Positions 1 through 55,131 of a stretch of 55,131 bases of DNA are shown here, one piece after another. The notes beneath the pieces were generated by a model. It was given only the letters and a program-made list of their open reading frames with translations. It was not told the origin of the DNA and did not search any database. Position numbers and translations under genes: made by a program. Source of the stretch: a virus (taxonomy: Duplodnaviria > Caudoviricetes). The first letter of the stretch is position 1. Each line of letters opens with the position of its first letter. The stretch is from the IMG/VR virus record IMGVR_UViG_3300038808_000030, positions 1 through 55,131 of that record. One strand, written 5' to 3'.

Positions 1-342
1 ACCCGCACCTGTTTCACAAGCGACCATATGATCGTACGGGATGCGACACCTAGGCACGGGGAAGTCGTCATCCAGGTCTGAGGGGTGGGGCAATGAAGGC
101 GGAGTCGGCTGACTGGGCCGCTCTCCTGCACCATCCTGATTTTCGATAAACGGAACGCTCAATGCACCTTTGAGCACTTGGGCAAAAAGAATCTCGACCT
201 TTACCGATTCGATTATCTGTTTGCTAGTTTCGCAGACCATTTTTGCACGATCTTGATCTAATGGCTTGCTTTGGTCGCAAAGATATTCCAGTTGATCAAA
301 TAAATGGGCTCGCAAATGGCCGATGTGTTTTGTCGATTTCAT
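1..342 (-). CDS. Phage hypothetical protein (LRxHLFxQLExL family), runs off the window's left edge
   Basis: Read manually: MKSTKHIGHLRAHLFDQLEYLCDQSKPLDQDRAKMVCETSKQIIESVKVE..., open to position 1. ATG overlaps the stop of 339..539. Confidence 0.75.
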   Translation of the reverse strand, partial: MKSTKHIGHLRAHLFDQLEYLCDQSKPLDQDRAKMVCETSKQIIESVKVEILFAQVLKGALSVPFIENQDGAGERPSQPTPPSLPHPSDLDDDFPVPRCRIPYDHMVACETGAG

Positions 343-539
343 AGATGTGCGAGGTGAAGTGATTCAAGCTGCGTCTCTATGTATGCCGCGTCGATGAGGG
401 CAAAGGCGCATGCTGCAATGGCGCGTGCTCTTTCAATGGGTATTTCCCGGTTGCTTTGAAGAATCGCCAGCGCATGATTCAGGCGATTCATCAGGTCATC
501 CATGTCTAAAGCATCAAGGTTGCCTAGTGTTGTTTTCAT
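339..539 (-). CDS. Small phage hypothetical protein, apparent paralog of the 1..342 product
   Basis: 66 aa with 4-nt overlaps to both neighbours; IERARAIAACAFALIDAAYIE parallels QDRAKMVCETSKQIIESVKVE. Confidence 0.7.
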   Translation of the reverse strand: MKTTLGNLDALDMDDLMNRLNHALAILQSNREIPIERARAIAACAFALIDAAYIETQLESLHLAHL

Positions 540-1291
540 GGCTTATGTCCTGGATTTATTAATTGATATTCCTCAATGTTTTTTAGGGCAGTTTTGAACC
601 GATTTTTCATGGCTTGAAGTTGGCGAAACTCCGGCGATTCATCAAGGACGATGGAAAGGCCCCGCTTTTTCTGAATGTTTAGCTGGCTTGCTTTTGTTTT
701 GACTGCGGTTGGGGCTCGATCCAGAATGTTGGCAATTTCTAGTATCGGCATTTGCCCATATAGATCGCGTAGAATTTTGATCTCGCTTTGACTCCACCTC
801 TTAAATGGTTTTTTCGGCGTTCCCGAGAGCTTTGTATGTTCCCGCAGAAGTCCTGAGCGTTTCGCTCTTTGGAGAATAGCCCGCTCTGTTCGGCAGAATA
901 TTTGCTCCAGTTCGTGCCAAGGAGTGTCGGAGTAAACTTCTTGGAGTCTATCTAAATCATCCGAAGACCATGCATCGGGGTGTGTATCAATCCTCTGCAA
1001 ACCAGCGCGGCTGGCCTTCCTGTAGATGGCGATCTTTGAGCGTGCGAATACGGATTCAAGTTCAGACCAAGAGGTCGTTGCATAAATTGCCTGCAGCTTT
1101 TCCCAATCTTCCGATGACCAGGGGTCCGGGCGTGTATCAATCCTTTGCAGCCCTGATCGATTTGCTTTCCTGCAGATAGCGATTTTTGAGCGGCCGAATA
1201 TCGATTCAAGTTCTACCCAAGGGGTTGTTGTATAAATGGACTGCAATAGTTCTAATTCCATCTTTGTCCATTCAATATTTTTGTTGCTCAT
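536..1291 (-). CDS. Protein with four tandem Myb/HTH-like repeats (W[TS]xxE/DxxxLxxxY...GRSxxAIxxKAxRxGL)
   Basis: Three 50-aa repeats plus a fourth divergent one. ATG 1291 chosen over the upstream start in the ORF track. Lower GC than the rest of the prophage. Confidence 0.8.
   Translation of the reverse strand: MSNKNIEWTKMELELLQSIYTTTPWVELESIFGRSKIAICRKANRSGLQRIDTRPDPWSSEDWEKLQAIYATTSWSELESVFARSKIAIYRKASRAGLQRIDTHPDAWSSDDLDRLQEVYSDTPWHELEQIFCRTERAILQRAKRSGLLREHTKLSGTPKKPFKRWSQSEIKILRDLYGQMPILEIANILDRAPTAVKTKASQLNIQKKRGLSIVLDESPEFRQLQAMKNRFKTALKNIEEYQLINPGHKP
830..1280. repeat. Imperfect 150-nt tandem repeat (3 units) encoding the HTH repeats
   Basis: GTGTATCAATCCTCTGCA at 982 and GTGTATCAATCCTTTGCA at 1132, exactly 150 nt apart. 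Confidence 0.8.
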
Positions 1292-1392
1292 TTGCGGCTC
1301 GAAATATATTTCCCCTCTCGTAAGCCTCAGAGGCTTACGGCAGGGGGAGTGCAACGAAGGCTGCACTTGAGAAAATGCGGTGTTAATCGGGC

Positions 1393-1680
1393 TTAAATCT
1401 CATACGCCGACCGATCCTTGCCGAGAATCCAAGTCGGGGGCTTGCCCCGGCCAGTCCATGTGACACCGGTTTCAGGGTTGCGGTACTTCGGCTGGCCCAC
1501 ACTCGCGGCCTGCTTGCCAGCAGCGGGAAACACATCGGCGGCTGTCAGCCCGTATTCAGTGGCCAGGGCGCGCGCCTGGGTGATGGCCGCCGCTTTCTCG
1601 GTTTTGAGTGCGGCGATGATCTGGGCGTCCAGTTCGGCCTTTTGCTGCAGCAGAGTCTGATATTGGGTTGTCATGTTCAT
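1393..1680 (-). CDS. H-NS family nucleoid-associated protein
   Basis: PKYRNPETGVTWTGRGKPPTWI signature and N-terminal coiled coil. Confidence 0.93.
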   Translation of the reverse strand: MNMTTQYQTLLQQKAELDAQIIAALKTEKAAAITQARALATEYGLTAADVFPAAGKQAASVGQPKYRNPETGVTWTGRGKPPTWILGKDRSAYEI

Positions 1681-1743
1681 GAGGGTGCTCCTGGGAAAAG
1701 TTGCCCGCGCAATGGCGGGCCATGGTTGAAAAACGAAGTGCGG

Positions 1744-1842
1744 TCAGCCGGTGAAGGCCGCCGCGAGCAGGAATGCGCCGGCAAAGCCTGTGCTGTCGGC
1801 CAGCAAGCTCATGCCGGCCACGGCGAGTAGAACGGCCCGCAT
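1744..1842 (-). CDS. 32-aa hydrophobic peptide
   Basis: MRAVLLAVAGMSLLADSTGFAGAFLLAAAFTG starts 1 nt after the upstream stop. Confidence 0.4.
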   Translation of the reverse strand: MRAVLLAVAGMSLLADSTGFAGAFLLAAAFTG

Positions 1843-1843
1843 G

Positions 1844-2977
1844 TCAGGCCTTCGCTGCGCTGTCGCGCACGTCTTCGATGTGCGCAATGAGGAGATTGCA
1901 GAGCGCCGTGAAATCCTCGGTAGCCATGTGCACTGCGCCGCGGCTGCGCTCAATCAAGATCCCTACCGCAACCAGCGTTTCGGCGTCGATCTTGAGCAGG
2001 CCGAGGGCTGCATTGATCGCGCCGATGGTCATGGTCTGGCCATCCACGATCAGCTGAGCCAGGGACGCGCGCTCCTGTGGAGCGGGCCTCGGCGGCGGCG
2101 CCTGGCGCACAGCTGGCGTGGGCGCCGGGGCGGCCTGGGCGTGGGCCAGCACCTGGGATGTGATGCCGGGTGCAGCTGTCGCGGCGGCGGGGGCCGTTGC
2201 TTCCAGCGTCATCTGTTGGACAGGGGCAGCGGTGGGTGCTGGTGCGGGCGCTGGTACGGCCGGTGCTGGTGCCGCAGCCTGCGCTGTGGCGGCTGCCAAA
2301 GCTGCCTTGGCCTCGGCCAGCTCGTGCGCCAGGCGCTCGTTCTCCAGTCGGGTGCGCTCGGTTTGTGCCAGCGCACGCAGCGCGGCCACAGTGCTGTCGC
2401 GCGTCAGCGCTGCAGCTCCCGCGAACTCCTCCCATTCCTCGCCAAACTGCAGGTCCTCCAGCGCAGCAATGGCGCGCTCGATGGCCTCGACGGGCTGGCC
2501 ATAGGCTTGGTCAGCGTAGGCGCGCAGCTTCTCCAGATTCTGGCGGTGCTGGGCCACGCGGTCCGCTTCTGCCTTTTCGCGTGCGGCTTTCTCGTCCGCC
2601 TTGCGTTTCTCCTCGGCCTTGATCTGCCCGTCCACATGCTCCTCGATCGGCTTCACGATGGCCACCAGGCGCTCCACCTCGTCGGCCATGGTGCGCTTGA
2701 GGTCGTTGACTTCGCCCTTGATGCGCGTTTCGGTGCGTGTGAGCAGCAGCCGGCCGTTGTCGCGCAGGTCAGCGCGGGCGGCGACGGCTTCCCTCATGCC
2801 TTTGGGCGTGGCCACGGCATAGGCCACGTCGCGGTATTTGTCGGCCAGAGCCTGCATGGCCGGCTCGGCCTCGCGGAACTGCGCAAGCACAGCCTCGCGG
2901 ATCGATATGGGCGTTGTGAGGACGGCGCCGGTACCAGGGGTGGGCGCCGCCGCCACGGCGGTGGTGGCTTCGGTCAT
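1844..2977 (-). CDS. Coiled-coil phage protein of the recombination module
   Basis: 377 aa, Ala/Glu/Lys-rich helical N-terminus and Pro/Ala linker; follows the exonuclease and ERF genes. Confidence 0.75.
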   Translation of the reverse strand: MTEATTAVAAAPTPGTGAVLTTPISIREAVLAQFREAEPAMQALADKYRDVAYAVATPKGMREAVAARADLRDNGRLLLTRTETRIKGEVNDLKRTMADEVERLVAIVKPIEEHVDGQIKAEEKRKADEKAAREKAEADRVAQHRQNLEKLRAYADQAYGQPVEAIERAIAALEDLQFGEEWEEFAGAAALTRDSTVAALRALAQTERTRLENERLAHELAEAKAALAAATAQAAAPAPAVPAPAPAPTAAPVQQMTLEATAPAAATAAPGITSQVLAHAQAAPAPTPAVRQAPPPRPAPQERASLAQLIVDGQTMTIGAINAALGLLKIDAETLVAVGILIERSRGAVHMATEDFTALCNLLIAHIEDVRDSAAKA

Positions 2978-2987
2978 TGGGTTTTCC

Positions 2988-3875
2988 TCAGAAAAGTTCG
3001 GGGAGCGCGACAGCTGCAGGCGCGGCGGCCTTGGGCTGTGGTGCTTGCTGCCCGGTGGCAGCAGGGGGGCGTTTGGCCGTGGCCAGGGCCTGAGCGGTCG
3101 CAGCGGCCGCGTCGGCGCCGAGCGCGGCGAAGTGCGCGGGCTCCGGGTGCGTGGCTGCGAATTCCTCCACGCACTGGGCGTAGTAGGCGCGGGCGGCCAG
3201 CAGCTTGACGTCCATCTGGCGCTCCAACTCCCGGTCGCGTTCGATGCACCAGGTCGTCAACCTCAGGTGCTCAGGGATGTGGCTGACCAGGTGCAGCTCC
3301 TGCGGCTCATACGGGCCCAGCAGTTCCTCGGGCGTGTCCACCATGGCGTAGTTGACTTCCCAGCGGTCCAGATCCCACAGCCGCATGTAGCCGCGCATTT
3401 GCCACGCATACAGCGCGTCCTCGCAGTCTTTCACGAAGGCCGGGAAAGTCTGCAGGCTCCAAGAGGATTTCAGATCGTGGCCGCAGCGGCGCGGGCCCAG
3501 GTCCACGGTGTCGGCTTCGCCTGTGATCAGGCCGTCGTCGCGGCGCTCGGCGTTCTTCACCAGGGCCAGACCGCGCACGCGGTTCAGCAGGGCAAGGCTC
3601 TCGGCCTCTACAGCCACGCCCTTGTCTGTGTACTTGCTGGACACCTCGAAGTCCACGCCCCAGATTTCCTGCCGCACCAGTTCCCGGATATAGGTCTTGG
3701 CGCCTTCGCTGAGCGTGCGCAGCTTGAGCGCTTCGAGCACGGCCTTGTCTTCGTCCGAGCGCTTGCGGCTGTCGATGATGGTCTGTACGTCGGGCGTGAC
3801 CAGGGCCGGGTCGATGCTCTTGGGCTCGGTCATCAGCTTGCCGATGCTGCTGCAGCGGAACAGGATTTCCCTCAT
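2988..3875 (-). CDS. Phage exonuclease, YqaJ/lambda-exonuclease-like PD-(D/E)xK fold
   Basis: FRCSSIGKLM, KGVAVEAE, ITGEAD, HDLKSSW, YAWQMRGYM motifs. Confidence 0.8.
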   Translation of the reverse strand: MREILFRCSSIGKLMTEPKSIDPALVTPDVQTIIDSRKRSDEDKAVLEALKLRTLSEGAKTYIRELVRQEIWGVDFEVSSKYTDKGVAVEAESLALLNRVRGLALVKNAERRDDGLITGEADTVDLGPRRCGHDLKSSWSLQTFPAFVKDCEDALYAWQMRGYMRLWDLDRWEVNYAMVDTPEELLGPYEPQELHLVSHIPEHLRLTTWCIERDRELERQMDVKLLAARAYYAQCVEEFAATHPEPAHFAALGADAAAATAQALATAKRPPAATGQQAPQPKAAAPAAVALPELF

Positions 3876-4633
3876 GCTGCGCTCCTCGTTGCGGCGTTGA
3901 AGGCGATGAGGCCGGCGCGGTCGTGGGTCAGCGCAGCGCGGCCATCGCGGCAGCCTTTGTCAAATTCGTCCGTCCCGCGCACGCTGATGATGTAGTCCAC
4001 CCAGCCCTGGGCCAGTTCGGAGAGCGGCGCCGCCGCGCCGCCCTGGCCGTCGTCATCCTCCCCGGCCTCGGCCACGCCCGTAATTTGCTTGAGCGTGTGC
4101 CGCTGCAGGTAGGTCGTGGTGGAAATGATGGCCTGGATGGCGTTCTTGCCGCCTGTCTCGTCGGGCTGGGCCGTCAGTTGGACTGTCTCGGCATGGCCCA
4201 GGCGGTGCCGCAGCGTGCAGACCACGGTGATGTCGCGGCCGACCTGGTGCGTCTTCCACGACCAGGCGAAGCCATGAACGGAAAGCTCAGGGCCCACGGC
4301 CTGCACAACGTCGTCCAGCTCGGCATGCTTGTAGCTGGTCCTTCCGCCTTTGCTGGGAAAGTCCACCAGCTTTCGCTTCACGATGCGGATGTTCTTGGCC
4401 TTGAATGCGGCCAGGGCTTCGTTGTAGGCCTTCTCGGCCTCGTGGCGCTCGTTGCGCTCCAGCAGATCCATCATCTTCTCGATCTGGTCCGTAGCTGCGC
4501 CGCGCTCCTGCAGCATCAGCATGAAGTTGGCCGCGAGGGACGTGGGGAGCGCGGCGGGAATGGGGGCGGGCGCGGCGTCTGCAGCCGGCACCAGTTCAAG
4601 GGCTGCGGCTTCTTTCTGGGAAACGGCGTTCAT
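3872..4633 (-). CDS. ERF-family single-strand annealing protein
   Basis: YKHAELDDV, LRHRLGH, KNAIQAIISTTTYLQRHTL, EDDDG motifs. ATG 4633 preceded by GAGG. Confidence 0.88.
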   Translation of the reverse strand: MNAVSQKEAAALELVPAADAAPAPIPAALPTSLAANFMLMLQERGAATDQIEKMMDLLERNERHEAEKAYNEALAAFKAKNIRIVKRKLVDFPSKGGRTSYKHAELDDVVQAVGPELSVHGFAWSWKTHQVGRDITVVCTLRHRLGHAETVQLTAQPDETGGKNAIQAIISTTTYLQRHTLKQITGVAEAGEDDDGQGGAAAPLSELAQGWVDYIISVRGTDEFDKGCRDGRAALTHDRAGLIAFNAATRSAA

Positions 4634-4653
4634 GGGAACCTCGCAGGTTGTGG

Positions 4654-4680
4654 AAAAAGAAACGCCCGCAGAAGCGGGCG
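4654..4680 (-). terminator. Rho-independent terminator, leftward operon
   Basis: CGCCCGC-4nt-GCGGGCG stem followed on the minus strand by TTTCTTTTT. Confidence 0.75.
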
Positions 4681-4718
4681 ATGGTCGGCGCCGGTGAGGC
4701 GCTTGGTGAATGGGGCGG

Positions 4719-4877
4719 TCATTCCGGGTCTTCCGGATCGCCGCGCATTTCCCTGACGTATGCCAGGTAGCGAGCGCCGCCAGCGGGCCAGGCCCTGTCC
4801 AGCTTCTGTGCGGTTTCCTCAAGCCACTCCATCAGCAGCGGCACCTTCTCGGCGTCGGTGAGTTCGGAGAGCTTCAT
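4719..4877 (-). CDS. Small hypothetical protein (52 aa)
   Basis: MKLSELTDAEKVPLLMEWLEE...; ATGA overlap with upstream ORF. Confidence 0.6.
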   Translation of the reverse strand: MKLSELTDAEKVPLLMEWLEETAQKLDRAWPAGGARYLAYVREMRGDPEDPE

Positions 4878-5083
4878 GGCTTTTCGCGGTGGCATTCCAC
4901 TGCGCTCTCGCTCACCCATTCGGCGTGCATGCCGGGACACGCCAGCGCGCTGACGGTGGCGGGCGGGGCCTTGCCGGGCTCATCGTCCAGCGTTGCCTGT
5001 AGGCACAGCAGGCTGATGCCCAGCAGCATGGCAATCAGCCATGCCAGCGGCGGCGGGTCCGGGATTTCGTCACGTTGGTGCAT
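4874..5083 (-). CDS. Small membrane protein
   Basis: GAGGAG RBS; TM segment LAWLIAMLLGISLLCLQA; CPGMHAEW..C motif. Confidence 0.65.
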   Translation of the reverse strand: MHQRDEIPDPPPLAWLIAMLLGISLLCLQATLDDEPGKAPPATVSALACPGMHAEWVSESAVECHREKP

Positions 5084-5096
5084 GGTGGCTCCTCGA

Positions 5097-5438
5097 TCAG
5101 TGGCGGTTTCGTTGAAGGTCTGCGATGTCTTCGCGGGCACGTTGGCGGGCATAGGCTCGCAGCCACTCGTCCATGGAGTTGCCCATGACGGTCAGCTGCG
5201 GGTGTTCGGGGTTCAGGCTCTGGCCCATGCGCTCGCTGGCTGCGGCGATCTGCTGGGCCAGGTCGTACTGCGCTGCCTGCAGGGCCTCCTGCACAAACTC
5301 GGCAGTGAAGGGCGGGCCGTAGTACTCGCGGACGTAGTTGTCCAGTGCGGTGTCTTCTGCCTCGGCGCGGTCTTCCTGTGCCGCGCGCTCGGCATCGGCC
5401 ACTGAGGCCCAGCAGATAGAGGGGAGTCGTGCGTTCAT
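5097..5438 (-). CDS. Hypothetical phage protein
   Basis: GGAGG RBS before ATG 5438; phage-like codon use. Confidence 0.65.
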   Translation of the reverse strand: MNARLPSICWASVADAERAAQEDRAEAEDTALDNYVREYYGPPFTAEFVQEALQAAQYDLAQQIAAASERMGQSLNPEHPQLTVMGNSMDEWLRAYARQRAREDIADLQRNRH

Positions 5439-5458
5439 AGGCTGGGCCTCCAGAAATG

Positions 5459-5485
5459 AAAAAGGGCCTGCGTGTGCAGGCCCTT
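5459..5485 (-). terminator. Rho-independent terminator
   Basis: 10-bp perfect stem AAGGGCCTGC/GCAGGCCCTT plus T tract on minus strand. Confidence 0.8.
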
Positions 5486-5626
5486 GTGGGTGGGTCGATG
5501 GAGCCGGGTCAGAACCCACTCCAAAGGTTGAGATTGCCGGATGGCTCCGGCTCCATCGCGGCAACGTCCTGAAGGCAAGGCGCTGGCGTGATGGATGCAT
5601 GCTCAAAGTCGGCTGCAGAGGCGACC

Positions 5627-5663
5627 AAAAGAAAAGGCCCGCAACCTGTGAAGCTGCGGGCCT
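5627..5663 (-). terminator. Rho-independent terminator
   Basis: AGGCCCGCA/TGCGGGCCT stem then TTTCTTTT on minus strand. Confidence 0.75.
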
Positions 5664-5693
5664 GATTAAAAAAATGGAGTTCTGCGGCGTGCT

Positions 5694-5933
5694 CTAGTTT
5701 GGGGAAGACTTGGCAGCCGCTGACAGCTTTTTGATGTACTCATCCAAGGTCGCGTCGCGTGAGTGAGCCTCCTCGGGTGAGACCCCATCTGGGACCTGTA
5801 GAGCTTCGCGGTGGATCTGCAAGCCAACGGCCGCATGCGCAGCGCTCGAGCGAGGTAGGGCCGAGATCACAGCGTCCAGTGTCAGAGATAGCGCGAGAAC
5901 TCGCCCCTTCACTTCGTCAAATTCCTTGGTCAC
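5694..5933 (-). CDS. Hypothetical protein (79 aa) flanked by terminators
   Basis: GTG start, (M)TKEFDEVKGRVLALSLTLDAVISALP...; moron-like. Confidence 0.55.
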   Translation of the reverse strand: MTKEFDEVKGRVLALSLTLDAVISALPRSSAAHAAVGLQIHREALQVPDGVSPEEAHSRDATLDEYIKKLSAAAKSSPN

Positions 5934-6018
5934 AAATTGCTCTCGTCTTGAAATGGTTCTCCATTTTAAGAAAGCGTTGCCGGCGTCCTGTAGGCAAGCT
6001 GCTGAGGTGACGGTAGAC

Positions 6019-6044
6019 AAAGAAAAAGCCCGCTGTGCGGGCTT
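6019..6044 (-). terminator. Rho-independent terminator
   Basis: AAGCCCGC-3nt-GCGGGCTT stem plus T-rich tail on minus strand. Confidence 0.75.
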
Positions 6045-6215
6045 GGGTTCGGAACGATGGCTGCCGTGTACGCCCCGGCTTTTTTCCAACATCAACAACA
6101 ACCGAAAGGGCAGACCTTTCTGTGCAGGTGGGCAACTACCTGTCACGCCATCGCGGCGGCGTCCTGAGGAAGGGCGCCAGCGTGATGGCCCTGGCCAATG
6201 CCAGGGCACGCGGTT

Positions 6216-6335
6216 CTACTTTAACCAGGTCTTCACGACCTTGAGCATTTCAGAGGGCCGCTTGTACTTGGCGCCGGCCCAGAAGCCGGCGGCAAACAAG
6301 GTGACGCAGAACGTAAGCAGGATGAAATCGACCAT
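6216..6335 (-). CDS. 39-aa single-TM peptide (not in ORF track)
   Basis: MVDFILLTFCVTLFAAGFWAGAKYKRPSEMLKVVKTWLK, 3 nt after the vWA stop; followed by an 8-bp hairpin at 6188-6207. Confidence 0.65.
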   Translation of the reverse strand: MVDFILLTFCVTLFAAGFWAGAKYKRPSEMLKVVKTWLK

Positions 6336-6338
6336 GGG

Positions 6339-6950
6339 TCAGCCGTCGATGGCTGCCAGCACCAAGTCGGCAGTGGTGGCGAATGCTTCGGCCTCGGCCA
6401 CGGTCTTGGCATCCACGATGTCGAACTTGGCGCCCTTGAGGTTGTCGTCCAGCTCGCGCAGGTAGTCGGTCGCGGCGCGATCGTGGCCCACCTGGATGAA
6501 CAGGAAGGTGAGGTCGTCATCGCTCTGCAGCTTGTTGGATGCGTCCACGATGACCCGTGCGGCGGCGGCCTTGTCGTCGGGCACGCCGTCCGTGAAGACG
6601 ATCACGAAGTCCTTCTTGTCGGACTTACCGGCCAGCTTGAGCGCGGCGGTGAGGGCTTCGGCCAGAGGGGTGGAGCTGCGCGGCTGGCGGGCGGCGAACA
6701 CATCGGCCAGCTTGGCGGCGTTCACGCCGTCGAACGATTCCACGCCTTGGCCGCTGAACACGACCACGCCGATGCCGTCGCTATCGATCTTGTCCAGCTC
6801 GCGGGCGAATTGGCCGACCGTTTCCTGCATGGATTCCCAGCGCGTGCGGCCCTTGACGTCATCAATGGTCATGGAGCCGCTGGCATCGATGGCAACGATG
6901 AAATCGAACTCGGACAGCTTTGCCAGTTGGGCGGCGAGAAGTGCGGACAT
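6339..6950 (-). CDS. Stand-alone von Willebrand factor A (vWA) domain protein
   Basis: Complete MIDAS: IDASGSM, STPL, VFTDG. AAGGA RBS before ATG 6950. Confidence 0.9.
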   Translation of the reverse strand: MSALLAAQLAKLSEFDFIVAIDASGSMTIDDVKGRTRWESMQETVGQFARELDKIDSDGIGVVVFSGQGVESFDGVNAAKLADVFAARQPRSSTPLAEALTAALKLAGKSDKKDFVIVFTDGVPDDKAAAARVIVDASNKLQSDDDLTFLFIQVGHDRAATDYLRELDDNLKGAKFDIVDAKTVAEAEAFATTADLVLAAIDG

Positions 6951-6993
6951 GTGTTTTCCTTGAGAGCGGGGAGAGGGCGCCCCGAGTCGCCAT

Positions 6994-7035
6994 AAAAAAA
7001 CGCAACGCCCTGATTGCAAGACGCTGCGTTTTTTC
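6994..7035. terminator. Bidirectional terminator-like hairpin upstream of the vWA gene
   Basis: A7-CGCAACG...CGCTGCG-T6. Confidence 0.6.
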
Positions 7036-7330
7036 CCCGGATCTGGTCCGGGATGGGTATTGCTCGTGCTTTCCGAGCTGTCAGCGCTTGCGCGCAGGGC
7101 GTTTCTGTTCTTGGCCTCCCTGTTTGCCTCACCTCATTGCCCGTCTACGGCGCTTGGCCGACTGGGCCTGGCAGGACTGCCAGAGCAGAGCAGTGGCCCA
7201 TGCCCACTGGTGCGTGTGCCGGGATGCCTCGCAGGTGAGGCAAACATCGGCTGCAATTTTTGAAAGACCGGGGCAAGCCCGGCCATTGCCGCGGAGCCCG
7301 TCAACAGCGAGATTGCTGCTGACGGATTGG

Positions 7331-7371
7331 ACTTTATCAAAAGATACTGATCTAAGCAATATCAAAAGATA
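7331..7371 (-). promoter_or_regulatory. PL promoter with two OL operators
   Basis: Minus strand TTGCTT-N17-TAAAGT (7359-7331); TATCAAAAGATA at 7335-7346 and 7360-7371. Confidence 0.75.
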
Positions 7372-7430
7372 CTTTCGTTGGTAAAAAAAAAGGTCAGCAC
7401 CGGCATCAACTGATGCGTGCTGACCTGGAT

Positions 7431-7688
7431 TCATGGGTGGGTTTGATGTGGAAGCGCTTCCGTGGCTTCGTGCAGCATGCTGTAGGCCTGCATCAGCACG
7501 CTATGGACGGAAGCTTGGTCATGCCTTAGAGATAAAGCGCACAGTTCCACCAAGTCGGCGGCACTTTCAATACGCCCTCGCGCGAAAGCTTCTTGCTCCT
7601 GCACAGTCCCAAGGCAGAGCAGGCCGCCGCCGTAGTGATGTATGGATCTGGCCGACCGCGTCGGACTGGAATCTTCGCCTGTGCTCAC
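7431..7688 (-). CDS. LexA-regulated small protein, candidate antirepressor
   Basis: 85 aa, GTG start, directly downstream of an SOS-boxed promoter; function inferred from context only. Confidence 0.55.
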   Translation of the reverse strand: MSTGEDSSPTRSARSIHHYGGGLLCLGTVQEQEAFARGRIESAADLVELCALSLRHDQASVHSVLMQAYSMLHEATEALPHQTHP

Positions 7689-7701
7689 TCTTGCCTCTGG
7701 A

Positions 7702-7746
7702 TACTGTGAATACGTACAGTATTCCCGGGCGAGCGAAGTTTGTCAA
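7702..7746 (-). promoter_or_regulatory. LexA (SOS) box overlapping a sigma70 promoter
   Basis: TACTGTGAATACGTACAGTA (CTGT-N8-ACAG, 7704-7719); minus strand TTGACA-N17-AATACT with -35 at 7746-7741. Confidence 0.85.
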
Positions 7747-7771
7747 ATTGAAACTTGATAGCAGGTTTCTA

Positions 7772-8110
7772 TTACTGGCCGCGCAGTTGTGGTAGGTCCA
7801 GCATCCCGCGAAGTAGGTTCTCGATCCTGCGGATTTCCGTTGGGTCGAGTTTCGAAATCGCGGCGACCACCTCCCGAGACAAGGCTAGTTCTTGGAAGCG
7901 TGCATCACTGAACCATCCAGCGGCCCCTGGCAACTGCTCGCATTGCGCGATGGTCTTCTCTGTGATCGGACGCAAGCCGTTGACCATGTGATTGATGTAT
8001 GCGCCGTCCTTGTAGCCGATGGCTCGACCTAGGGCTGCGCGTCCCCCCATGTGTACGGCGAGGGCCTCCAGCCTCTCGCGGCGGAAGTTGCTCTGTTCAT
8101 CGTTGTCCAT
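7772..8110 (-). CDS. Prophage repressor (CI-like HTH) without S24 peptidase domain
   Basis: 112 aa; RRERLEALAVHMGGRAALGRAIG...YINHMVNGLRPITEK HTH; divergent from cro across operators. Confidence 0.8.
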   Translation of the reverse strand: MDNDEQSNFRRERLEALAVHMGGRAALGRAIGYKDGAYINHMVNGLRPITEKTIAQCEQLPGAAGWFSDARFQELALSREVVAAISKLDPTEIRRIENLLRGMLDLPQLRGQ

Positions 8111-8117
8111 GCAGGAC

Positions 8118-8198
8118 AGCTTAGAGCGTGCGTATCGAACGATACTTTTTCTTGAGACTATCAAAAGATATCTAAAACAGTATCAAAAGATATAGAAT
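8118..8198. promoter_or_regulatory. OR region: three operators, PRM- and PR-like -10 boxes
   Basis: TATCGAACGATA 8133-8144; TATCAAAAGATA 8159-8170 and 8181-8192; TAGAAT 8193-8198 (+) and TAAGCT 8123-8118 (-). Confidence 0.78.
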
Positions 8199-8204
8199 TC
8201 AGGC

Positions 8205-8480
8205 ATGACTACACCAAAGCCATGCAAACCTTGTGAGGAACTACGGCAGTTCCTCGAAGCACCAGGTGCACCTTCCATCGCCGAATTTCGAGAACTGGTT
8301 GGGGCAAAACAAGATGCTCAAGTTCGACATTGGCGCGACGGTGTACGTCGGCCCAAACCCAAGACGGTCGTTCGCATTGAACGGGTGACAGCGGGGAAGG
8401 TGCCGCGCCATGTCTGGTATCCAGATGACTGGCAGGAGATTTGGCCGGAGTACGAGCCGACGGGAGCGTTGCATGATTGA
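8205..8480 (+). CDS. Cro-like transcriptional regulator (YdaS/Cro-like)
   Basis: QVRHWRDGVRRP...RIERVTAGKV...PDDWQEIWPE motif. Confidence 0.85.
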   Translation: MTTPKPCKPCEELRQFLEAPGAPSIAEFRELVGAKQDAQVRHWRDGVRRPKPKTVVRIERVTAGKVPRHVWYPDDWQEIWPEYEPTGALHD

Positions 8481-8832
8481 GCAAGGGACCACCGCAGGCC
8501 CTCTGCGGCGCGCTGCCCTCCGGCTTGTTGCCTTCGCACGAGCCACCGGCCGAACCAGCTGCTCCGACACCATGGAGCTGCGTCAGCAGTGCGACGCCAA
8601 CACACTGCGCGTACTTGACGCGCTGGCCCGGGCCAAGGGCATGGAGCGCCCGGTCTACATCGAGGCGCTGCTGGAAGAGCATGCGAAAGAAGCGTTGCAT
8701 GAGGCCAGTCTGATCCTGCGCCAGTTGCGAGGCAATCCGCTGCTGGTGGAAGCGCTTGGAGCCCCGCCGGAGACCTTTGGTTTGCCTGCGGCCGAGGAAG
8801 AGGTGGGGAATGCCCGAGCAACAGCTTCCTGA
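8473..8832 (+). CDS. CII-position regulator-like protein
   Basis: LDALARAKGMERPVYIEALL (ribbon-helix-helix-like); lies between cro and the replication gene. Confidence 0.6.
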   Translation: MIEQGTTAGPLRRAALRLVAFARATGRTSCSDTMELRQQCDANTLRVLDALARAKGMERPVYIEALLEEHAKEALHEASLILRQLRGNPLLVEALGAPPETFGLPAAEEEVGNARATAS

Positions 8833-9742
8833 CCCTCTTGTGCCCGCTGACTGCGATCTGAGCGACTTCCCTTACATGGAATTGGATGTTCGGCGCCTGC
8901 GCGATTCGCGTTTCGCTTCGACGCCCAACGGTGATGCGTTTCGCGCTGGCGTGCTGCTGTGGTGCGCGGCCTGGCACCAAATTCCCGCTGCCTCACTGCC
9001 CGATGACGATGTGGAGTTGGCCAACTTGGCCGGCTACGGCCGCATGCCCATCAGCGTGCGCGAATGGAAGAAGGTGCGGGCCGAGGCCCTGTCTGGCTTC
9101 GTGAAGTGCAGCGATGGCCGTCTGTACCACCCCGTGATCGCTGAGAAGGCCGTGGCTGCGGGCGCGGCGAAGCGGCGGCACGCCTACGGAAAGTTCCTGG
9201 ACCGCCTGCGGAAAGAGAACAAGGCGCGGGAGAAATCCGGCAAGCCCCTGTTCGGAATTCCAACGCCGGAGCAGTGGAATTCCGGCGCCTACCCCCACGG
9301 AATTCCACCGGAGCCCCAAGCGATTTCCGCCGGAAATCGCCCGGAAAACGGTGCGACTTCCGGCCAAGTTCCAGCGGAAAACGCTCTTAGAGGGAACAGA
9401 GAGGGAGAGGGAGAGGGAACTCTTTATTCCGTAGCTAACGCTACGGGCGGCGGCGCCGCCAAGCCGCCGGGCGAGATGACGAAGGACGAGCTGTGGCGTG
9501 CGGGCAAGTCGCTGCTGGCTCAGGCAGGCCTGCCGCCGGCTCAGTGCGGCTCGTTCGTGGGAAAGCTGGTCAAGGACTACGGCGACCAGATCGTGGTCGA
9601 TGCCGTGCGTGCTGCGGTCGTGGCGCGGCCGGCGGACCCCGTGGAGTACCTGAAGGCGACTTGCATGCGGGAAAAGGGCGAGCGCGCCACCCGGGGCAAC
9701 AACAAGCACAGCGCCGCCTATGCGGCCATCGTGGGGGACTGA
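8810..9742 (+). CDS. Replication initiator-like protein (DUF1376/YdaU-like)
   Basis: PLVPADCDLSDFPYMELDVRRLRDS, SLPDDDVELA, CSDGRLYHPV; contains internal iteron-like repeats. Confidence 0.8.
   Translation: MPEQQLPDPLVPADCDLSDFPYMELDVRRLRDSRFASTPNGDAFRAGVLLWCAAWHQIPAASLPDDDVELANLAGYGRMPISVREWKKVRAEALSGFVKCSDGRLYHPVIAEKAVAAGAAKRRHAYGKFLDRLRKENKAREKSGKPLFGIPTPEQWNSGAYPHGIPPEPQAISAGNRPENGATSGQVPAENALRGNREGEGEGTLYSVANATGGGAAKPPGEMTKDELWRAGKSLLAQAGLPPAQCGSFVGKLVKDYGDQIVVDAVRAAVVARPADPVEYLKATCMREKGERATRGNNKHSAAYAAIVGD
9254..9420. repeat. Putative replication origin iterons
   Basis: GGAATTCC at 9254, 9276 and 9299; further TTCC-N3-GGAA palindromes; purine-rich strand at about 9388-9420. Confidence 0.6.
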
Positions 9743-9745
9743 GCA

Positions 9746-10285
9746 ATGCAAAAAATTTCTGCGCTGGCACCGGCAGCGCTGCGCGATGGTGCGCGAGAGC
9801 CTGCTGACCAGGCCGCCGCGAACCCGGCCGTGAAGAACCTGTTCCTCGTGATGCAGGGCTGCTACGGGTCGTTGTTCCTGAGCAAGTTCGCCACGGGCGT
9901 GCTGGACGACCAAGGCCGCGACCTGGGCGTGCGCGCTGCGATGCGCGTCTGGCGCACGACGCTGGCCAAGTACACGCCCGACGTGATCGAGTCCGCTGTG
10001 GCGCGCCTCACGGCAGAGCACCCGGACTACCCGCCACATCTGCCGCAGTTCGAGGCCATGTGCAGGGCCGCCACGCCGCGCAGGACGCACGCTGAGGAGC
10101 ATGGTTGGCTGGCACTGCCGGCGCCCAACGCAACGCCCGTGCATGTCCAGATCCAGCTGCACGGCGATGGCAAGGACTGGGCTCGGCGCATCGTGGCGCG
10201 CGTGCAGGCCGGCGACCAGACGCTGACGCGCACGGCCATCCGCGCCGCCATGCAGGCCCTGGGCATGGAGGGCTGGCCGCGATGA
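9746..10285 (+). CDS. Replication protein, lambda P position (putative helicase loader)
   Basis: YGSLFLSKFATG and PDYPPHLPQFEAMCR motifs; follows the initiator. Confidence 0.6.
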   Translation: MQKISALAPAALRDGAREPADQAAANPAVKNLFLVMQGCYGSLFLSKFATGVLDDQGRDLGVRAAMRVWRTTLAKYTPDVIESAVARLTAEHPDYPPHLPQFEAMCRAATPRRTHAEEHGWLALPAPNATPVHVQIQLHGDGKDWARRIVARVQAGDQTLTRTAIRAAMQALGMEGWPR

Positions 10286-10485
10286 CGCTGCTGCAGCTGC
10301 TCAAGACCGGCGCTGTGCTGCGCTACCGGCCCGGCTTCCGCTTCTACGCGGTCCAGCAGGGCCGCGAAATCTCCGTCAACCAGGTCGAGGCCGAGGCAGC
10401 CGTGCGCGCCGGCCGCGTCCGCCCCGAAAGCACCGGCCCTGATGGGTTCGGCGTGTACCACTTCTCGCTCAGGAATTCCCAATGA
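10282..10485 (+). CDS. Small hypothetical protein
   Basis: ATGA-coupled on both sides; MTLLQLLKTG... Confidence 0.6.
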   Translation: MTLLQLLKTGAVLRYRPGFRFYAVQQGREISVNQVEAEAAVRAGRVRPESTGPDGFGVYHFSLRNSQ

Positions 10486-11192
10486 CCCGCAGGTTTGAGT
10501 TTGCCCGCGACCAGGTGCTGGCCACCATCGAGGCCGGCCCCGTGCAGTACGCGGCTCTGGCCGGAACCATGTCCGACCCGGCCCGCGCCCAACTGCGCGC
10601 CATCATCGATGAGCTGACAGGGCAGGGCCTCATCCGGCTGATCCAGCTGGACCGCTTCCCGCACTACGTGACCACCGACTGGGTGATGCCCGACGAACTG
10701 CGCCTGCAGCTGATCGAAGGCAAATGCCGTCGCACCGTGGATGGCTGCTTGATCTGGACGGGCTACATCGACCCGCGCCGCGGCCCCATGGTGCGGTTCG
10801 GCCCGGACGGCCCGCCCACGGCAGCCCGCCGCGTGGTTTGGACGATCAAACGCGGCCCCCTGGGCCTGCAGCAGACCGTGCGCGCTGGCTGTGACGACCC
10901 CGCATGCGTGGCCTACGAGCACATGAAGCTGGGAACTCGCGCGGACAAGTCACGAGGCCGCAGCCTCACACCCCTGACCAAGCTGCGCATTGCCCGCGCA
11001 CAACAGGCAGCGCGCGGCAAGTTGACCATCGAGAAGGTACGGGCCATCCGTGCGAGCGCGGAATCGGAGACTGTGCTGGCAGAGCGCTACTGCGTGTCGA
11101 AGCCCACCATCGGCCAGATTCGCAGGAACGAGACGTGGCGTGAGGAGGGTGGCATGTTCACCGCGCTGATCCCAGGGAGGGCGCGGGCATGA
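10482..11192 (+). CDS. Degenerate HNH/His-Cys-box nuclease-like protein with C-terminal HTH
   Basis: GCLIWTG, ARRVVW, CDDPACVAYEHM; KLTIEKVRAIR...LAERYCVS. Confidence 0.65.
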   Translation: MTRRFEFARDQVLATIEAGPVQYAALAGTMSDPARAQLRAIIDELTGQGLIRLIQLDRFPHYVTTDWVMPDELRLQLIEGKCRRTVDGCLIWTGYIDPRRGPMVRFGPDGPPTAARRVVWTIKRGPLGLQQTVRAGCDDPACVAYEHMKLGTRADKSRGRSLTPLTKLRIARAQQAARGKLTIEKVRAIRASAESETVLAERYCVSKPTIGQIRRNETWREEGGMFTALIPGRARA

Positions 11193-11635
11193 GCGTGATC
11201 CTTGGAGTGGACCCTGGAGCCAATACGGGCGTGGCCGTGTTCGTGGACGGTCAGCTGGTGGAGCTGCTGACGATCCCGCCGCACCACATCGAGCGCACGC
11301 TGGCCGCGCGCATGCCGTCGCGCGTGGTCTTCGAAGACAGCCGGCTGCAGTCGCACACCTGGACGCGCGGCAAGACTGGCGCCGCCAGCGCCAAGATGGC
11401 GCGCAATGTGGGCCAGGTGGACGCGCGCTGCGCGGACATCACGGCGCACTGTGCAGACCTGGGCATCCCGGCCCACGGCATCAGCCCGGCAGGGAAGGGC
11501 GGCAAGCTGGATGCGAAGCGCTTCGCCGCAGTCACGGGCTGGACGGGCCCGAGCAACGAGCACAGCCGCGATGCGGCCATGGTGGCCTGGCCATTCCGCC
11601 GCGCTGCGGATCTGCGGGGAGGTGGCCGTGGCTGA
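11189..11635 (+). CDS. RuvC-like Holliday junction resolvase
   Basis: ILGVDPGANTGVA, VVFED, NEHSRDAA. Confidence 0.72.
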   Translation: MSVILGVDPGANTGVAVFVDGQLVELLTIPPHHIERTLAARMPSRVVFEDSRLQSHTWTRGKTGAASAKMARNVGQVDARCADITAHCADLGIPAHGISPAGKGGKLDAKRFAAVTGWTGPSNEHSRDAAMVAWPFRRAADLRGGGRG

Positions 11636-12128
11636 AATCGCCCTGCACGCCCACTGGGATGGCCCCGAGCAGGCCCGGGCCAACTTCCTGCAGCGCGTTG
11701 CGCCCTGGTGCATGCAGCAGTGGGAGGCTGGCCGGCGCCTGGAGGTGTTCGTGCGTCTGCACGAGGACGCCAAGACCGACCGACAGCGGACCTTCTATCA
11801 CGACTTCGTGCTGGCCGAGATCGCGCGCCAGGTCGTCATCGACGGCCGCCGGCACTCGAAAGCCACGTGGAAGGAGCACTTCCGCGCCGAGTACCTGGGC
11901 AGCCGCGCGGTGACGCACCATGACCCGATCAGCGGCGCTACGACCACCACGCAGGAGCGCATCAGCACGGAGAGCTTGGGCGTGCGCGAGTACGGCGACC
12001 TGATCGACCGCGTGATGGCCCACGCCATCAGCGACCTGGACGTGGAGTTCCCTGCGACCTTCGAGCAATGGGAACGGGAGCAGACCCACCCGGACACGGG
12101 CGAGGTGATTGGCGGGGTGTGCCCCTGA
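11628..12128 (+). CDS. NinB-like recombination protein
   Basis: KTDRQRTFYH, EIARQV, WKEHFR, STESLGVREYGDLIDRV. Confidence 0.72.
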   Translation: MAEIALHAHWDGPEQARANFLQRVAPWCMQQWEAGRRLEVFVRLHEDAKTDRQRTFYHDFVLAEIARQVVIDGRRHSKATWKEHFRAEYLGSRAVTHHDPISGATTTTQERISTESLGVREYGDLIDRVMAHAISDLDVEFPATFEQWEREQTHPDTGEVIGGVCP

Positions 12129-12694
12129 TGCGCCGCACTGCCTTCAAGTCCGGCGGGGCAGGGTTCCGCCGGCGGGCCGCTCCTGCGTCCCATGCCGCCC
12201 ACGAGCTGGCGCGCGAGCAGCGCCTGGAGGCCCGTGCTGCCCGCGCCATGGCCGAGGCCCGGCCGCGCGCTGCCACTGTGGCGCTCATCGACCAGCACCA
12301 GGTCGTGCCCGCGCCCAAGACGGTGGCCCAGCGCAACCCGCGCCTGCGTGCCTTGGCCAAGGGCCAGCAGTGCCTGCTGCTGGTACCGGGGACCTGCACG
12401 AACGACAGCACCACGGTCGTCTGCTGCCACAGCAATCTGTCCATCCACGGGAAGGGCGAGCGCAGGAAGGCCGACGACCATTACAGCGCCTGGGGCTGCG
12501 CCGCGTGCCATTCCTGGCTGGACCAAGGGCCTGCGCCGGCCGCGCGTAAGGAAGCCGCATTCATGGCCGCGCACCTGCGCCAGGTCCTGGCATGGCGCGC
12601 GCTGGCCTACGCCCCGAACATTGACGCCCGCGACCGCGCCGCTGTGCTGTGGGCGCTGGGCCTGCTGAACGCCACGCCCATTCTGGATTTTTGA
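12128..12694 (+). CDS. DUF1364/YbcO-like Zn-binding nuclease
   Basis: AKGQQCLLLVPGTC, TVVCCHSN, KADD, GCAACHSWLD. Confidence 0.8.
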   Translation: MRRTAFKSGGAGFRRRAAPASHAAHELAREQRLEARAARAMAEARPRAATVALIDQHQVVPAPKTVAQRNPRLRALAKGQQCLLLVPGTCTNDSTTVVCCHSNLSIHGKGERRKADDHYSAWGCAACHSWLDQGPAPAARKEAAFMAAHLRQVLAWRALAYAPNIDARDRAAVLWALGLLNATPILDF

Positions 12695-12777
12695 AAGAGG
12701 ACCATCTTGGAAACCAAGGCCGCGAAGATGAACCGCGACGACACGCAAAAACAAGAAGGTGGCCCCGCTTGAGCTGC

Positions 12778-13086
12778 ATGGACTGGATGGCTGGCCAGCT
12801 GGAGGGCTGGCACGAGGAGGGGGCGCGGCACAACAACCCGCGCCCTGCGGGCGTCATCCGCCCGGGCAGTGGCACCGACGTGCTGCTGCGGTTTCTACGC
12901 CAGGCCCCCGGGCGCTGGTTTTTCCATGCCGAGCTGGTCCTGGCCCTGGGCCGCAGCAAGGGGGAGATCGATTGGGCGCTGCTGTACCTGGTGCGAGAGG
13001 GTCAGGTGGAGAGCCGACTTACGGAGCTGCCGGCGCGCAAGCCAGTACTGCGATACCGGCCAACCAACAAGCAGCAGGCGTTGTGA
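12778..13086 (+). CDS. Winged-helix protein at the Q position; candidate late transcription activator (start uncertain)
   Basis: LLRFLRQAPGRWFFHAELVLALGRSKGEIDWALLYLVREGQVE; last early-right gene. Confidence 0.6.
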   Translation: MDWMAGQLEGWHEEGARHNNPRPAGVIRPGSGTDVLLRFLRQAPGRWFFHAELVLALGRSKGEIDWALLYLVREGQVESRLTELPARKPVLRYRPTNKQQAL

Positions 13087-13109
13087 GGGCTTGGCGGTCG
13101 AACGAGTGT

Positions 13110-13769
13110 TTACTTCTTCGAAGGACTACCGTTTGACGGCTTGCCCTGTGGTTCCGAGGTTGGCGTCGGCCCGCGCCTAGGCTTGCTGGACAAGCGCATG
13201 AGCGTTTTGAGATGAGATTGGTATTTCTCAAGTCCGGCGTAGTCGAGGTCGATTTTTTCGCCCAAAGTCCATGGGCATATGTGCCCATGATCGGTGAAAC
13301 GGTTGACCATCTTCTGGTTTACATTCCGTAAGCCATGTGCATATGCATTACGCACCGCCGACAGTTCGATGTAAGGCACAACGGTTCCAACGTCCTGCCA
13401 TGTGTGTCCCATCTTGGCCAGAATGCTCTTGCCCCAAGACTCAATACCACCAGTTAGCTCCTCTTCGTCGGTCATTTCCAGCTTCAGCCGGGCAAACGCT
13501 TCTGCCAAAGCGTAGGTCGAATGTAGAACCGTCGAGAACAAGACGTCATGACTATGTAGTGCATGAAGGTGGTGTTCCAAGCTAATCTTGTAGGTACTTT
13601 TACCTTCTTCAGTAGATAGAGTGATGTCTTGGCTGTCTTTTATCTCAAGGGAAGACAGCAGCAGATCTTCTCGATTGAATGCAATGAGTGAACTCTCCAG
13701 GAAGCGGGTGATACGCCCCCATTCGGTCCATATTAGTTGCTCGTCAGTTGTTTCAAGTGAAATGTTCAT
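13110..13769 (-). CDS. Moron encoding a putative HEPN-domain protein
   Basis: R-x4-H motif RNAYAH and upstream YALAE; low GC; opposite orientation. Confidence 0.6.
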   Translation of the reverse strand: MNISLETTDEQLIWTEWGRITRFLESSLIAFNREDLLLSSLEIKDSQDITLSTEEGKSTYKISLEHHLHALHSHDVLFSTVLHSTYALAEAFARLKLEMTDEEELTGGIESWGKSILAKMGHTWQDVGTVVPYIELSAVRNAYAHGLRNVNQKMVNRFTDHGHICPWTLGEKIDLDYAGLEKYQSHLKTLMRLSSKPRRGPTPTSEPQGKPSNGSPSKK

Positions 13770-13864
13770 TCCGAATTAAAAAGGTCATAAGGTATTCGGA
13801 AGCATATCCGATTGCTGATCACAGATACAAAATCCTTCTATCTCCTCTGTTGGCTGTGGGTGTC

Positions 13865-13883
13865 GTACCAAGCCTGACACGTT
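13865..13883 (+). promoter_or_regulatory. Late promoter motif copy 1 (terminase small subunit)
   Basis: GTACCAAGCCTGACAcgtT; ATG 23 nt after the first C (13868 to 13891). Confidence 0.75.
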
Positions 13884-13890
13884 CAGAGGG

Positions 13891-14685
13891 ATGAAGAAGC
13901 AACCTGCCCGCAAGACCGCGAAGACCACCAAGGCCAAGGATGGTGCGGCACCGAAGAAACAGCACATCACCACGGAGGACCGGCACAGGGCCTTTGCGCG
14001 GGAGTATGTGGCCCTGGCCTTCAACGCAACGCAGGCGGCCATCGCGGCAGGCTACAGCGCTGCTACGGCGGCTTCGCAGGGTGCGCGCCTGTTGAGAGAT
14101 GCCAAGGTGCAGGCGTATGTGAAGGAGTTCAGCCAGGCGGCGGTCGCTCGGGCCGAGGTGCAGGCCGAGGACGTGGTGCGCCGGCTGAACGACATGCTGA
14201 TGGCCGACCCGCGCGACCTGGTTGAGGTCTACGTCTCCGCCTGCAGGCACTGCCACGGTGTGGCTCATGAGTACCAGTACACGCTGGCCGAGTACAATGC
14301 CAAGCGCGAAAAGTGGCTGGACGCAGGCAAGGCGCCCCAGGACTTCCCTGAGCTGGGCGGCGTGGGGTACGACGCGAACAAGCCGCCGGTGCCGGAATGT
14401 CCGGAGTGCTTTGGTGCGGGCCGGCCGCGCGCCATCCTCAAGGACACACGCACCATGCCGCGAGGCGCCCTGGCCCTGTTCGCGGGCGCCAAGGAAGGCA
14501 AGTACGGGCTGGAGATCAACGTGCACAGCCAGCTGGACGTGGCCGAGAAGCTGATGCGCTACCACGGGCTCTACAAGCGCGACAACGAGCAGCAGGGCGG
14601 CGGTAGCGGCGTGGGCCACTTCGAGGTGCATTTCGTGGATGCGCCGCCTCGTGAGAACGATCCGCGCGATGGGGAGGCCGCATGA
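13891..14685 (+). CDS. Terminase small subunit with Zn-finger insertion
   Basis: FAREY..NATQAAIAAGYS..TA..QGARLL; CRHCHG...CPECFG. Confidence 0.92.
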   Translation: MKKQPARKTAKTTKAKDGAAPKKQHITTEDRHRAFAREYVALAFNATQAAIAAGYSAATAASQGARLLRDAKVQAYVKEFSQAAVARAEVQAEDVVRRLNDMLMADPRDLVEVYVSACRHCHGVAHEYQYTLAEYNAKREKWLDAGKAPQDFPELGGVGYDANKPPVPECPECFGAGRPRAILKDTRTMPRGALALFAGAKEGKYGLEINVHSQLDVAEKLMRYHGLYKRDNEQQGGGSGVGHFEVHFVDAPPRENDPRDGEAA

Positions 14686-16055
14686 AGCTGCCACCGACAA
14701 ACCCCCGTCCGTCCATCCTCGCGTTGTCCCTGGACGCGGCCCTGGCCGGCGAGGACCTGGCGCCCGACTTTGCCGAAGACTACGAGGTAGACCGCGCGCG
14801 CGTCCGGGTGGAGTTCCCCGCCAAGCTACGCGGCCTGTGGCAGCCCAAGCGCTTCAAGGTCATGTACGGCGGGCGCGGCGGGGCCAAGTCCTGGTCTGTG
14901 GCGATGGCCCTGCTGGTGATGGGCAGCAACCGGCCGCTGCGCATCCTGTGCGCGCGCGAGATCCAGAAGTCCATGCGCGACTCGGTGCACCGCCTGCTGT
15001 CCGACCAGATCGCGGCTTTGGGCCTGGGCGGCTTCTACGAGGTGCTGGACACGGAGATTCGCGGCGCCAACGGCACGCTCATCCTGTTCGCGGGCCTGCA
15101 GAGCCACACGGTGGACTCGATCAAGTCCTATGAGGCCATCGACATCGTGTGGGTGGAAGAGGCCCAGAGCGTCAGCGCGCGCAGCTGGGAGGTGCTGGTG
15201 CCGACCATCCGCCGGCCTGGCTCGGAAATCTGGCTCACGCTGAACCCCGACCTGGCCACCGACGCCACCTATGCCCGGTTCATCGAGGCCGCCGACAGCG
15301 ACACCTGGCTGTGCGAAATCAACTGGCGGGACAACCCCTGGTTTCCGGAGGTGCTGGAGAAGGAGCGCCGCCGGCACTTCAAGCGCGACCCGGACACCTA
15401 CTGGAACGTCTGGGAGGGCCGCCCGAAGCGCACGCTGGCCGGCGCGATCTACGCGAAGGAGGTGGAGCGCCTTTACAACGACGACCGCGTGTGCCTGGTG
15501 CCCTACAACCCCAAGCTGCCCGTGCACACTGTCTGGGACCTGGGCTGGGCCGACAACATGGCCATCGCCTTCGTGCAGCGCACGGCCATGGATTTCCGAG
15601 TCATCAACTTCATGCAGGACAACCAGAAGACGCTGGAGTGGTACGTGGAGCAGATGGAAAAGCTGCCATACCGCTGGGGCACGGACTTCCTGCCACACGA
15701 CGGCGCCCACGGCGACTTCAAGACCGGGCAGACGGCCCAGCAGATCCTGGAGGACATGGGCCGCGAGGTGGAAGTGCTGGAGCGCGCGGGCCTGGAGTCG
15801 GGCATCCGCTTGGCGCGCGGCATCTTCTCCTCGGCCTACATCGATGCCCAGCGCTGCGCCAAGCTGCTGGACTGCCTGAGCCGGTACAAGCGCCAGATTG
15901 ACCCGCGCACGGGCGAGCCCGGGCCACCGCTGCACGACGACGCCAGCCACGGCGCGGACGTGTGGCGCTACATCAACATGGCCCTGCCGCTGATGGACAA
16001 CGACACTGCGGGCGCTGTGCCTCTCAGGCGACGCGCGGGCGGCATGGCACGCTGA
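14682..16055 (+). CDS. Terminase large subunit (PBSX family)
   Basis: YGGRGGAKS Walker A, CAREIQKS, WVEEA Walker B, TVWDLG, SHGAD. Confidence 0.96.
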   Translation: MKLPPTNPRPSILALSLDAALAGEDLAPDFAEDYEVDRARVRVEFPAKLRGLWQPKRFKVMYGGRGGAKSWSVAMALLVMGSNRPLRILCAREIQKSMRDSVHRLLSDQIAALGLGGFYEVLDTEIRGANGTLILFAGLQSHTVDSIKSYEAIDIVWVEEAQSVSARSWEVLVPTIRRPGSEIWLTLNPDLATDATYARFIEAADSDTWLCEINWRDNPWFPEVLEKERRRHFKRDPDTYWNVWEGRPKRTLAGAIYAKEVERLYNDDRVCLVPYNPKLPVHTVWDLGWADNMAIAFVQRTAMDFRVINFMQDNQKTLEWYVEQMEKLPYRWGTDFLPHDGAHGDFKTGQTAQQILEDMGREVEVLERAGLESGIRLARGIFSSAYIDAQRCAKLLDCLSRYKRQIDPRTGEPGPPLHDDASHGADVWRYINMALPLMDNDTAGAVPLRRRAGGMAR

Positions 16056-16059
16056 TCCC

Positions 16060-16078
16060 GTACCAAGCCTGCCACTTT
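16060..16078 (+). promoter_or_regulatory. Late promoter motif copy 2
   Basis: GTACCAAGCCTGCCActtT; 16063 to ATG 16086 is 23 nt. Confidence 0.78.
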
Positions 16079-16085
16079 CGCGGGC

Positions 16086-16508
16086 ATGCCTGCATGTATC
16101 GACCTGCGCAAAGCGCACCTTCACCGCCAGCATGGGGACTTGCTGGCCGTCTACACCTGGATCAACGCCGAGCGCGCATTGGTCCTGATTCCCGCCTATC
16201 GCCCCAAAGCCCCGTGGTACGTGGTGATGGAGAGCGCGGCCTATCTCTACGATGACCCCGCCTACCTGGCCCGCGCCTGCGTCAAGGCCTGCGAGGTGCT
16301 GGGCATAGAGCCCAACCGGCCGAACTGGGTGCGTGTGGCCACCATCGTCAACGAGGGCCTGCCCGACCTGGTGAGCATGCCCAGCGAACCCACATGGCAG
16401 CGCGCGGGCCAGGAGTTCGGCACGCTGGTGGTCAAGTCCGATGGCAAGGAAATCGCGGCCGAGGCCCTGACCATCCCGGACCTGGGGGCCGAATATGTCC
16501 CAGCTTGA
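16086..16508 (+). CDS. Conserved-looking phage protein between terminase and portal
   Basis: 140 aa, strong codon bias, own promoter motif. Confidence 0.75.
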   Translation: MPACIDLRKAHLHRQHGDLLAVYTWINAERALVLIPAYRPKAPWYVVMESAAYLYDDPAYLARACVKACEVLGIEPNRPNWVRVATIVNEGLPDLVSMPSEPTWQRAGQEFGTLVVKSDGKEIAAEALTIPDLGAEYVPA

Positions 16509-18831
16509 GGCCCGCTTCAACCGCCGCGCGGGCGTGGGCGAGCGCATCCTGAACGACGTGCCGCTGGAGTTCGACGCTGACGAGGAGGCGCCGCCGCACC
16601 CGCTGGACCAGCCCGAGGCCCGCAAGACCCTGCGCAAGCTCCTGAGCTGGTACTACCGTGAGCGCGAGATCCAGGCCGAGAACCGCCTGCAGATGTCCAT
16701 CGACGCCGACTACTACGACGGCGACCAGTGGGACCCGGCCGATGCGGCCACGCTGGAGGAGCGCGGCCAGGTGCCCCTGGTGTTCAACGAGGTGGCGGTG
16801 ATGTGCGACTGGCTCATTGGCACGGAGCGCCGCGCGCGCGTGGACTGGAGCGTGCTGCCGCGTGCCGAGGACGACGTGCAGCTGGCCGACGTGAAGACCA
16901 AGGTGCTCAAGTACGTCAGCGACGTGAACCGCACCACATTCAACCGCTCGCGCGCCTTCGAGGACACCGTGAAGGTGGGCGTGGGCTGGGTGGACTCCGG
17001 CGTGCGCAACGACCCCACCAAGGACATCATCTACGACAAGTACGAGGACTGGCGCAATGTGCTCTGGGACTCGATGGCCATGGAGCCGGACCTGAGCGAT
17101 GCGCGCTACCTGTTCCGCACGCGCTGGGTGGACGAAGACGTGGCCATCACCATGTACCCGCAGCGCCGCGACGTGCTGGAGCGGGCCGTGCTGCGCGAGG
17201 AGGAGTTCAGCGCCCAGCAGTGGGCCGAAGATGAATTCTTCTTTCAGGGCCACACCAGCGAGCGCCACGTCAGCGGCACCAGCGGCAGCTACCTGGCCGG
17301 CGGGCGCGGCAACATCGACAGCGAGGCACGGCGCCGCGTGCGCCTGATCGAGTGCCAGTTCCGCATGCCGGCGTCCGTCCAGGTGGTGACCAGCGGCCCC
17401 TTCAAGGGCTCGTTCGTGGAGCCCTGGGATCATGCGCTGCGCGCCGTGGTGGGTGCGCACGGCGGTTCCATCGTGGAGCGTGTCGCCATGCGCATGCACG
17501 TCGCGGTCTTCACCGAGGGCCATCTGCTGGCACTGGGCCCAACGCCCATGCGCCACAACAGTTTCAGCCTGACGCCCATCTGGTGCTACCGGCGCGGCCG
17601 CGACCGCATGCCCTACGGCGTGGTGCGCCGCGTGCGCGATCTGCAGATGGACATGAACAAGCGGGCCAGCAAGGCGCTGTTCCTGCTGTCCACGAACCAG
17701 ATCTTTGCGGAGAAGGGCGCCTTCGATGACATCAACGAGGCGCGCGAGGAGGTCAACCAGCCGGACGGCGTGGTGATCTACAAGGCCGGCAAGAAGTTCG
17801 AGGTCCACCGCGACAGCGAGATGGCCGCCGGCCAGGTGCAGATGATGACGATGGACGGCCAGGCCATCCAGAAGTCCGCAGGCATCAGCGACGAGAACCT
17901 GGGCCGGCGCACCAATGCCGTCAGCGGCCGTGCGATCGAGGCCCGCCAGCTGCAGGGCTCGGTCGTGACCACGCAGCCCTTCGACAACCTGCGCTTCGCC
18001 GTGCAGATCCAGGGCGAGAAGCTGCTGAGCCTGGTGGAGCAGTGGTACACGGAGGAGAAGGTCATTCGCCTGTCCGGCCACAAGGGCCGTCTGGACTGGG
18101 TGAAGGTCAACCAGCCCGAGGTCCAGCCAGACGGAAGCGTGCGCTACCTGAACGACATCACGTCCAGCATGGCCGACTTCGTGGTGTCCGAGCAGGACTA
18201 TTCGGGCACGTTGCGCCAGGTCATGTTCGAGAGCCTGAACCAGCTGGCGGGCCGTCTGCCACCCGAGGTGGCCATCCGCATCATGACGCTGGCCATGGAG
18301 TATTCGGACCTGCCGAACAACGACCTGGTGGCCGACGAGCTGCGCAAGCTCACCGGCGAGCGCGACCCCAACAAGCCCCTCACGCCCGAGGAGCAGCAGC
18401 AGGTCCAGCAGCAGATGCAGGCCCAGGCCGAGGCCCTGCAGATGCAGCAGGAGAGCGCGCGCCAGGCGCTGGCCGAGCAGCAGGCCAAAGTCCGGGAGAT
18501 CAATGCCCGTGCGGAGAAGCTGGAAGCCGAGGCCGAGCAGCTGCGCGCCGCTGGCGGAAACCCCGCGTTGGCACAGCAGATGGAAGGCGTGGCCGCCACC
18601 GTGCGCCGCGACGCGGACATGGAGCTGGACGAGCTGCGCCGCAAGCTGGCCAAGACCCAGGCCGACCTGGCCAACAAGACGCTGCAGATCAAGGGCGACC
18701 AGGACGTGCGTCTGCAGGTGGCCCACATCGAGGCCGACTCGCGCGAGCGCGTGGCCCAGATCCAAGCCCAGAGCCGCCAAACGCTCGACGCCATGTCGGG
18801 CCGGCTGAACCAATTCGACAACAAGGACTGA
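16495..18831 (+). CDS. Portal protein, P22-like (podovirus)
   Basis: DYYDGDQW, PLVFNE, YGVVRRVRDLQMDMNKRASK, NAVSGRAIEARQLQG; C-terminal Gln-rich coiled coil. Confidence 0.92.
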   Translation: MSQLEARFNRRAGVGERILNDVPLEFDADEEAPPHPLDQPEARKTLRKLLSWYYREREIQAENRLQMSIDADYYDGDQWDPADAATLEERGQVPLVFNEVAVMCDWLIGTERRARVDWSVLPRAEDDVQLADVKTKVLKYVSDVNRTTFNRSRAFEDTVKVGVGWVDSGVRNDPTKDIIYDKYEDWRNVLWDSMAMEPDLSDARYLFRTRWVDEDVAITMYPQRRDVLERAVLREEEFSAQQWAEDEFFFQGHTSERHVSGTSGSYLAGGRGNIDSEARRRVRLIECQFRMPASVQVVTSGPFKGSFVEPWDHALRAVVGAHGGSIVERVAMRMHVAVFTEGHLLALGPTPMRHNSFSLTPIWCYRRGRDRMPYGVVRRVRDLQMDMNKRASKALFLLSTNQIFAEKGAFDDINEAREEVNQPDGVVIYKAGKKFEVHRDSEMAAGQVQMMTMDGQAIQKSAGISDENLGRRTNAVSGRAIEARQLQGSVVTTQPFDNLRFAVQIQGEKLLSLVEQWYTEEKVIRLSGHKGRLDWVKVNQPEVQPDGSVRYLNDITSSMADFVVSEQDYSGTLRQVMFESLNQLAGRLPPEVAIRIMTLAMEYSDLPNNDLVADELRKLTGERDPNKPLTPEEQQQVQQQMQAQAEALQMQQESARQALAEQQAKVREINARAEKLEAEAEQLRAAGGNPALAQQMEGVAATVRRDADMELDELRRKLAKTQADLANKTLQIKGDQDVRLQVAHIEADSRERVAQIQAQSRQTLDAMSGRLNQFDNKD

Positions 18832-18832
18832 T

Positions 18833-19075
18833 ATGGATCGAGAAACCATCGTGCGCACGGCGGCCGTGGAGGGCGCCAAGGCCGCGCCGCCGGTCACCGT
18901 GGTGGCCACCAACGTGGCCAACGGCTGGACCATGACCCACACGGCCACGGCCCTGACCATCCTCTACGTGGTGCTGCAGGTCATCTACCTGCTGTGGCGC
19001 TGGAGCAATGAGCGCGAGGACCGCCGGGCGCGCCAGGCGCAGGAGCTGGCAGCAGCATGCGAGGCGCGGTCGTGA
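18833..19075 (+). CDS. Holin
   Basis: TM segment ALTILYVVLQVIYLLWRW with charged tail; precedes the lysozyme. Confidence 0.75.
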   Translation: MDRETIVRTAAVEGAKAAPPVTVVATNVANGWTMTHTATALTILYVVLQVIYLLWRWSNEREDRRARQAQELAAACEARS

Positions 19076-19653
19076 GCGGGGGCCGAGTGTCTGCCGCAGG
19101 CCTGGGAATCGGCGCCGCCATCCTGGCGTCCTGGATCGCGGCCGAAGGTTTCAGCGCTGCGCCCATCATCCCGGTGCGCGGCGACGTGCCCACCATCGGC
19201 CATGGCGCCACGCGCTACGAGGACGGCACGCGCGTGACCATGGCAGATCCGCCCATCACCAGGGAGCGCGCCCGCGACCTGGCCGTGAACCTGCTGGAGC
19301 AGCAGTACGGGGCCTGCGTGCGCGATTCCCTGGGCGACACGCCGGTGCACCAGGTCGAGTTTGCCCAGGCGGTGGACTTCGCCGGCCAGTATGGGTGCGG
19401 GGCCTGGCGCGGCTCGTCGATGCTGTCGCGCACGCGGGCCGGCGACTATGCCGGCGCCTGCCAGGCCTACCTGGCCTACCGCTTCATGACCAGCACCCAG
19501 CCCCTGCAGGGCTACGCCGCCTACCAGTGGGTCGCGGGCGGGCAGCCCACGCGGTGGCGCTACGACTGCAGCACGCCCGGCAACAAGGTTTGCCGTGGTG
19601 TTTGGACTCGCCAGCAGGCGCGGCACGCCGCATGCATGGAGGCCCAGTCATGA
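19072..19653 (+). CDS. Endolysin, GH24 lysozyme with SAR-like N-terminus
   Basis: Gly/Ala-rich N-terminus then EGF...GDVPTIGHGAT; CRGVWTRQ. Confidence 0.88.
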   Translation: MSGGRVSAAGLGIGAAILASWIAAEGFSAAPIIPVRGDVPTIGHGATRYEDGTRVTMADPPITRERARDLAVNLLEQQYGACVRDSLGDTPVHQVEFAQAVDFAGQYGCGAWRGSSMLSRTRAGDYAGACQAYLAYRFMTSTQPLQGYAAYQWVAGGQPTRWRYDCSTPGNKVCRGVWTRQQARHAACMEAQS

Positions 19654-19703
19654 GCCCGATTTGGATCGCAATGTGGTGGTACTGGTGGAGGGGCTGGCGA
19701 TGA
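19650..19703 (+). CDS. 17-aa Trp-rich micropeptide
   Basis: MSPIWIAMWWYWWRGWR; ATGA overlaps at both ends. Confidence 0.5.
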   Translation: MSPIWIAMWWYWWRGWR

Positions 19704-20077
19704 AATGGCTCAGCCGCGACACGGTGCGCTTGCCGTACATGACCCTGTGCCTATGTCAGGCCGAGTTCTTGAAGGTCGCCACTCGCTGCAACGTGCCAGA
19801 TCCAGGGGTCTGGATGGATGTCGATCGCCAATTGGCGGTTGTACACACATGGGAAAACGAAAGCGGCTTGTTCTGCGTGGTTTGTTTGAACCAATCGGCC
19901 GCAGAGGCGGACCCCATAGCCGTCGCATGCGCTTTGGTCCACGAGTCAGTTCACGTCTTCCAGAGACTGTGCGACAGCATTGGCGAGGAGAAGCCTTCGA
20001 GGGAGTTCGAGGCCTATTCCATCGAGCGCATCTCTGAAGCACTGATGCGCGAGTACGCCAGGAGGGTGTGCACATGA
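19700..20077 (+). CDS. HExxH-motif protein
   Basis: LVHESVH...EFEAY zincin-like motif; lower GC. Confidence 0.65.
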   Translation: MKWLSRDTVRLPYMTLCLCQAEFLKVATRCNVPDPGVWMDVDRQLAVVHTWENESGLFCVVCLNQSAAEADPIAVACALVHESVHVFQRLCDSIGEEKPSREFEAYSIERISEALMREYARRVCT

Positions 20078-20565
20078 TCCCCGCGCTCTACTCCCACTTG
20101 GCCGCCGCTGCCGTGGCCGCCTTCCTGGCGTGGCAGTTCCAAGGCGCGCGCCTGGGCGCTGAGCTGGCCGATGCCCGGCTGGAGACCACCACCCAGCAGC
20201 TGGCCACCAGCACCGCACAGCGCGCGGCCGACGCCCGCGTGCGCCTGGCCGAGAAGGCCATCAGCACCAAGTACCAAGGAGCCCTCAATGCCGCCCGTGA
20301 CCGAGAGGCGCTGTTGCGCCGTGATCGTGACCAGCTGCTCGCTGTTGCTGACGGCCTGCGCGAGCAATCCGCAGATGCCGCCCGGCGACTTGCCAGCGCT
20401 GCCCCCGCCGCCGTCCTTGAGTACGCCACTGCCCTCGGAGTCGTATTTGAAGACTGCCGCGCAGCGTATGGAGGCATGGCAGCAAAAGCTGCAGGGCACG
20501 CAGCTGATGTCCAAACCCTCGGCGCCGCCTGGCCTGAATCTCCCAGCCAGCAGGTGACCGAATGA
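20074..20565 (+). CDS. i-spanin (Rz-like)
   Basis: N-terminal TM segment then Ala-rich coiled coil. Confidence 0.8.
   Translation: MIPALYSHLAAAAVAAFLAWQFQGARLGAELADARLETTTQQLATSTAQRAADARVRLAEKAISTKYQGALNAARDREALLRRDRDQLLAVADGLREQSADAARRLASAAPAAVLEYATALGVVFEDCRAAYGGMAAKAAGHAADVQTLGAAWPESPSQQVTE
20288..20557 (+). CDS. o-spanin (Rz1-like lipoprotein) embedded in the i-spanin gene
   Basis: +1 frame; lipobox LLLTAC followed by Pro-rich segment. Confidence 0.78.
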   Translation: MPPVTERRCCAVIVTSCSLLLTACASNPQMPPGDLPALPPPPSLSTPLPSESYLKTAAQRMEAWQQKLQGTQLMSKPSAPPGLNLPASR

Positions 20566-20668
20566 GCGATGCCGGAGGTATTACGGGCTGACACACTGGC
20601 AGAAATTGCGAAGAGTGATGAACCATATCCTGCCGCTAAGTGGCTTGCAAACTAGGTGTTAAATCAGT

Positions 20669-20899
20669 TTGGCTACAATCGATTTTCCTATTGGCTTATC
20701 GAAAGGGATTGATGTGACACTTAAGTTCGCAATTGGTGATGTTGTCAAGTTGAACTCTGATGGACCAGACATGACAGTGAAGCAACTTCCGCAAAAATTG
20801 TCACCTCATTACCATTGCCAGTGGTTTGCAGGTAAGAAGCTGGAGTCAGGGAATTTCCCAGAGGACTCAATGGAGCTTGTCAAGAAAAAGACGCCATGA
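20669..20899 (+). CDS. YodC/DUF2158-like small protein (true start may be GTG 20714)
   Basis: FAIGDVVKLNSDGPDMTV...CQWFAG. Confidence 0.8.
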   Translation: MATIDFPIGLSKGIDVTLKFAIGDVVKLNSDGPDMTVKQLPQKLSPHYHCQWFAGKKLESGNFPEDSMELVKKKTP

Positions 20900-21165
20900 C
20901 AGCTGAGGACCTCGCACAATGGATGTATGAGCGCATCCAGTTGCAGGGCTGCGTCTATCAGGACGAGTCCGTAGATCGTGCGCTGTATGTTGGGAAAAAT
21001 GACTCACTTACTCGGACCAACGACGCTGGCAACATCGTTTTAGCACCTGCGGTGTTGACTGCGTTTAGGAAGTTGGACGACCAAAGGGTGGTTTGGGTTA
21101 AGCCAGATCGCTATTGGCGTTGGCGATGTTCCACGGACGAGGTTGGACGGGAGCAACGCGGATAG
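20896..21165 (+). CDS. Small protein, DUF6953-like
   Basis: LAQWM...CVYQ...NDAGN..L...VLTAFRKL...VVW....YWRWR; coupled to upstream gene. Confidence 0.65.
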   Translation: MTAEDLAQWMYERIQLQGCVYQDESVDRALYVGKNDSLTRTNDAGNIVLAPAVLTAFRKLDDQRVVWVKPDRYWRWRCSTDEVGREQRG

Positions 21166-21169
21166 AAAT

Positions 21170-21192
21170 GGGGCCTTTTGGCCCTTTTTTTA
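21170..21192 (+). terminator. Rho-independent terminator
   Basis: GGGCC-TTTT-GGCCC plus T7. Confidence 0.7.
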
Positions 21193-21297
21193 TTGAAATG
21201 TGGCGCGGGCCTAGCTTGGAGCCTTCCCATGGCGCGCAATCAGCACAGCTCTGCTGAACGGAGGACGCTTTGCCCCCCGGGGCTTTGGGTAACCGTC

Positions 21298-21316
21298 GTA
21301 CCAAGCCTGCCACCCT
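21298..21316 (+). promoter_or_regulatory. Late promoter motif copy 3
   Basis: GTACCAAGCCTGCCAcccT. Confidence 0.75.
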
Positions 21317-21347
21317 GCCGTGATCGAAACCACCACAGGTCACGCGC

Positions 21348-22064
21348 ATGCATCAGTCCCTTTCCCTCCGTAGCCAGCTGGCCCTGGCCATGATTTCGGC
21401 CGCCGGTGCCGCCATCGCCGACTCTCCCAAACGTGCGGAAGATATCGCCAAGGGCATCCAGCGTGCTCTCGACGTGCTGTCCCCCACTCTCGGCGATACC
21501 GCGCCCTCGCCCTGCAGCACCCCCACCTCGCCAGCAGCTGGCTGCGCCTGTGCATCCGGCAGCTGTGCCCATGACTCCAGCTGTGCCGTGCACAACGAAC
21601 CCGCGTTGCCAGCGGGCCCGTGCGACTGCCCAGGCAGTGGCCGATACACGTTCACGGTTGACGGCGCGGGTGTCGGCCTGGCCGGGGCCTACATGAAGGA
21701 CGGGGTTCTGCGCTTGCGGTTCAACCCTGTATTCGACGTAGCGGGCAGTCTGGGTCTCGGTCGAAATCACGTTCGTGCGCAGGCCAAGTCTTCCTTGGAG
21801 GCGGCTGCTGAAAAGTACCAGCAGGCATGTGACCTGGTGCGCGACCTGCAATCCAAGTCCAGCGAAACCAACCATGTGATGGCCAAGCTGCAGTCTGAGC
21901 TGCGCAGGGCTCATGAGGCCAAGGAGGAAGCCACCGAGGCGCTGCACGCAGCCGCTGCTGCCGGTGAATCCATCCCCGGTGGTGCCCGCATTGCCGCGCA
22001 GTGCGGCATCACGGCCGCTGTCATGCAGTCCATGCAGTCCGTGCATGGCCAGTCCAACCAGTAA
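21348..22064 (+). CDS. Hypothetical protein with Cys/His-rich motif and coiled coil
   Basis: CAHDSSCAVHNEPALPAGPCDC. Confidence 0.65.
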   Translation: MHQSLSLRSQLALAMISAAGAAIADSPKRAEDIAKGIQRALDVLSPTLGDTAPSPCSTPTSPAAGCACASGSCAHDSSCAVHNEPALPAGPCDCPGSGRYTFTVDGAGVGLAGAYMKDGVLRLRFNPVFDVAGSLGLGRNHVRAQAKSSLEAAAEKYQQACDLVRDLQSKSSETNHVMAKLQSELRRAHEAKEEATEALHAAAAAGESIPGGARIAAQCGITAAVMQSMQSVHGQSNQ

Positions 22065-22081
22065 TTTCGGAGTTCCACACA

Positions 22082-23056
22082 ATGAGCAATCCCAACGACG
22101 ACGACCACCTGCGCCTCCTGTCCGACGCCGAGCGCGAGGCCATGGAAGCCGACGAAAACGACTACGACCCCGAGGAAGACAACGCAGCAGCGCTGGCTGC
22201 CCTGGGGCGCGGCCCCCTCGATGCGGGAGAGGAAGAAGAGGGCGACGACGACGCGGCTGACGCGGGCAAGGGCAAGGCCGAGCCCACCGAACCCACGGAC
22301 ACCACCGCTGCGCCCGCTGCAGCGCCTGCAGCCGCTCCTGCCGCAGCACCCGCAGAACCCGCCGACGCAACGCAGCCGACCGATGCGCCGGCACCGAGTC
22401 CGCAGGCTGCCCCACAGCCCACCGGCTACCGTGCGGACCTGCCCGCCGACTACGACGCCCAGGTGAAGGCCAACAAGGACGCCGTGGCAGCCGCGCGCGC
22501 GAAGTTCAACGAGGGCGAGCTGGAGCAGCCCGAGCTGGACGCGGAGCTGGACCGCCTGCAGGACGAGCGCGACCAGCTGCGCGACATGAAGACGCGGGCC
22601 ACGGTGTCGGCCGAGATGCAGCAGCAGTCCACGCACCAGGCCTGGAACACCACCATCAACGGCTTCTTCGAAGAAGCGGCCAAGAGCGCAGAGCTGGGCA
22701 TCGTGGACTACCGCAAGGACGCGGCCAAGCAGGCGGATCTGGACGCCATGGTGCGCGCGCTGGGCGCGGCGCCGGGCAATGAGCACAAGCCCATGCGCTG
22801 GTTCCTGGAAGAAGGGCACCGCCGCGTGGTGGCCCTGCACGGCATTGCCACAACCAAGAAGCCGGCGGACGTTCGGCGCAAGCCTGACGCCTCGGCTGTG
22901 GTCACCAACCTGGCCGACGTGCCCGGTGGCGCGGGCGATGCCGATCCCGTGAGCGATGAGTTTGCCGAGCTGGACAAGCTGGAGGGCCTGGACTACGAGC
23001 GCGCGCTGGCTGGCATGTCCGAGGAAAAGCGTGATCGCTACAACCGCCTGGGCTGA
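22082..23056 (+). CDS. Capsid scaffolding protein (putative)
   Basis: Acidic Pro/Ala-rich N-terminus, helical core; upstream of capsid. Confidence 0.75.
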   Translation: MSNPNDDDHLRLLSDAEREAMEADENDYDPEEDNAAALAALGRGPLDAGEEEEGDDDAADAGKGKAEPTEPTDTTAAPAAAPAAAPAAAPAEPADATQPTDAPAPSPQAAPQPTGYRADLPADYDAQVKANKDAVAAARAKFNEGELEQPELDAELDRLQDERDQLRDMKTRATVSAEMQQQSTHQAWNTTINGFFEEAAKSAELGIVDYRKDAAKQADLDAMVRALGAAPGNEHKPMRWFLEEGHRRVVALHGIATTKKPADVRRKPDASAVVTNLADVPGGAGDADPVSDEFAELDKLEGLDYERALAGMSEEKRDRYNRLG

Positions 23057-23066
23057 CCCCGCCGCC

Positions 23067-23270
23067 ATGCCGTCCACTTCCTCTACCCCCGACGCGCGCC
23101 GCATCTTCGTGGAACTGCGCATGGGCGATGTGCTGGAGGTGGGCGGCGCCCGCATCCAGCTGGAATACAAGAAGGGGCAGGCCGCGCGCATGGTCGTCGT
23201 GGCCGCCCCTGAAACCACCGTCAAAAAGACACCGGCCGCGCTGCGGCCCGTACCAAGCCTGCCATCTTGA
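23067..23270 (+). CDS. CsrA/RsmA-like small RNA-binding protein
   Basis: IFVELRMGDVLEVGGARIQLEYKKGQAARMVVVAAPETTVKK follows the CsrA pattern (LxLxRRxGExLxIG..VxVxVL..KGxQVRIGVxAPxEVxVHR); alignment by eye. Confidence 0.65.
   Translation: MPSTSSTPDARRIFVELRMGDVLEVGGARIQLEYKKGQAARMVVVAAPETTVKKTPAALRPVPSLPS
23250..23268 (+). promoter_or_regulatory. Late promoter motif copy 4 (capsid)
   Basis: GTACCAAGCCTGCCAtctT, inside the 3' end of the CsrA-like gene. Confidence 0.75.
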
Positions 23271-23284
23271 GGGCTGGAACATTT

Positions 23285-23330
23285 TTCAACCGGGGCGCTG
23301 GAGTGCTCGCTACCACACAGGAGCACTCCT
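23285..23330 (+). promoter_or_regulatory. Capsid 5' UTR element: GGA-loop hairpin versus SD-sequestering hairpin
   Basis: GGGCGC-TGGA-GTGCTC hairpin; alternatively GGAGTGCTC (23300-23308) pairs perfectly with GAGCACTCC (23321-23329). Confidence 0.65.
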
Positions 23331-24446
23331 ATGGGCAAAACAGTGGTGGGCGTGAACAGCCCCCGCGCCGTCAAGCGCTTTTCCGGCAACCTGGCACTCG
23401 ATGTGTCGCAGGCCTCGTACTTCGGCAAGCGCTTCGCGGCCGTGGGCCAGGGCGCCAAGACCCCTCTCCAGCTGCTGACGGATCTGGAATCCGAAGCCGG
23501 CGACCTCATCAGCTATGACCTGCTGGCCGAGCTGCGCATGGCGCCTGTCGAAGGCGACGATGTGCTGGAAGGCAAGGAAGAGGGCCAGCGTTTCTACACC
23601 GATGAGCTGTACATCGACCAGGCGCGTGCCGGCGTCAACACGGGCGGCCGCATGTCGCGCAAGCGCACGCTGCACGACCTGCGCATGCGCGCCAAGCAGC
23701 AGCAGTCCAGCTGGTGGGGCCGCTTCCAGGACGAACTGACCTTCACCTACCTGGCGGGCTCGCGCGGCATCAATGCCAACTTCATTCTGCCCTTCGGCTA
23801 CCAGGGCCGCGCCAAGAACCCGCTGACGGCGCCCACGGCCAACCAGCACCTGTTCGGCGGTGACGCCACTGCGGTGACCAACCTGGACGCGACCGACAAG
23901 ATGTCGCTGGCCGTGGTGGACCGCGCTCGCGTGCGTGCTGACAGCCAGGGCGGTGGCGCCACCAACATCCCCGTCATGCAGCCCTGCGTGGTCGATGGCG
24001 AGGAAGTGTTCGTCATGGTCATGCACACCTTCCAGGAAGACGACCTGCGCAAGGAAACCGGCACGGGCGGTTGGCTGGACCTGCAAAAGGCTGCAGCGGC
24101 GTCCGTGGGCTTCAAGTCGCCGCTGTTCAAGAGCGCGCTGGGCATGTACCGCAACGTGATCCTGCACTCGCACCGCAACGTGATCCGCCACAACACCCAT
24201 GGCGCCACGGGCGACCTGGAGACGGCGCGCGCGCTGTTCATGGGTGCCCAGGCCGGCGTGATCGCCTTCGGCTCGCCGGGCACCGGCATGCGCTACGGCT
24301 GGCACGAGGAAACGGCCGACCGTGGCAACCAGGTCATCATCACCACGTCGTCCATCTTCGGTGTGAAGAAGACCGTCTTCGAGGTCGAAGGCGAAAAGCA
24401 GGACCACGGCGTCTACGGCTGCGATACCGCCGCTGCCTCGCGCTGA
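23331..24446 (+). CDS. Major capsid protein (N4-gp56/DUF4043-type)
   Basis: 371 aa; DLESEAGDLISYDL, LEGKEE, IDQAR, RKRTLHDLR, RALFMGAQA. Confidence 0.9.
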   Translation: MGKTVVGVNSPRAVKRFSGNLALDVSQASYFGKRFAAVGQGAKTPLQLLTDLESEAGDLISYDLLAELRMAPVEGDDVLEGKEEGQRFYTDELYIDQARAGVNTGGRMSRKRTLHDLRMRAKQQQSSWWGRFQDELTFTYLAGSRGINANFILPFGYQGRAKNPLTAPTANQHLFGGDATAVTNLDATDKMSLAVVDRARVRADSQGGGATNIPVMQPCVVDGEEVFVMVMHTFQEDDLRKETGTGGWLDLQKAAAASVGFKSPLFKSALGMYRNVILHSHRNVIRHNTHGATGDLETARALFMGAQAGVIAFGSPGTGMRYGWHEETADRGNQVIITTSSIFGVKKTVFEVEGEKQDHGVYGCDTAAASR

Positions 24447-24475
24447 TCCACCCCACCGAATAGAAGGAGTCAGAC

Positions 24476-24925
24476 ATGGCTTTTAAGCAACTCAGTGCCG
24501 TGGCCGCAGGCCATCAGGCCCCCATCACCCCCGGCGGCTCCGAGCTGGTGCGCTCGCGCTTCGGCCAGCCACTGGCCGTGGCAGACCACGCAGTCGGCGC
24601 CCGTGGCGTCATCGGCATCCTGCCCGCCGGCACGCTGCCCGTGTCCCTGTTCATCCGCGTGCCTGCCGCCTTGGGCGCGGGCTTCAAGGCCTCCATCGGC
24701 CTGGCGGATGCGGCCGGCGACATCAGCGCTGCGGCCGACGACGGCGGCGGTGCCTGGGTGACAGACAACGACGCGGGCGCGGCCGGCGGCTATGTGTACC
24801 TGGTGCCCGCAGCCTTTGCCAAGCTGGTGCCCAAGGACGAAGACCGCCGCATCGTCCTGAAGGTCACAGGCGCGGGCACGGCCGCAGGCCTCTTCGCCCT
24901 GGACCTGATCTACACGAACGCCTGA
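24476..24925 (+). CDS. Putative capsid decoration/virion protein
   Basis: AAGGAG RBS; beta-rich 149 aa directly after capsid. Confidence 0.65.
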   Translation: MAFKQLSAVAAGHQAPITPGGSELVRSRFGQPLAVADHAVGARGVIGILPAGTLPVSLFIRVPAALGAGFKASIGLADAAGDISAAADDGGGAWVTDNDAGAAGGYVYLVPAAFAKLVPKDEDRRIVLKVTGAGTAAGLFALDLIYTNA

Positions 24926-24937
24926 CAGCGTGTGCGC

Positions 24938-24986
24938 GCCCCGCAAGGGGCTTTCCCCCGGTGGCATCCGCTGCCGGGGCTTTTTG
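24938..24986 (+). terminator. Double hairpin/terminator after head genes
   Basis: GCCCC-GCAA-GGGGC then CCCCGGTGGC/GCTGCCGGGG plus T5. Confidence 0.6.
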
Positions 24987-25006
24987 AACCCCGGAGAACC
25001 ATCACC

Positions 25007-25390
25007 ATGAAGCTGTTCACTTCGCTGCCCGCACGCAAGGACGGAACCCTGATCGTGCGCCTCAAGGGCGCCACCTATGTCTTCAATGGCAAGCCGCTGG
25101 CCTGCGACGTTGAGGACGAGGCAGATGCCAAGCACCTGCTGGCCCGCAACTTCCAGACCGAAGAGGAGTTCGAGGCCGAGCAGAAATTCCTGCGCATGTC
25201 TGCCGAGCGCGAAGCCCGCCGTGCAGCCCAGGACGGCAAGGCCCCGTCCTCGCGCGGCACCTTCTCGCCTGGCGTGGGCCCGGACGATGACGACGACCTG
25301 GACGGCGGCACGGGCATGCCCCAGGAATCCGACTCGGCCCCCACCGGCCGCGTGCGCAAGGCCTCGCGCGCTTCCAACGTGACCGGCTGA
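25007..25390 (+). CDS. Hypothetical virion-associated protein
   Basis: GGAG RBS; MKLFTSLPARKDG... Confidence 0.7.
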   Translation: MKLFTSLPARKDGTLIVRLKGATYVFNGKPLACDVEDEADAKHLLARNFQTEEEFEAEQKFLRMSAEREARRAAQDGKAPSSRGTFSPGVGPDDDDDLDGGTGMPQESDSAPTGRVRKASRASNVTG

Positions 25391-25397
25391 TCGCACC

Positions 25398-26015
25398 ATG
25401 GCCTCCTGGGAGAACTGGATGCCGGAGCTGGTCCTGGCCGCCCCCAAGGCGCCGGTACCGCTCATTCACCTGGCGCTGAACCGTGCCGCGCGCACGTTCC
25501 TCAAGGCCACGCGCGCCTGGCAGGAGTGGCTGGACCCTACGGACGTGACCGGCGAGGCCTTCGCCGAATACACCTTCGAGCTGCCCCAGGGCGCCGAGCT
25601 GCTGCGCCTGGAGCGCGCCACGCTGGCCGGGCGCCCGCTGGAGTTGGCCAAGGCGCGCGACCTGCCGGCCGATCCCTGGCAGCACGAGCTGCGCGGCAAG
25701 CTCTATCTGGTCACGACGAACCTGCGCGAATTCACAGTGCGCACGGGCAGCGCGGGCCGGCTGCAGGTCTACGTCTCGCTCATGCCGTCCCTGCGCGGCA
25801 ACAGCGTGCCTGACGAGGTGGCGTCGCTCTACCACGAAGCGATCCGCGAGGGCGCCAAGGCCGAGCTGCTGGCCACCGAGGGCACGGACTACTACAAGCC
25901 CGACCAGGCCGGCGTGGCCCTGGCATTCTTCACTCGCGCCATGGATGACGCCACGGCCGACGTGTGGCGCTCCAACACCAGCCGCGGCTCGCGGGGGAGG
26001 GCGTCATGGCTTTGA
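25398..26015 (+). CDS. Putative head-tail adaptor protein
   Basis: Position; AARTFLKATRAWQE...YHEAIREGAKAELL pattern. Confidence 0.65.
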   Translation: MASWENWMPELVLAAPKAPVPLIHLALNRAARTFLKATRAWQEWLDPTDVTGEAFAEYTFELPQGAELLRLERATLAGRPLELAKARDLPADPWQHELRGKLYLVTTNLREFTVRTGSAGRLQVYVSLMPSLRGNSVPDEVASLYHEAIREGAKAELLATEGTDYYKPDQAGVALAFFTRAMDDATADVWRSNTSRGSRGRASWL

Positions 26016-26638
26016 CCGTGGCCCAGCTGCTGGACGATGCAGCGCGCGACCTGCAGGACAAGGGGCATATCCGCTGGACCCGCGCGGATCTGCTGGACTG
26101 GTTCAACGCGGCGCAGCGCGCTTTTGCCGAGCAGCGGCCCGACCAGATGGCCCAGCCGCGCGACCTGGTGCTGGCCGCCGGGTGGCGGCAGGAGCTGCCG
26201 GCCGACGTGCTCACGCTGATCGACATCACCAACAACGCCAACGCCACGCAGCGGCGCATCACCAAGACCGACCTATGGGTGCTGGACGCCGTGGCCGGCG
26301 CCTGGCGCTCTGGCTCTCCGGGCCGTGAGGTGCAGCACTACATGCACGACCTGGGCACGCCCCAGGAGTTTCTGGTCTATCCGCCCGTGGCCGCCGGCAC
26401 CAAGGTGCGCGCGGTGCTGGGTGTCGCGGCCGTGGACCTGGCCGACGAAAACGGCACGCCCTCGGTGCCTGAGCGCTGGATGGACGCGCTGCGGCACTTC
26501 GTGCTGTTCCGGGCCTGGTCCATCGACGCCGAGTTCGGCGGCAACGCCACCATCGCGGCGGCGCACCGCGCCCTCTACAACGAGGCGCTGGGCATTCAGG
26601 CCCAGGCTGCGGCCACCACGGCCGTGGCCCAGAAGTGA
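26006..26638 (+). CDS. Putative adaptor protein (DUF6682-like)
   Basis: LQDKGHIRWTRADLLDWFNAAQR, FLVYPP, ALRHFVLFRAWSIDAE. Confidence 0.7.
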   Translation: MALTVAQLLDDAARDLQDKGHIRWTRADLLDWFNAAQRAFAEQRPDQMAQPRDLVLAAGWRQELPADVLTLIDITNNANATQRRITKTDLWVLDAVAGAWRSGSPGREVQHYMHDLGTPQEFLVYPPVAAGTKVRAVLGVAAVDLADENGTPSVPERWMDALRHFVLFRAWSIDAEFGGNATIAAAHRALYNEALGIQAQAAATTAVAQK

Positions 26639-26639
26639 A

Positions 26640-26690
26640 CCAAGCCTGCCATCCTGGCGGGCATCTTCAATCGGGGCGCTGGAGTGCTCG
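26640..26690 (+). promoter_or_regulatory. Late promoter motif copy 5 plus second copy of the 25-nt UTR element
   Basis: CCAAGCCTGCCAtccT at 26640; TTCAATCGGGGCGCTGGAGTGCTCG at 26666-26690 (24/25 identical to 23285-23309). Confidence 0.75.
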
Positions 26691-26707
26691 AAGCCAAAGG
26701 AGCCGTC

Positions 26708-27124
26708 ATGGCTGGTTTCAGCACATCCCTCGCCAACGCGATCATCAGCGCCACGCTGCGCAAGCAGGCCTTCCCGGCCATCCGCAACGCCTACTTCGCC
26801 CTGTTCACGGCCGACCCTACCGACGCCTTCACCGCCGGCACCGAAGTGGCCGCACCCTGGTACCAGCGCGTGGCCACGGGCGCCTTTGCCGCTCCCAACA
26901 ACGGCGCCACCTACAACGCCGTGCGTGCGGAGTTCCCGCCCGTCACAGGCGCCCAGGTCACGGTCACTCACATCGGGATCATGGAAGGTGATTCGGCCAC
27001 CGATGGCACGGCCACGCTCATGTATTCCGAGCCGCTGCCATCGCCGCGCACGCTGCAGATCAACGACGTGTTCGTGGTGGACAGCCAGGCGCTGACTGGC
27101 GACTTCACGCTGCAGCTGCTGTAA
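26708..27124 (+). CDS. Virion structural protein (fibre-associated)
   Basis: YFALFTADPTD, EVAAPWYQR, VTHIGI motifs; AAGGAG RBS. Confidence 0.75.
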   Translation: MAGFSTSLANAIISATLRKQAFPAIRNAYFALFTADPTDAFTAGTEVAAPWYQRVATGAFAAPNNGATYNAVRAEFPPVTGAQVTVTHIGIMEGDSATDGTATLMYSEPLPSPRTLQINDVFVVDSQALTGDFTLQLL

Positions 27125-27127
27125 GCC

Positions 27128-28174
27128 ATGAACCGGGGCGCTCTCAACGGGTTCGCACTCAACGGCCGGTCAGCCGACCCCGTGGTGCGCATCCGCGTGG
27201 ACGCCAAGGGCTATGCCCGCGTCCGCGTGGGCGGGCGCGTGCTCGCCTATGCCGTAGTGCACTCGGCCCCCGCTGCTGCGCTGACGGGCCCGCTGGGCCG
27301 TGTGCACGCCAAGCTCTCGGCGGACTCTGTGGCGCGGGCGGCCGTGGAGGGCGTGCTGGGCCGGATTCACGTCCGCAGCCTGTTGGCGGCCACCGGCCGC
27401 GCGGTCCTCAAGGTCACGCTGCCGCCGGTCTACGGGCGCGTGGTGGCCAAGGCCACGGCCCGGGCCACCGTCAACGCCCATGTGCTGGCACGCAGCCCCG
27501 TGGCGGCCGCGCTGCAGGCGCAGTTCTCCCCCCAGACGCACCTGCTGCGTCGCGGCCCTGTGCAGTCCGCTCCGGCGGCGCGCGGCAAGGCGGATGGGCA
27601 GATCTACGTGCGCCGCTGGCTGCGCTCGCCCGTGGACGGCAAGGGCCAGGCCTTTGTCGTCACGCAGGGCCGCGTCGAGGCGCGGCTGGCCGTGCTGGCC
27701 CAGGGCCTGGCGCGCGGCGCCGTCGATCCGCACCGCCTGGTGCGCGCGCCGCTCGCGGCCCAGGGCGTGGCCTTCATCGACATCGACCCGGCCGTGCACA
27801 GGCGCCTGCCCTTCGATGAGGCAGCGCCCGAATCCCGAACCTTCCTCGTGCCCGCAGGAATGACCACCTTCTACGTTACCGACCAAGGGCAGAGCATGTT
27901 CCGTGCATCCCCCATGCAGCCTGCAGACACGCAGGACTACGACATCGAGTTCGCCGACTGGTTTCCGCCTGGCGACGAGATTGTTTCTGTCGAACTCAAG
28001 GTGCGCCCGGCAATGCCCATGCCCCCGTCCTATGCCTTCGTGGGCCAGCGCGTGAAGGTCTGGATCTACGCGGGCGGCGCCGATGGCCAGAAGTACCAGG
28101 TCAGCGTGGCCGCCACGACCAACGACGGCCGCACCAAGGAGGTGGAGCTGATCGTGCCCATCAAGGAAAAATAG
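27128..28174 (+). CDS. Virion protein with C-terminal fibre-adaptor-like domain
   Basis: N-terminal ALNGFALNG; C-terminal QPADTQDYDIEFADW...TTNDGRTKEVE. Confidence 0.7.
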   Translation: MNRGALNGFALNGRSADPVVRIRVDAKGYARVRVGGRVLAYAVVHSAPAAALTGPLGRVHAKLSADSVARAAVEGVLGRIHVRSLLAATGRAVLKVTLPPVYGRVVAKATARATVNAHVLARSPVAAALQAQFSPQTHLLRRGPVQSAPAARGKADGQIYVRRWLRSPVDGKGQAFVVTQGRVEARLAVLAQGLARGAVDPHRLVRAPLAAQGVAFIDIDPAVHRRLPFDEAAPESRTFLVPAGMTTFYVTDQGQSMFRASPMQPADTQDYDIEFADWFPPGDEIVSVELKVRPAMPMPPSYAFVGQRVKVWIYAGGADGQKYQVSVAATTNDGRTKEVELIVPIKEK

Positions 28175-28176
28175 AA

Positions 28177-29535
28177 ATGCCGCAGCTGTTCCTCAACAAC
28201 TTCCAGACGCAGTTCATCGCCGACGTGCGCGCGGCGCCGCAGACCGGCGCCCCGGCCACCGAGCTGGACTATGGTGTGCTGCGCGTGTCCGATGGAGCGG
28301 CCGGCCTGCTGCGCAACCCGGAGCCGGGCTCTTGGTATGTGCTGACAGCCTACAAGCGCAGCGGCTCGCTGGAGTCGGACTACGAAGTCCTGCACATCAC
28401 GGCCGTGGACAACTCGGTCATCGGTGAATGCCGGCTCACTGTCTTGCGCGGCCAGGAAGGCACGGCGCCGCGCGCCTATGTGGCCGGCGATCTGCTGGAG
28501 CTGCGCTTGACAGCCGGCGGCATGGGCGTGAAGGTGGACCGCGAAGACGGCAAGGGCCTGAGCGCCAATGACTTCACCAACGCCGAGAAGGCCAAGCTGG
28601 AGGGCATCGCCGCCCAGGCCACCAGGAACGCCACGGACGCGCAGCTGCGCGACCGGACCACGCATACCGGCGCCCAGGCGATCAGCACCATCACGGGCCT
28701 GCAGGCCGCCCTCGATGCGCGTGCGCCCAAGGAGAACCCCACGTTCACGGGCACAGTGTCGGGCATCGGCAAGGCCATGGTGGGCCTGCCCAACGTGGAC
28801 AACACGGCCGACGCGGACAAGCCCGTGAGTACCGCGCAGCAGGCGGCCCTGGCCAACAAGGTGGACAAGGTGGCGGGCAAGGGCCTGTCCACTGAGGACT
28901 TCACCAGCGCAGAGAAAGCCAAGCTGGAAGGCGTGGCCGCGCAGGCCACCAAGAACGCCACGGACGCCCAGCTGCGCGACCGCAGTACGCACACGGGCAC
29001 GCAGGCCTTAAGCACGGTGGAGGGGTTGACCTCTGCTCTGGCGGCAAAGCAAAAATCCATCGCTGTCGGCTCAGTAGCGCCGAGCACTCCAGTCCAGGGC
29101 GACGAATGGGTGGATACATCCAATGCGAGCCAAGCCGTGCGCTTCACTTGGCTGGTTGACGGGCAGGGGGGCCGATGGGTGGAGCTTGGTGCCGCCGGAA
29201 ACTCCATCAAGCCAGGTTCGGTTCTCACCAAGCAAGACCACGGCGCCACGCTGGCCGCCTGGATCGAGCATCCCCTGAATACGGCCATTGGGTCTTTTGC
29301 CGTGTCGCTGCCGGCTGCGGCAGTCAATGATCGGCTGCAGTTGCGCAATTATGCAAGTTCATGGTCGCGTGAAAATGCAGTGACGCTCAACGTGCCCGCA
29401 GCGCACGCGGTTCACATTTTGGGCCGAGTGATCACAGGCCCCGCCACGCTGGTATTCGACACCAGTGAAGTTCAAGCAATGACGTTTCTCTTGCAGGCGA
29501 GTATTGCAGGCGTGCGAGTTTGGTCAGCGAATTAA
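28177..29535 (+). CDS. Tail fibre protein
   Basis: LTVLRGQEGTAPRA...ELRLTAG anchor; KGLSxxDFT and VGLPNVDNTADADKPVSTAQQAAL repeats. Confidence 0.85.
   Translation: MPQLFLNNFQTQFIADVRAAPQTGAPATELDYGVLRVSDGAAGLLRNPEPGSWYVLTAYKRSGSLESDYEVLHITAVDNSVIGECRLTVLRGQEGTAPRAYVAGDLLELRLTAGGMGVKVDREDGKGLSANDFTNAEKAKLEGIAAQATRNATDAQLRDRTTHTGAQAISTITGLQAALDARAPKENPTFTGTVSGIGKAMVGLPNVDNTADADKPVSTAQQAALANKVDKVAGKGLSTEDFTSAEKAKLEGVAAQATKNATDAQLRDRSTHTGTQALSTVEGLTSALAAKQKSIAVGSVAPSTPVQGDEWVDTSNASQAVRFTWLVDGQGGRWVELGAAGNSIKPGSVLTKQDHGATLAAWIEHPLNTAIGSFAVSLPAAAVNDRLQLRNYASSWSRENAVTLNVPAAHAVHILGRVITGPATLVFDTSEVQAMTFLLQASIAGVRVWSAN
28531..29028 (+). repeat. Internal duplication in tail fibre (two ~171-nt units at 28531 and 28858)
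   Basis: KVD...GKGLS..DFT.AEKAKLEG.AAQAT.NATDAQLRDR.THTG.QA.ST..GL occurs twice. Confidence 0.85.
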
Positions 29536-29544
29536 GGCGTATCC

Positions 29545-30474
29545 ATGAATATTTCTTCTCTTCTTTCAAAGGTTTCTCCTGGAACATTGCGAGTTCGGTA
29601 CCCGGTTTTTACTAGCAAAACTATTACTTTTCCACGTTCCGGCCTCGTCATAGTCCGGGCAATGGGGGCGGGTGGGAGCGGCGCCGCTAGAGTTGGCAGC
29701 ACCCAAACTGGGACTGGAGGTTACTCCGCATGTTGGGGCATGAAAATTCTGCGGGTGGCAGCGGGAGACACGGCGGTCATCACCATTGGCGCCGGCTCGG
29801 TAACTCCTAGCAATGGCAATGGTTTGCCTGGGGGGAACACCTCGGTGACCATTGGCGGCGAGACCTATACGGCCCCAGGGGGGCCGGGCGGAATGTATCA
29901 GGCCATTGGCGTCCCATCCATGCCCAGTGGTCCAGAACTGCCAGCGAACTGGGATTTTGGTGCTGCAAGCGTTCGCCCAGGATTTGGCAGCAACATCGGT
30001 ACGGGCGGTGCAGGCGTTGACATCCTTGCTCAGGGCAATAACGCCACTACGTCCGCGTCAGTTCAAGGTAGCGGTGGAGGCGGTACGGGATCGCCTTCCA
30101 CTGGACCTGGTGGTGGCGGATCCCTGCCAGGAGGCCTCAGTGCGCTCGGGACGTCGGGAAGTTCAGCTGTTGTGGCGATTGCATTTGATGCATCTCAGGG
30201 CGAATGGGGCATCAGTTTTTATGGCGGTTCAGGTGGAGCAGCCGCTGGCGGTATATATGGACATGGCGCGAATGGCGGCGGCGGCGGAAACGGTGGAACC
30301 GCAGCCGTTGGAAATGGTGGAAATGGAGGTGGAGGTGCCGGAGCAATGACTAATGGGGCTTTAGGAGGGAATGGCGGGTTCGGTGCGGGAGGTGGCTGTG
30401 GCACCGCCTATGGCGGTGGAAAAGGCGGAGATGGGTATGTTTTTCTCGATTTCTTTGGTGATGCCGAGGTATAA
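29545..30474 (+). CDS. Glycine-rich fibre tip / receptor-binding protein
   Basis: GAGGSG...GGxGGxG repeats (gp38-like polyglycine); atypical codon usage. Confidence 0.75.
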   Translation: MNISSLLSKVSPGTLRVRYPVFTSKTITFPRSGLVIVRAMGAGGSGAARVGSTQTGTGGYSACWGMKILRVAAGDTAVITIGAGSVTPSNGNGLPGGNTSVTIGGETYTAPGGPGGMYQAIGVPSMPSGPELPANWDFGAASVRPGFGSNIGTGGAGVDILAQGNNATTSASVQGSGGGGTGSPSTGPGGGGSLPGGLSALGTSGSSAVVAIAFDASQGEWGISFYGGSGGAAAGGIYGHGANGGGGGNGGTAAVGNGGNGGGGAGAMTNGALGGNGGFGAGGGCGTAYGGGKGGDGYVFLDFFGDAEV

Positions 30475-30476
30475 AA

Positions 30477-30866
30477 ATGCCTGTCATTGAAATTCTTCAA
30501 AGAGGGCAAGTGGTGAATCGGGTCTTGGCTGATTTGGCTTGGGCAGAGGAGCATCACCCGGGCTCTTGGCGTATGGCTCCTGGCGTGGAATCACCTGTTC
30601 CTGTAGATCCGTCGCCGATACCCCAGACCATCACCCGGGCCCAGGGCAAGGCGGCGCTGATCCAGGCCGGCCTGTGGCCGCAGGTGCAGGCCTTCATGGC
30701 CGGCATCGAAGATCCCAACGAGCAACTGTTGGCCGAGGTCGCTTTGAACGACACGGTGAACTGGGAGCGCAGCAGCCCATTCCTCGCGCGTGTCGCTGCG
30801 GAGCTGGGCCTGAGCGAGCAGCAGCTCGATGAGCTGTTCATCGCGGCAGCGGCCATCGTGCTGTAG
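30477..30866 (+). CDS. Tail fibre-associated small protein
   Basis: ITRAQGKAALIQAGL...WERSSP...LGLSEQQLDELF. Confidence 0.75.
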   Translation: MPVIEILQRGQVVNRVLADLAWAEEHHPGSWRMAPGVESPVPVDPSPIPQTITRAQGKAALIQAGLWPQVQAFMAGIEDPNEQLLAEVALNDTVNWERSSPFLARVAAELGLSEQQLDELFIAAAAIVL

Positions 30867-30882
30867 CGGCCAGTCCGCGCTG

Positions 30883-30901
30883 GTGCCAAGCCTGCCAGCC
30901 T
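30883..30901 (+). promoter_or_regulatory. Late promoter motif copy 6
   Basis: GTGCCAAGCCTGCCAgccT; 30886 to ATG 30909 is 23 nt. Confidence 0.78.
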
Positions 30902-30908
30902 GCAGGCC

Positions 30909-33488
30909 ATGACCACCTACAAGCTGTCCGCATTCCCGGGCGAGGCGCCCAGCGTGTCCGACCGCGCGCTGGGCGCTAACTTCGCCCGGGAGCACTTCAA
31001 TCTCTTTCTGCCCAGCTCCGAGTTCTGGCCGCTGGCCACCGACCGGCGCCACTCGGCATGTCTGGCCGGCACCCGCACGCTGCACCGCTTCGCGCGCGAT
31101 GCCAGCGGCGCCGTGCAGCAGAACCCGGCCGCGCCCATCCGCTCCTGGGTGCAGGAGCTGTCCCTGGTCAAGGGCCAGATCAACGACGAGGCCACCGAGC
31201 GCACCTACCAGACCACCAACGATGGCAGCGCAGCGCCGCGTGCGCTGGACGTGCGCGGCAACGACCGGATGCTGGGCGTGGTGCGCCCGGTCAAGCCCAC
31301 GGTCACGCTGCAGGTGGTGGACGAGTTCACCAACGAGGAGGCCAAGACCTGGCTGTATGGCGACTTCGCCGAGCTGGTGCGCGCGGATCTGCTGGCCACG
31401 GTGATCCAGCACGAGGGCCGCCAGGAGGCCATCCGCTGGGATGCCAATGGCAAGGCTTATGCCGGCGCCACATCCAACTACGGGCTGTCCCTGTCTACCG
31501 CCGTAGGGGCCGGCGCCTGGGCTGGGAATCTCTATGCCGTGGTGTCGGCCGCTCGCGCCAAGGCCTGCGAGATGGACACCACGCGGCTGGGCGCCGTCAG
31601 CACCGCCAGCGGCTGGGCCGTGCCGGTGGCCGCCATGCCGTACAGCTACCCGTTTCGCCGGCCCGCGCTGGTGGAAGCACTGCAGCGGCACGAGTTTCCG
31701 GACACGGCCGGCGAGCGCTCCGGCGAAACCGTGCTCACGGCCGACCAGGCCGCCAAGCTGGCCGACCTGGTGGAGGAGGCCGTGGCCCCGGGCACCAAGT
31801 GCGCCAACTGGCGCAGCGAGCTGGACAAGCTGGTGAAGGAGTTCGCCGACCTGGGCCTGGCCAAGGCCTGGGCCACGCCCGGCACCGCGCCCGTGAAGCC
31901 CAGCGAGCCCAAGGCCGCGCAGTACTACTTCGACTCCGACAACAACGCGATCGAGCACGCCGACTGGGTGCAGTACCGGCGCGACCTGGAGGCCTACTAC
32001 AAGGCCCTGGACACCTACACGGAAGGCAAGACGGCTGCCACATCCCAGGCGGCCAGCCTGAATGCCCGCATGGTGGAGATCCAGCAGCGCTGCAGCACGT
32101 TGGTGTCCAGCATCCAGACCCAGCTGGCCAGCCAGTACATCGCAGCCACGGGCGACACGGCCGTGATCGGCACTTGGCTGGACCAGCTGGGCGGCGTGGC
32201 CGACCTGGCCGGCAAGACCGTGGAGCGCGTGGTGGACTCGCGCTTCTACGTCGTGGCCTTTGTGACCGACTGGGGCGAGGAGTCCGAGCCGTCGCCCATC
32301 TCCGAGATGCTGGAGGTGGACCAGAATGACACCGTGACCATCCAGCGGCCCCAGGCCATGACGGGGGAGCAGCATGCCGCGCGCCATGTCGTGAAGTGGC
32401 GCATCTACCGCAGCAACGCCTCGGCCGCAGCTGCGGCCTGGCAGCTGGTGCAGGAGCTGCAGATCTCCGTGGCCAGCTTCCTCGATGACAAGAAGGGTGA
32501 GGAGCTGGACAGCCTGCAGCCGCAGTTCACCTGGGCCGCGCCGCCGTACCGCATGGACAGCCAGTACGAGGGCGACAACAAGCCCAGCGTGGGCGCCAAT
32601 CCCTACCTGCGCGGGCTCACGGGCATACCCAACGGCATCATGGCCGGCTTCATCGACAACACCGTGGCCTTCTGCGAGCCCTACGTGCCCTACGCCTGGC
32701 CCGTGGACTACCAGGTCACGACCGAATGGCCCATCGTGGGCATGGCCGTGTTCGACCAGACCCTGTTCGTGGGCACGGCCGGCAATCCGTACTTCGTGAC
32801 AGGCGCGCACTCGGCGCAGATGTCGGCCATCAAGCTGGACAGCAACCAGTCCTGCAGCGCACGTCGCTCCATCGTTCCCGTGCAGGGCGGCGTGCTCTAT
32901 GCCTCGCCAGATGGCCTGTGCCTGGCCAGCCCGGGCGGCGTGCAGGTGGTCACGCGGCAGCTGATCGCGCGCCAGGACTGGCAACGCATGCAGCCGGCCA
33001 GCATGTTCGCGGCCGAGCACGAGGGCGTGTACTACCTGTTCTACGCCGGGGCCGGCGGCGGCTGCCTGGCGTTCAGCGCGCAGGACGGGGCCAAGCTCGG
33101 CCATACCGACCTGGGCGGCGCGGGTGTGACGGCGGTCTGGGTGGACCGCTTCAACGACCTCATGTACGTGGCGCGCGGCCAGGACATCCTGGAATGCTTC
33201 ACGGGCGAGTCGCTGCGCACGGCGCGCTGGCGCACAGGCCTGGCCACCCAGGGCCAGCAGCTGCCGCTGGCCTGGGCCAAGGTCTACGGCCTGCAGGACG
33301 CCCAGCACCCGATCACCCTGCGCCTGTGGGGCGACGGCCAGCTGCAGCACACGGCCCGGTTCACCGACCTGCAGCCGCAGCGCCTGCCGCCCGGGCGCTG
33401 GCTGGAGCACCAGGTGGAAATCGAGGGCGCGGCCCGCGTCACCAGCGTGGTGCTGTGCTCGACCACTGAGGAGCTGCGCAGCGTATGA
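30909..33488 (+). CDS. Podovirus tail nozzle/stabilisation protein (beta-propeller type) with helical insertion
   Basis: FPGEAP, YVVAFVTDWGEESEPSP, FCEPYVPYAWP, GVLYASPDGL. Confidence 0.75.
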   Translation: MTTYKLSAFPGEAPSVSDRALGANFAREHFNLFLPSSEFWPLATDRRHSACLAGTRTLHRFARDASGAVQQNPAAPIRSWVQELSLVKGQINDEATERTYQTTNDGSAAPRALDVRGNDRMLGVVRPVKPTVTLQVVDEFTNEEAKTWLYGDFAELVRADLLATVIQHEGRQEAIRWDANGKAYAGATSNYGLSLSTAVGAGAWAGNLYAVVSAARAKACEMDTTRLGAVSTASGWAVPVAAMPYSYPFRRPALVEALQRHEFPDTAGERSGETVLTADQAAKLADLVEEAVAPGTKCANWRSELDKLVKEFADLGLAKAWATPGTAPVKPSEPKAAQYYFDSDNNAIEHADWVQYRRDLEAYYKALDTYTEGKTAATSQAASLNARMVEIQQRCSTLVSSIQTQLASQYIAATGDTAVIGTWLDQLGGVADLAGKTVERVVDSRFYVVAFVTDWGEESEPSPISEMLEVDQNDTVTIQRPQAMTGEQHAARHVVKWRIYRSNASAAAAAWQLVQELQISVASFLDDKKGEELDSLQPQFTWAAPPYRMDSQYEGDNKPSVGANPYLRGLTGIPNGIMAGFIDNTVAFCEPYVPYAWPVDYQVTTEWPIVGMAVFDQTLFVGTAGNPYFVTGAHSAQMSAIKLDSNQSCSARRSIVPVQGGVLYASPDGLCLASPGGVQVVTRQLIARQDWQRMQPASMFAAEHEGVYYLFYAGAGGGCLAFSAQDGAKLGHTDLGGAGVTAVWVDRFNDLMYVARGQDILECFTGESLRTARWRTGLATQGQQLPLAWAKVYGLQDAQHPITLRLWGDGQLQHTARFTDLQPQRLPPGRWLEHQVEIEGAARVTSVVLCSTTEELRSV

Positions 33489-35413
33489 CCAACCGCAAGA
33501 AGATCGACACGGGCGCGGCCCGCCTGCCTGCCCTGGCCCGGGTCAACGTCCAGGACAAGGCCCTGTCCAACTGGATGCAGGCCGTGACCGAGCACCTGGA
33601 AGTGCGCTCCGGCGCCCGGGGCAACGAGTTCGAGCGCGGCGTGACCCTGCGCGAGCTGCTGGACCTGCAGGGCTCGGTGCAGGGCGTCACCCAGCTGCTG
33701 GCCACCGACAAGACGCCCGGCGAGGGCGAGATCGTGATTGACCTGGGCGGCGGGCTGTCGGCCACCGTGGCCGTGGAGCGCTTCGCCAAATCCATCATCG
33801 AATCGCGCCTGTTCAAGAGCCTGGCCAAGACCCTGGACGACCCCAGCCGCTTCGACCACCTGGCGCAGGAGATCCGCGACGAACTGCTGCGCTCCATCGC
33901 CGACGAGGCCGCCAAGCGCGGCGCCGAGGTGCGCGAGCTGCAGATCGTGGTGCAGAGCAACGAGCGCAGCCTGGCCATGGCCGTGCGCGAGGTCACTGCC
34001 AGCCTGCGCAACGCCAGCGCAGGCCTGCGCGCCACGCAGGCGGCGTTCGCGGACGGCCAGCGGGCCATGGCCACCAACGTGCTGCAGCTGCAGGCCTCCC
34101 TGGGCAACTACTACCAGGACGGCAAGCCGGGCCGCGCCATGCTGGAGCAGGAGATGACGGTGCTGGCCGGCTACAGCGAAGGCCTGCGCGCGCAGTACAC
34201 GCTCAAGGTGCAGGCGGGCGGGGCCCTGGCCGGCTACGGCATCGCGGCCGAGGAGGTCAACGGCAAGACATCCAGTGCCTTCATCATCATGGCGGACAAG
34301 TTCGCCATCGTCTCTCCCAGCTACAACGCCGGCCAGATGAGCACGCCCCGGCCCGAGGACGTGGTGTTCGGCGTCGATGGCGACGGCATCTACCTGCAGC
34401 GCAACGTCTATCTCAAGGGCAACATGCGCATCGACGGCCTGGGCAAGAAGCTCGTGGACGGGCTGCGCGGCTCGGTGCTGCTGTCGGCCAGCGGCAGCTT
34501 CTGGAGCGACGCCACCGCACGCCAGGCCGTCTGGCAGGCCCTGGGCAACAGCGGCAGCGCGCCCAACACCAACCACCTGATCGTGGGCGATGCTGTGACC
34601 ATCACCAACGGGTCCAGCTTCACCCAGACCCGGCATTGGATGGGCGCGGCCTGGGTGATCCCCGCCGCCGTGCTCAACGGCGACCTGCTGGTGGACGGCA
34701 CGGTGGCGGCCCGCAAGGTGGACACGCGCGGCCTCACCGTGCGCGACAACGCCGGCAACATCATCCTGGACGCCAACGGCCTGGACGCGCAATGGCTGCG
34801 CAATCTCAGGGCCGCCCAGGTCAACGGCCTGGGGCCACTGGCCACCAAGGACAAGGCCCGCATCGGCGACACCGTGGCGTTTCCGGACGGCACGACGATG
34901 AACACCAGCGACTTCATCAACCGGCTGCAGCGCATCACGTCCAACAACATCGGGGTGTTCATGGACACGGCGGCCATTGGTACGGCCTATATCGGGCAGG
35001 CGGCCGTGGGCACGCTCCAAATCAAGGGGGGCTCAGTCACCTCCATGGTCCAAGGTGAACAGGAGCCCGGTCGGATCATCTACATATCTCCTGGTGCCGA
35101 AATTGAACTGTGTCGATGCACCTTGCAGATGGCCGAAGGTGGCACAGGCGTAGCCATCATGGCATTTGCCAACGCCATGCCTCGCAATGGCGATGCAGGG
35201 CTGGGGTTGACCATATTCCGCGACAACAACGCAATGCGTTTCAGCGGGACTTCGATGCTTAATGGATTCCGGACAGCGGCCTATGTTGGCGCCTTTGAAA
35301 GCTGGCCACCTGCGGGCAATCTGACGTATAGATTGGTGGCCACTAACCTTGATGCAAACCGGGCCATAGAGGTCCATTTGTCGCACATCATGGCCACAGG
35401 GGGAAAGCGGTGA
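33485..35413 (+). CDS. Tail tip/fibre protein with DUF1983-like domain
   Basis: AQYTLKVQAGGALAGYGI...SAFIIMADKFAIV; variable C-terminus. Confidence 0.78.
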   Translation: MTNRKKIDTGAARLPALARVNVQDKALSNWMQAVTEHLEVRSGARGNEFERGVTLRELLDLQGSVQGVTQLLATDKTPGEGEIVIDLGGGLSATVAVERFAKSIIESRLFKSLAKTLDDPSRFDHLAQEIRDELLRSIADEAAKRGAEVRELQIVVQSNERSLAMAVREVTASLRNASAGLRATQAAFADGQRAMATNVLQLQASLGNYYQDGKPGRAMLEQEMTVLAGYSEGLRAQYTLKVQAGGALAGYGIAAEEVNGKTSSAFIIMADKFAIVSPSYNAGQMSTPRPEDVVFGVDGDGIYLQRNVYLKGNMRIDGLGKKLVDGLRGSVLLSASGSFWSDATARQAVWQALGNSGSAPNTNHLIVGDAVTITNGSSFTQTRHWMGAAWVIPAAVLNGDLLVDGTVAARKVDTRGLTVRDNAGNIILDANGLDAQWLRNLRAAQVNGLGPLATKDKARIGDTVAFPDGTTMNTSDFINRLQRITSNNIGVFMDTAAIGTAYIGQAAVGTLQIKGGSVTSMVQGEQEPGRIIYISPGAEIELCRCTLQMAEGGTGVAIMAFANAMPRNGDAGLGLTIFRDNNAMRFSGTSMLNGFRTAAYVGAFESWPPAGNLTYRLVATNLDANRAIEVHLSHIMATGGKR

Positions 35414-35829
35414 ATCACTACGTATTGATAGGTGCCGCCGGTGACATCCTTGGCCGGGGGAGTACCAACGCGCCGCTGGCGGCAGTGCCAACGCCGCCAG
35501 GCGGGCAAGTGGTGCGGCTGGGCGACGATCTTGTCGCGGGAGGGCCGCTGTTTTTTGATGGGCACCAAGTGCGCGTGGCGGCCCCGGCCCCTTCTCCGTT
35601 TCATGAGCTGTCGAATTCAGGCGCCTGGACGCTGAATGAAGCTGCGGCCTGGGCGACCGTGCGCGCGGACCGCGACCGGCGTATCGCCGCCTGTGACTGG
35701 CGTGTGACTCGGGCGCAAGAGGAGGGCCGGCGCCTGGAGCGTGAGTGGATGGCCTACCGCCAGGCCCTGCGCGACATCACCGACCAGCCCGACCCGCTCA
35801 CCATCGTGTGGCCCACGCCGCCGGCCTGA
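35410..35829 (+). CDS. Tail fibre assembly chaperone
   Basis: VRADRDRRIAACDW...WMAYRQALRDITDQ...WPTPP. Confidence 0.88.
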   Translation: MNHYVLIGAAGDILGRGSTNAPLAAVPTPPGGQVVRLGDDLVAGGPLFFDGHQVRVAAPAPSPFHELSNSGAWTLNEAAAWATVRADRDRRIAACDWRVTRAQEEGRRLEREWMAYRQALRDITDQPDPLTIVWPTPPA

Positions 35830-35832
35830 TGC

Positions 35833-35851
35833 GTGCCAAGCCTGCCAATGT
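35833..35851 (+). promoter_or_regulatory. Late promoter motif copy 7
   Basis: GTGCCAAGCCTGCCAatgT; 35836 to ATG 35859 is 23 nt. Confidence 0.78.
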
Positions 35852-35858
35852 GGCAAGC

Positions 35859-36269
35859 ATGCTGGACTACGACACGCTCGCCATCTACGCCTTCCTGCGC
35901 ATGCGCATCCCTGGCCTGTTGAGCACCGAGGGCGCTGTGGGCATTGGCTGGAAGCGCGGCGGGGTGCTGGTGGCCGGGGCCGTCTTCGAGCAGCACAACG
36001 GCCGCACCGTGTGGGCGCATGTGGCCATCGACGCGCCGCTATCACGCCGCTTCCTGCGCGCGTTTCTTGACTACCCGTTCGCTGTGTGCGCGGTGGATGC
36101 GCTGCGCGGCTACGTGCTCGCTTCCAACTCCAGGCTGCGTGCACTGGCCCGCCGGCTGGGCGCCGTGGAGGAAGCGGTGCTGGCAGGCGCTGCGCGCGAC
36201 GGCGGCGATGTGGTGGTCTGCACCCTTTGGAGAGGAAACCTGAAACATGACACGCTGGCACAGCACTGA
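35859..36269 (+). CDS. GNAT-fold protein (P22 gp14 position)
   Basis: LVAGAVFE, FLDYPF, VLASN...LARRLGAVEEAVL. Confidence 0.75.
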   Translation: MLDYDTLAIYAFLRMRIPGLLSTEGAVGIGWKRGGVLVAGAVFEQHNGRTVWAHVAIDAPLSRRFLRAFLDYPFAVCAVDALRGYVLASNSRLRALARRLGAVEEAVLAGAARDGGDVVVCTLWRGNLKHDTLAQH

Positions 36270-37113
36270 ATTTGATTTCCTGCCCGAGCAGGCATTCCGA
36301 CCTCGGCCCGGGGGCGGCATGACGTTGGAGGGTGGCGGCGCCTCGACCCCAGCACCCGATCCGCGGCTGGTGGAAGCGCAGGTGAAGAACCTGGGCATCC
36401 AGGACGACATGATCAAACAGATCATCGGCAATGCGAACGACATGGCGCCGCTGCAGAAGGAGCAGACGCAGTTCGCGCTGGACACCTCGCGCACGGCCTG
36501 GGAGCAGTCTCAGGCCGACCGCGACTATGCGCTGGGGCGCCGGGACAAGCTGACGGGCCTGCAGGACACCATGGTGGAGGAAGCGCGGACCTTCGACACG
36601 GAGGGCAAGCGCGAGGAGCTGGCGGGCCAGGCGGCTGCCGATGTCTCGAACGCCTACGAAAGCGCCAAGCGCACGCAGGGCGCAGAGATGGCCCGCATGG
36701 GCATCAACCCTGCTGATGGAAAGTATGGTGCCGCGTCCAATGCGCTGGCCGCCGGTGAAGCGCTGGCCACAGCGACAGGCAAGAACTCGGCCCGAACCGC
36801 TGCGCGTGCGGAAGGGCGGGCGCTGACGGACCGGGCCTCGAATGCCTTGGCCGGCTATCCTGCCATGGGCATGCAGACGACGGCGGCCACGGCCGGCTAC
36901 GGCGCCTCGGGCCAGAACATCGCCAACACCGGCCTGGCCGGCCTGAACTCCGGCTACGGGCAGGCGGCGGGCATGGCGGGGAGCGCCGGCAACAGCGCGG
37001 CCAACATGTGGGGCCAGCAGTCCAACGCCTACCAGCAGGCACAGGCCACCAGTGGCGCCGGAACGGGCGCCATCGTGGGCGCGGGACTCGGTGCAGCCGC
37101 TCTCATCATATGA
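36247..37113 (+). CDS. Internal virion/ejection protein 1
   Basis: N-terminal ...MTLEGGGASTPAPDP; Gly/Ala/Gln-rich body; hydrophobic C-terminus. Confidence 0.7.
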   Translation: MTRWHSTEFDFLPEQAFRPRPGGGMTLEGGGASTPAPDPRLVEAQVKNLGIQDDMIKQIIGNANDMAPLQKEQTQFALDTSRTAWEQSQADRDYALGRRDKLTGLQDTMVEEARTFDTEGKREELAGQAAADVSNAYESAKRTQGAEMARMGINPADGKYGAASNALAAGEALATATGKNSARTAARAEGRALTDRASNALAGYPAMGMQTTAATAGYGASGQNIANTGLAGLNSGYGQAAGMAGSAGNSAANMWGQQSNAYQQAQATSGAGTGAIVGAGLGAAALII

Positions 37114-37892
37114 ACTTGCAAAAAATCCAAAGCGTCGCTGAATCCACGCAGTCAGAACTGTTGGCGGCTTTCGCCGATGGCCGGAGAACGGCACTTCAGT
37201 TTTCGGGCGGCAAGGACTCCTTGGCATGCCTTTACCTGCTGCGTCCTTTCATCCTGCGGGGCATGCCGGTCTACTGGCTGCACACCGGCGACACCATCCC
37301 TGAGACGGTCGCCGTGGTTGAACAGGTTCGCTCCTGGATACCCGATTTCCGCGAGGTGCGATCTGATGTGATGTCCTGGAGAGCAATCCATGGGATGCCC
37401 AGCGACGTGACGACAGCGCAGACCAGCTGGATAGGACGGCAATACGGCATGAGCCATACCTCCCTGGTGGGGCGGATGGACTGTTGTGCAGCCAATCTGA
37501 TGATGCCCATGCATCAACGCATGATTGCCGATGGCATTGAAGTGGTCGTGCGTGGAACGAAAGTGGCCGATACAGGGGTCGTGCCGGCGCACGGTAAGAC
37601 AGATTGTTATGACGTGGTTTTGCCGCTCTTGCACTGGAGTCACGCGGAGGTGTTTGCGTATCTGGATTTAGTGGATGCACCACGCAACCCAGTCTATGAA
37701 AATTTCCGATCCATAAGTGCCCCCGAGTGCCTGAATTGCACTGCTTGGTGGGATGACGGCAAGGGTGCCTATCTGAAACAGAGACACCCCGGAAAAATCG
37801 AGCAATACCGAGTGAGTCTGCAGACCATCCGTGCTGAACTGGCGAGACGAATGCAGGAATTGGACAGTGAATTAGAGGAGTGTGGGTCATGA
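37110..37892 (+). CDS. PAPS/APS reductase family (PP-loop) protein
   Basis: LQFSGGKDS, HTGD, DCC, PLLHWSHAEVFAYL, ECLNC. Confidence 0.85.
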   Translation: MNLQKIQSVAESTQSELLAAFADGRRTALQFSGGKDSLACLYLLRPFILRGMPVYWLHTGDTIPETVAVVEQVRSWIPDFREVRSDVMSWRAIHGMPSDVTTAQTSWIGRQYGMSHTSLVGRMDCCAANLMMPMHQRMIADGIEVVVRGTKVADTGVVPAHGKTDCYDVVLPLLHWSHAEVFAYLDLVDAPRNPVYENFRSISAPECLNCTAWWDDGKGAYLKQRHPGKIEQYRVSLQTIRAELARRMQELDSELEECGS

Positions 37893-38941
37893 GCTTGGGT
37901 AATGGGTTTGGGGCCGGTTTGGGCCAAGGAATGCAATTCGTCAGAGGTATTGCTGATGCGTATCGCACTGGTCAGCAAATGAACGATGCGCGCGACCAAG
38001 CTGCGCAGAAAGAGGCGTTGAAGGGCATTGCCAGTGCCACCGCCGTGGAGTCCACGGGCTACACCGCCGACCAGGGCAAGGAGCTGGAAGGCCTGGCCGC
38101 CAACGGCTACAAGATCGACTTTGACGGCGCGCAGAAGGCCTATGTCGCGCGCAACGATGCGGGCGACACCAAGACCATCGCCATGCAGGGGGTGACCGAC
38201 TTCATGGGCGAGCGCTCGGCGGGCTCGATGAGCCGCGAGCAGCAGGACAGCACGCGCATGCTGGCCATGGCCGACGTGATCGGCCGTACCGACCCAGAGC
38301 GCGGCCTGCAGATGCGCCAACAGCTCACGCTGGGGGCGCACGATGTCAAACGCCAGGCTAGAGAGATGAAGCAATGGCAGCAGGATGACGAAGTGGGGCG
38401 CATCGAGGGCGAGCAACGAAAGCAGTTCCAGGCATCGTTGATTGACCAGAGCGGCAAGTCACGCGAAGCGACGATGGACGACCACCTTGCCCATAGTCAG
38501 CGCCGTATAGCTGCGCTGACACAGGCTGGGCATCTCAAGGCTGCGGACCAGGCTACCCAGGATTTGAGGGCGCAGTCGCACATCAAAATCCAGATGGATA
38601 CAAAAAGGCGTCAGGAGGCATCTGACAAAGCCGCTGCTGGCCTGGCGGTGGGCGACTATGCCCCGCTGATGGAGCTCTACAACCGCTATGTTCCCAGTGG
38701 CTACAAAATTTCCGGCATCGAGGCGGGACAGGGAGGGGCTTTGCAGATCAAGCGCACAGACCTGAATGGCCGGGAGGCGGCGCCAGTCACTCTTAAGGAC
38801 AGTGGCGAGGCTCTTGGACTTCTCAAGTCCATGGCCAGCCCGGCGGCGCTGTACCAGTATTCCCAGGGCGAGTTCCAACGCAGCTTGCGTCCGAGCCGAG
38901 AAACCGTCCCGAGCGGCTTGCCGTATGGCGCCTCCAGGTAG
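37889..38941 (+). CDS. Internal virion/ejection protein 2 (putative)
   Basis: MSLGNGFGAGLGQG start; helical Gln/Ala-rich; position. Confidence 0.65.
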   Translation: MSLGNGFGAGLGQGMQFVRGIADAYRTGQQMNDARDQAAQKEALKGIASATAVESTGYTADQGKELEGLAANGYKIDFDGAQKAYVARNDAGDTKTIAMQGVTDFMGERSAGSMSREQQDSTRMLAMADVIGRTDPERGLQMRQQLTLGAHDVKRQAREMKQWQQDDEVGRIEGEQRKQFQASLIDQSGKSREATMDDHLAHSQRRIAALTQAGHLKAADQATQDLRAQSHIKIQMDTKRRQEASDKAAAGLAVGDYAPLMELYNRYVPSGYKISGIEAGQGGALQIKRTDLNGREAAPVTLKDSGEALGLLKSMASPAALYQYSQGEFQRSLRPSRETVPSGLPYGASR

Positions 38942-38969
38942 CGCAGCACTGATCCTGGGATGCAGCCAC

Positions 38970-38993
38970 CAAGGCCCGCTTTAGCGGGCCTTG
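38970..38993 (+). terminator. Strong hairpin, terminator-like
   Basis: CAAGGCCCGC-TTTA-GCGGGCCTTG; weak U tract. Confidence 0.5.
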
Positions 38994-39025
38994 CCGTTTC
39001 AGGAGCCCGGGCGCCGCTGCCTGTC

Positions 39026-39044
39026 GTGCCAAGCCTGCCAGTCT
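39026..39044 (+). promoter_or_regulatory. Late promoter motif copy 8
   Basis: GTGCCAAGCCTGCCAgtcT; 39029 to TTG 39052 is 23 nt. Confidence 0.75.
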
Positions 39045-39051
39045 GTGCTTC

Positions 39052-41562
39052 TTGCCAAAAGGGGATCAGATGAGCAGCAAGAAGTACAAGCGCGAAAGGC
39101 TGGACCAGCCGGACGGCCGGGCCTACGAGCCAGAGGCATTCGAATTGCTGGACGGGATGGATGTGACCGGCATCGGTGCCGGCGCACGCTACCGGCCCGT
39201 GCCTGCCCAGCCGCCCGCACAGCCACAGGAGCGCAGCTGGAGTGAGGCGATCGCGGATGCCGGCGTGCAAAGCGCTGAAGGGGTGAATACAACCTTGGGC
39301 AGCGTTGTCAACCTTTTTTCGCCCTCATCCGGTGTCGCAGATTTTTTCCGCAGCAATGGCGAGCATTGGCGCAAGGCACAAAGCCCCGTGACGCAGCGCA
39401 AGCTGGCCGAAGCCGAAAAGGTGATCAGCGCGGCGGACCAGGATTCGATCATCGAACAATCCATCGCGGCAGCGCGGGCCTACAGCTCGGACCCCGTACT
39501 GATCTCGCGCTTCATCTTCACGAATCTGCCCAGTGTGCTCCCGGGCCTTGGCGCGTCGAGGGTGGGGCAGATTGCCACGCTGGCCGCAGGAGGAAGCACT
39601 GCCCTGGCGGCTGCGGCCGGCACCACCATGGCAGGTGCCACGGAGGCACTGATGAATGCGGGAGGCGCCCGTGGAAAGGCCTTCGAAGAGATCCGCGACA
39701 CGCTGCGCAAGCAAAGCGTCCCGGAAGACGAGGCGGTACGGATCGCCCTCGGCAAGTCGGTGATGCCAGCTGCCATAGGCAGCTTGACCGGCTTGCTGCC
39801 TGGCAAGCGCCGCATCGAGCGTGCTCTGGCGGGCAGGGGATATGCCGCAACCGGAGCACTGGCATCGGCGATGCTGGGCAAGCAGCTCGATGACGTACTG
39901 CCCCAGATGGCGACAAACCACCAGGCTGGGGAGGTCGATGGGCGGCCGTTGTCGCGCAATGTCGGACGCACGGCGGTGGAGGCCGCTGTCAGCGGCCTGC
40001 CGCCTGCGGGCGTCGCTGCCATCGCCGCCAGGCGCAGCCGGGCCCAAGGGGGCAAGGCGGGTAGTGAGGGCGATGCAGCGCTGCCCATCACCAGCCCGGA
40101 ATCTGCAAGCCCGTCGCGGCCCGGATCGCCGGTACCTGTGGACGCAGGCCCGGCTGCCATGGAAATCTCCGCAGGTCCTGCCAAGATGGACAAGGCTGTC
40201 AGCACGGTACCTGCAGCATCCGGTCGTGGAGCCGATGGCGACGCCAAGCCGCAAGGCGCCAGGCAACGCGGGCCAGTGCCGGCCGATGCCTTTGCTAGTG
40301 GCGATGCGCCGGCCTTCGATCCAGCTACGGTGCAGGCCCGCAATTGGCTGCAGTTCGTGTCCGAGCGCGGCGAGAACATCGGCAGGCTGCGCAGGGGTAC
40401 ACCTGCCTGGGAATTGCTGCAGGACGATTGGAAAGCCGTGCAGGCTGCACGCAAGGACGCCTCGGCCGGCCGTACCGCGCCCGTGGATGATGCCCCGGTC
40501 CGTGCGCCGGGCGACGAGAATGCGGCCGCCCGCCCCGCCGCCCCCGCCGCTGAAGGCAGCGCCCCTGTGCCGGGCAGCGAGAAGGCTTCCATGCAACCTA
40601 TCCCGGGTGCGCAGCGGGGTGGGGAGGCGCCTGCGAATGAGGCTCCTGGTTTACAGAACTCCTCCGGGCCACCTGCCGCTGTGGCGCAACCGCCTGGCCC
40701 GGATGGGGGGCTGCCCGCCGCGTTGCCGGCTGCGGTGGAGGTCGGTGTGGGGGATGGCGTCTCGGCAGCCGATGCAGCTCCAGCCGCGGCCCAGCCAGCT
40801 TCGCGCCAGGACGCAGACAAGAGTGCAAGCCCGGCGCCTGATGCCTCCATGGGCAAGGTGAAAGAGGTGGCTGATGCCATTAGTGCCTCATGGACCAAGG
40901 GACCTCCGGTGCGCGTCATGTTCGACCTGAAGGAGCCCCGCCTGGCGCAGGCAATGCGTGGTGCCGGCCGGGAACCGGGGGCTGATGGCGGCACACAGGG
41001 GCCGCGCGGGTTCTATGCCGATGGTCAGATCCATCTGCTTGCCAATGCAAGCCATACGCCGGCACAGGTTGCGCGGGTCGTATACCGGCAGGCGCTAGGC
41101 CAACATGGTCTGCAGGGCGCCTTTGGCGAAGGCATGGATGCCGTGCTTGACCAGATCGTCGCAGCTCGCCCGCGCGATGTGCGTGAGAAGGTCCAGGAGC
41201 ATGGACTGGCCGAAGGCCGGGAGGGGCGGCGTGCCGCCGCCCAGGATGTGCTGGCAGCCATGGCCGAGCAGTCGCCACAAGCGGGGTTCGTTCGAAAGGC
41301 GGTCGAGGCGGTCCGCTCGCGGCTGCGGGCTCAACTGCCGTCCATCAGGCCCATGGCGATGTCCGACGCCAGGATCATCGAGGACTTCATCCTGCCTGCC
41401 CGCGACTGGGTGCGGCGGGGCGGGCAGCCTGATGGCAACGGCCTGCCCGCCGGCGTCGCTGCGCCACGCGCCGAAGCCGATGCGCAGCGGCAGAGGGTGG
41501 AAGCGCAGGCCCGCACCGGCATGGACAAGGGCGAGTCCGGCGATGTGGGCTCCAGGCAGTGA
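39052..41562 (+). CDS. Large ejection/polyvalent-type protein, apparently truncated and degenerate
   Basis: Gly/Ala membrane-like region, long Pro/Ala linker, C-terminal zincin-like domain (RGFYADGQIHLLA...RQALGQHGL...QDVLA) lacking metal ligands. Confidence 0.65.
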   Translation: MPKGDQMSSKKYKRERLDQPDGRAYEPEAFELLDGMDVTGIGAGARYRPVPAQPPAQPQERSWSEAIADAGVQSAEGVNTTLGSVVNLFSPSSGVADFFRSNGEHWRKAQSPVTQRKLAEAEKVISAADQDSIIEQSIAAARAYSSDPVLISRFIFTNLPSVLPGLGASRVGQIATLAAGGSTALAAAAGTTMAGATEALMNAGGARGKAFEEIRDTLRKQSVPEDEAVRIALGKSVMPAAIGSLTGLLPGKRRIERALAGRGYAATGALASAMLGKQLDDVLPQMATNHQAGEVDGRPLSRNVGRTAVEAAVSGLPPAGVAAIAARRSRAQGGKAGSEGDAALPITSPESASPSRPGSPVPVDAGPAAMEISAGPAKMDKAVSTVPAASGRGADGDAKPQGARQRGPVPADAFASGDAPAFDPATVQARNWLQFVSERGENIGRLRRGTPAWELLQDDWKAVQAARKDASAGRTAPVDDAPVRAPGDENAAARPAAPAAEGSAPVPGSEKASMQPIPGAQRGGEAPANEAPGLQNSSGPPAAVAQPPGPDGGLPAALPAAVEVGVGDGVSAADAAPAAAQPASRQDADKSASPAPDASMGKVKEVADAISASWTKGPPVRVMFDLKEPRLAQAMRGAGREPGADGGTQGPRGFYADGQIHLLANASHTPAQVARVVYRQALGQHGLQGAFGEGMDAVLDQIVAARPRDVREKVQEHGLAEGREGRRAAAQDVLAAMAEQSPQAGFVRKAVEAVRSRLRAQLPSIRPMAMSDARIIEDFILPARDWVRRGGQPDGNGLPAGVAAPRAEADAQRQRVEAQARTGMDKGESGDVGSRQ

Positions 41563-41607
41563 CGCGGGGCCCGTTGCAGGAATCGCCGACCCGGGACGTT
41601 GCACACC

Positions 41608-41994
41608 ATGACGACATCCATTGAATCCGTCAGCCCGCCCGAGGACTCGGCGGCGCAGCTGCTGGAGTGCGAACTGCTGGAGATTGCCGAGCAGGAGCTT
41701 GGGCTGAGCGGCCCGCAGGCCTTGTCCGTTGCCCAGGCCATGTTGCGCGGGTTGCGAAAGCGCTATGGCGGCATGCGCATGGGCGCGCGTGGCGCCGCCA
41801 TCTACGTGCCCGCGCCCAGCAAGAAGGAGCGCAACGAAGCCATCCGCCAGGAATTCAACGGGGTCAACCGCAAGCAGTTGCAGACCAAATATGGACTCCA
41901 GCGGGCTCAGCTGTACCGCATCCTGGGCGAGCGGCGAGGCTCGGTTCGCAACGGCGTTTCCCATCCGGAGACATCGCTTTCCGTAGAGGGCTGA
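41608..41994 (+). CDS. Mor/C-family transcription activator
   Basis: YGG...IYVPAPSKKERNEAIRQEFNGVNRKQLQTKYGLQRAQLYRIL. Confidence 0.85.
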   Translation: MTTSIESVSPPEDSAAQLLECELLEIAEQELGLSGPQALSVAQAMLRGLRKRYGGMRMGARGAAIYVPAPSKKERNEAIRQEFNGVNRKQLQTKYGLQRAQLYRILGERRGSVRNGVSHPETSLSVEG

Positions 41995-42053
41995 GCCGTG
42001 CAGCGCAGCGGCGGACGGTGACCGCGGCTGTGCCTGGCATGTGCTTGAAAACA

Positions 42054-42080
42054 GTCTCATTTGTCGGCAGGAAATGAGAC
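42054..42080. promoter_or_regulatory. Dyad GTCTCATTT-N9-AAATGAGAC, candidate Mor-binding site
   Basis: Perfect 9-bp inverted repeat between the activator and the tail operon. Confidence 0.6.
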
Positions 42081-42271
42081 GCGAGGACAGAGAAACTGTC
42101 TGAACACGCCCAGCAGGGCGCAATGGAATCCAAGGATACAGGCGGTCTTTTTCCTATGTTCACCCACTCGAGAAACAACACCTTCAACACTGCGTCCCCG
42201 GTCGCAGGCTTGCCGGATGCAGCGGACGGTTGTGTCCGCAGCCAGACGGCCGCCACCAGAGCGCGCGCCTG

Positions 42272-42682
42272 ATGCTTCAGCTCGAATCCATCCTGGCCTC
42301 CCGCCTCAAGTCGTTGCCGGCCTTCGGGGGCTGGCGCGTCAGCGGAGCCAGTGAGTCCGTCGACGGCTCGGCCGTGCCTGCTGCGCAGGTGCGCATGGCA
42401 TCTGCCACAGGGGTGGCCGCCATGAGGACCGCGGCGCAGTTGCAGCCGACCTGGGTTGCCGCCCTGATGGTGCCGCGCGGCGCACAGGCTGCTGCCGCGC
42501 TGGGCGAGGCACTCGCGGCCTTGGTCGAAGCACTGCACAACTGGTCGCCGGGAGCGGTCGATGACCGCTTCTGGACCCCCTTCCAGTTCGCCTCCATCCA
42601 GGAGGCGGTTTTCCCCGACCCAGGCCTCGTGGGGTACGAGGTCGCATTCACCACCACGGCCCTGTTCGACGGCCAGCCGTGA
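42272..42682 (+). CDS. Tail terminator/completion protein (putative)
   Basis: LESILASRL...ALHNWSP...YEVAFTT; immediately before the tube gene. Confidence 0.7.
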   Translation: MLQLESILASRLKSLPAFGGWRVSGASESVDGSAVPAAQVRMASATGVAAMRTAAQLQPTWVAALMVPRGAQAAAALGEALAALVEALHNWSPGAVDDRFWTPFQFASIQEAVFPDPGLVGYEVAFTTTALFDGQP

Positions 42683-42709
42683 TTTCTTACCTTTGATTGG
42701 AGCAGCGAC

Positions 42710-43501
42710 ATGCCGATTGCACACCCGAAAAATGACTACCAGATTCCACGAGGCCGCGTCTACATCGACCTCTATGACGCCAACGAGCAACTGACGGGCG
42801 AGATTCCCATGGGCAACTGCCCGGGCTTCACCCTCACCGTCGCGGCAGAAAAGGCCGAGCATTTCAGCAGTGAAGAGGGCATGTCCGAGAAGGACGGCAG
42901 CTGGCCCATCAAGGTCACCCGTACCGGCGCCCTGACCTGCGACAACATCAGCGCGCGCAACGTGGCCTCCTGGCTGTCCGGCACCCATGCGCTGAAGACT
43001 CAGGACGCCACCCCCGTGGACAACGAGATCCGCGCCGTGGTCCCCGGCCGCCAGTACCAGCTGGGCGCCACCGCTGCCAATCCGCTGGGTGTGCGCAACG
43101 TCTCCACCGTGTCCATCAAGAGCGAGGACGGCCAGACCAGCTACGTCGCGGGCCGCGACTACAACCTGAGCCTGGAGACCGGCCGTGTCCAGATCATCGA
43201 AGGCGGCCAGATCGCCGCCGGCAAGGTGGTCTTCGGCTACACGCCCGTGGCCGGCCAGTTCGAGTCGGTGATGACGGGCGCCAAGACCGACATGACCTGT
43301 GCGATCCGCATCGTGTCCGACAGCGCTGCCGGCCTGGACAGCGACTGGTACATGCCGCTGGTGGCGCTCACGCCCACGGGCGAGATGCCTCTGATCACCG
43401 AGGACACCAAGCCCGTGAGCATGCAGTTCTCGCTGGAAGTTCTCAAGGGGCCCAACGCGCAGGCCATCTACCGCGACGGCCGTCCGGTCTCCATCCCTTG
43501 A
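42710..43501 (+). CDS. Major tail tube protein (siphovirus-type)
   Basis: YQIPRGRVY, MGNCPGFTL, DWYMPLVALTPTGEMPLI. Confidence 0.8.
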   Translation: MPIAHPKNDYQIPRGRVYIDLYDANEQLTGEIPMGNCPGFTLTVAAEKAEHFSSEEGMSEKDGSWPIKVTRTGALTCDNISARNVASWLSGTHALKTQDATPVDNEIRAVVPGRQYQLGATAANPLGVRNVSTVSIKSEDGQTSYVAGRDYNLSLETGRVQIIEGGQIAAGKVVFGYTPVAGQFESVMTGAKTDMTCAIRIVSDSAAGLDSDWYMPLVALTPTGEMPLITEDTKPVSMQFSLEVLKGPNAQAIYRDGRPVSIP

Positions 43502-43599
43502 TGTAAGCCTCCCCACCTGGCCACGCGCCGGGTGGTTCGCTCTGCCGCTTGGACAGGCGGCAGGGCCAACCAGAAATGCCTACAAAAAACCTCTGAATC

Positions 43600-46398
43600 A
43601 TGGTCGAGAAAATCATTTCCATGCTCACCAGCGCCAAGGATGCCTCAGTGAAGGCATTCGACAGCCTTCAGGCCAAGGCGGCCGAGGTGGGCGCATCGAT
43701 GCTCAAGAGTTTCGGCGCTGCGGTCACATCCGCTTTCGACAAGGCGGCCAAAGGGATCAGCAATGTCCAGACCGTAATTGACGGCGTGCAGGCAGTCCTG
43801 GATCAGTTGGCATCCAAGGCCAGCCAGGGCGCGCAGGCCTTCACCGGGCTGGGAGCGGCAGCCGGCTCGGCAGTGAGCGGGTTAGTGAGCAAGGGCATGG
43901 CCTCATTGGACGGCCTGAACTCCAAGCTCCAGGAGGTGGGCGCATCGATGTTCAAGGGCCTGGGCTCCTCGGCGGCCACGACGTTCCAGGGTGCTGTCGA
44001 CAGTGCGGCAGCCTTCGAGTCGGCAATGGACCGTGTCCAGGTCGCCACCGGCAGTTCGGCCGAGGAGATGGCCGCGCTGACCAAGGCGGCCACGGATGCC
44101 GGACTCACCACGCAGTACTCGGGAGTGCAAGCTGCCGGCGCGCTGGAAAGCCTGGCGCAGGCGGGGTTGACGGCCCAGGAGAGCATCGCCACTTTGCCGG
44201 CGGTCCTGAACCTTGCGCAGGCCGGCGGCATGGAACTGTCCGCCGCCAGCGAAGCCGTGACCAAGGCGGTCTCGGGCATGGGCCTGCAATTCGAGGATGC
44301 AGGGCGCGTGGCGGATGTGCTGGCCAAAGGGTCGGTGCTCACCGGCACCAGTATCGGCAGCCTGGCCGAGACCCTGGGCACGGTGGGCCCTGCTGCCGGA
44401 CGCGTGGGACTGAGCCTGGAAAGCACGGTGGCCATGATCGGCCAGTTTTCGCAGGCTGGGACCGATGCGGGGAAGGCCGGCTCGGCGTTCAACACCATCC
44501 TGGGCCAGTTCGCGGATCCGGCCAGCGCGTTCCGCAAGGAGCTGGGCGAGGCCGGCATTGTCACCGACGATTTCGAGCAGGCATTGCAGCAACTGGCCGG
44601 CAAGGGCCCGGAAGGCGCGCAGGCCATCAAGGCACTGGGGACGGAGGCCGGTCCCGTGCTGTCCGGGCTGCTCAGCCAGGGCATGGGCTCACTGAATGCT
44701 CTCTCCACCACGCTTGGCAACGCTTCCGGCAGTGCCGCCGACATGGCAGCAACCATGTCGGACAACCTCAATGGCTCGGTCAAGGGGTTCGGAAATGTCT
44801 GGGAGGGTGTCAAGACCACGCTGGGCACGCCCGTGCTGCCTGTTCTCAAGGAGGCGGTGGATGCGGTGGCAGAGGGCTTCCGCACTGCCGTTGCTGACGG
44901 CGCCATCGGGCGCTTCGGCGAATCGATTGCCGCGGCCTTCCGCTCCGGCCTGGAATTCGCCAAGGGCTTCATTTCCACGATCGATTTCAAGGCCGTGGGC
45001 GAGAAGCTGCAGGCCTTCGCAGACCAGGCCAAGGATGCCCTGACGCGGGTGCAGGAGTACGGCACGAATACCGGCAACGTGCTGAAGATTGCCTGGGGCA
45101 CGATGAGCGCTGGCGTCAATGGCGTGATGACCGTCATCTATGGACTGGGTGCAGTTTTCGCCGAAATCGCGAGCGGTGTCTCGAGTGGGATTGCATGGCT
45201 TAACGAGCAGCTCGCGAAGGTCTCGTTTGGCCAGTTGTCCCAGTCCTTCAAGCAGGCCGCGCAAGACGCCGAGGTGATGGCGGGCGGCTTCGGGGCTTCG
45301 GCCCAGGCCATGCGCGACAAGGCCACCGAGTCCCTGCAGGCCGTGGCCGACGCCGCTCAGACGGCGCGCAATGGATTCACCGGCCTGGTGCAAGGCTCCC
45401 AGGAGGCCAGTACGGCGAGCGGCGAATCGGAGCGCGCCTTCCGGCAGATGGCTGCTTCCATCGAGGAGACCGGCCGAAAGAGCATGGAAACCAAGGTGGC
45501 GCTGGAGAGTACGGCTGCGTCGACGGCCACCGCGTCACAAAGCGTCAGCCAGTTGCGTTCCGAATATCGGCAACTGATGGAGGCGGGCAACCTGCAGGCC
45601 GCTGCAGAGAAGCTGGAGGAAATCAACAAGATCCAGAAGGCGCTTCCCGAGTCCGCTCAGAGCGCGCAGCAGGCGGCCAAGGCGGTGGATGAAGCCTATA
45701 CGGGCCTGGACAAGGGCAAAGCCTCCTTGCAAGGTCTCAAGTCCGAGGTGGACAAGACAGGGAAAAGCACCAGGGACCTGAAAGACGCTGCCGACAAGAC
45801 GAAAGGCTCGAACGATCAGGTAACCCGTGCCGTGAACGACCAGCGTACTGCACTGGAGCGCTTGAATGCCGAGCGTGAGCGAGAGATCGCCGCGCAGGAA
45901 AAGGCCAACGAGCTCAAGGAACGAGAGCTGGAGCTGTACCGAAAGAAATGGAATATCGACAAGGAAGGCCACAGCCTGAACACCGCAGGCGAGCGAGTGG
46001 CACTCACCATTCTTTCGCGCACGGCCGTGCTCGAAATGGCCAAGGGCCAGGGGCTGGATGACGCGGCCGCATTGCGCGTCGTGGACCAGTTCGAGCAGCA
46101 GTACGACAAACCCGCCGGCATTTTCGGCGGGATCCAGGGCGGCGTGAATCCGAACGAGGTGAACAGGGCTATCGCCGATGCTGTTTTGCAGCAGGCGAGG
46201 GACAAGGTTGCCCAAGCGCAGAGGGCACCGCTGGAGTCTCCCACCCACACGTCCACGGTTGGGGCCGCAGCTCGGGTCATCGACCTGCGGATCAACGGCA
46301 GCTCGCTGGGCAATGTAAGGACCGACGCCGATGGCGAACGGGCGATCGAACGCCTGCTGTCGGAGCTTGAGCGCAGCAAGAACCTTTCCGGAATATGA
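43600..46398 (+). CDS. Tail tape measure protein (TP901-type core)
   Basis: FESAMDRV, TQYSGVQAAGALESLAQAG, LPAVLNLAQAG, RVADVLAK, MSDNLNG; 932 aa. Confidence 0.93.
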   Translation: MVEKIISMLTSAKDASVKAFDSLQAKAAEVGASMLKSFGAAVTSAFDKAAKGISNVQTVIDGVQAVLDQLASKASQGAQAFTGLGAAAGSAVSGLVSKGMASLDGLNSKLQEVGASMFKGLGSSAATTFQGAVDSAAAFESAMDRVQVATGSSAEEMAALTKAATDAGLTTQYSGVQAAGALESLAQAGLTAQESIATLPAVLNLAQAGGMELSAASEAVTKAVSGMGLQFEDAGRVADVLAKGSVLTGTSIGSLAETLGTVGPAAGRVGLSLESTVAMIGQFSQAGTDAGKAGSAFNTILGQFADPASAFRKELGEAGIVTDDFEQALQQLAGKGPEGAQAIKALGTEAGPVLSGLLSQGMGSLNALSTTLGNASGSAADMAATMSDNLNGSVKGFGNVWEGVKTTLGTPVLPVLKEAVDAVAEGFRTAVADGAIGRFGESIAAAFRSGLEFAKGFISTIDFKAVGEKLQAFADQAKDALTRVQEYGTNTGNVLKIAWGTMSAGVNGVMTVIYGLGAVFAEIASGVSSGIAWLNEQLAKVSFGQLSQSFKQAAQDAEVMAGGFGASAQAMRDKATESLQAVADAAQTARNGFTGLVQGSQEASTASGESERAFRQMAASIEETGRKSMETKVALESTAASTATASQSVSQLRSEYRQLMEAGNLQAAAEKLEEINKIQKALPESAQSAQQAAKAVDEAYTGLDKGKASLQGLKSEVDKTGKSTRDLKDAADKTKGSNDQVTRAVNDQRTALERLNAEREREIAAQEKANELKERELELYRKKWNIDKEGHSLNTAGERVALTILSRTAVLEMAKGQGLDDAAALRVVDQFEQQYDKPAGIFGGIQGGVNPNEVNRAIADAVLQQARDKVAQAQRAPLESPTHTSTVGAAARVIDLRINGSSLGNVRTDADGERAIERLLSELERSKNLSGI

Positions 46399-46790
46399 CG
46401 ATGACAGCCAAGAACCACCTATTGGGAACGCTTGAGATTCCCCGCGGGATGACCTGGACGGATGAATTCACATGGTCCGCCGTGGCGCGCAGTACGGCGC
46501 GCAGCATCACGGGGGCGCTGATCGTGGACGAAGCCGGCAAGTCTGCGGGACGTCCGATCACTCTGGAGGGGGATGAGTCCCATGGCTGGATCCGCCGCGC
46601 CACCTTGCTCGTGCTGCTGCAGATGGCTGGCGCCGCGGGCCAGGTCTACAGCCTGCGGCTGGCGGATGGCCGCGCCTTCGACGTGCAGTTTTCCGGCGAC
46701 GAACCCATCACGGCCCGGCCCGTCGGCAGGCCCGAGCTTCCCGCGCTCGCCAATCCCTATGTCGCAACGTTGCGGCTCATCACAGTTTGA
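46395..46790 (+). CDS. Distal tail protein (putative)
   Basis: WTDEFTWSAV...SITGALIV...GRPITL; follows tape measure. Confidence 0.75.
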   Translation: MTMTAKNHLLGTLEIPRGMTWTDEFTWSAVARSTARSITGALIVDEAGKSAGRPITLEGDESHGWIRRATLLVLLQMAGAAGQVYSLRLADGRAFDVQFSGDEPITARPVGRPELPALANPYVATLRLITV

Positions 46791-46802
46791 GGAGTTGAAA
46801 AT

Positions 46803-48665
46803 ATGACAGTCAGAGACGGCGATATCCGCCTGCTCGAATCCAAGGTCATGACCGATGACCCCAATGGCGGCGGCGGCCCTACGGGCAACGTCATCGCCTG
46901 GGGCAAGAGCAATGGCGTCTTCGAGGACATCACCGAGGTCGACCGGGCCGGCGGCGACGTGTCCATCCGCCAGGTGCACGCGGCTGTGCAAACGCCCACC
47001 ACTGAGCCGCTGATGGACACCAACATCATTGTCTCGGCCGTGCCCAACGATCCGAATGTGTCCATCACCATCGCGCCCTGCGGCGTATTCGCGCGTCGTT
47101 CGGAGATCGCCGCGGCCATCGCGGCCTACCTCATCCCGGGCACGGAGTGGGGCGGCTATCTGCTGGAAAACCACGTCCAGGGCCAGGCCTCAATCAAGAT
47201 CTTCCACCGGCCCGGCACACCGGCGCCGACCATCGGCCGCACGCTGATCCTCGTCTACAACGAGGGGCTGGCCAGCCAGGTGCTGCAGTACGTGCGCGTG
47301 CTGCGCGCCGAGACCGAGACCCTGCAGTTTTCCTATTCCAGCAGCGGCGGCTACACGGACTACACGGCCAGCGTCACTACGTGCGAGATCACCCCCCGGC
47401 TGCGCAGCGCCTTCCCAGGGTCGCCTCCCAACCGGGGCTGGTCAATGGACCCCAGCAAGACGCGCATCCGGGACACCACCGTGGCGGACGCGGCCAGCTT
47501 CTATGGCGCCCAGCCCCTGACGGCAGCTGTGCAGCTGGGCGAGAGCATGCTGCGGGTGGCCAGCATCTACACCCAGCTGGTGCCCAACTCCCGCACCGAG
47601 ACTGCGGCGCTGGACCAGCGCCCGGCCGGTGTGCGGCAGCTGGTGCTCGCCACCTCGCCGCGCGAGATCCGCGTGCCCAATGCGCCGCACACGCGCCGCA
47701 TCAAGGTCGGCCAGGAAAACCGCAGTTTCAGCTGGGTGGCCATCCTCAAGCCTTTCCCGGCGCCAAACACGCTGGCGGTCTCTTTCCAGGTCATGGGCGT
47801 CTGGTACACCGCCTCCGACAACGGCCAGGGCGAGCTGACCGGCTCGGCCGTGGGGACGGTCAACTATGCGAACGGCTCTGTGTCCGTGACGCTGCCTGCG
47901 CTGCCTGATGTGGGCAGCTCCATCATTTTCCAGTGGGGCGAGGCCTCGGCCTTCGTCAACCGCTCCAGCGCCACGGGCTGGCGACTGCCCGAGCACGCCA
48001 TGCGCCTGCCGCACCAGGGCATCAAGCCGGGCTCGCTGGTCATCAAGTGGACCTCGGGCGGCGTGCTGCGCACGGCCACGGACAACGGCCAGGGTGACCT
48101 GCAGGGCGCCGCCACGGGCGAGATCAACTACGCATCAGCCGCGCTGCTACTGCGCCCGCAATTCATGATCGACGCAGGCGGGCAGTTCGCCATCGAGTAC
48201 GACTATGCCGTGACGGTGAGCAAGAACGTCTCGGTCGTCCTCGACGCAGGCGGCTACGGCGCGATCACCCTGGACACCATCCCTGCGCCCGGCACCGTGT
48301 CCGTGGCGTGGATCACCGTGCGCAATCTCTCGGCCAGCTCCGGCGCCTCATCCGGTGGTACCTCGGCCTCCAAAAACGGCGGCAGCGGCAAATTCAGCTA
48401 CCTGCCCCAGGTGCCCCCGGCGCCTGCGCCCGTCATCACTTCGCGTGTGCCTCTATCCGATGGATCGACCACAGGCAAGTACATGGCCCAGGGCGGCGCG
48501 CGCGCCAGCGGCGGGGCCGTCTATATCGAGGTCGGCGCCACCAGCTCGCCCGAGGGCAACCACTACGTGCCGCCCGACGTCGATGGCGTGGTCTGGACCG
48601 ACGCCGAGTACACGGCGGGCGTCAAGTCCATCGGCGGCGTCGAATACCGGCGCTGGGGCGCCTGA
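46803..48665 (+). CDS. Tail tip/baseplate protein, N-terminal part
   Basis: DIRLLESKVMTDDPNGGG, NGVFEDITEVDRAGGDVSIR; repeated DNGQG...GxVNYxxG. Confidence 0.78.
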   Translation: MTVRDGDIRLLESKVMTDDPNGGGGPTGNVIAWGKSNGVFEDITEVDRAGGDVSIRQVHAAVQTPTTEPLMDTNIIVSAVPNDPNVSITIAPCGVFARRSEIAAAIAAYLIPGTEWGGYLLENHVQGQASIKIFHRPGTPAPTIGRTLILVYNEGLASQVLQYVRVLRAETETLQFSYSSSGGYTDYTASVTTCEITPRLRSAFPGSPPNRGWSMDPSKTRIRDTTVADAASFYGAQPLTAAVQLGESMLRVASIYTQLVPNSRTETAALDQRPAGVRQLVLATSPREIRVPNAPHTRRIKVGQENRSFSWVAILKPFPAPNTLAVSFQVMGVWYTASDNGQGELTGSAVGTVNYANGSVSVTLPALPDVGSSIIFQWGEASAFVNRSSATGWRLPEHAMRLPHQGIKPGSLVIKWTSGGVLRTATDNGQGDLQGAATGEINYASAALLLRPQFMIDAGGQFAIEYDYAVTVSKNVSVVLDAGGYGAITLDTIPAPGTVSVAWITVRNLSASSGASSGGTSASKNGGSGKFSYLPQVPPAPAPVITSRVPLSDGSTTGKYMAQGGARASGGAVYIEVGATSSPEGNHYVPPDVDGVVWTDAEYTAGVKSIGGVEYRRWGA

Positions 48666-48685
48666 TCAAACAAAGGAGAAAAATC

Positions 48686-50575
48686 ATGGCAGGAGTTTCC
48701 GCAGGCATCGTCTTGCAGACCACCAAGACATCGGCCAGCTCATCGTCAACGCACAGCCGGTCCAGCTACCAGACCAGCAAGACGCAGGACACAGTGCGCC
48801 ACCTGTTGACGGATGACGGCCGGGGCACGTTCGGCCCGGACGGCACCATCAACTACGCGGGCAAGTTTCTCAACATCAAGTTCGTGCAGCTGGACAGCAA
48901 GACCGAGGGCTACAACAGTGACTACGAAAACGCCCTGAGTTTTGAAGAAACCACGATGGGCGGCAATGGCAGCGACCCCAGCTTCTCCACCGTGTCCAAG
49001 GGCGGTGACCGCCGCGATACCTCGGTGAGCGAAGAACTGCTGGCGGCCAGCACCGTGACGGTGACTTACGCCGAGGACTTCACCAGCGCGCAGCACCATG
49101 TGATGAATTTCGTCCCCGAGCCGGTGGTGCTGGACCTGTGCCCCTATACCACCGACTACATCGTGCCGGGCAGCGTGCGGTTTCGGTGGATGGGCCACGT
49201 CTATGAGGACTACGACGGCGTGGTTGTGCGCGACCGCACTTCCACTTCACCCGGCATCGTCGCCGGCGCGCTGGACTACTCCAGCGGCGTGGCTCGGATC
49301 TTTGACTACCTCGTCGACGGCCCGGCCACGGACCTGGTGGTTGAAAGCCTTTGGACCGTGCGCCAGAACTGGTCCACGGCCAGCATCTTCATGCGCACGG
49401 CCGCCGCGCCCATTAAGCCCAGTGGCTTCGTGATGAACCTGTCCGATGCCACAGGCGAGCAGATCACGGCCTCGGCTGGCATCGACGGTGTGATTTCGGG
49501 CACGCACCTGCGCGGCAAGATCGACTATCAGAGCGGCGTGGTCGAGCTGCAGTTTGGCGACTATGTGCTGGACACCTCGCTGACCCCTGCCCAGAAGGCC
49601 GAATGGTGGTACTCGGCAGACGATATCGGTGCCGTCCAGCCGAACCGTATCTGGCGTCCCTGGCCGGTGGACCCGACCACTCTGCGCTACAACAGCGTCA
49701 GCTACTTCTACCTGCCGCTGGACGCGGATGTCATCGGACTGGACCCGGTGCGGCTGCCGCCCGATGGCCGCGTGCCCATCTACCGCGTGGGCAGCTACAT
49801 CGTGATCGGCCACACAGGCCAGGTCGGCCCGGTCACCGTGACCAACGGCCAGGTCATCAACTGTGGCCGCGTGCGGCTCTCGCGTGCCTATGTCATCGGC
49901 GCGGATGGCCAGCGTATCCAGCAGGGCTGGAGCGTGGATCTGGAGGCCGGCAAGATCACCGTCAGCGATATCACAGGCTGGGCCCAGCCGGTCACGTTCC
50001 AGCACCGCATCGAGGAGATGGCGCGCGTCAGCGACGTGCAGATCAACGGCATGTTGGCGATCACCAAGCAGCTGAGCCACGAGTTCCCCGTGGGCAGCGT
50101 GGTCTCCAGCGCGCTGATGGCCGGCACGCTGCGCGCCCGCGTCAGCCTGATGTTCGACCAGGTCACCTGGCAGAACAGGTGGCAGGACACGGTGGACGGC
50201 AGCGAGGCTCTGGCCAGCTACAACGACACCATCGCGCCCCTGGTCGTCACCAATGCCGGCGCGCTGCCCGAGCGCTGGATGTGCCGCTTCACCAGCGCGA
50301 CAACCTTCGAGTTCATCGGCGAGCACGTGGGCAATCTGGGCACGGGCTCTACCAACGCCGATTTCGCGCCCATCAATCCCATCAGCGGCGTGCCCTACAT
50401 CACGATCCGCGCCCTGGGCTGGGGCCAGGGTTGGAGCGCCGGCAACGTGCTGCGCATCAACACCGAGGGCGGCATTGCCCCCCATGCCCTCATCCGCACC
50501 GTGCAGCCCAGCGAGGCTGTGGCCGATGACTACCAGTTCGAGCACCTGGTGCGCGGCAGCGTCGACCGTCCCTGA
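48686..50575 (+). CDS. Tail tip/baseplate protein, C-terminal part
   Basis: AAGGAG RBS; YLPLDADVIGLDPVRLPPDGRVPIYR, GWSAGNVLRINT. Confidence 0.78.
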   Translation: MAGVSAGIVLQTTKTSASSSSTHSRSSYQTSKTQDTVRHLLTDDGRGTFGPDGTINYAGKFLNIKFVQLDSKTEGYNSDYENALSFEETTMGGNGSDPSFSTVSKGGDRRDTSVSEELLAASTVTVTYAEDFTSAQHHVMNFVPEPVVLDLCPYTTDYIVPGSVRFRWMGHVYEDYDGVVVRDRTSTSPGIVAGALDYSSGVARIFDYLVDGPATDLVVESLWTVRQNWSTASIFMRTAAAPIKPSGFVMNLSDATGEQITASAGIDGVISGTHLRGKIDYQSGVVELQFGDYVLDTSLTPAQKAEWWYSADDIGAVQPNRIWRPWPVDPTTLRYNSVSYFYLPLDADVIGLDPVRLPPDGRVPIYRVGSYIVIGHTGQVGPVTVTNGQVINCGRVRLSRAYVIGADGQRIQQGWSVDLEAGKITVSDITGWAQPVTFQHRIEEMARVSDVQINGMLAITKQLSHEFPVGSVVSSALMAGTLRARVSLMFDQVTWQNRWQDTVDGSEALASYNDTIAPLVVTNAGALPERWMCRFTSATTFEFIGEHVGNLGTGSTNADFAPINPISGVPYITIRALGWGQGWSAGNVLRINTEGGIAPHALIRTVQPSEAVADDYQFEHLVRGSVDRP

Positions 50576-50592
50576 TTTTTTGGAGATCACCC

Positions 50593-51780
50593 ATGGCATC
50601 CCTTGTCGATACGAGCGTCAAGCACTTCCTCTCAACCATGTATGGCGCGCCTGTGCAGAACGGCGTGATCGGCAGCAAGATCGCCGTGCTCGATGCCTGC
50701 CTGGTCACGGGTTTTGGTCTGCGGGCGGCCACGCGCATCACGGTGGCGACTGGCGTGGCCACGGTGGAGTTTTCTGTCGGCGCGTCGCTGCCGCCGCCGC
50801 CGGACAGCGTGCTCCTGATCGATGGTGCCGCTCAGGCCCTGCTCAACGGCGAGCAGCGCGTGTCCGAGTCGGGCAGCGGCGTGTTCAAGTTCCGCACGGC
50901 CGCGCCCGACAGCGTGGACACAGGCGCGGGCATCACGTTCAGGTATGCGCCGCTGGGCTGGGCCAAGCCGTTTTCAGGGTCCAACCAGGCCGTGTATCGC
51001 TCAACTGATCCGCAGAGCTATGGCATGTACCTCTATGTCGATGACCGCAATGCCCGGGCGACAGCGATGCGTGGTTACGAGAGCATGTCGGCCATCGATG
51101 TGGGCCAAGGCCCGTTTCCGACGGCGACCCAAGCAGCCACAGGCATCTGGTGGGGCAAGAGTGTGTCAGCAAATACCAATGCTGTGCGCTGGAGCCTTGC
51201 TGGCGATGCGCGCTTCTTCTTCGAGAACGTTGCCACTGGTTCGTCGGGTACCGCGACCAACACCGGCGGTGGCTCTCGCTGTTTTGGTGACCTGCTGGCG
51301 TTGCGGCGTGCCGGTGATGCATTCGCCTGTGTGATTTCAGGGGCTGGTTCGGAAGCGACCGCCTATTCAAATCCAAATGTGGGATCTCTTGAGTACTCCA
51401 GCACAACGACATTCTTCATGCCGAGGGCGATGACAGGGCTAGGCAGTGGCGTGAATCCTCGCTACTTCAGCTATATCGGAACTTCAAGCTCTGGTTCCGG
51501 CGCAGACACTGCTCTCGGCAATTTCCCAAGCGAAGTGGATGGGGAACTCAAGTTCTCGCGCACCTTTGTGGACAACTCTCCGGCTTCCTCCGGTACCCCG
51601 CGAGCTTTGGTGCCAGGCATCCGATATGTGCCTCAAGGGGGGCTGACGGCCTACTTCGAACGGGATACCTATCTCATTGAGGAGGGGACCGGACGACGCC
51701 TGCTCGCATCGCCGCATTCGACGGTTGCAGGGGGGCCTGCAGGTTACGGTTTTGTCGATATCACTGGCCCTTGGCGGTAA
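50593..51780 (+). CDS. Tail fibre/receptor-binding protein
   Basis: GAPVQNG..GS.IAVLDACLVTGFG anchor, PLGW; variable C-terminal half ending DITGPWR. Confidence 0.75.
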   Translation: MASLVDTSVKHFLSTMYGAPVQNGVIGSKIAVLDACLVTGFGLRAATRITVATGVATVEFSVGASLPPPPDSVLLIDGAAQALLNGEQRVSESGSGVFKFRTAAPDSVDTGAGITFRYAPLGWAKPFSGSNQAVYRSTDPQSYGMYLYVDDRNARATAMRGYESMSAIDVGQGPFPTATQAATGIWWGKSVSANTNAVRWSLAGDARFFFENVATGSSGTATNTGGGSRCFGDLLALRRAGDAFACVISGAGSEATAYSNPNVGSLEYSSTTTFFMPRAMTGLGSGVNPRYFSYIGTSSSGSGADTALGNFPSEVDGELKFSRTFVDNSPASSGTPRALVPGIRYVPQGGLTAYFERDTYLIEEGTGRRLLASPHSTVAGGPAGYGFVDITGPWR

Positions 51781-51785
51781 CAGCT

Positions 51786-52181
51786 ATGGCGGAAGTAACG
51801 AATCGAGTCACCTTGCTTGGACCTACAGCTGTGGTAGGGGTAGGGGGGCGAGAAATCTACCTCGGGACTGCCCGGCTGGTGCGCGCACTCAGCGTCGGTC
51901 AACTGGACTTCGTGCTCGGCGGCAACGGCCGGGGCCGCGTGCGCGGTCGCACCGTTGAGCAGGAAGACAAGAACAGTCCCAAGGTGCCCGTCTCACGCCG
52001 TGTGCGGCTGTACCGCGACCGCGACGGCCTGCTGATCCGCGAGACCTGGAGCAACGCCCAGGGAGAGTACGACTTTCCGGGCATCGACAGCACCACCGCA
52101 TACACCGTGCTTAGCTACGACCACGAGGGCGACTTCCGCGCCGTGGTGGCCGACCGTGTCACACCGGAGGCCATGCCATGA
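51786..52181 (+). CDS. Small tail protein with prealbumin/carboxypeptidase-regulatory-like fold
   Basis: RRVRLYRDRDGLLIRETWSNAQGEYDF...YDHEGDFRAVVAD. Confidence 0.75.
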   Translation: MAEVTNRVTLLGPTAVVGVGGREIYLGTARLVRALSVGQLDFVLGGNGRGRVRGRTVEQEDKNSPKVPVSRRVRLYRDRDGLLIRETWSNAQGEYDFPGIDSTTAYTVLSYDHEGDFRAVVADRVTPEAMP

Positions 52182-52597
52182 CCCTGCGCGGCGTTGAAAT
52201 CACCGTGGCCGCGAACGAGGCCCGCCTGCGGGGCTTGCGCGATCTGCTGCTGGACGTGGGATCGGGCACGGCCTGCGTGCGGTTCTTCGCGGACGCCGAG
52301 CGGCCCGCCTTCGGCGAGCCCTCGGCCCTGCCCATGCTGGTGGAGCTGCCGCTGGCCCGGCCCTGTGGCGAGATCGTGGCCGGCCGGCTGCGGCTGCTGG
52401 CCCGTGATGCGGCCGGCGCCATGATCCTGGAGTCCGGCATCGCCACCTGGGGCCGCGTCGTCTCGGCCAGCGGTGCGCTGGTGCTCGACGCGGATGTGTC
52501 GATCGAAGGTGGCGAGGGTCAGATCCAGATCCCGGACAGCACCCAGCTGTACGCGGGCGGCTATCTGACGCTGGCGCCGACCAGCTACATCGAGTAG
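52178..52597 (+). CDS. Tail structural protein
   Basis: LVELPLARPCG...GIATWGRVV...LDADV. Confidence 0.72.
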   Translation: MTLRGVEITVAANEARLRGLRDLLLDVGSGTACVRFFADAERPAFGEPSALPMLVELPLARPCGEIVAGRLRLLARDAAGAMILESGIATWGRVVSASGALVLDADVSIEGGEGQIQIPDSTQLYAGGYLTLAPTSYIE

Positions 52598-52601
52598 CGC
52601 T

Positions 52602-54500
52602 ATGGCACGCATCGAGCTGATCTTCCATCGCCCACCAGCTGCTGGCTCACCCAGCCAGATGGTGTTCGGCAACGAGGACGATTCGGACCCGGGCTCGACT
52701 CAGGACGCAGTCGCACGGATGGCCATCCGGCTGCCGGGGACGAGCGTGTCCATCGGTGCCTTGCGTCGCAAGACCGCTGGCGCCGGCATTCGCCTGCCTG
52801 GGGCACGCATGGCGCTTGGAGCGGCGTACCAGACGCGCACCGACAGGCCGGCCGTGGGGTGCACATTGTCGGGATTTGAAGAGGCCCCCTTGGCACAGGG
52901 CGGCCTGGTGTCTGTCTGCCAGCAGGCGGCCATTGCCGACAGGGTCACGCAGATTCGCGGTTGGCGAGCGCTGCACGCAGGCGCGGCCGCCGTGCAGCGC
53001 TGGCAGGACTCGGCGCGCCTGCGCCTGACCACGCGCCAAGGCATGGGCTTTGCCATGGACGTGGGGGGACTCACGGCCCAGGCCTGGCAAGAGGGTATGC
53101 GCTTGCGCCTGGCCACGCGCCAGGGCCTGGCCAACGCACTGGCTGGCCAGGCGGTTGTGCTGCAGAGGTTCCAGGAGGGCATCATTTTGCGCCGTGCCAT
53201 GCGGCAGGCTTTCAGCGACGGCCTCTGCGAAGGTGCCTGGCACGCCAGCAGCATGGGCGATGCCCGGGTGCTGGGCATCGTGATGGGCGGTGCCCGCCAT
53301 CAGGACGCCATGGCGCCGCTGCCCGGCGTCACGCCGGGCCGCCCTGTCGATCCGCCCAAGCCGCCACCGTGCTATCGGCCGCCGCCGGGTGGGGCCGTCG
53401 AGCTGGCGTTCTCGAGCGTCTGGAGCGAAAGCTCCGAACTCGTGTTCATCTGCTGCAGGCCGGGCACGGATCCCCAACCACCCCGCTATGTCATCCCGCA
53501 ACTGAAGGTTTACATGACAGTACACACGATGGAGGCAGCCCTGCTGCCGGGCATGGAAGCCGTTGCGCTGAGCGATGTGACGATCGCCAGCGATGACGAC
53601 GGCTTCGGATGGAGCTTTTCGGCCAATGGTCCGGAACACCTGCTGGATCAACTGGCGCCGTCCGGGGGGCTGCCTGCACGGCTGCGCGTGGTGGTCGATG
53701 GCATCGACTTCGTCTTTGTCGTACAAAGCCTGAGCCGCACGCGCAGCTTCGGCAACCATCGCGTGGCCGTACAGGGCGTGAGTGCCACCGCCTTGCTGAG
53801 CAGTCCCTACATGCCGGAGCAGACCTGGCTGAACACGGCGCCGGCCACGGCGCAGCAACTGATCCGCAATGCGCTGGAGTTCACCGGCGTGCAGCTGGAC
53901 TGGAAGGTGTCGGACTGGCTGTTGCCGGCCGGCGCCTGGAGCCACCGTGGCACGCCGTTGTCGGCCGTGATGCGCGTGGCCGCATCGATTGGTGCGGTGG
54001 TGAGCAGCCATCGGACGCAGGAGCGCCTGATCGTTGCGCCGCGCTTCGCGCACCTGCCATGGAATTGGGCGGATGCGACGCCTGACGTGCGCATGCCGGC
54101 GGACGTCATCGTGACGGACGAGCTGCGGCCCGAGCCGCGTGCCGCCTACAACGCGATCTATGTCAGCGGCCAGGCGGGCGGCATCCTCGGCCACGTGCGC
54201 CGGGCCGGGACGGCTGGCAACAAGCTGGCTCCCCAGGTCACGGATGCCCTGATCACCGAGGCCGTGGCTGCACGCCAGCGTGGCGAGGCCGTGCTGGGAG
54301 CATCGGGCAACAAGCTGGTCCAGTCCATCACCATGCCCTTGCTTTCCGGTGGGACGGCACCAGGCCTGATCCGGCCCGGCCAATTGATCGAAGTCGTCGA
54401 TACCGACGAATCCTGGCGCGGCCTGGTTCGTGGAACCCGTCTCAGCGCTGCCATGCCCGTGGTGCGGCAGCAGATTACCGTGGAGCGCGCAACCGTATGA
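52602..54500 (+). CDS. Tail hub/central baseplate-like protein
   Basis: DDDGFGWSFS, DWLLPAGAWS, YNAIYVSG, VRRAGTAG...APQVTDALIT. Confidence 0.75.
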   Translation: MARIELIFHRPPAAGSPSQMVFGNEDDSDPGSTQDAVARMAIRLPGTSVSIGALRRKTAGAGIRLPGARMALGAAYQTRTDRPAVGCTLSGFEEAPLAQGGLVSVCQQAAIADRVTQIRGWRALHAGAAAVQRWQDSARLRLTTRQGMGFAMDVGGLTAQAWQEGMRLRLATRQGLANALAGQAVVLQRFQEGIILRRAMRQAFSDGLCEGAWHASSMGDARVLGIVMGGARHQDAMAPLPGVTPGRPVDPPKPPPCYRPPPGGAVELAFSSVWSESSELVFICCRPGTDPQPPRYVIPQLKVYMTVHTMEAALLPGMEAVALSDVTIASDDDGFGWSFSANGPEHLLDQLAPSGGLPARLRVVVDGIDFVFVVQSLSRTRSFGNHRVAVQGVSATALLSSPYMPEQTWLNTAPATAQQLIRNALEFTGVQLDWKVSDWLLPAGAWSHRGTPLSAVMRVAASIGAVVSSHRTQERLIVAPRFAHLPWNWADATPDVRMPADVIVTDELRPEPRAAYNAIYVSGQAGGILGHVRRAGTAGNKLAPQVTDALITEAVAARQRGEAVLGASGNKLVQSITMPLLSGGTAPGLIRPGQLIEVVDTDESWRGLVRGTRLSAAMPVVRQQITVERATV

Positions 54501-54733
54501 GCACCGTCAATCTCTTCAAGCGTCTTGTCCAACTGCTGCCTGACGAGCCTGTGCTCACGGGGCGTATCAGTGCAGTGCATGGCGACGGAACAGCGACGGT
54601 CGATCTGCCTGGCAATGGCCAATTGCGCGTACGCAATCCTCTGGGCAGCCAGGAGGGCAGCAGCGTCTATGTCCAGGGGCAGGCGATCACGGGTGAAGCC
54701 CCTCAATTGACCTATGTGCTCATTGATATCTAA
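54497..54733 (+). CDS. Small tail-tip protein (OB-fold-like)
   Basis: NLFKRLVQLLP...ATVDLPG...VYVQGQAITGEAP. Confidence 0.72.
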   Translation: MSTVNLFKRLVQLLPDEPVLTGRISAVHGDGTATVDLPGNGQLRVRNPLGSQEGSSVYVQGQAITGEAPQLTYVLIDI

Positions 54734-54875
54734 AGGGTGCGCCAGGGCTTCGATGCAGGGTGACCGGGTAACTGGGTCGTGCTGCGGGGAGGCGCGGTCC
54801 CCGCGCTGCCGCCGCACACTGAAAACCGAGGGCAAATCCCCAATGCGGCCTTTCTGATGGGAAAAGCGCCTCGTT

Positions 54876-54881
54876 TATAAT
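54876..54881 (+). promoter_or_regulatory. Probable -10 box of the tig promoter
   Basis: Perfect TATAAT about 190 nt upstream of tig. Confidence 0.5.
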
Positions 54882-55072
54882 ACTTGGCTTCGCTTATCAC
54901 GGGTTGAGCGAACCATGCGAGGTCCAGGCGGCCAGGCGCATGCGATGTAAGCCCTTGAAATCTGAGGTGCCGCGCGGCCGACTGGCTTCGTTCCGCGATG
55001 CACCGTGACTTTGCGCAATACGGTGCGGGCTGCATGTCAGCCGGCACGGTCCAATCCCTCATAGGAACAAAC

Positions 55073-55131
55073 ATGGCCGTTACTGTTGAAACCCTTGAAA
55101 AGCTCGAGCGCAAGATCACGCTGAGCCTGCC
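55073..55131 (+). CDS. tig: Trigger factor, 5' end (host gene, truncated by window)
   Basis: MAVTVETLEKLERKITLSL; AGGA RBS. Confidence 0.92.
   Translation, partial: MAVTVETLEKLERKITLSL

What the first reader, a model, noticed from the sequence alone, without database searches (positions are those of the whole stretch)
23067..26710. Phage CsrA-like protein plus a two-state GGA-hairpin switch on the capsid leader: candidate translational control system
Seen: (a) the 67-aa gene just before the capsid gene follows the CsrA/RsmA beta-strand pattern. (b) The capsid leader contains TTCAACCGGGGCGCTGGAGTGCTCG (23285-23309), which recurs 24/25 identical in the leader of the 26708 gene (26666-26690), both just downstream of a late promoter. 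(c) The element folds as GGGCGC-UGGA-GUGCUC, presenting GGA in a loop. (d) In the capsid leader its 3' half alternatively pairs 9/9 with GAGCACTCC, covering part of the AGGAG SD next to the ATG. Known: CsrA-family dimers bind GGA in hairpin loops and SD sequences. Inference: the phage protein binds the GGA hairpin and either frees the SD (activation) or bridges to the SD GGA (repression), tuning high-copy virion proteins while other late mRNAs are leaderless. I am not aware of a described phage CsrA with its cognate RNA switch.
Basis: partly seen in the sequence, partly recalled or inferred. Interest (0 to 1): 0.82.

Follow-up and report, generated by a model that had tools for sequence, protein, structure and literature searches.

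The report
Phage CsrA-like regulator with leader switch
A virus of Comamonadaceae bacteria carries a small, strongly diverged relative of the bacterial RNA-binding regulator CsrA next to a conserved RNA hairpin in the leaders of its capsid and head-fibre genes; together they probably form a self-contained switch that sets how much shell protein is made.

Summary
All four observations hold. The 67-aa ORF (23067-23270) is a diverged member of the phage "CsrA-like regulator" family. The family profile matches solved CsrA/RsmE chains (E 2e-5 to 3e-4). Cultivated relatives (BcepIL02, NK-7, Itty13, LASTA, Parlo, PEp14) annotate the syntenic gene as CsrA-like. So a phage CsrA is not new, but its function is still open in the papers I read.

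The likely new part is the RNA. The hairpin NNGCGC-N4/5-GUGCNN (H1; window 23293-23308 and 26674-26689) is in every capsid leader examined in 15 lineages. It is 16 of 16 identical where the capsid protein is only 32% identical. It stays beside the CsrA-like gene even where that gene sits before a different target (F116, USP_25, L059).

In 40 of 47 distinct capsid leaders the predicted best fold is not H1. Instead the H1 loop and 3' arm pair with the Shine-Dalgarno region, with compensatory changes between lineages. The head-fibre leader has H1 but no such alternative.

Five host genomes have no match to the Pfam CsrA model.

Best reading: H1 is the protein's RNA operator in a two-state leader. 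Binding and the direction of control are untested. No Rfam family or searched paper describes the RNA element.

The parts
23067..23270 (+). CsrA-like ORF, 67 aa plus stop. It starts 10 nt after the stop of the scaffold-like gene, and no SD is visible in the gap.
   Evidence: Sequence; alignment A2; profile matches solved CsrA chains at E 2e-5; 8 of 24 family members match Pfam PF02599; predicted five-strand fold; predicted homodimer.
23254..23266 (+). Promoter-like 13-mer CAAGCCTGCCATC inside the 3' end of the CsrA-like ORF. It is one of 7 copies in the window, all on the + strand.
   Evidence: no sigma-70-type site in 22900-27200.
23293..23308 (+). H1 hairpin of the capsid leader: GGGCGC-UGGA-GUGCUC.
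   Evidence: conserved in relatives; pair counts; covariance model hit of 26.9 bits (this sequence is in the training set).
23300..23329 (+). Alternative helix: GGAGUGCUC (23300-23308) pairs with GAGCACUCC (23321-23329). It is mutually exclusive with H1 and covers part of the SD.
   Evidence: Minimum-free-energy fold; conserved with compensatory changes in relatives.
23319..23323 (+). Shine-Dalgarno AGGAG of the capsid gene, 7 nt before the ATG.
   Evidence: Sequence; P(unpaired) 0.41, 0.00, 0.00, 0.00 for GGAG at 23320-23323.
23331..24446 (+). Major capsid gene (371 aa).
   Evidence: Pfam Phage_capsid_3 E 7.8e-58; phrog_334 major head protein E 2.9e-110.
26641..26653 (+). Second copy of the promoter-like 13-mer, directly after the stop of the adaptor gene.
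26674..26689 (+). H1 hairpin, second copy, 16 of 16 identical to the first. No alternative helix here.
   Evidence: P of H1 0.98; 25.9 bits; in the training set; conserved before the same gene in relatives (20 of 89 motif occurrences).
26698..26702 (+). SD AGGAG of the 26708 gene, predicted mostly unpaired. Its GGA lies 18 nt after the GGA of the H1 loop.
26708..27124 (+). Head-fibre-like gene (138 aa).
   Evidence: Pfam PF23140 'Podophage GP4 fiber I protein gp80' E 2.6e-30; phrog_240 head protein.
22076..23056 (+). Scaffold-position gene upstream of the CsrA-like ORF (phrog_8246, function unknown).
   Evidence: same position as in BcepIL02, Itty13, LASTA, Parlo and PEp14.

Best explanation
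The 67-aa protein is a diverged CsrA-family RNA-binding dimer that belongs to the phage itself. Its cognate RNA operator is the H1 hairpin, which sits near the 5' end of the capsid mRNA and the head-fibre mRNA.

The capsid leader is bistable:
- In the more stable fold, the H1 loop and 3' arm pair with the SD region, so ribosome binding is blocked.
- In the other fold, H1 forms and the SD is free.

I propose that H1 forms first as the RNA is made and that the protein captures it. Holding H1 keeps the anti-SD strand occupied, so capsid translation is switched on. This is anti-sequestration, as I recall it reported for E. coli CsrA at ymdA.

The CsrA-like ORF starts 10 nt after the scaffold gene's stop without its own SD, so its level should follow scaffold synthesis. 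Capsid output would then be tied to scaffold and portal expression.

At leaders without an alternative helix (the 26708 gene), or where the H1 loop is itself the SD or start codon (seen in relatives), the same binding would repress or fine-tune instead.

Shown here: homology, conservation, linkage and predicted folds.
Inferred: binding (my odds about 0.6) and activation at the capsid leader (about 0.35-0.4).
For: Protein:
- The A2 profile matches 7 solved CsrA/RsmE sequences as its top 7 hits, E 2e-5 to 3e-4.
- 8 of 24 family members match Pfam CsrA, best E 3.4e-7.
- The profile search gives 178 hits. They run from 'hypothetical protein' in Delftia to proteins carrying PF02599 and named CsrA.
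- Five beta-strands are predicted.
- Homodimer score 0.46 against a best control of 0.00. The mark was reached by 20 of 30 solved pairs of one chain and 1 of 23 single chains. The runs agree in at least 93% of contacts, and partner pLDDT is at least 68. Least-error contacts join residues 12-17 to 40-45 and 22-25 to 52-55 of the other copy.
- Syntenic genes are annotated CsrA-like.

RNA:
- H1 is present in 30 of 32 non-redundant capsid-derived loci together with the ORF, and in 15 of 15 lineages.
- H1 is identical where the capsid protein is 32% identical (L146).
- 94.4% of pair cells are paired, against 24-61% when the partner is slid. 2 of 6 pairs show changes on both sides. All wobble pairs fit the sense strand.
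- Of 89 exact-motif occurrences in 80 viral loci, 60 precede capsid or head-fibre homologues.

Linkage independent of the capsid gene:
- In L059, USP_25 and F116 the CsrA-like gene sits after the adaptor gene, and H1 lies at or just after its 3' end, before a 135-aa gene.

Switch:
- 40 of 47 distinct leaders fold with the H1 3' arm paired downstream.
- The median cost of enforcing H1 is 3.7 kcal/mol.
- The duplex beats shuffles at p<=0.05 in 31 of 47 leaders.
- Compensatory variants, read by eye: GAAGUGCUC/GAGCAUUUC in L026, GGAUGUGC/GCACAUCC in BcepIL02, AUGAGUGC/GCACUCAU in PBC5, GGAUGUGCGG/CCGCAUAUCU in Skulduggery.

Hosts: 0 of 5 Comamonadaceae genomes match PF02599 at E<=0.01.
Against: - No binding data exist.
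- The window protein alone matches no Pfam family.
- Monomer fold searches do not find CsrA: Foldseek best E 0.24, VIA-align best Z 3.2.
- The dimer pass may reflect the model's memory of solved CsrA dimers.
- GGA, the canonical CsrA determinant, is replaced by UGAA, AUGA, AAGAC or AUGAC in lineages that keep the protein.
- The residue at the position of E. coli R44 is Lys in the window clade. It does not track the loop sequence across lineages.
- The inner three H1 pairs never vary, so covariation support rests on the two outer pairs and few events.
- The 47 leaders are not phylogenetically independent.
- The 26708 leader has no alternative helix, so activation cannot be the general mode.
- L035 has H1 but no CsrA-like ORF on its 10-kb contig, and PBC5 has H1 with only a marginal, distant match at E 0.004.
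- Transcription starts are not mapped.
Confidence: 0.5

Rival explanations
1. Canonical CsrA-type repression. One dimer bridges the GGA in the H1 loop and the GGA of the SD and blocks the ribosome. This limits capsid and head-fibre synthesis, for example to hold a scaffold-to-capsid ratio.
For: - In the 26708 leader both GGA motifs are predicted exposed, 18 nt apart, with no alternative helix.
- In USP_25 and Dartukuta an H1-like hairpin carries the SD GGAG in its loop.
- In L033 and L044 an H1-like hairpin carries the scaffold start codon in its loop.
- Knock-down of a phage csrA homologue in PTXU04 gave only smaller plaques, which fits a tuner rather than an essential activator (passages of PMC11879866).
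Against: - In the capsid leader the protein-free fold already hides the SD. A repressor would leave the most abundant virion protein with two OFF states.
- The conserved, covarying alternative helix has no role in this model.
Confidence: 0.25
2. H1 and the alternative helix are a protein-independent or otherwise-controlled leader element. Possibilities are a 5' stabiliser, an RNase target, a kinetic translation timer, or autogenous control by capsid or scaffold protein. In this reading the CsrA-like protein acts on host mRNAs as a 'moron', or is a virion component.
For: - The JC1 paper treats the gene as a moron and found one peptide of it in virions (passages of PMC9144972).
- Loop sequences without GGA exist.
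- L035 and PBC5 keep H1 without a nearby ORF.
- Gene adjacency could reflect inherited synteny.
Against: - Five host genomes have no match to the Pfam CsrA model, so there is no sign of a host Csr system to hijack. Burkholderia hosts are also reported to lack chromosomal csrA (passages of PMC7366521).
- The ORF and H1 stay adjacent in two different gene contexts.
- A hairpin loop presenting GGA is the classic CsrA ligand (recalled).
Confidence: 0.2
3. The conserved 16-mer is a DNA operator for a dimeric transcription factor placed just downstream of the promoter. It would not be an RNA element.
For: It is an imperfect inverted repeat a fixed short distance after promoter-like sequences.
Against: - The element is always on the sense strand.
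- The variants A-U to G-U and G-C to G-U, and the invariant G-U pair, keep pairing only in the sense RNA.
- The downstream partner covaries with the loop and 3' arm, which a DNA site would not need.
- In F116 and USP_25 it lies inside a coding region, upstream of the next start codon.
Confidence: 0.05

Closest known systems
Phage 'CsrA-like regulator' genes: BcepIL02 gp49, Bcep22, DC1, JC1 gp47, GP4, NK-7, Itty13, LASTA, SopranoGao, Parlo, PEp14, Skulduggery
   Same: - Same position between the scaffold-position gene and the major capsid gene. In NK-7 two inserted genes separate the CsrA-like gene from the capsid gene.
- The A2 HMM matches the BcepIL02 and NK-7 proteins at 5.5e-13 and 6.7e-14.
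- The same H1 hairpin is in their capsid leaders.
   Different: - The window clade (Comamonadaceae prophages) is more diverged. It has no Pfam match of its own, and its close relatives are named 'hypothetical protein'.
- It has a Pro-rich tail that overlaps a promoter-like motif.
- It uses a non-sigma-70 promoter motif instead of the sigma-70-like boxes I read by eye in the cultivated phages.
- None of the passages I read assigns an RNA target.
Bacterial CsrA / RsmA / RsmE (Pfam PF02599; PDB 1y00, 1vpz, 2bti, 2jpp)
   Same: - Length near 65 aa and five beta-strands.
- Predicted interleaved dimer.
- Profile-level homology.
- A candidate ligand that presents GGA in a hairpin loop, plus a second GGA in the SD.
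   Different: - No C-terminal helix is predicted.
- Lys stands at the position of R44.
- It is encoded next to its presumed target.
- Five host genomes have no match to the Pfam CsrA model.
- No sponge RNA is seen.
- Relatives tolerate loops without GGA.
CsrA-mediated translational activation by preventing an SD-sequestering hairpin (E. coli ymdA; recalled, not read here)
   Same: A leader in which an anti-SD strand pairs with the SD, and where the regulator's site overlaps the anti-SD strand. Here the H1 loop and 3' arm are the anti-SD strand.
   Different: Here the anti-SD strand is itself half of a conserved hairpin that presents the GGA. The direction of control is not tested.
Phage translational operators bound by a phage protein: MS2 coat protein with the replicase hairpin, T4 RegA (recalled)
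   Same: A small phage protein, a short hairpin operator at a ribosome binding site, and control of structural or late protein output.
   Different: The protein families are unrelated. Those systems are repressors. Here the operator sits upstream of the SD within a two-state leader.
CsrA homologues on other mobile elements: Legionella ICE CsrT, plasmid csrA alleles
   Same: A CsrA-family gene carried by a mobile element and thought to serve the element itself (passages of PMC7366521).
   Different: Those act in hosts that have their own Csr/Rsm network. No cis-linked operator is described in the passages I read.

Membership tests
CsrA/RsmA family (Pfam PF02599) | Sequence homology to the family profile | tested here: met
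   The A2 profile matches 7 solved CsrA/RsmE sequences at E 2e-5 to 3e-4 as its top 7 hits. 8 of 24 members match PF02599, best E 3.4e-7. The window protein alone has 0 Pfam matches, so membership rests on the family profile.
CsrA/RsmA family (Pfam PF02599) | About 60-75 aa with five consecutive beta-strands | tested here: met
   67 aa. The AlphaFold2 model has strands at 11-17, 22-25, 28-31, 40-46 and 52-55, mean pLDDT 75.3.
CsrA/RsmA family (Pfam PF02599) | C-terminal alpha-helix after strand 5 | tested here: not met
   No helix is predicted and the tail is Pro-rich. From recall this helix is not needed for RNA binding, so I do not treat it as excluding membership.
CsrA/RsmA family (Pfam PF02599) | Interleaved homodimer (strands 1 and 5 pair with strands 4 and 2 of the other chain; topology recalled) | tested here: met
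   Score 0.46 against a best control of 0.00. The mark was reached by 20 of 30 solved pairs of one chain and 1 of 23 single chains. Contacts join 12-17 with 40-45 and 22-25 with 52-55 across chains. This is a prediction only and may come from likeness to solved CsrA dimers.
CsrA/RsmA family (Pfam PF02599) | Structural match to solved CsrA | tested here: inconclusive
   The monomer model gives Foldseek best E 0.24 (YqeH GTPase) and VIA-align best Z 3.2, with no CsrA row. This is expected for a domain-swapped dimer searched as a monomer.
CsrA/RsmA family (Pfam PF02599) | Basic RNA-contact residues (E. coli R44 and R7; roles recalled) | tested here: inconclusive
   By the HMMER alignment R7 aligns with R18 and R44 with K54. 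Relatives have R, K, G, C, Q or H at the R44 position.
CsrA/RsmA family (Pfam PF02599) | Binds GGA in hairpin loops and SD regions | not testable with these tools
   Candidate sites exist: the H1 loop UGGA and the SD AGGAG.
Phage CsrA-like regulator of Bcep22/GP4-like podophages | Small ORF between the scaffold-position gene and an N4-gp56-type capsid gene, homologous to BcepIL02 gp49 / GP4 CsrA | tested here: met
   Synteny (NK-7 has two inserted genes before the capsid gene). HMM matches to the BcepIL02 and NK-7 proteins.
Anti-sequestration (ymdA-type) CsrA-activated leader | SD-sequestering helix whose anti-SD strand overlaps the regulator's site | tested here: met
   Prediction only. The alternative helix 23300-23308 with 23321-23329 is the minimum-free-energy fold. 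The same arrangement appears in 40 of 47 leaders.
Anti-sequestration (ymdA-type) CsrA-activated leader | The protein increases translation | not testable with these tools
   Needs reporter or toeprint assays.
Rfam RNA families | Match to a curated covariance model | tested here: not met
   0 matches at gathering score in the whole window. No match overlaps either H1 at E up to 10 in 23200-26760.

The most novel reading that the evidence does not exclude
The CsrA-like gene, H1 and the anti-SD alternative helix form a portable, self-contained riboregulatory cassette. It works as an assembly-order checkpoint. Capsid mRNA is made translationally silent. It is opened only by a CsrA-family protein whose own translation is coupled to the scaffold gene. 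The cassette has been kept for a very long time and has been moved between target genes (the capsid gene in Bcep22/GP4-like phages, the post-adaptor 135-aa gene in F116-like phages). It works in hosts that appear to lack a Csr system.
Probability: 0.3. Interest if true: 0.8.

Novelty: new variant of a known kind. Interest (0 to 1): 0.62.

Why it matters
Phage-encoded CsrA homologues are widespread: 49 phage records hold a homologue of the NK-7 protein and 12 hold one of the LASTA protein. Yet they are still annotated without a role. [quoted passage not shown] The JC1 paper calls the gene a moron (passages of PMC9144972).

The comparative evidence here points to a concrete, cis-linked RNA target in the phage's own capsid leader. 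That target is shared by easily handled cultivated phages such as Skulduggery on Pseudomonas fluorescens SBW25, Itty13, LASTA, Parlo and F116. The open question therefore becomes directly testable.

It would also be a case of a CsrA-family regulator working where no host CsrA was found, and a compact protein-plus-RNA switch of possible use in synthetic biology.

Tried and rejected
1. Wrong frame. My first reference for the small ORF, window:23068-23268, was off by one base. These results therefore say nothing about the protein:
- protein 1;
- the first homologue search;
- the only representatives job (asked once, never collected);
- the first structure job;
- alignment A1.
The other proteins were in frame. 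I repeated the work with window:23067-23267. The all-against-all profile search could not be repeated because its cap is 1.

2. Monomer fold searches found no CsrA. Foldseek on 'pdb' gave best E 0.24 (YqeH). VIA-align wide gave best Z 3.2. I treat both as inconclusive.

3. I tested whether the residue at the R44 position covaries with the loop (basic with GGA, non-basic without). I rejected the idea. Parlo (K, loop AAGAC), PEp14 (R, AUGAC) and Mwe-JY25 (R, AUGAC) break it.

4. L032 as a 'co-loss' of ORF and hairpin. Portal and capsid are there, but the whole scaffold-csrA-leader segment is replaced by two minus-strand ORFs that look HicA/HicB-like to me (by eye and recall, not searched). One deletion explains both losses, so this is not independent support.

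5. RNA evidence. 24 runs were listed. I laid four soil metatranscriptome runs of one study. All are contigs with flat depth and no starts or ends. Contigs of 3 of the 4 runs span 23014-23734, and a fourth spans 23014-24001. This shows neither transcription nor a 5' end.

6. Rfam: no matches at gathering score. Weak hits at 24882-25012 lie on the terminator region.

7. The third covariance-model hit, at 31236-31260, lies inside a coding region. I left it as a note.

8. Papers. Gill et al. 2011 (PMC3187461) is not held, so I do not know what it says about gp49. Supplementary tables of PMC7366521 were not opened. They may list more phage CsrA genes but are unlikely to bear on the RNA element. The statement that the RNA operator is not in print rests only on searches of the held open-access library.

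A second call failed on a missing field. No earlier findings were used.

Full report
WHAT THE WINDOW IS. The window is a 55,131-base IMG/VR virus record, estimated 76% complete. The region lies in the structural module of a podophage related to the Bcep22, GP4 and PBC5 groups:
- terminase (14682-16052);
- portal (16495-18828);
- a scaffold-position gene (22076-23053, phrog_8246);
- the 67-aa ORF;
- the major capsid gene (Pfam Phage_capsid_3, E 7.8e-58; phrog_334);
- virion proteins;
- an SU10-type adaptor (26006-26635);
- a GP4 gp80-like head-fibre gene (26708-27121);
- an internal virion protein.
Close relatives are prophages or contigs of Delftia, Comamonas, Acidovorax, Hydrogenophaga and Xylophilus.

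AN ERROR OF MINE. My first reference for the small ORF was one base off. Protein 1, are void for that protein. The correct ORF is 23067-23267 plus the stop codon. Everything below uses it.

CHECK OF THE OBSERVATION. All four points are in the sequence.
- The 25-mer occurs twice (23285-23309 and 26666-26690, 1 mismatch). No other match exists at up to 3 mismatches, and 0 of 100 shuffles gave a match.
- The hairpin GGGCGC-UGGA-GUGCUC (H1) folds alone at -6.3 kcal/mol.
- In the capsid leader, GGAGUGCUC (23300-23308) pairs 9 of 9 with GAGCACUCC (23321-23329), overlapping the SD AGGAG at 23319-23323. That is the minimum-free-energy fold: -20.6 kcal/mol against -14.7 with H1 enforced.
- In the 26708 leader H1 is the dominant fold (P 0.98), the SD is mostly open, and there is no alternative helix. 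The 'two-state switch' therefore belongs to the capsid leader only.

THE PROTEIN. The small ORF is conserved between the scaffold-position gene and the capsid gene in relatives down to 62% capsid identity. I aligned 24 of them as A2.
- The A2 profile matches solved CsrA, RsmA and RsmE sequences as its top 7 hits, E 2e-5 to 3e-4. The next hit has E 0.14.
- 8 of 24 members match Pfam CsrA on their own (best E 3.4e-7). The window protein does not.
- Against 5.8 billion proteins the profile finds 178 hits. Close relatives (70-99% identity) are named 'hypothetical protein' (Delftia, Hydrogenophaga). More distant ones carry PF02599 and the name CsrA.
- AlphaFold2 with A2 predicts five strands and no helix, mean pLDDT 75.3.
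- A two-copy prediction scored 0.46 against a best control of 0.00. The mark was reached by 20 of 30 solved pairs of one chain and by 1 of 23 single chains. The runs agree in at least 93% of contacts, and partner pLDDT is at least 68. The least-error contacts join residues 12-17 with 40-45, and 22-25 with 52-55, of the other chain. From recall this is the interleaved topology of CsrA. The pass may come from likeness to solved dimers.
- Monomer fold searches are inconclusive.
- By the HMMER alignment, E. coli R7 corresponds to R18 and R44 to K54.

THE PROTEIN IS ALREADY KNOWN AS A KIND.
- BcepIL02 gp49 is annotated 'CsrA-like transcriptional regulator'. NK-7 has 'carbon storage regulator'. Itty13, LASTA, Parlo and PEp14 have 'CsrA-like regulator'. 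Except in NK-7, all sit directly before the capsid gene. In NK-7 two inserted genes separate them.
- 49 phage records hold a homologue of the NK-7 protein and 12 hold one of the LASTA protein.
- Table 3 of Sobrero and Valverde 2020 lists GP4, DC1, Bcep22, BcepIL02, BcepMigl, PEp14 and others. The paper notes that Burkholderia hosts lack chromosomal csrA (passages).
- The JC1 paper calls the gene a moron and found one peptide of it in virions (passages).

THE RNA ELEMENT. This is where the finding gains. Reading 110 nt upstream of the capsid start in 52 related viral loci showed the core GCGC-N4/5-GUGC in nearly all of them.
- Among 32 non-redundant loci found through the capsid protein alone, 30 have both the ORF and H1. 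L032 has neither, and L035 has H1 only. With the motif-derived loci added, the count is 68 of 72. That larger set is biased towards the motif.
In the 80 listed loci that I classified there were 89 occurrences. Of these, 40 lie before capsid homologues, 20 before gp80-like genes, 15 before other ORFs and 14 before no ATG-started ORF. Some of the last group are capsid leaders with a TTG start or a cut contig.
- H1 is 16 of 16 identical (GAGCGC-AGGA-GUGCUC) in L146, where the capsid protein is 32% identical.
- In 15 lineages, including the nine cultivated phages NK-7, BcepIL02, PBC5, Mwe-JY25, Itty13, LASTA, Skulduggery, Parlo and PEp14, every capsid leader has H1.
- On 15 representative sequences, 94.4% of pair cells are paired, against 24-61% when the 3' partner is slid. 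The three inner pairs, including a G-U, never vary. One pair varies on one side only. The two outer pairs show changes on both sides: G-C to C-G, and A-U to U-G. Parlo adds C-G at the second pair.
- All wobble variants keep pairing only in the sense RNA, which argues against a DNA operator.
- Loop variants are UGGA, AGGA, UGAA, AUGA, AGGAG, AGGAU, UGGAU, AAGAC and AUGAC. Only '..GA' is constant, so GGA is common but not universal.
- No Rfam family matches.

LINKAGE OF ORF AND HAIRPIN BEYOND SYNTENY WITH THE CAPSID GENE. In a second arrangement the CsrA-like gene follows the adaptor gene and precedes a 135-aa gene (phrog_644).
- In L059 a 51-aa CsrA-like ORF is followed by GAGCGC-AGGA-GUGCUC and by GGAGCACUCC before the start codon.
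- In USP_25 and in F116 an H1 (GCGCGC-AUGA/AGGA-GUGCGC) lies inside the 3' end of the CsrA-like ORF, about 35 nt before the next gene.
- Distant capsid relatives without the ORF at this place (F116, Vibrio K249 and a Traversvirus) have no H1 in their short capsid leaders. K249 and the Traversvirus have no A2 match anywhere in their records.
- In the window clade the second H1 copy stands at the same post-adaptor position.

THE ALTERNATIVE HELIX IS CONSERVED.
- Of 47 distinct capsid leaders folded from H1 to the start codon, 40 have a best fold that pairs at least 4 nt of the H1 3' arm with downstream sequence. 7 keep H1.
- The median cost of enforcing H1 is 3.7 kcal/mol (range 0 to 15).
- The duplex between loop-plus-3'-arm and the rest of the leader beats 300 shuffles at p<=0.05 in 31 of 47 leaders, and at p<=0.01 in 24. 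The leaders are related, so these are not independent trials.
- Across lineages the partner changes with the loop and arm (read by eye):
  - window: GGAGUGCUC with GAGCACUCC;
  - L026: GAAGUGCUC with GAGCAUUUC;
  - BcepIL02: GGAUGUGC with GCACAUCC;
  - PBC5: AUGAGUGC with GCACUCAU, reaching the start codon;
  - Skulduggery: GGAUGUGCGG with CCGCAUAUCU;
  - LASTA: CAAGACGUGCGG with CCGCACGUUCUUG.
- In most lineages the partner is the SD, or the stretch between SD and AUG. In LASTA and Skulduggery it ends next to the SD.

HOSTS. Five Comamonadaceae genomes that carry relatives of this phage have no match to Pfam CsrA at E<=0.01. The control genomes rang as expected. The protein therefore probably does not serve to hijack a host Csr network.

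MECHANISM. I read H1 as the operator of the CsrA-like dimer (odds about 0.6).
- For the capsid leader I favour activation. H1 forms first during transcription, the protein holds it, the anti-SD strand stays occupied, and the SD is free. Without the protein the leader relaxes into the closed fold.
- The ORF starts 10 nt after the scaffold gene's stop with no SD in the gap. Its level should therefore follow scaffold translation, tying capsid output to scaffold and portal expression.
- The main rival is classical repression by bridging the loop GGA and the SD GGA. That fits the 26708 leader (two exposed GGA, 18 nt apart). It also fits relatives in which the H1 loop is itself the SD (USP_25, Dartukuta) or holds the scaffold start codon (L033, L044). 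Both modes may coexist.
- A third reading is that the RNA switch works without this protein.
- A DNA-operator reading is unlikely.

THE PROMOTER CLAIM.
- AAGCCTGCCA occurs 7 times, all on the + strand. All 7 lie just before gene starts (16064, 21302, 23254, 26641, 30887, 35837, 39030).
- The 13-mer at up to 2 mismatches gives 9 matches, against 3.17 expected.
- At 3 of the 7 sites an ATG follows after exactly 9 nt with no SD, opening ORFs of 140, 859 and 136 aa. This fits leaderless mRNAs.
- No sigma-70-type site is found in 22900-27200.
- Nothing here maps a 5' end. The RNA runs available are contigs and tell nothing.

NOVELTY AND VERDICT. The protein is a new, diverged member of a known phage family. 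The conserved hairpin, its cis-linkage to the CsrA-like gene and the covarying SD-occluding partner were not found in Rfam or in five full-text searches. The library holds open-access papers only, and Gill et al. 2011 could not be read. I rate the finding a new variant of a known kind, interest 0.62. It is not categorically new, but it turns an acknowledged open question (what phage CsrA homologues do) into a specific, easily tested hypothesis in several cultivated phages.

Noticed in passing
window 16064, 21302, 23254, 26641, 30887, 35837, 39030 (+ strand): A promoter-like motif, (C)CAAGCCTGCCA, occurs 7 times and always just before a gene start. At 16064, 30887 and 35837 an ATG follows the 13-mer after exactly 9 nt with no SD (ORFs of 140, 859 and 136 aa), as if the mRNAs were leaderless. 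Relatives carry CAAGCATGGCA or CAAGCCGGGCA at the same place, while cultivated relatives have sigma-70-like boxes instead. Which polymerase or factor reads the motif is unknown.
   Followed up: partly
window 23250-23270; L018, L022-L024, L029: The conserved C-terminal VPSLPS of the CsrA-like protein is encoded by the promoter-like motif. In the L018 group the same DNA is read in another frame (…ARTKPAIVKA). The DNA or RNA motif, not the peptide, seems to be what is conserved there.
   Followed up: partly
window 31240-31256 (+), inside the internal virion protein gene 30909-33488: A third H1-like hairpin, GUGCGC-UGGAC-GUGCGC (covariance model 21 bits, rough E 0.009), lies 330 nt into a coding region. 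The same sequence is in L089. It could be chance or an internal site.
   Followed up: no
L032:3196-3845 (- strand): In this relative the scaffold gene, the CsrA-like gene and the capsid leader are replaced by two minus-strand ORFs that look like a HicB/HicA antitoxin-toxin pair. That is my reading by eye and recall, not a search. Portal and capsid remain, so this is probably a degraded prophage.
   Followed up: partly
L074 / L137, capsid leader: Two H1 hairpins stand in tandem (GCGCGC-AGGA-GUGCGC, then GAGCGC-AGGA-GUGCUC) before a capsid gene that seems to start with TTG.
   Followed up: no
L033:1422-1435 and L044:2709-2722: An H1-like hairpin, AGCGC-AUGA-GUGCU, holds the start codon of the scaffold-position gene in its loop, with the SD in its 5' arm. 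This suggests the same operator also controls the scaffold gene in some lineages.
   Followed up: partly
L201 (F116) 1643-1658; L197 (USP_25) about 1968 and 2423; L198 (Dartukuta) about 2404; L059 4448-4463: A second gene arrangement: adaptor, then the CsrA-like gene, then H1, then a 135-aa gene (phrog_644, 84-87% identical between L059, USP_25 and Dartukuta). In USP_25 and Dartukuta a further H1-like hairpin carries the SD GGAG of the following gene in its loop.
   Followed up: partly
window 23054-23069: The CsrA-like ORF starts 10 nt after the TGA of the scaffold-position gene, and there is no SD-like sequence in the gap. This suggests translational coupling.
   Followed up: no
window 24956-24979 (+): A strong terminator-like hairpin with a T run follows the 149-aa virion protein gene. 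The weak Rfam hits at 24882-25012 lie on it. A transcript started at the capsid promoter would therefore cover only two genes.
   Followed up: no
window 22000-27200, runs X8, X9, X10, X15: Contigs from four soil metatranscriptome libraries of one study cover the region at 85-99% likeness. This shows that relatives are present in those samples. It does not show transcription.
   Followed up: partly

Follow-up and report, generated by a model that had tools for sequence, protein, structure and literature searches.

A headless siphophage tail cassette fused to a podoviral prophage between tRNA-Leu and tig in Delftia: a candidate F-type tailocin

An intact-looking set of siphovirus-type tail genes, opening with its own Mor-family activator, stands directly behind the late genes of a podoviral prophage in a 55,131-nt stretch of viral DNA (the window; IMG/VR record IMGVR_UViG_3300038808_000030). 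Two tail systems in one locus raise the question of what the second one is and where it came from. The original prediction offered three models: a tailocin that relies on the neighbouring prophage for induction and lysis, a chimeric phage whose podoviral head takes the long tail, or a stranded remnant.

Gene content of the tail cassette

The cassette (41608-54733, plus strand) has 12 ORFs, which encode Mor, a terminator-like protein, the tube and a tape measure of 932 aa, followed by eight distal tail proteins of, in order, 131, 620, 626, 395, 136, 139, 632 and 78 aa (Table 1). In scans against PHROGs and Pfam each of the eight distal proteins hit tail-module families of PHROGs, and capsid, terminase, sheath and lysis families drew no match from any of the 12 ORFs, in keeping with the claim that head, packaging, sheath and lysis genes are missing. 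Only two ORFs drew a "head and packaging" label, in both cases a weak one: the terminator-like ORF through phrog_209 "portal" (E 2e-5) and the 139-aa ORF through phrog_3758 "virion structural protein". Gene content and coordinates are as the original prediction described them, but its names "hub" and "fibre" are not established: phrog_6128 is a family of unknown function, and a PDB sequence search gave no match for the 626- and 632-aa proteins.

Table 1. Features of the podoviral/siphoviral locus (window coordinates)
Feature	Position	Strand	Basis or remark
Podophage lysis cassette	18833..20565	+	holin-like 80 aa, lysozyme 198 aa, spanin-like 165 aa
Last podoviral gene, 836 aa	39052..41562	+	phrog_14770 (3427-aa family), E 1.5e-108
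Podoviral/siphoviral fusion spacer, 45 nt	41563..41607	+	read directly; 7/45 columns vary among 7 haplotypes
Mor-family transcription activator	41608..41994	+	PF08765 28.7 bits (cutoff 24.9); phrog_532
Conserved regulatory block	42045..42098	+	dyad GTCTCATTT-N9-AAATGAGAC at 42054-42080
Tail-terminator-like protein, 136 aa	42272..42682	+	PF23840 22.3 bits, under cutoff of 27
Major tail tube, non-contractile, Chi/YSD1 type	42710..43501	+	phrog_807 1.9e-49
Tape measure, 932 aa	43600..46398	+	phrog_28420 2.6e-136; PF10145 3.9e-30
Distal tail protein, 131 aa	46395..46790	+	phrog_4408 5.5e-34
Tail-tip protein, 620 aa	46803..48665	+	phrog_6128 positions 1-287, 1.4e-138; N-terminal half of family
Tail-tip protein, ~626 aa	48695..50575	+	phrog_6128 positions 593-1200, 4.8e-163; C-terminal half of family
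Hypervariable tail protein, 395 aa	50593..51780	+	phrog_9998 4e-53; phrog_9600 "tail assembly protein"
136-aa protein, N-terminal third variable	51771..52181	+	phrog_27013, phrog_21337
Virion protein, 139 aa	52178..52597	+	phrog_3758 3.7e-8; 93% aa identical to G063/G064
Tail protein, 632 aa	52602..54500	+	phrog_6079 "tail protein" 3.4e-110
Last tail-module protein, 78 aa	54497..54733	+	phrog_5076 6e-19
Right junction, ~90 nt	54734..54822	.	no homology to parent phage or empty site
tig (trigger factor) start	55074..55131	+	ATG at 55074

The order of the cassette genes is identical to that of Acidovorax phage ACPWH, which also splits phrog_6128 over two genes (here those of 620 and 626 aa); the 131-aa gene has a counterpart of equal position and size in ACPWH and in the Delftia provirus G066, and the 632-aa protein aligns over 99% of its length, at 35% identity, with its positional counterpart in Acidovorax phages ACF1 and ACPWH. 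After the 78-aa gene come lysis genes in ACPWH and G066 and none in the cassette. No tail-assembly chaperone gene was identified in the cassette; in related complete phages, too, the interval from tube to tape measure has none. The start of the 626-aa gene is uncertain, its frame being open from 48308 and its 5' end carrying indels between lineages, seen also near 48696-48709 in RNA-library contigs.

The tube protein matches PDB entries 6xgr_A (YSD1_22 major tail protein) and 8vhx_G (tail tube) at E 3.7e-34. It is the only cassette protein matched by sequence in the Chi-like flagellotropic siphophages (YSD1, Chi; PDB 6xgr, 8vhx), and this likeness allows no inference on the receptor. At ~0.15 nm per residue the tape measure would set a tail of ~140 nm. 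The gene just ahead of that for the tube has a positional counterpart in two intact Delftia proviruses (G066 and G064), with 51-60% identity, and we call its product terminator-like: its AF2 model has a pLDDT of 61, and a Foldseek search returned nothing at E<=0.001, the weak top matches being neck and terminator proteins.

The neighbouring podoviral prophage

Judged from its protein matches, the neighbour is a Bcep22/933W-like podoviral prophage: its 348-aa virion protein matches BcepIL02 and Ralstonia podophages, its 859-aa internal virion protein matches Stx2-converting phages, its portal belongs to the podoviral family phrog_156, and, as in Bcep22/BcepIL02- and 933W/Stx-type podophages, a PAPS-reductase-like gene and a giant-protein homologue close the late operon. 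What sets it apart from those phages is the shortening of the giant protein, to 836 aa, and the foreign tail cassette that comes next. The 836-aa protein, the left fusion partner, is a shortened relative of giant virion proteins, of which paralogous podophages in the same Delftia genomes have 3303- and 2912-aa versions; its gene is intact in all four full-length copies, at dN/dS of 0.13-0.33. Compared with the D. acidovorans copy, the podoviral MCP, five small structural proteins and a 288-aa virion protein are intact (dN/dS 0.03-0.15), as is the 859-aa protein once an assembly error is discounted.

The podophage lysozyme matches phrog_7 endolysin (1.3e-25) and PF00959 (Phage_lysozyme), and the putative holin and spanin are assigned from a transmembrane segment and coiled-coil composition read from the translations. 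The D. acidovorans copy also has a podophage lysis cassette, of a different allele. SOS control of the window prophage finds no support, because the candidate repressor lacks an S24 domain; a CI-like S24 repressor is present in the D. acidovorans copy.

Junctions and locus

The stop codon of the 836-aa podoviral ORF occupies 41560-41562, and Mor opens with an ATG at 41608 on the same strand (an alternative TTG start lies at 41599), so that the 45-nt gap claimed earlier was recovered to the nucleotide. The accompanying claim of no att site, integrase or terminator also held: the window has no copy of the tRNA-Leu 3' end, no integrase was present among 20 early-region ORFs scanned, and a consensus scan found no terminator-like site at either the left or the right junction. 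The same scan found no sigma-70-like promoter across 38500-55131, and the right junction shares no direct repeat of at least 13 nt with any other part of the window.

Host homology restarts at ~54823 by eye against the related genome G039, and at 54847-54862 by BLAST against G039 and G048. The module does end beside tig, as first proposed, since the ORF cut by the window edge continues in D. tsuruhatensis as a 436-aa protein with Trigger_N, FKBP_C and Trigger_C domains, followed by clpP. In D. acidovorans one contiguous block runs from tRNA-Leu through to the last tail gene. The whole podoviral and tail block is situated between tRNA-Leu and tig. The locus appears grounded, because the D. acidovorans copy has no integrase in the 6 kb after tRNA-Leu and no attR copy. 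A different island, in G039, has an attR with a tRNA-Leu 3' copy, whereas the right junction of the cassette has none.

Origin from a temperate Delftia siphophage

The cassette was derived from a temperate Delftia siphophage by deletions. The proviruses G066 (42.9 kb) and G064 (44.2 kb) are complete (CheckV 100% for both), and the late order of such complete Delftia siphophages is terS-terL-Mor-portal-protease/capsid-decoration/joining-terminator-tube-tape measure-tip genes-holin-lysozyme. From the terminator to the 78-aa gene the tail order of G066, G064, G063 and ACPWH (MH727593) is that of the cassette, but these phages carry terminase, portal, protease-capsid, decoration/joining and holin-lysozyme genes, all of which the cassette lacks. 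Common to the Delftia siphophage proviruses and the cassette are also the Mor homologue, 54-56% identical to the Mor encoded between terL and portal in G066/G064, and a dyad element. Window positions 42046-42111 match the portal-protease spacer of both proviruses at 77-78%. Retained from the siphophage, then, were Mor, a 66-nt intergenic piece with the dyad, and 11 genes from the terminator to the last tail gene; all four deletion boundaries lie within ~160 nt of retained genes, and every tail gene and the dyad were spared.

In G066/G064 the dyad reads GTCCCATTT-N9-AAATGGGAC, the change relative to the cassette dyad being symmetric; a second copy stands at the Mor stop in G066, and G036 likewise has the dyad after Mor. 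Only 1 of the 54 columns of the dyad block varies, versus 57 of 278 in the whole spacer, and the block includes a 43-nt invariant run (permutation p 0.00065). Going by its match to the portal-protease spacer, we take the block for a putative regulatory remnant of that interval in the parent siphophage.

Distribution, selection and recombination

The junction of the 836-aa gene, Mor and tail genes was found in 11 assemblies (the window, two type-strain genomes, six IMG/VR records and two metagenome contigs), which fall into 7 haplotypes when compared across 2167 bp, with a single indel of 1 nt; both D. acidovorans and D. tsuruhatensis are represented by their type strains. Because of this recurrence the junction is real and not an assembly artefact, a concern raised at the outset. 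Four related genomes lack the cassette at tig (G048, G039, G054 and G007), the site being empty in G048 and occupied by another 26-kb island in G039 and G054, so the cassette is not a genus-wide fixed locus. Among the copies found, it was never seen without the podophage.

Across the 7 haplotypes, which differ by up to 6.7%, every one of the 12 ORFs is intact, and no internal stop was present in any copy compared, with 0 nonsense changes observed versus 14-70 expected per pair under neutrality; Mor is intact in 11 of 11 copies. Cassette dN/dS is 0.03-0.4 at dS of up to 0.2-0.3: 0-0.065 for the tube, 0.05-0.11 and 0.07-0.13 for the 620- and 626-aa genes, and 0.14 (vs. G001) for the cassette-specific Mor. 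By the conservation analysis that had been proposed, the ORFs are intact and under purifying selection in the copies compared, and the cassette is sporadic across related species. Backbone identity between the D. tsuruhatensis and D. acidovorans copies (94-99%) matches that of the adjacent tig-clpP-clpX-lon genes (95-99%), which indicates that the headless state is about as old as the split between these species.

Divergence is localised. Between G001 and G002, nucleotide identity falls to 71-84% over the 395- and 136-aa genes versus 94-99% elsewhere, and in five of eight copies the BLAST HSPs of the latter gene (51771..52181) begin only at nt 126-129. The 620-aa protein is 97-98% identical to that of the intact siphophage proviruses G063/G064, the 620- and 626-aa proteins together are 97% identical to those of intact siphophages whose tube is only 63% identical, and in one lineage the entire distal half of the cassette was replaced. 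Presumed receptor-binding genes, the 395-aa protein being the candidate receptor-binding part, are swapped by recombination with resident siphophages, and the localised nature of the swaps points to host-range pressure. Given the 97% identity of the 620- and 626-aa genes to intact siphophages, some of the low dN/dS may reflect selection in functional phages, brought in by recombination.

Proposed function and alternatives

The best explanation, which we rate at about even, is that the cassette is a domesticated headless siphovirus tail, F-type tailocin-like, that would draw on podophage late transcription via Mor and be released by the podophage lysis genes. The left deletion fused Mor to the truncated giant-virion-protein gene at the end of the podophage late operon; upon podophage induction, late transcription would run through the 45-nt spacer into Mor, which may act at the dyad-containing putative promoter region to boost the tail operon. 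Free flexible tails of ~140 nm would assemble, be freed when the podophage holin-lysozyme-spanin set, presumably shared with the cassette, lyses the cell, and act as an F-type tailocin against other Delftia strains, with specificity from the hypervariable 395- and 136-aa genes. If so, the Delftia cassette would be a protein weapon made of free phage tails, a variant of a known system.

The first of the three original models fits best in that Mor and tail genes only were kept, intact, under selection and with the dyad, and because no terminator-like site separates the cassette from the podoviral late operon with its holin, lysozyme and spanin-like genes; the idea of a genus-wide fixed locus falls away. 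Also counted in its favour are the lack of a sigma-70-like promoter and RNA-library contigs, which cover the cassette in all four runs (3 organisms), one contig spanning 41203-45329 in two of them; these contigs may be DNA carry-over, as two runs assemble to roughly genome size, and they give neither strand nor level. Counted against it are the lack of lysis genes and of any regulator besides Mor, the constant company of the podophage, and a terminator under its Pfam cutoff with a non-significant fold search.

The intactness and selection data would fit as well a role as tail donor, rather unlikely in our judgment, in which cassette tails join capsids of other elements (G066-type siphophages, tail-less satellites) and alter host range. 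The terminator, the head-docking end of a tail, was retained and resembles that of resident siphophages, gene exchange with those phages is active, and D. acidovorans NBRC 14950 has both the cassette and an intact related siphophage (IMG/VR records, one genome). However, the terminators have diverged by 40-49%, the partner capsid is only putative, and the cassette is wired to a podophage rather than a siphophage; we know of no precedent for a chromosomal tail-only donor. The stranded-remnant model, that is, tandem prophages eroded by chance deletions and intact because recent or repaired by recombination with live phages, we hold improbable. Truncation of the giant podoviral gene at the fusion, loss of attR, integrase and siphoviral lysis genes, the documented recombination with intact siphophages and the sporadic occurrence across related species all suit it, but not the intact ORFs and low dN/dS (cassette-specific Mor included), deletion boundaries that spare every tail gene and the dyad, or the co-divergence with host genes, by which the state is not recent. 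The podoviral capsid might, finally, use the long tail instead of or besides its own short one, as the single strand, the one apparent late transcription unit and the shortened giant virion/ejection-type protein might suggest. We think this very unlikely, since the cassette has lost the siphoviral connectors, namely the decoration and joining genes found between capsid and terminator in G066, and since the podoviral tail genes are intact (dN/dS 0.03-0.15), as is the 859-aa internal virion protein, and the portal is of a podoviral family.

Comparison with known tailocins

For the tailocin-like reading, the R/F pyocin locus of Pseudomonas aeruginosa offers a parallel, with two tail systems, common regulators, one lysis cassette and variable specificity genes. 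The F-type pyocins are headless flexible lambda-like tails without capsid genes, at the species-wide fixed site trpE-trpG and under PrtN/PrtR control. Like that locus, the Delftia one has two tail systems, one lysis cassette and variable specificity genes; unlike it, the neighbour is a complete-looking podophage, the activator is of the Mor family, and only some species have the locus.

Full-text literature searches found no prior account of the Delftia cassette, which agrees with its having been called undescribed; the concept of an F-type tailocin from a chimeric prophage has been published before, for rhizoviticin of Allorhizobium vitis VAR03-1 (PMC10811719), the closest known system. In that account, which names F-type pyocins as the F-type prototypes, rhizoviticin is a headless non-contractile tail set from a chimera of two different prophage genomes, its expression needs partner phage genes, and its authors discuss an origin from two tandemly integrated prophages, with intact parents at tRNA genes (PMC10811719). 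Its function is demonstrated, whereas that of the Delftia cassette is predicted. By the same account, the rhizoviticin tail donor brings its own lysis genes, unlike the Delftia cassette, and the partner gives early/regulatory genes only, leaving the locus headless, whereas the Delftia partner keeps its podoviral head, tail and lysis set (PMC10811719). The two have no sequence relationship, the Delftia tail being Chi/YSD1-like, and, unlike rhizoviticin as presented there (PMC10811719), the Delftia cassette keeps a Mor activator and the dyad.

Gene content of the tail cassette

The claim that an intact-looking, headless tail gene set runs from just behind the podoviral genes to the host gene tig is borne out. 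GC3-guided ORF calling, followed by PHROG and Pfam scans of 50 window ORFs, placed 12 ORFs in this stretch (see table), all on one strand, and the scans matched no capsid, portal, terminase, replication, sheath or lysis family among them. The adjoining prophage on the same strand does have capsid, portal, terminase and replication genes. Gene order and sizes in the cassette are those of the tail module of Acidovorax phage ACPWH. A frameshift between the 620- and 626-aa ORFs, which both match the 1200-aa phrog_6128, was considered and rejected; the same two-gene split is found in ACPWH and in all Delftia relatives.

Among the gene names originally proposed, activator, tube and tape measure (PF10145) stood, while ‘hub’ and ‘fibre’ are not established. 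The activator is of the Mor family (PF08765, 28.7 bits vs. a gathering cutoff of 24.9, residues 33-113; phrog_532, ‘late transcriptional activator’). The tube protein has homologues of known structure in the tail tubes of YSD1 and Chi, both Chi-like phages (E 3.7e-34), so the tail is of the non-contractile kind. The terminator-like ORF fits by position and size, with a PF23840 score of 22.3 bits, below the cutoff of 27; its AF2 model had a pLDDT of 61 and a best Foldseek match that was not significant (E 0.045), the weak matches being neck and terminator proteins. An ESM Atlas search with the 395-aa protein gave unnamed clusters only. By gene content the non-contractile set of tube, tape measure and tip proteins is present, as in F-type tailocins. 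A holin-like, lysozyme and spanin-like set lies 22 kb upstream, in the podophage, and we infer that it is shared with the cassette for release.

The last 58 nt of the window open tig, whose D. tsuruhatensis continuation has all three trigger-factor domains and is followed by clpP. A consensus scan of 38500-55131 found no sigma-70-like promoter and 11 terminator-like sites (8.0 ± 3.5 in shuffles), with none at either cassette junction. Because such a site is absent between the last tail gene and tig, cassette transcription could run into the tig-clpP-clpX-lon operon; RNA-library contigs on the 632-aa gene extend into tig.

Features of the window and of related loci (window coordinates unless a stretch or contig is named)
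Feature	Position	Strand	Content
Low-G+C region	1-1400		D5-like/HNH-type regulator; small ORF with weak ‘RNA polymerase beta subunit’ PHROG label
Early genes		minus	Erf-like protein, exonuclease (PHROG/Pfam)
Immunity region	~7.8-8.5 kb		followed by replication gene, HNH and RusA-like genes (PHROG/Pfam)
Packaging genes	start of long block	plus	terS, terL, portal (phrog_156) (PHROG/Pfam)
Lysis genes	18833-20565, after portal	plus	holin-like ORF, lysozyme (PF00959), spanin-like ORF
Head genes	after lysis genes	plus	scaffold-like protein, major head protein (phrog_334), small virion proteins
Fibre and internal virion genes	after head genes	plus	collagen-like fibre, 859-aa internal virion protein (phrog_511), 642-aa fibre and its assembly protein
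Distal podoviral genes	end of block	plus	virion protein, PAPS-reductase-like protein, 353-aa protein, 836-aa protein
PAPS-reductase-like gene	37008-37892	plus	PF01507
836-aa gene	stop at 41562	plus	phrog_14770, family of 3427 aa
Tail cassette	41608-54733	same as 836-aa gene	Mor (start 41608), 136-aa terminator-like, 263-aa tube, 932-aa tape measure, then 131, 620, 626, 395, 136, 139, 632 and 78 aa
Dyad	42054-42080		60 nt downstream of Mor
Low-variation block	42045-42098		around dyad
66-nt relic	42046-42111		matches siphophage portal-protease spacer
Terminator gene	start 42267
Last tail gene to tig	54734-55073		no terminator-like site
G066 order, early part			primase, minor structural gene, terS, terL (659 aa), Mor homologue (128 aa), portal
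G066 order, later part			702-aa protease-capsid fusion, two small ORFs, terminator, tube, tape measure, tip genes, 78-aa gene, holin-like ORF, lysozyme
G066 Mor homologue	L079:289-675	minus	inside packaging/head operon
3303-aa giant gene	L061:3258-13169 (G002:C24)		second, diverged podophage
2912-aa giant gene	L062:6121-14859 (G001:C32)		second, diverged podophage
hipB/hipA-like pair	L052:865-2573 (D. acidovorans)		HTH_3; Couple_hipA and HipA_C

The adjoining podophage and the junction

The prophage part of the window has a lambdoid layout. Its 859-aa protein matches Stx2-converting phages and phages of Vibrio, Ralstonia and Burkholderia (374 records), and its 348-aa protein matches BcepIL02 and Ralstonia podophages (37 records), so the relatives of this part are podophages. 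The capsid and virion genes that align fully with a D. acidovorans copy are intact at dN/dS 0.03-0.15, and the neighbouring podophage is thus not in decay. Terminase and portal are ~79-81% identical between the two copies, and the D. acidovorans copy has a different lysis-cassette allele at the same position; such mosaicism is usual among lambdoid phages.

The possibility raised beforehand, that the junction of the two parts is an assembly artefact, can be put aside. In a scan of one genome per species the 632-aa gene was found at 97-98% identity in G001 (Delftia tsuruhatensis NBRC 16741) and G002 (D. acidovorans NBRC 14950); both are collinear with the window over 42.6-55.1 kb and carry the junction of the 836-aa gene with Mor, which is also present in six IMG/VR records and in two metagenome contigs. 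The 11 sequences fall into seven haplotypes over 41335-43501, with at most 148 of 2168 columns differing and a single 1-nt indel. The junction is genuine and occurs widely. Scanning IMG/VR with the tube gene gave the same six records only, and no cassette without the podoviral gene was found in the genomes, IMG/VR records and metagenome contigs searched.

By tblastn against 50,697 phage records the 836-aa protein had no match. Giant proteins of 3303 and 2912 aa, encoded by second podophages of G002 and G001, respectively, are homologous to parts of it; the 836-aa gene is a shortened form of these, so the giant gene was cut by the fusion.

The tRNA-Leu-tig locus

Among 61 genomes of the same GTDB genus group the full module occurs in G001 only. 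Four close relatives that lack the cassette at tig match just ~270 nt upstream of that gene (G048 94%, G039 92%, G054 91% and G007 88%). In G048 the site is empty, consisting of tRNA-Leu(TAG), its terminator, ~250 nt and tig, whereas G039 and G054 have a different ~26-kb island between tRNA-Leu and tig, whose attR repeats the final 14 nt of the tRNA together with the 66 nt downstream, the tRNA's terminator included. The interval is thus an integration hot spot (L041 of G048; L053/L054 of G039; G054:C7:272265-303897). The island's lysozyme region, near its attR, is 81% identical to window 18825-19658.

The D. acidovorans IMG/VR record G067 overlaps the tRNA-Leu contig of another assembly of this species at 100% over 11.6 kb and extends to the last tail gene; the D. 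acidovorans block is therefore contiguous from tRNA-Leu through the tail to tig. This block of ~45 kb comprises tRNA-Leu, hipB/hipA-like genes, a regulator, a CI-like S24 repressor, a replication gene, the genes from terS to the 836-aa gene, Mor, the tail and tig. An integrase beside tRNA-Leu in G001 and G002 was considered and rejected, the genes there being the hipB/hipA-like pair, the regulator, the repressor and the replication gene. The hipB/hipA-like toxin-antitoxin pair, directly after tRNA-Leu and before the immunity region, is common to D. acidovorans, G001 and G039 and absent from the empty-site genome.

As originally stated, no att site, integrase or terminator was seen between the parts. 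No integrase occurs in the 6 kb after the D. acidovorans tRNA-Leu; a 20-mer of the tRNA-Leu 3′ end had no match in the window at up to 3 mismatches, and a 12-mer at up to 1 mismatch had two, both inside the 859-aa gene and at chance level; and the window's right junction, where host homology resumes ~90-130 nt past the last tail gene, lacks any direct repeat of at least 13 nt. On these results the block looks grounded and not excisable, although the cassette is missing at tig in the four relatives and the left end of the window's own element lies outside the record. The window takes up its whole IMG/VR record (55,131 bp, classed ‘linear’, CheckV completeness 76%), which therefore holds no more flank; in the matching contigs of G001 (C29) and G002 (C26) nothing homologous to the empty-site flank was present.

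Origin of the cassette

Three complete Delftia siphophage proviruses from IMG/VR (G063, G064 and G066; CheckV 100%) have this tail module too, each gene with an aa identity of 57-98%. Compared with G066, which was annotated throughout and whose two small ORFs read from their translations as decoration-like and head-tail joining-like, the cassette is missing terS/terL, portal, protease-capsid, the two connector-region ORFs, and the lysis genes with everything beyond, so that the parent phage's holin-lysozyme pair is lost. What it retains is Mor (73% nt identity to G066 over 41716-41922), a 66-nt piece with a 77-78% match in the portal-protease spacer of both G066 and G064, and, after ~155 unmatched nt, the whole stretch that begins with the terminator gene and ends with the 78-aa gene. 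It thus took at least four deletions to leave this minimal set, and every deletion boundary is within ~160 nt of a retained gene. The tail part comes from a phage unrelated to the podoviral one, its relatives being ACPWH, Chi-like phages and the Delftia siphophages, and those of the podoviral part BcepIL02 and Stx phages.

In G066 and G064 a Mor-family gene sits inside the packaging/head operon, overlapping the terL stop by 4 nt, and a dyad element follows Mor, before portal, and recurs before the protease-capsid gene. A late activator is not usually placed there, and the arrangement points to a feed-forward relay inside the late operon.

A conserved dyad downstream of Mor

The 66-nt relic holds the perfect dyad GTCTCATTT-N9-AAATGAGAC. 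The G066/G064 version is GTCCCATTT-N9-AAATGGGAC, with change on both arms and the symmetry kept; another copy is found in G066, at the stop codon of Mor, and in G036 the element lies ~100 nt after the Mor gene. Among the seven cassette haplotypes, 1 of 54 columns is variable in the block around the dyad vs. 57 of 278 across the whole Mor-terminator spacer, and the 43-nt invariant run was matched in 0.065% of permutations. Low variation and recurrence beside Mor therefore indicate that the element is constrained and travels with Mor. The activator sites of Mu Mor and C serve as the model for our preferred reading, that the dyad is a candidate Mor operator at an activator-dependent promoter. An RNA hairpin would account equally well for the symmetric two-arm change, and from sequence it cannot be told from an operator.

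Maintenance and recombination

The 12 ORFs were taken from eight other genome or IMG/VR copies; the two metagenome contigs reach Mor, terminator and tube only. No full-length retrieval had an internal stop; some copies were partial at locus ends, and distal genes of a mosaic lineage had diverged in length yet gave continuous tblastn HSPs. For dN/dS (Nei-Gojobori, between distinct lineages) we set aside three records that do not differ from G001 or G002 over the junction, and copies that were partial at a locus end or length-diverged (the mosaic-lineage tape measure and 620- and 626-aa genes; the 395-aa gene of three records), the excluded copies being continuous HSPs where found. The tube had values of 0-0.065 and the 620/626-aa proteins 0.05-0.13; the tape measure had 0.15-0.36, the variable 395/136-aa genes 0.16-0.39 and Mor, which has few changes, 0.14-0.75; dS reached 0.2-0.3 in backbone genes. 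Random substitutions over the 12,648 coding sites create stops in 2.8% of cases, and at K = 0.04-0.2 one would therefore expect 14-70 nonsense changes in a neutral pair, vs. none seen. Judged from these comparisons, the cassette genes are intact and under purifying selection, as tailocin genes should be. Thus of the conservation expected upstream of tig, intactness and selection hold up, and presence throughout the genus does not, given the four relatives without the module.

Between G001 and G002 the cassette backbone is 94-99% identical, close to the host genes tig-clpP-clpX-lon (95-99%), so that the headless state is about as old as the species split; the 395/136-aa region falls to 71-84%, and these presumed specificity genes are thus being replaced. 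For the 620/626-aa proteins aa identity to G063/G064 is 96-98%, vs. 63% for the tube and 54% for the tape measure, and in lineage L060/L070 identity switches from 97% to 76% at 45700. On these identities recombination with live phages is evident. Part of the low dN/dS may have been imported by such exchange, which makes this our main caveat.

RNA-library contigs

Assembled RNA-library contigs, from which strand, level and transcript ends are not readable, fell on the cassette in all four runs (three coded organisms). In X1 and X3 one contig spans 41203-45329, i.e. the end of the 836-aa gene, Mor, the dyad, terminator, tube and part of the tape measure. X16 had contigs on tube, tip genes and tig and none on 35200-42514, where missing cover counts as no evidence. 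Two runs assemble to about genome size, so DNA carry-over or a pervasive low-level signal is possible; support for cassette expression is weak at most.

Possible function and comparison with known systems

Of the three models originally offered, a tailocin that borrows induction and lysis from the prophage is best supported by the gene content and the selection on it, and we put its chances at about even; the Delftia block is not a demonstrated tailocin, and bactericidal headless particles are putative. A chimeric phage, with podoviral heads taking the long tail, is disfavoured: such a hybrid virion is unlikely because the siphoviral joining genes are gone, and it is unnecessary since the podophage virion genes are intact. 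The lack of nonsense changes and the low dN/dS likewise speak against a stranded remnant. The main rivals are a role of the cassette as tail donor and an inert remnant refreshed by recombination, the latter in agreement with the exchange seen between cassette and live phages; we hold both to be unlikely, the tail donor slightly less so.

Beyond the tailocin reading itself, we tentatively propose, while thinking it rather unlikely to hold as a whole, that everything from tRNA-Leu to tig works as a single co-regulated ‘two-particle’ locus. One induction event would then yield short-tailed podoviral particles together with free Chi-like long tails, the latter made through a Mor relay attached where the podoviral late operon ends. 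The free tails would either kill rival Delftia, as a tailocin that leaves trigger and lysis to a still head-competent prophage, or dock onto foreign tail-less capsids, and the Mor-dyad relay would be a portable adaptor by which a tail operon can plug into any late transcription unit.

Two tail systems under one regulator set and with one lysis cassette make up the R/F-pyocin locus, a precedent for such sharing. The closest described system is rhizoviticin, an F-type tailocin whose genes form a chimera of two prophage genomes, one providing regulators and the other tail and lysis genes, with no head genes; its authors consider a tandem-prophage origin (PMC10811719). On that description the Delftia locus is alike in deriving from two unrelated phage genomes and in its headless, predicted flexible-tail part, but differs in that its partner prophage looks complete, keeping terminase, portal, capsid, short tail and lysis set, that its cassette is without lysis genes of its own, and that a Mor gene with its dyad stands at the cassette's head. 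The rhizoviticin arrangement as there described, with no head genes in the locus and lysis genes with the tail part, is therefore not that of Delftia.

That such a tailocin was undescribed agrees with our full-text literature searches, which found no report of a Delftia tailocin (listed matches to ‘Delftia’ and ‘tailocin’ were incidental) and nothing on topic for ‘Delftia’, ‘prophage’ and ‘phage tail-like’. Should the tails prove to be produced and active, the block would be, as far as those searches show, the first tailocin-like system for Delftia and Comamonadaceae, and it would represent a tailocin at an intermediate evolutionary stage, purged of head, packaging and lysis genes, still holding activator and operator, and driven by a different, still complete-looking prophage. 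With intact parent phages, an empty site and seven diverged copies at hand, one can directly retrace the steps from prophage to tailocin and test them in two public type strains. As presumed natural specificity swaps, the hypervariable 395/136-aa genes could guide the retargeting of flexible tailocins.

Minor features of the podoviral prophage

In the IMG assembly of D. acidovorans the 859-aa gene is split, one T of a TTT run being missing (G067:C1 ~20444 vs. window 31695). We rejected this 1-nt deletion as a likely assembly error because an assembly of that strain made independently shows all three Ts beside identical neighbouring SNPs; the case calls for caution when ORF integrity is surveyed in single assemblies. 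The first ~1 kb of the window has a G+C content of 47.7% vs. 60-70% elsewhere, and the record begins inside this region, among the early genes, with the element's left end (integrase, attL) outside it. The podophage lysis cassette lies between portal and the scaffold/capsid genes, not at either end of the late operon. The PAPS-reductase-like gene stands among distal virion genes, as in Bcep22-type phages, and has 71% nt identity with the D. acidovorans copy vs. 94-98% for its neighbours.
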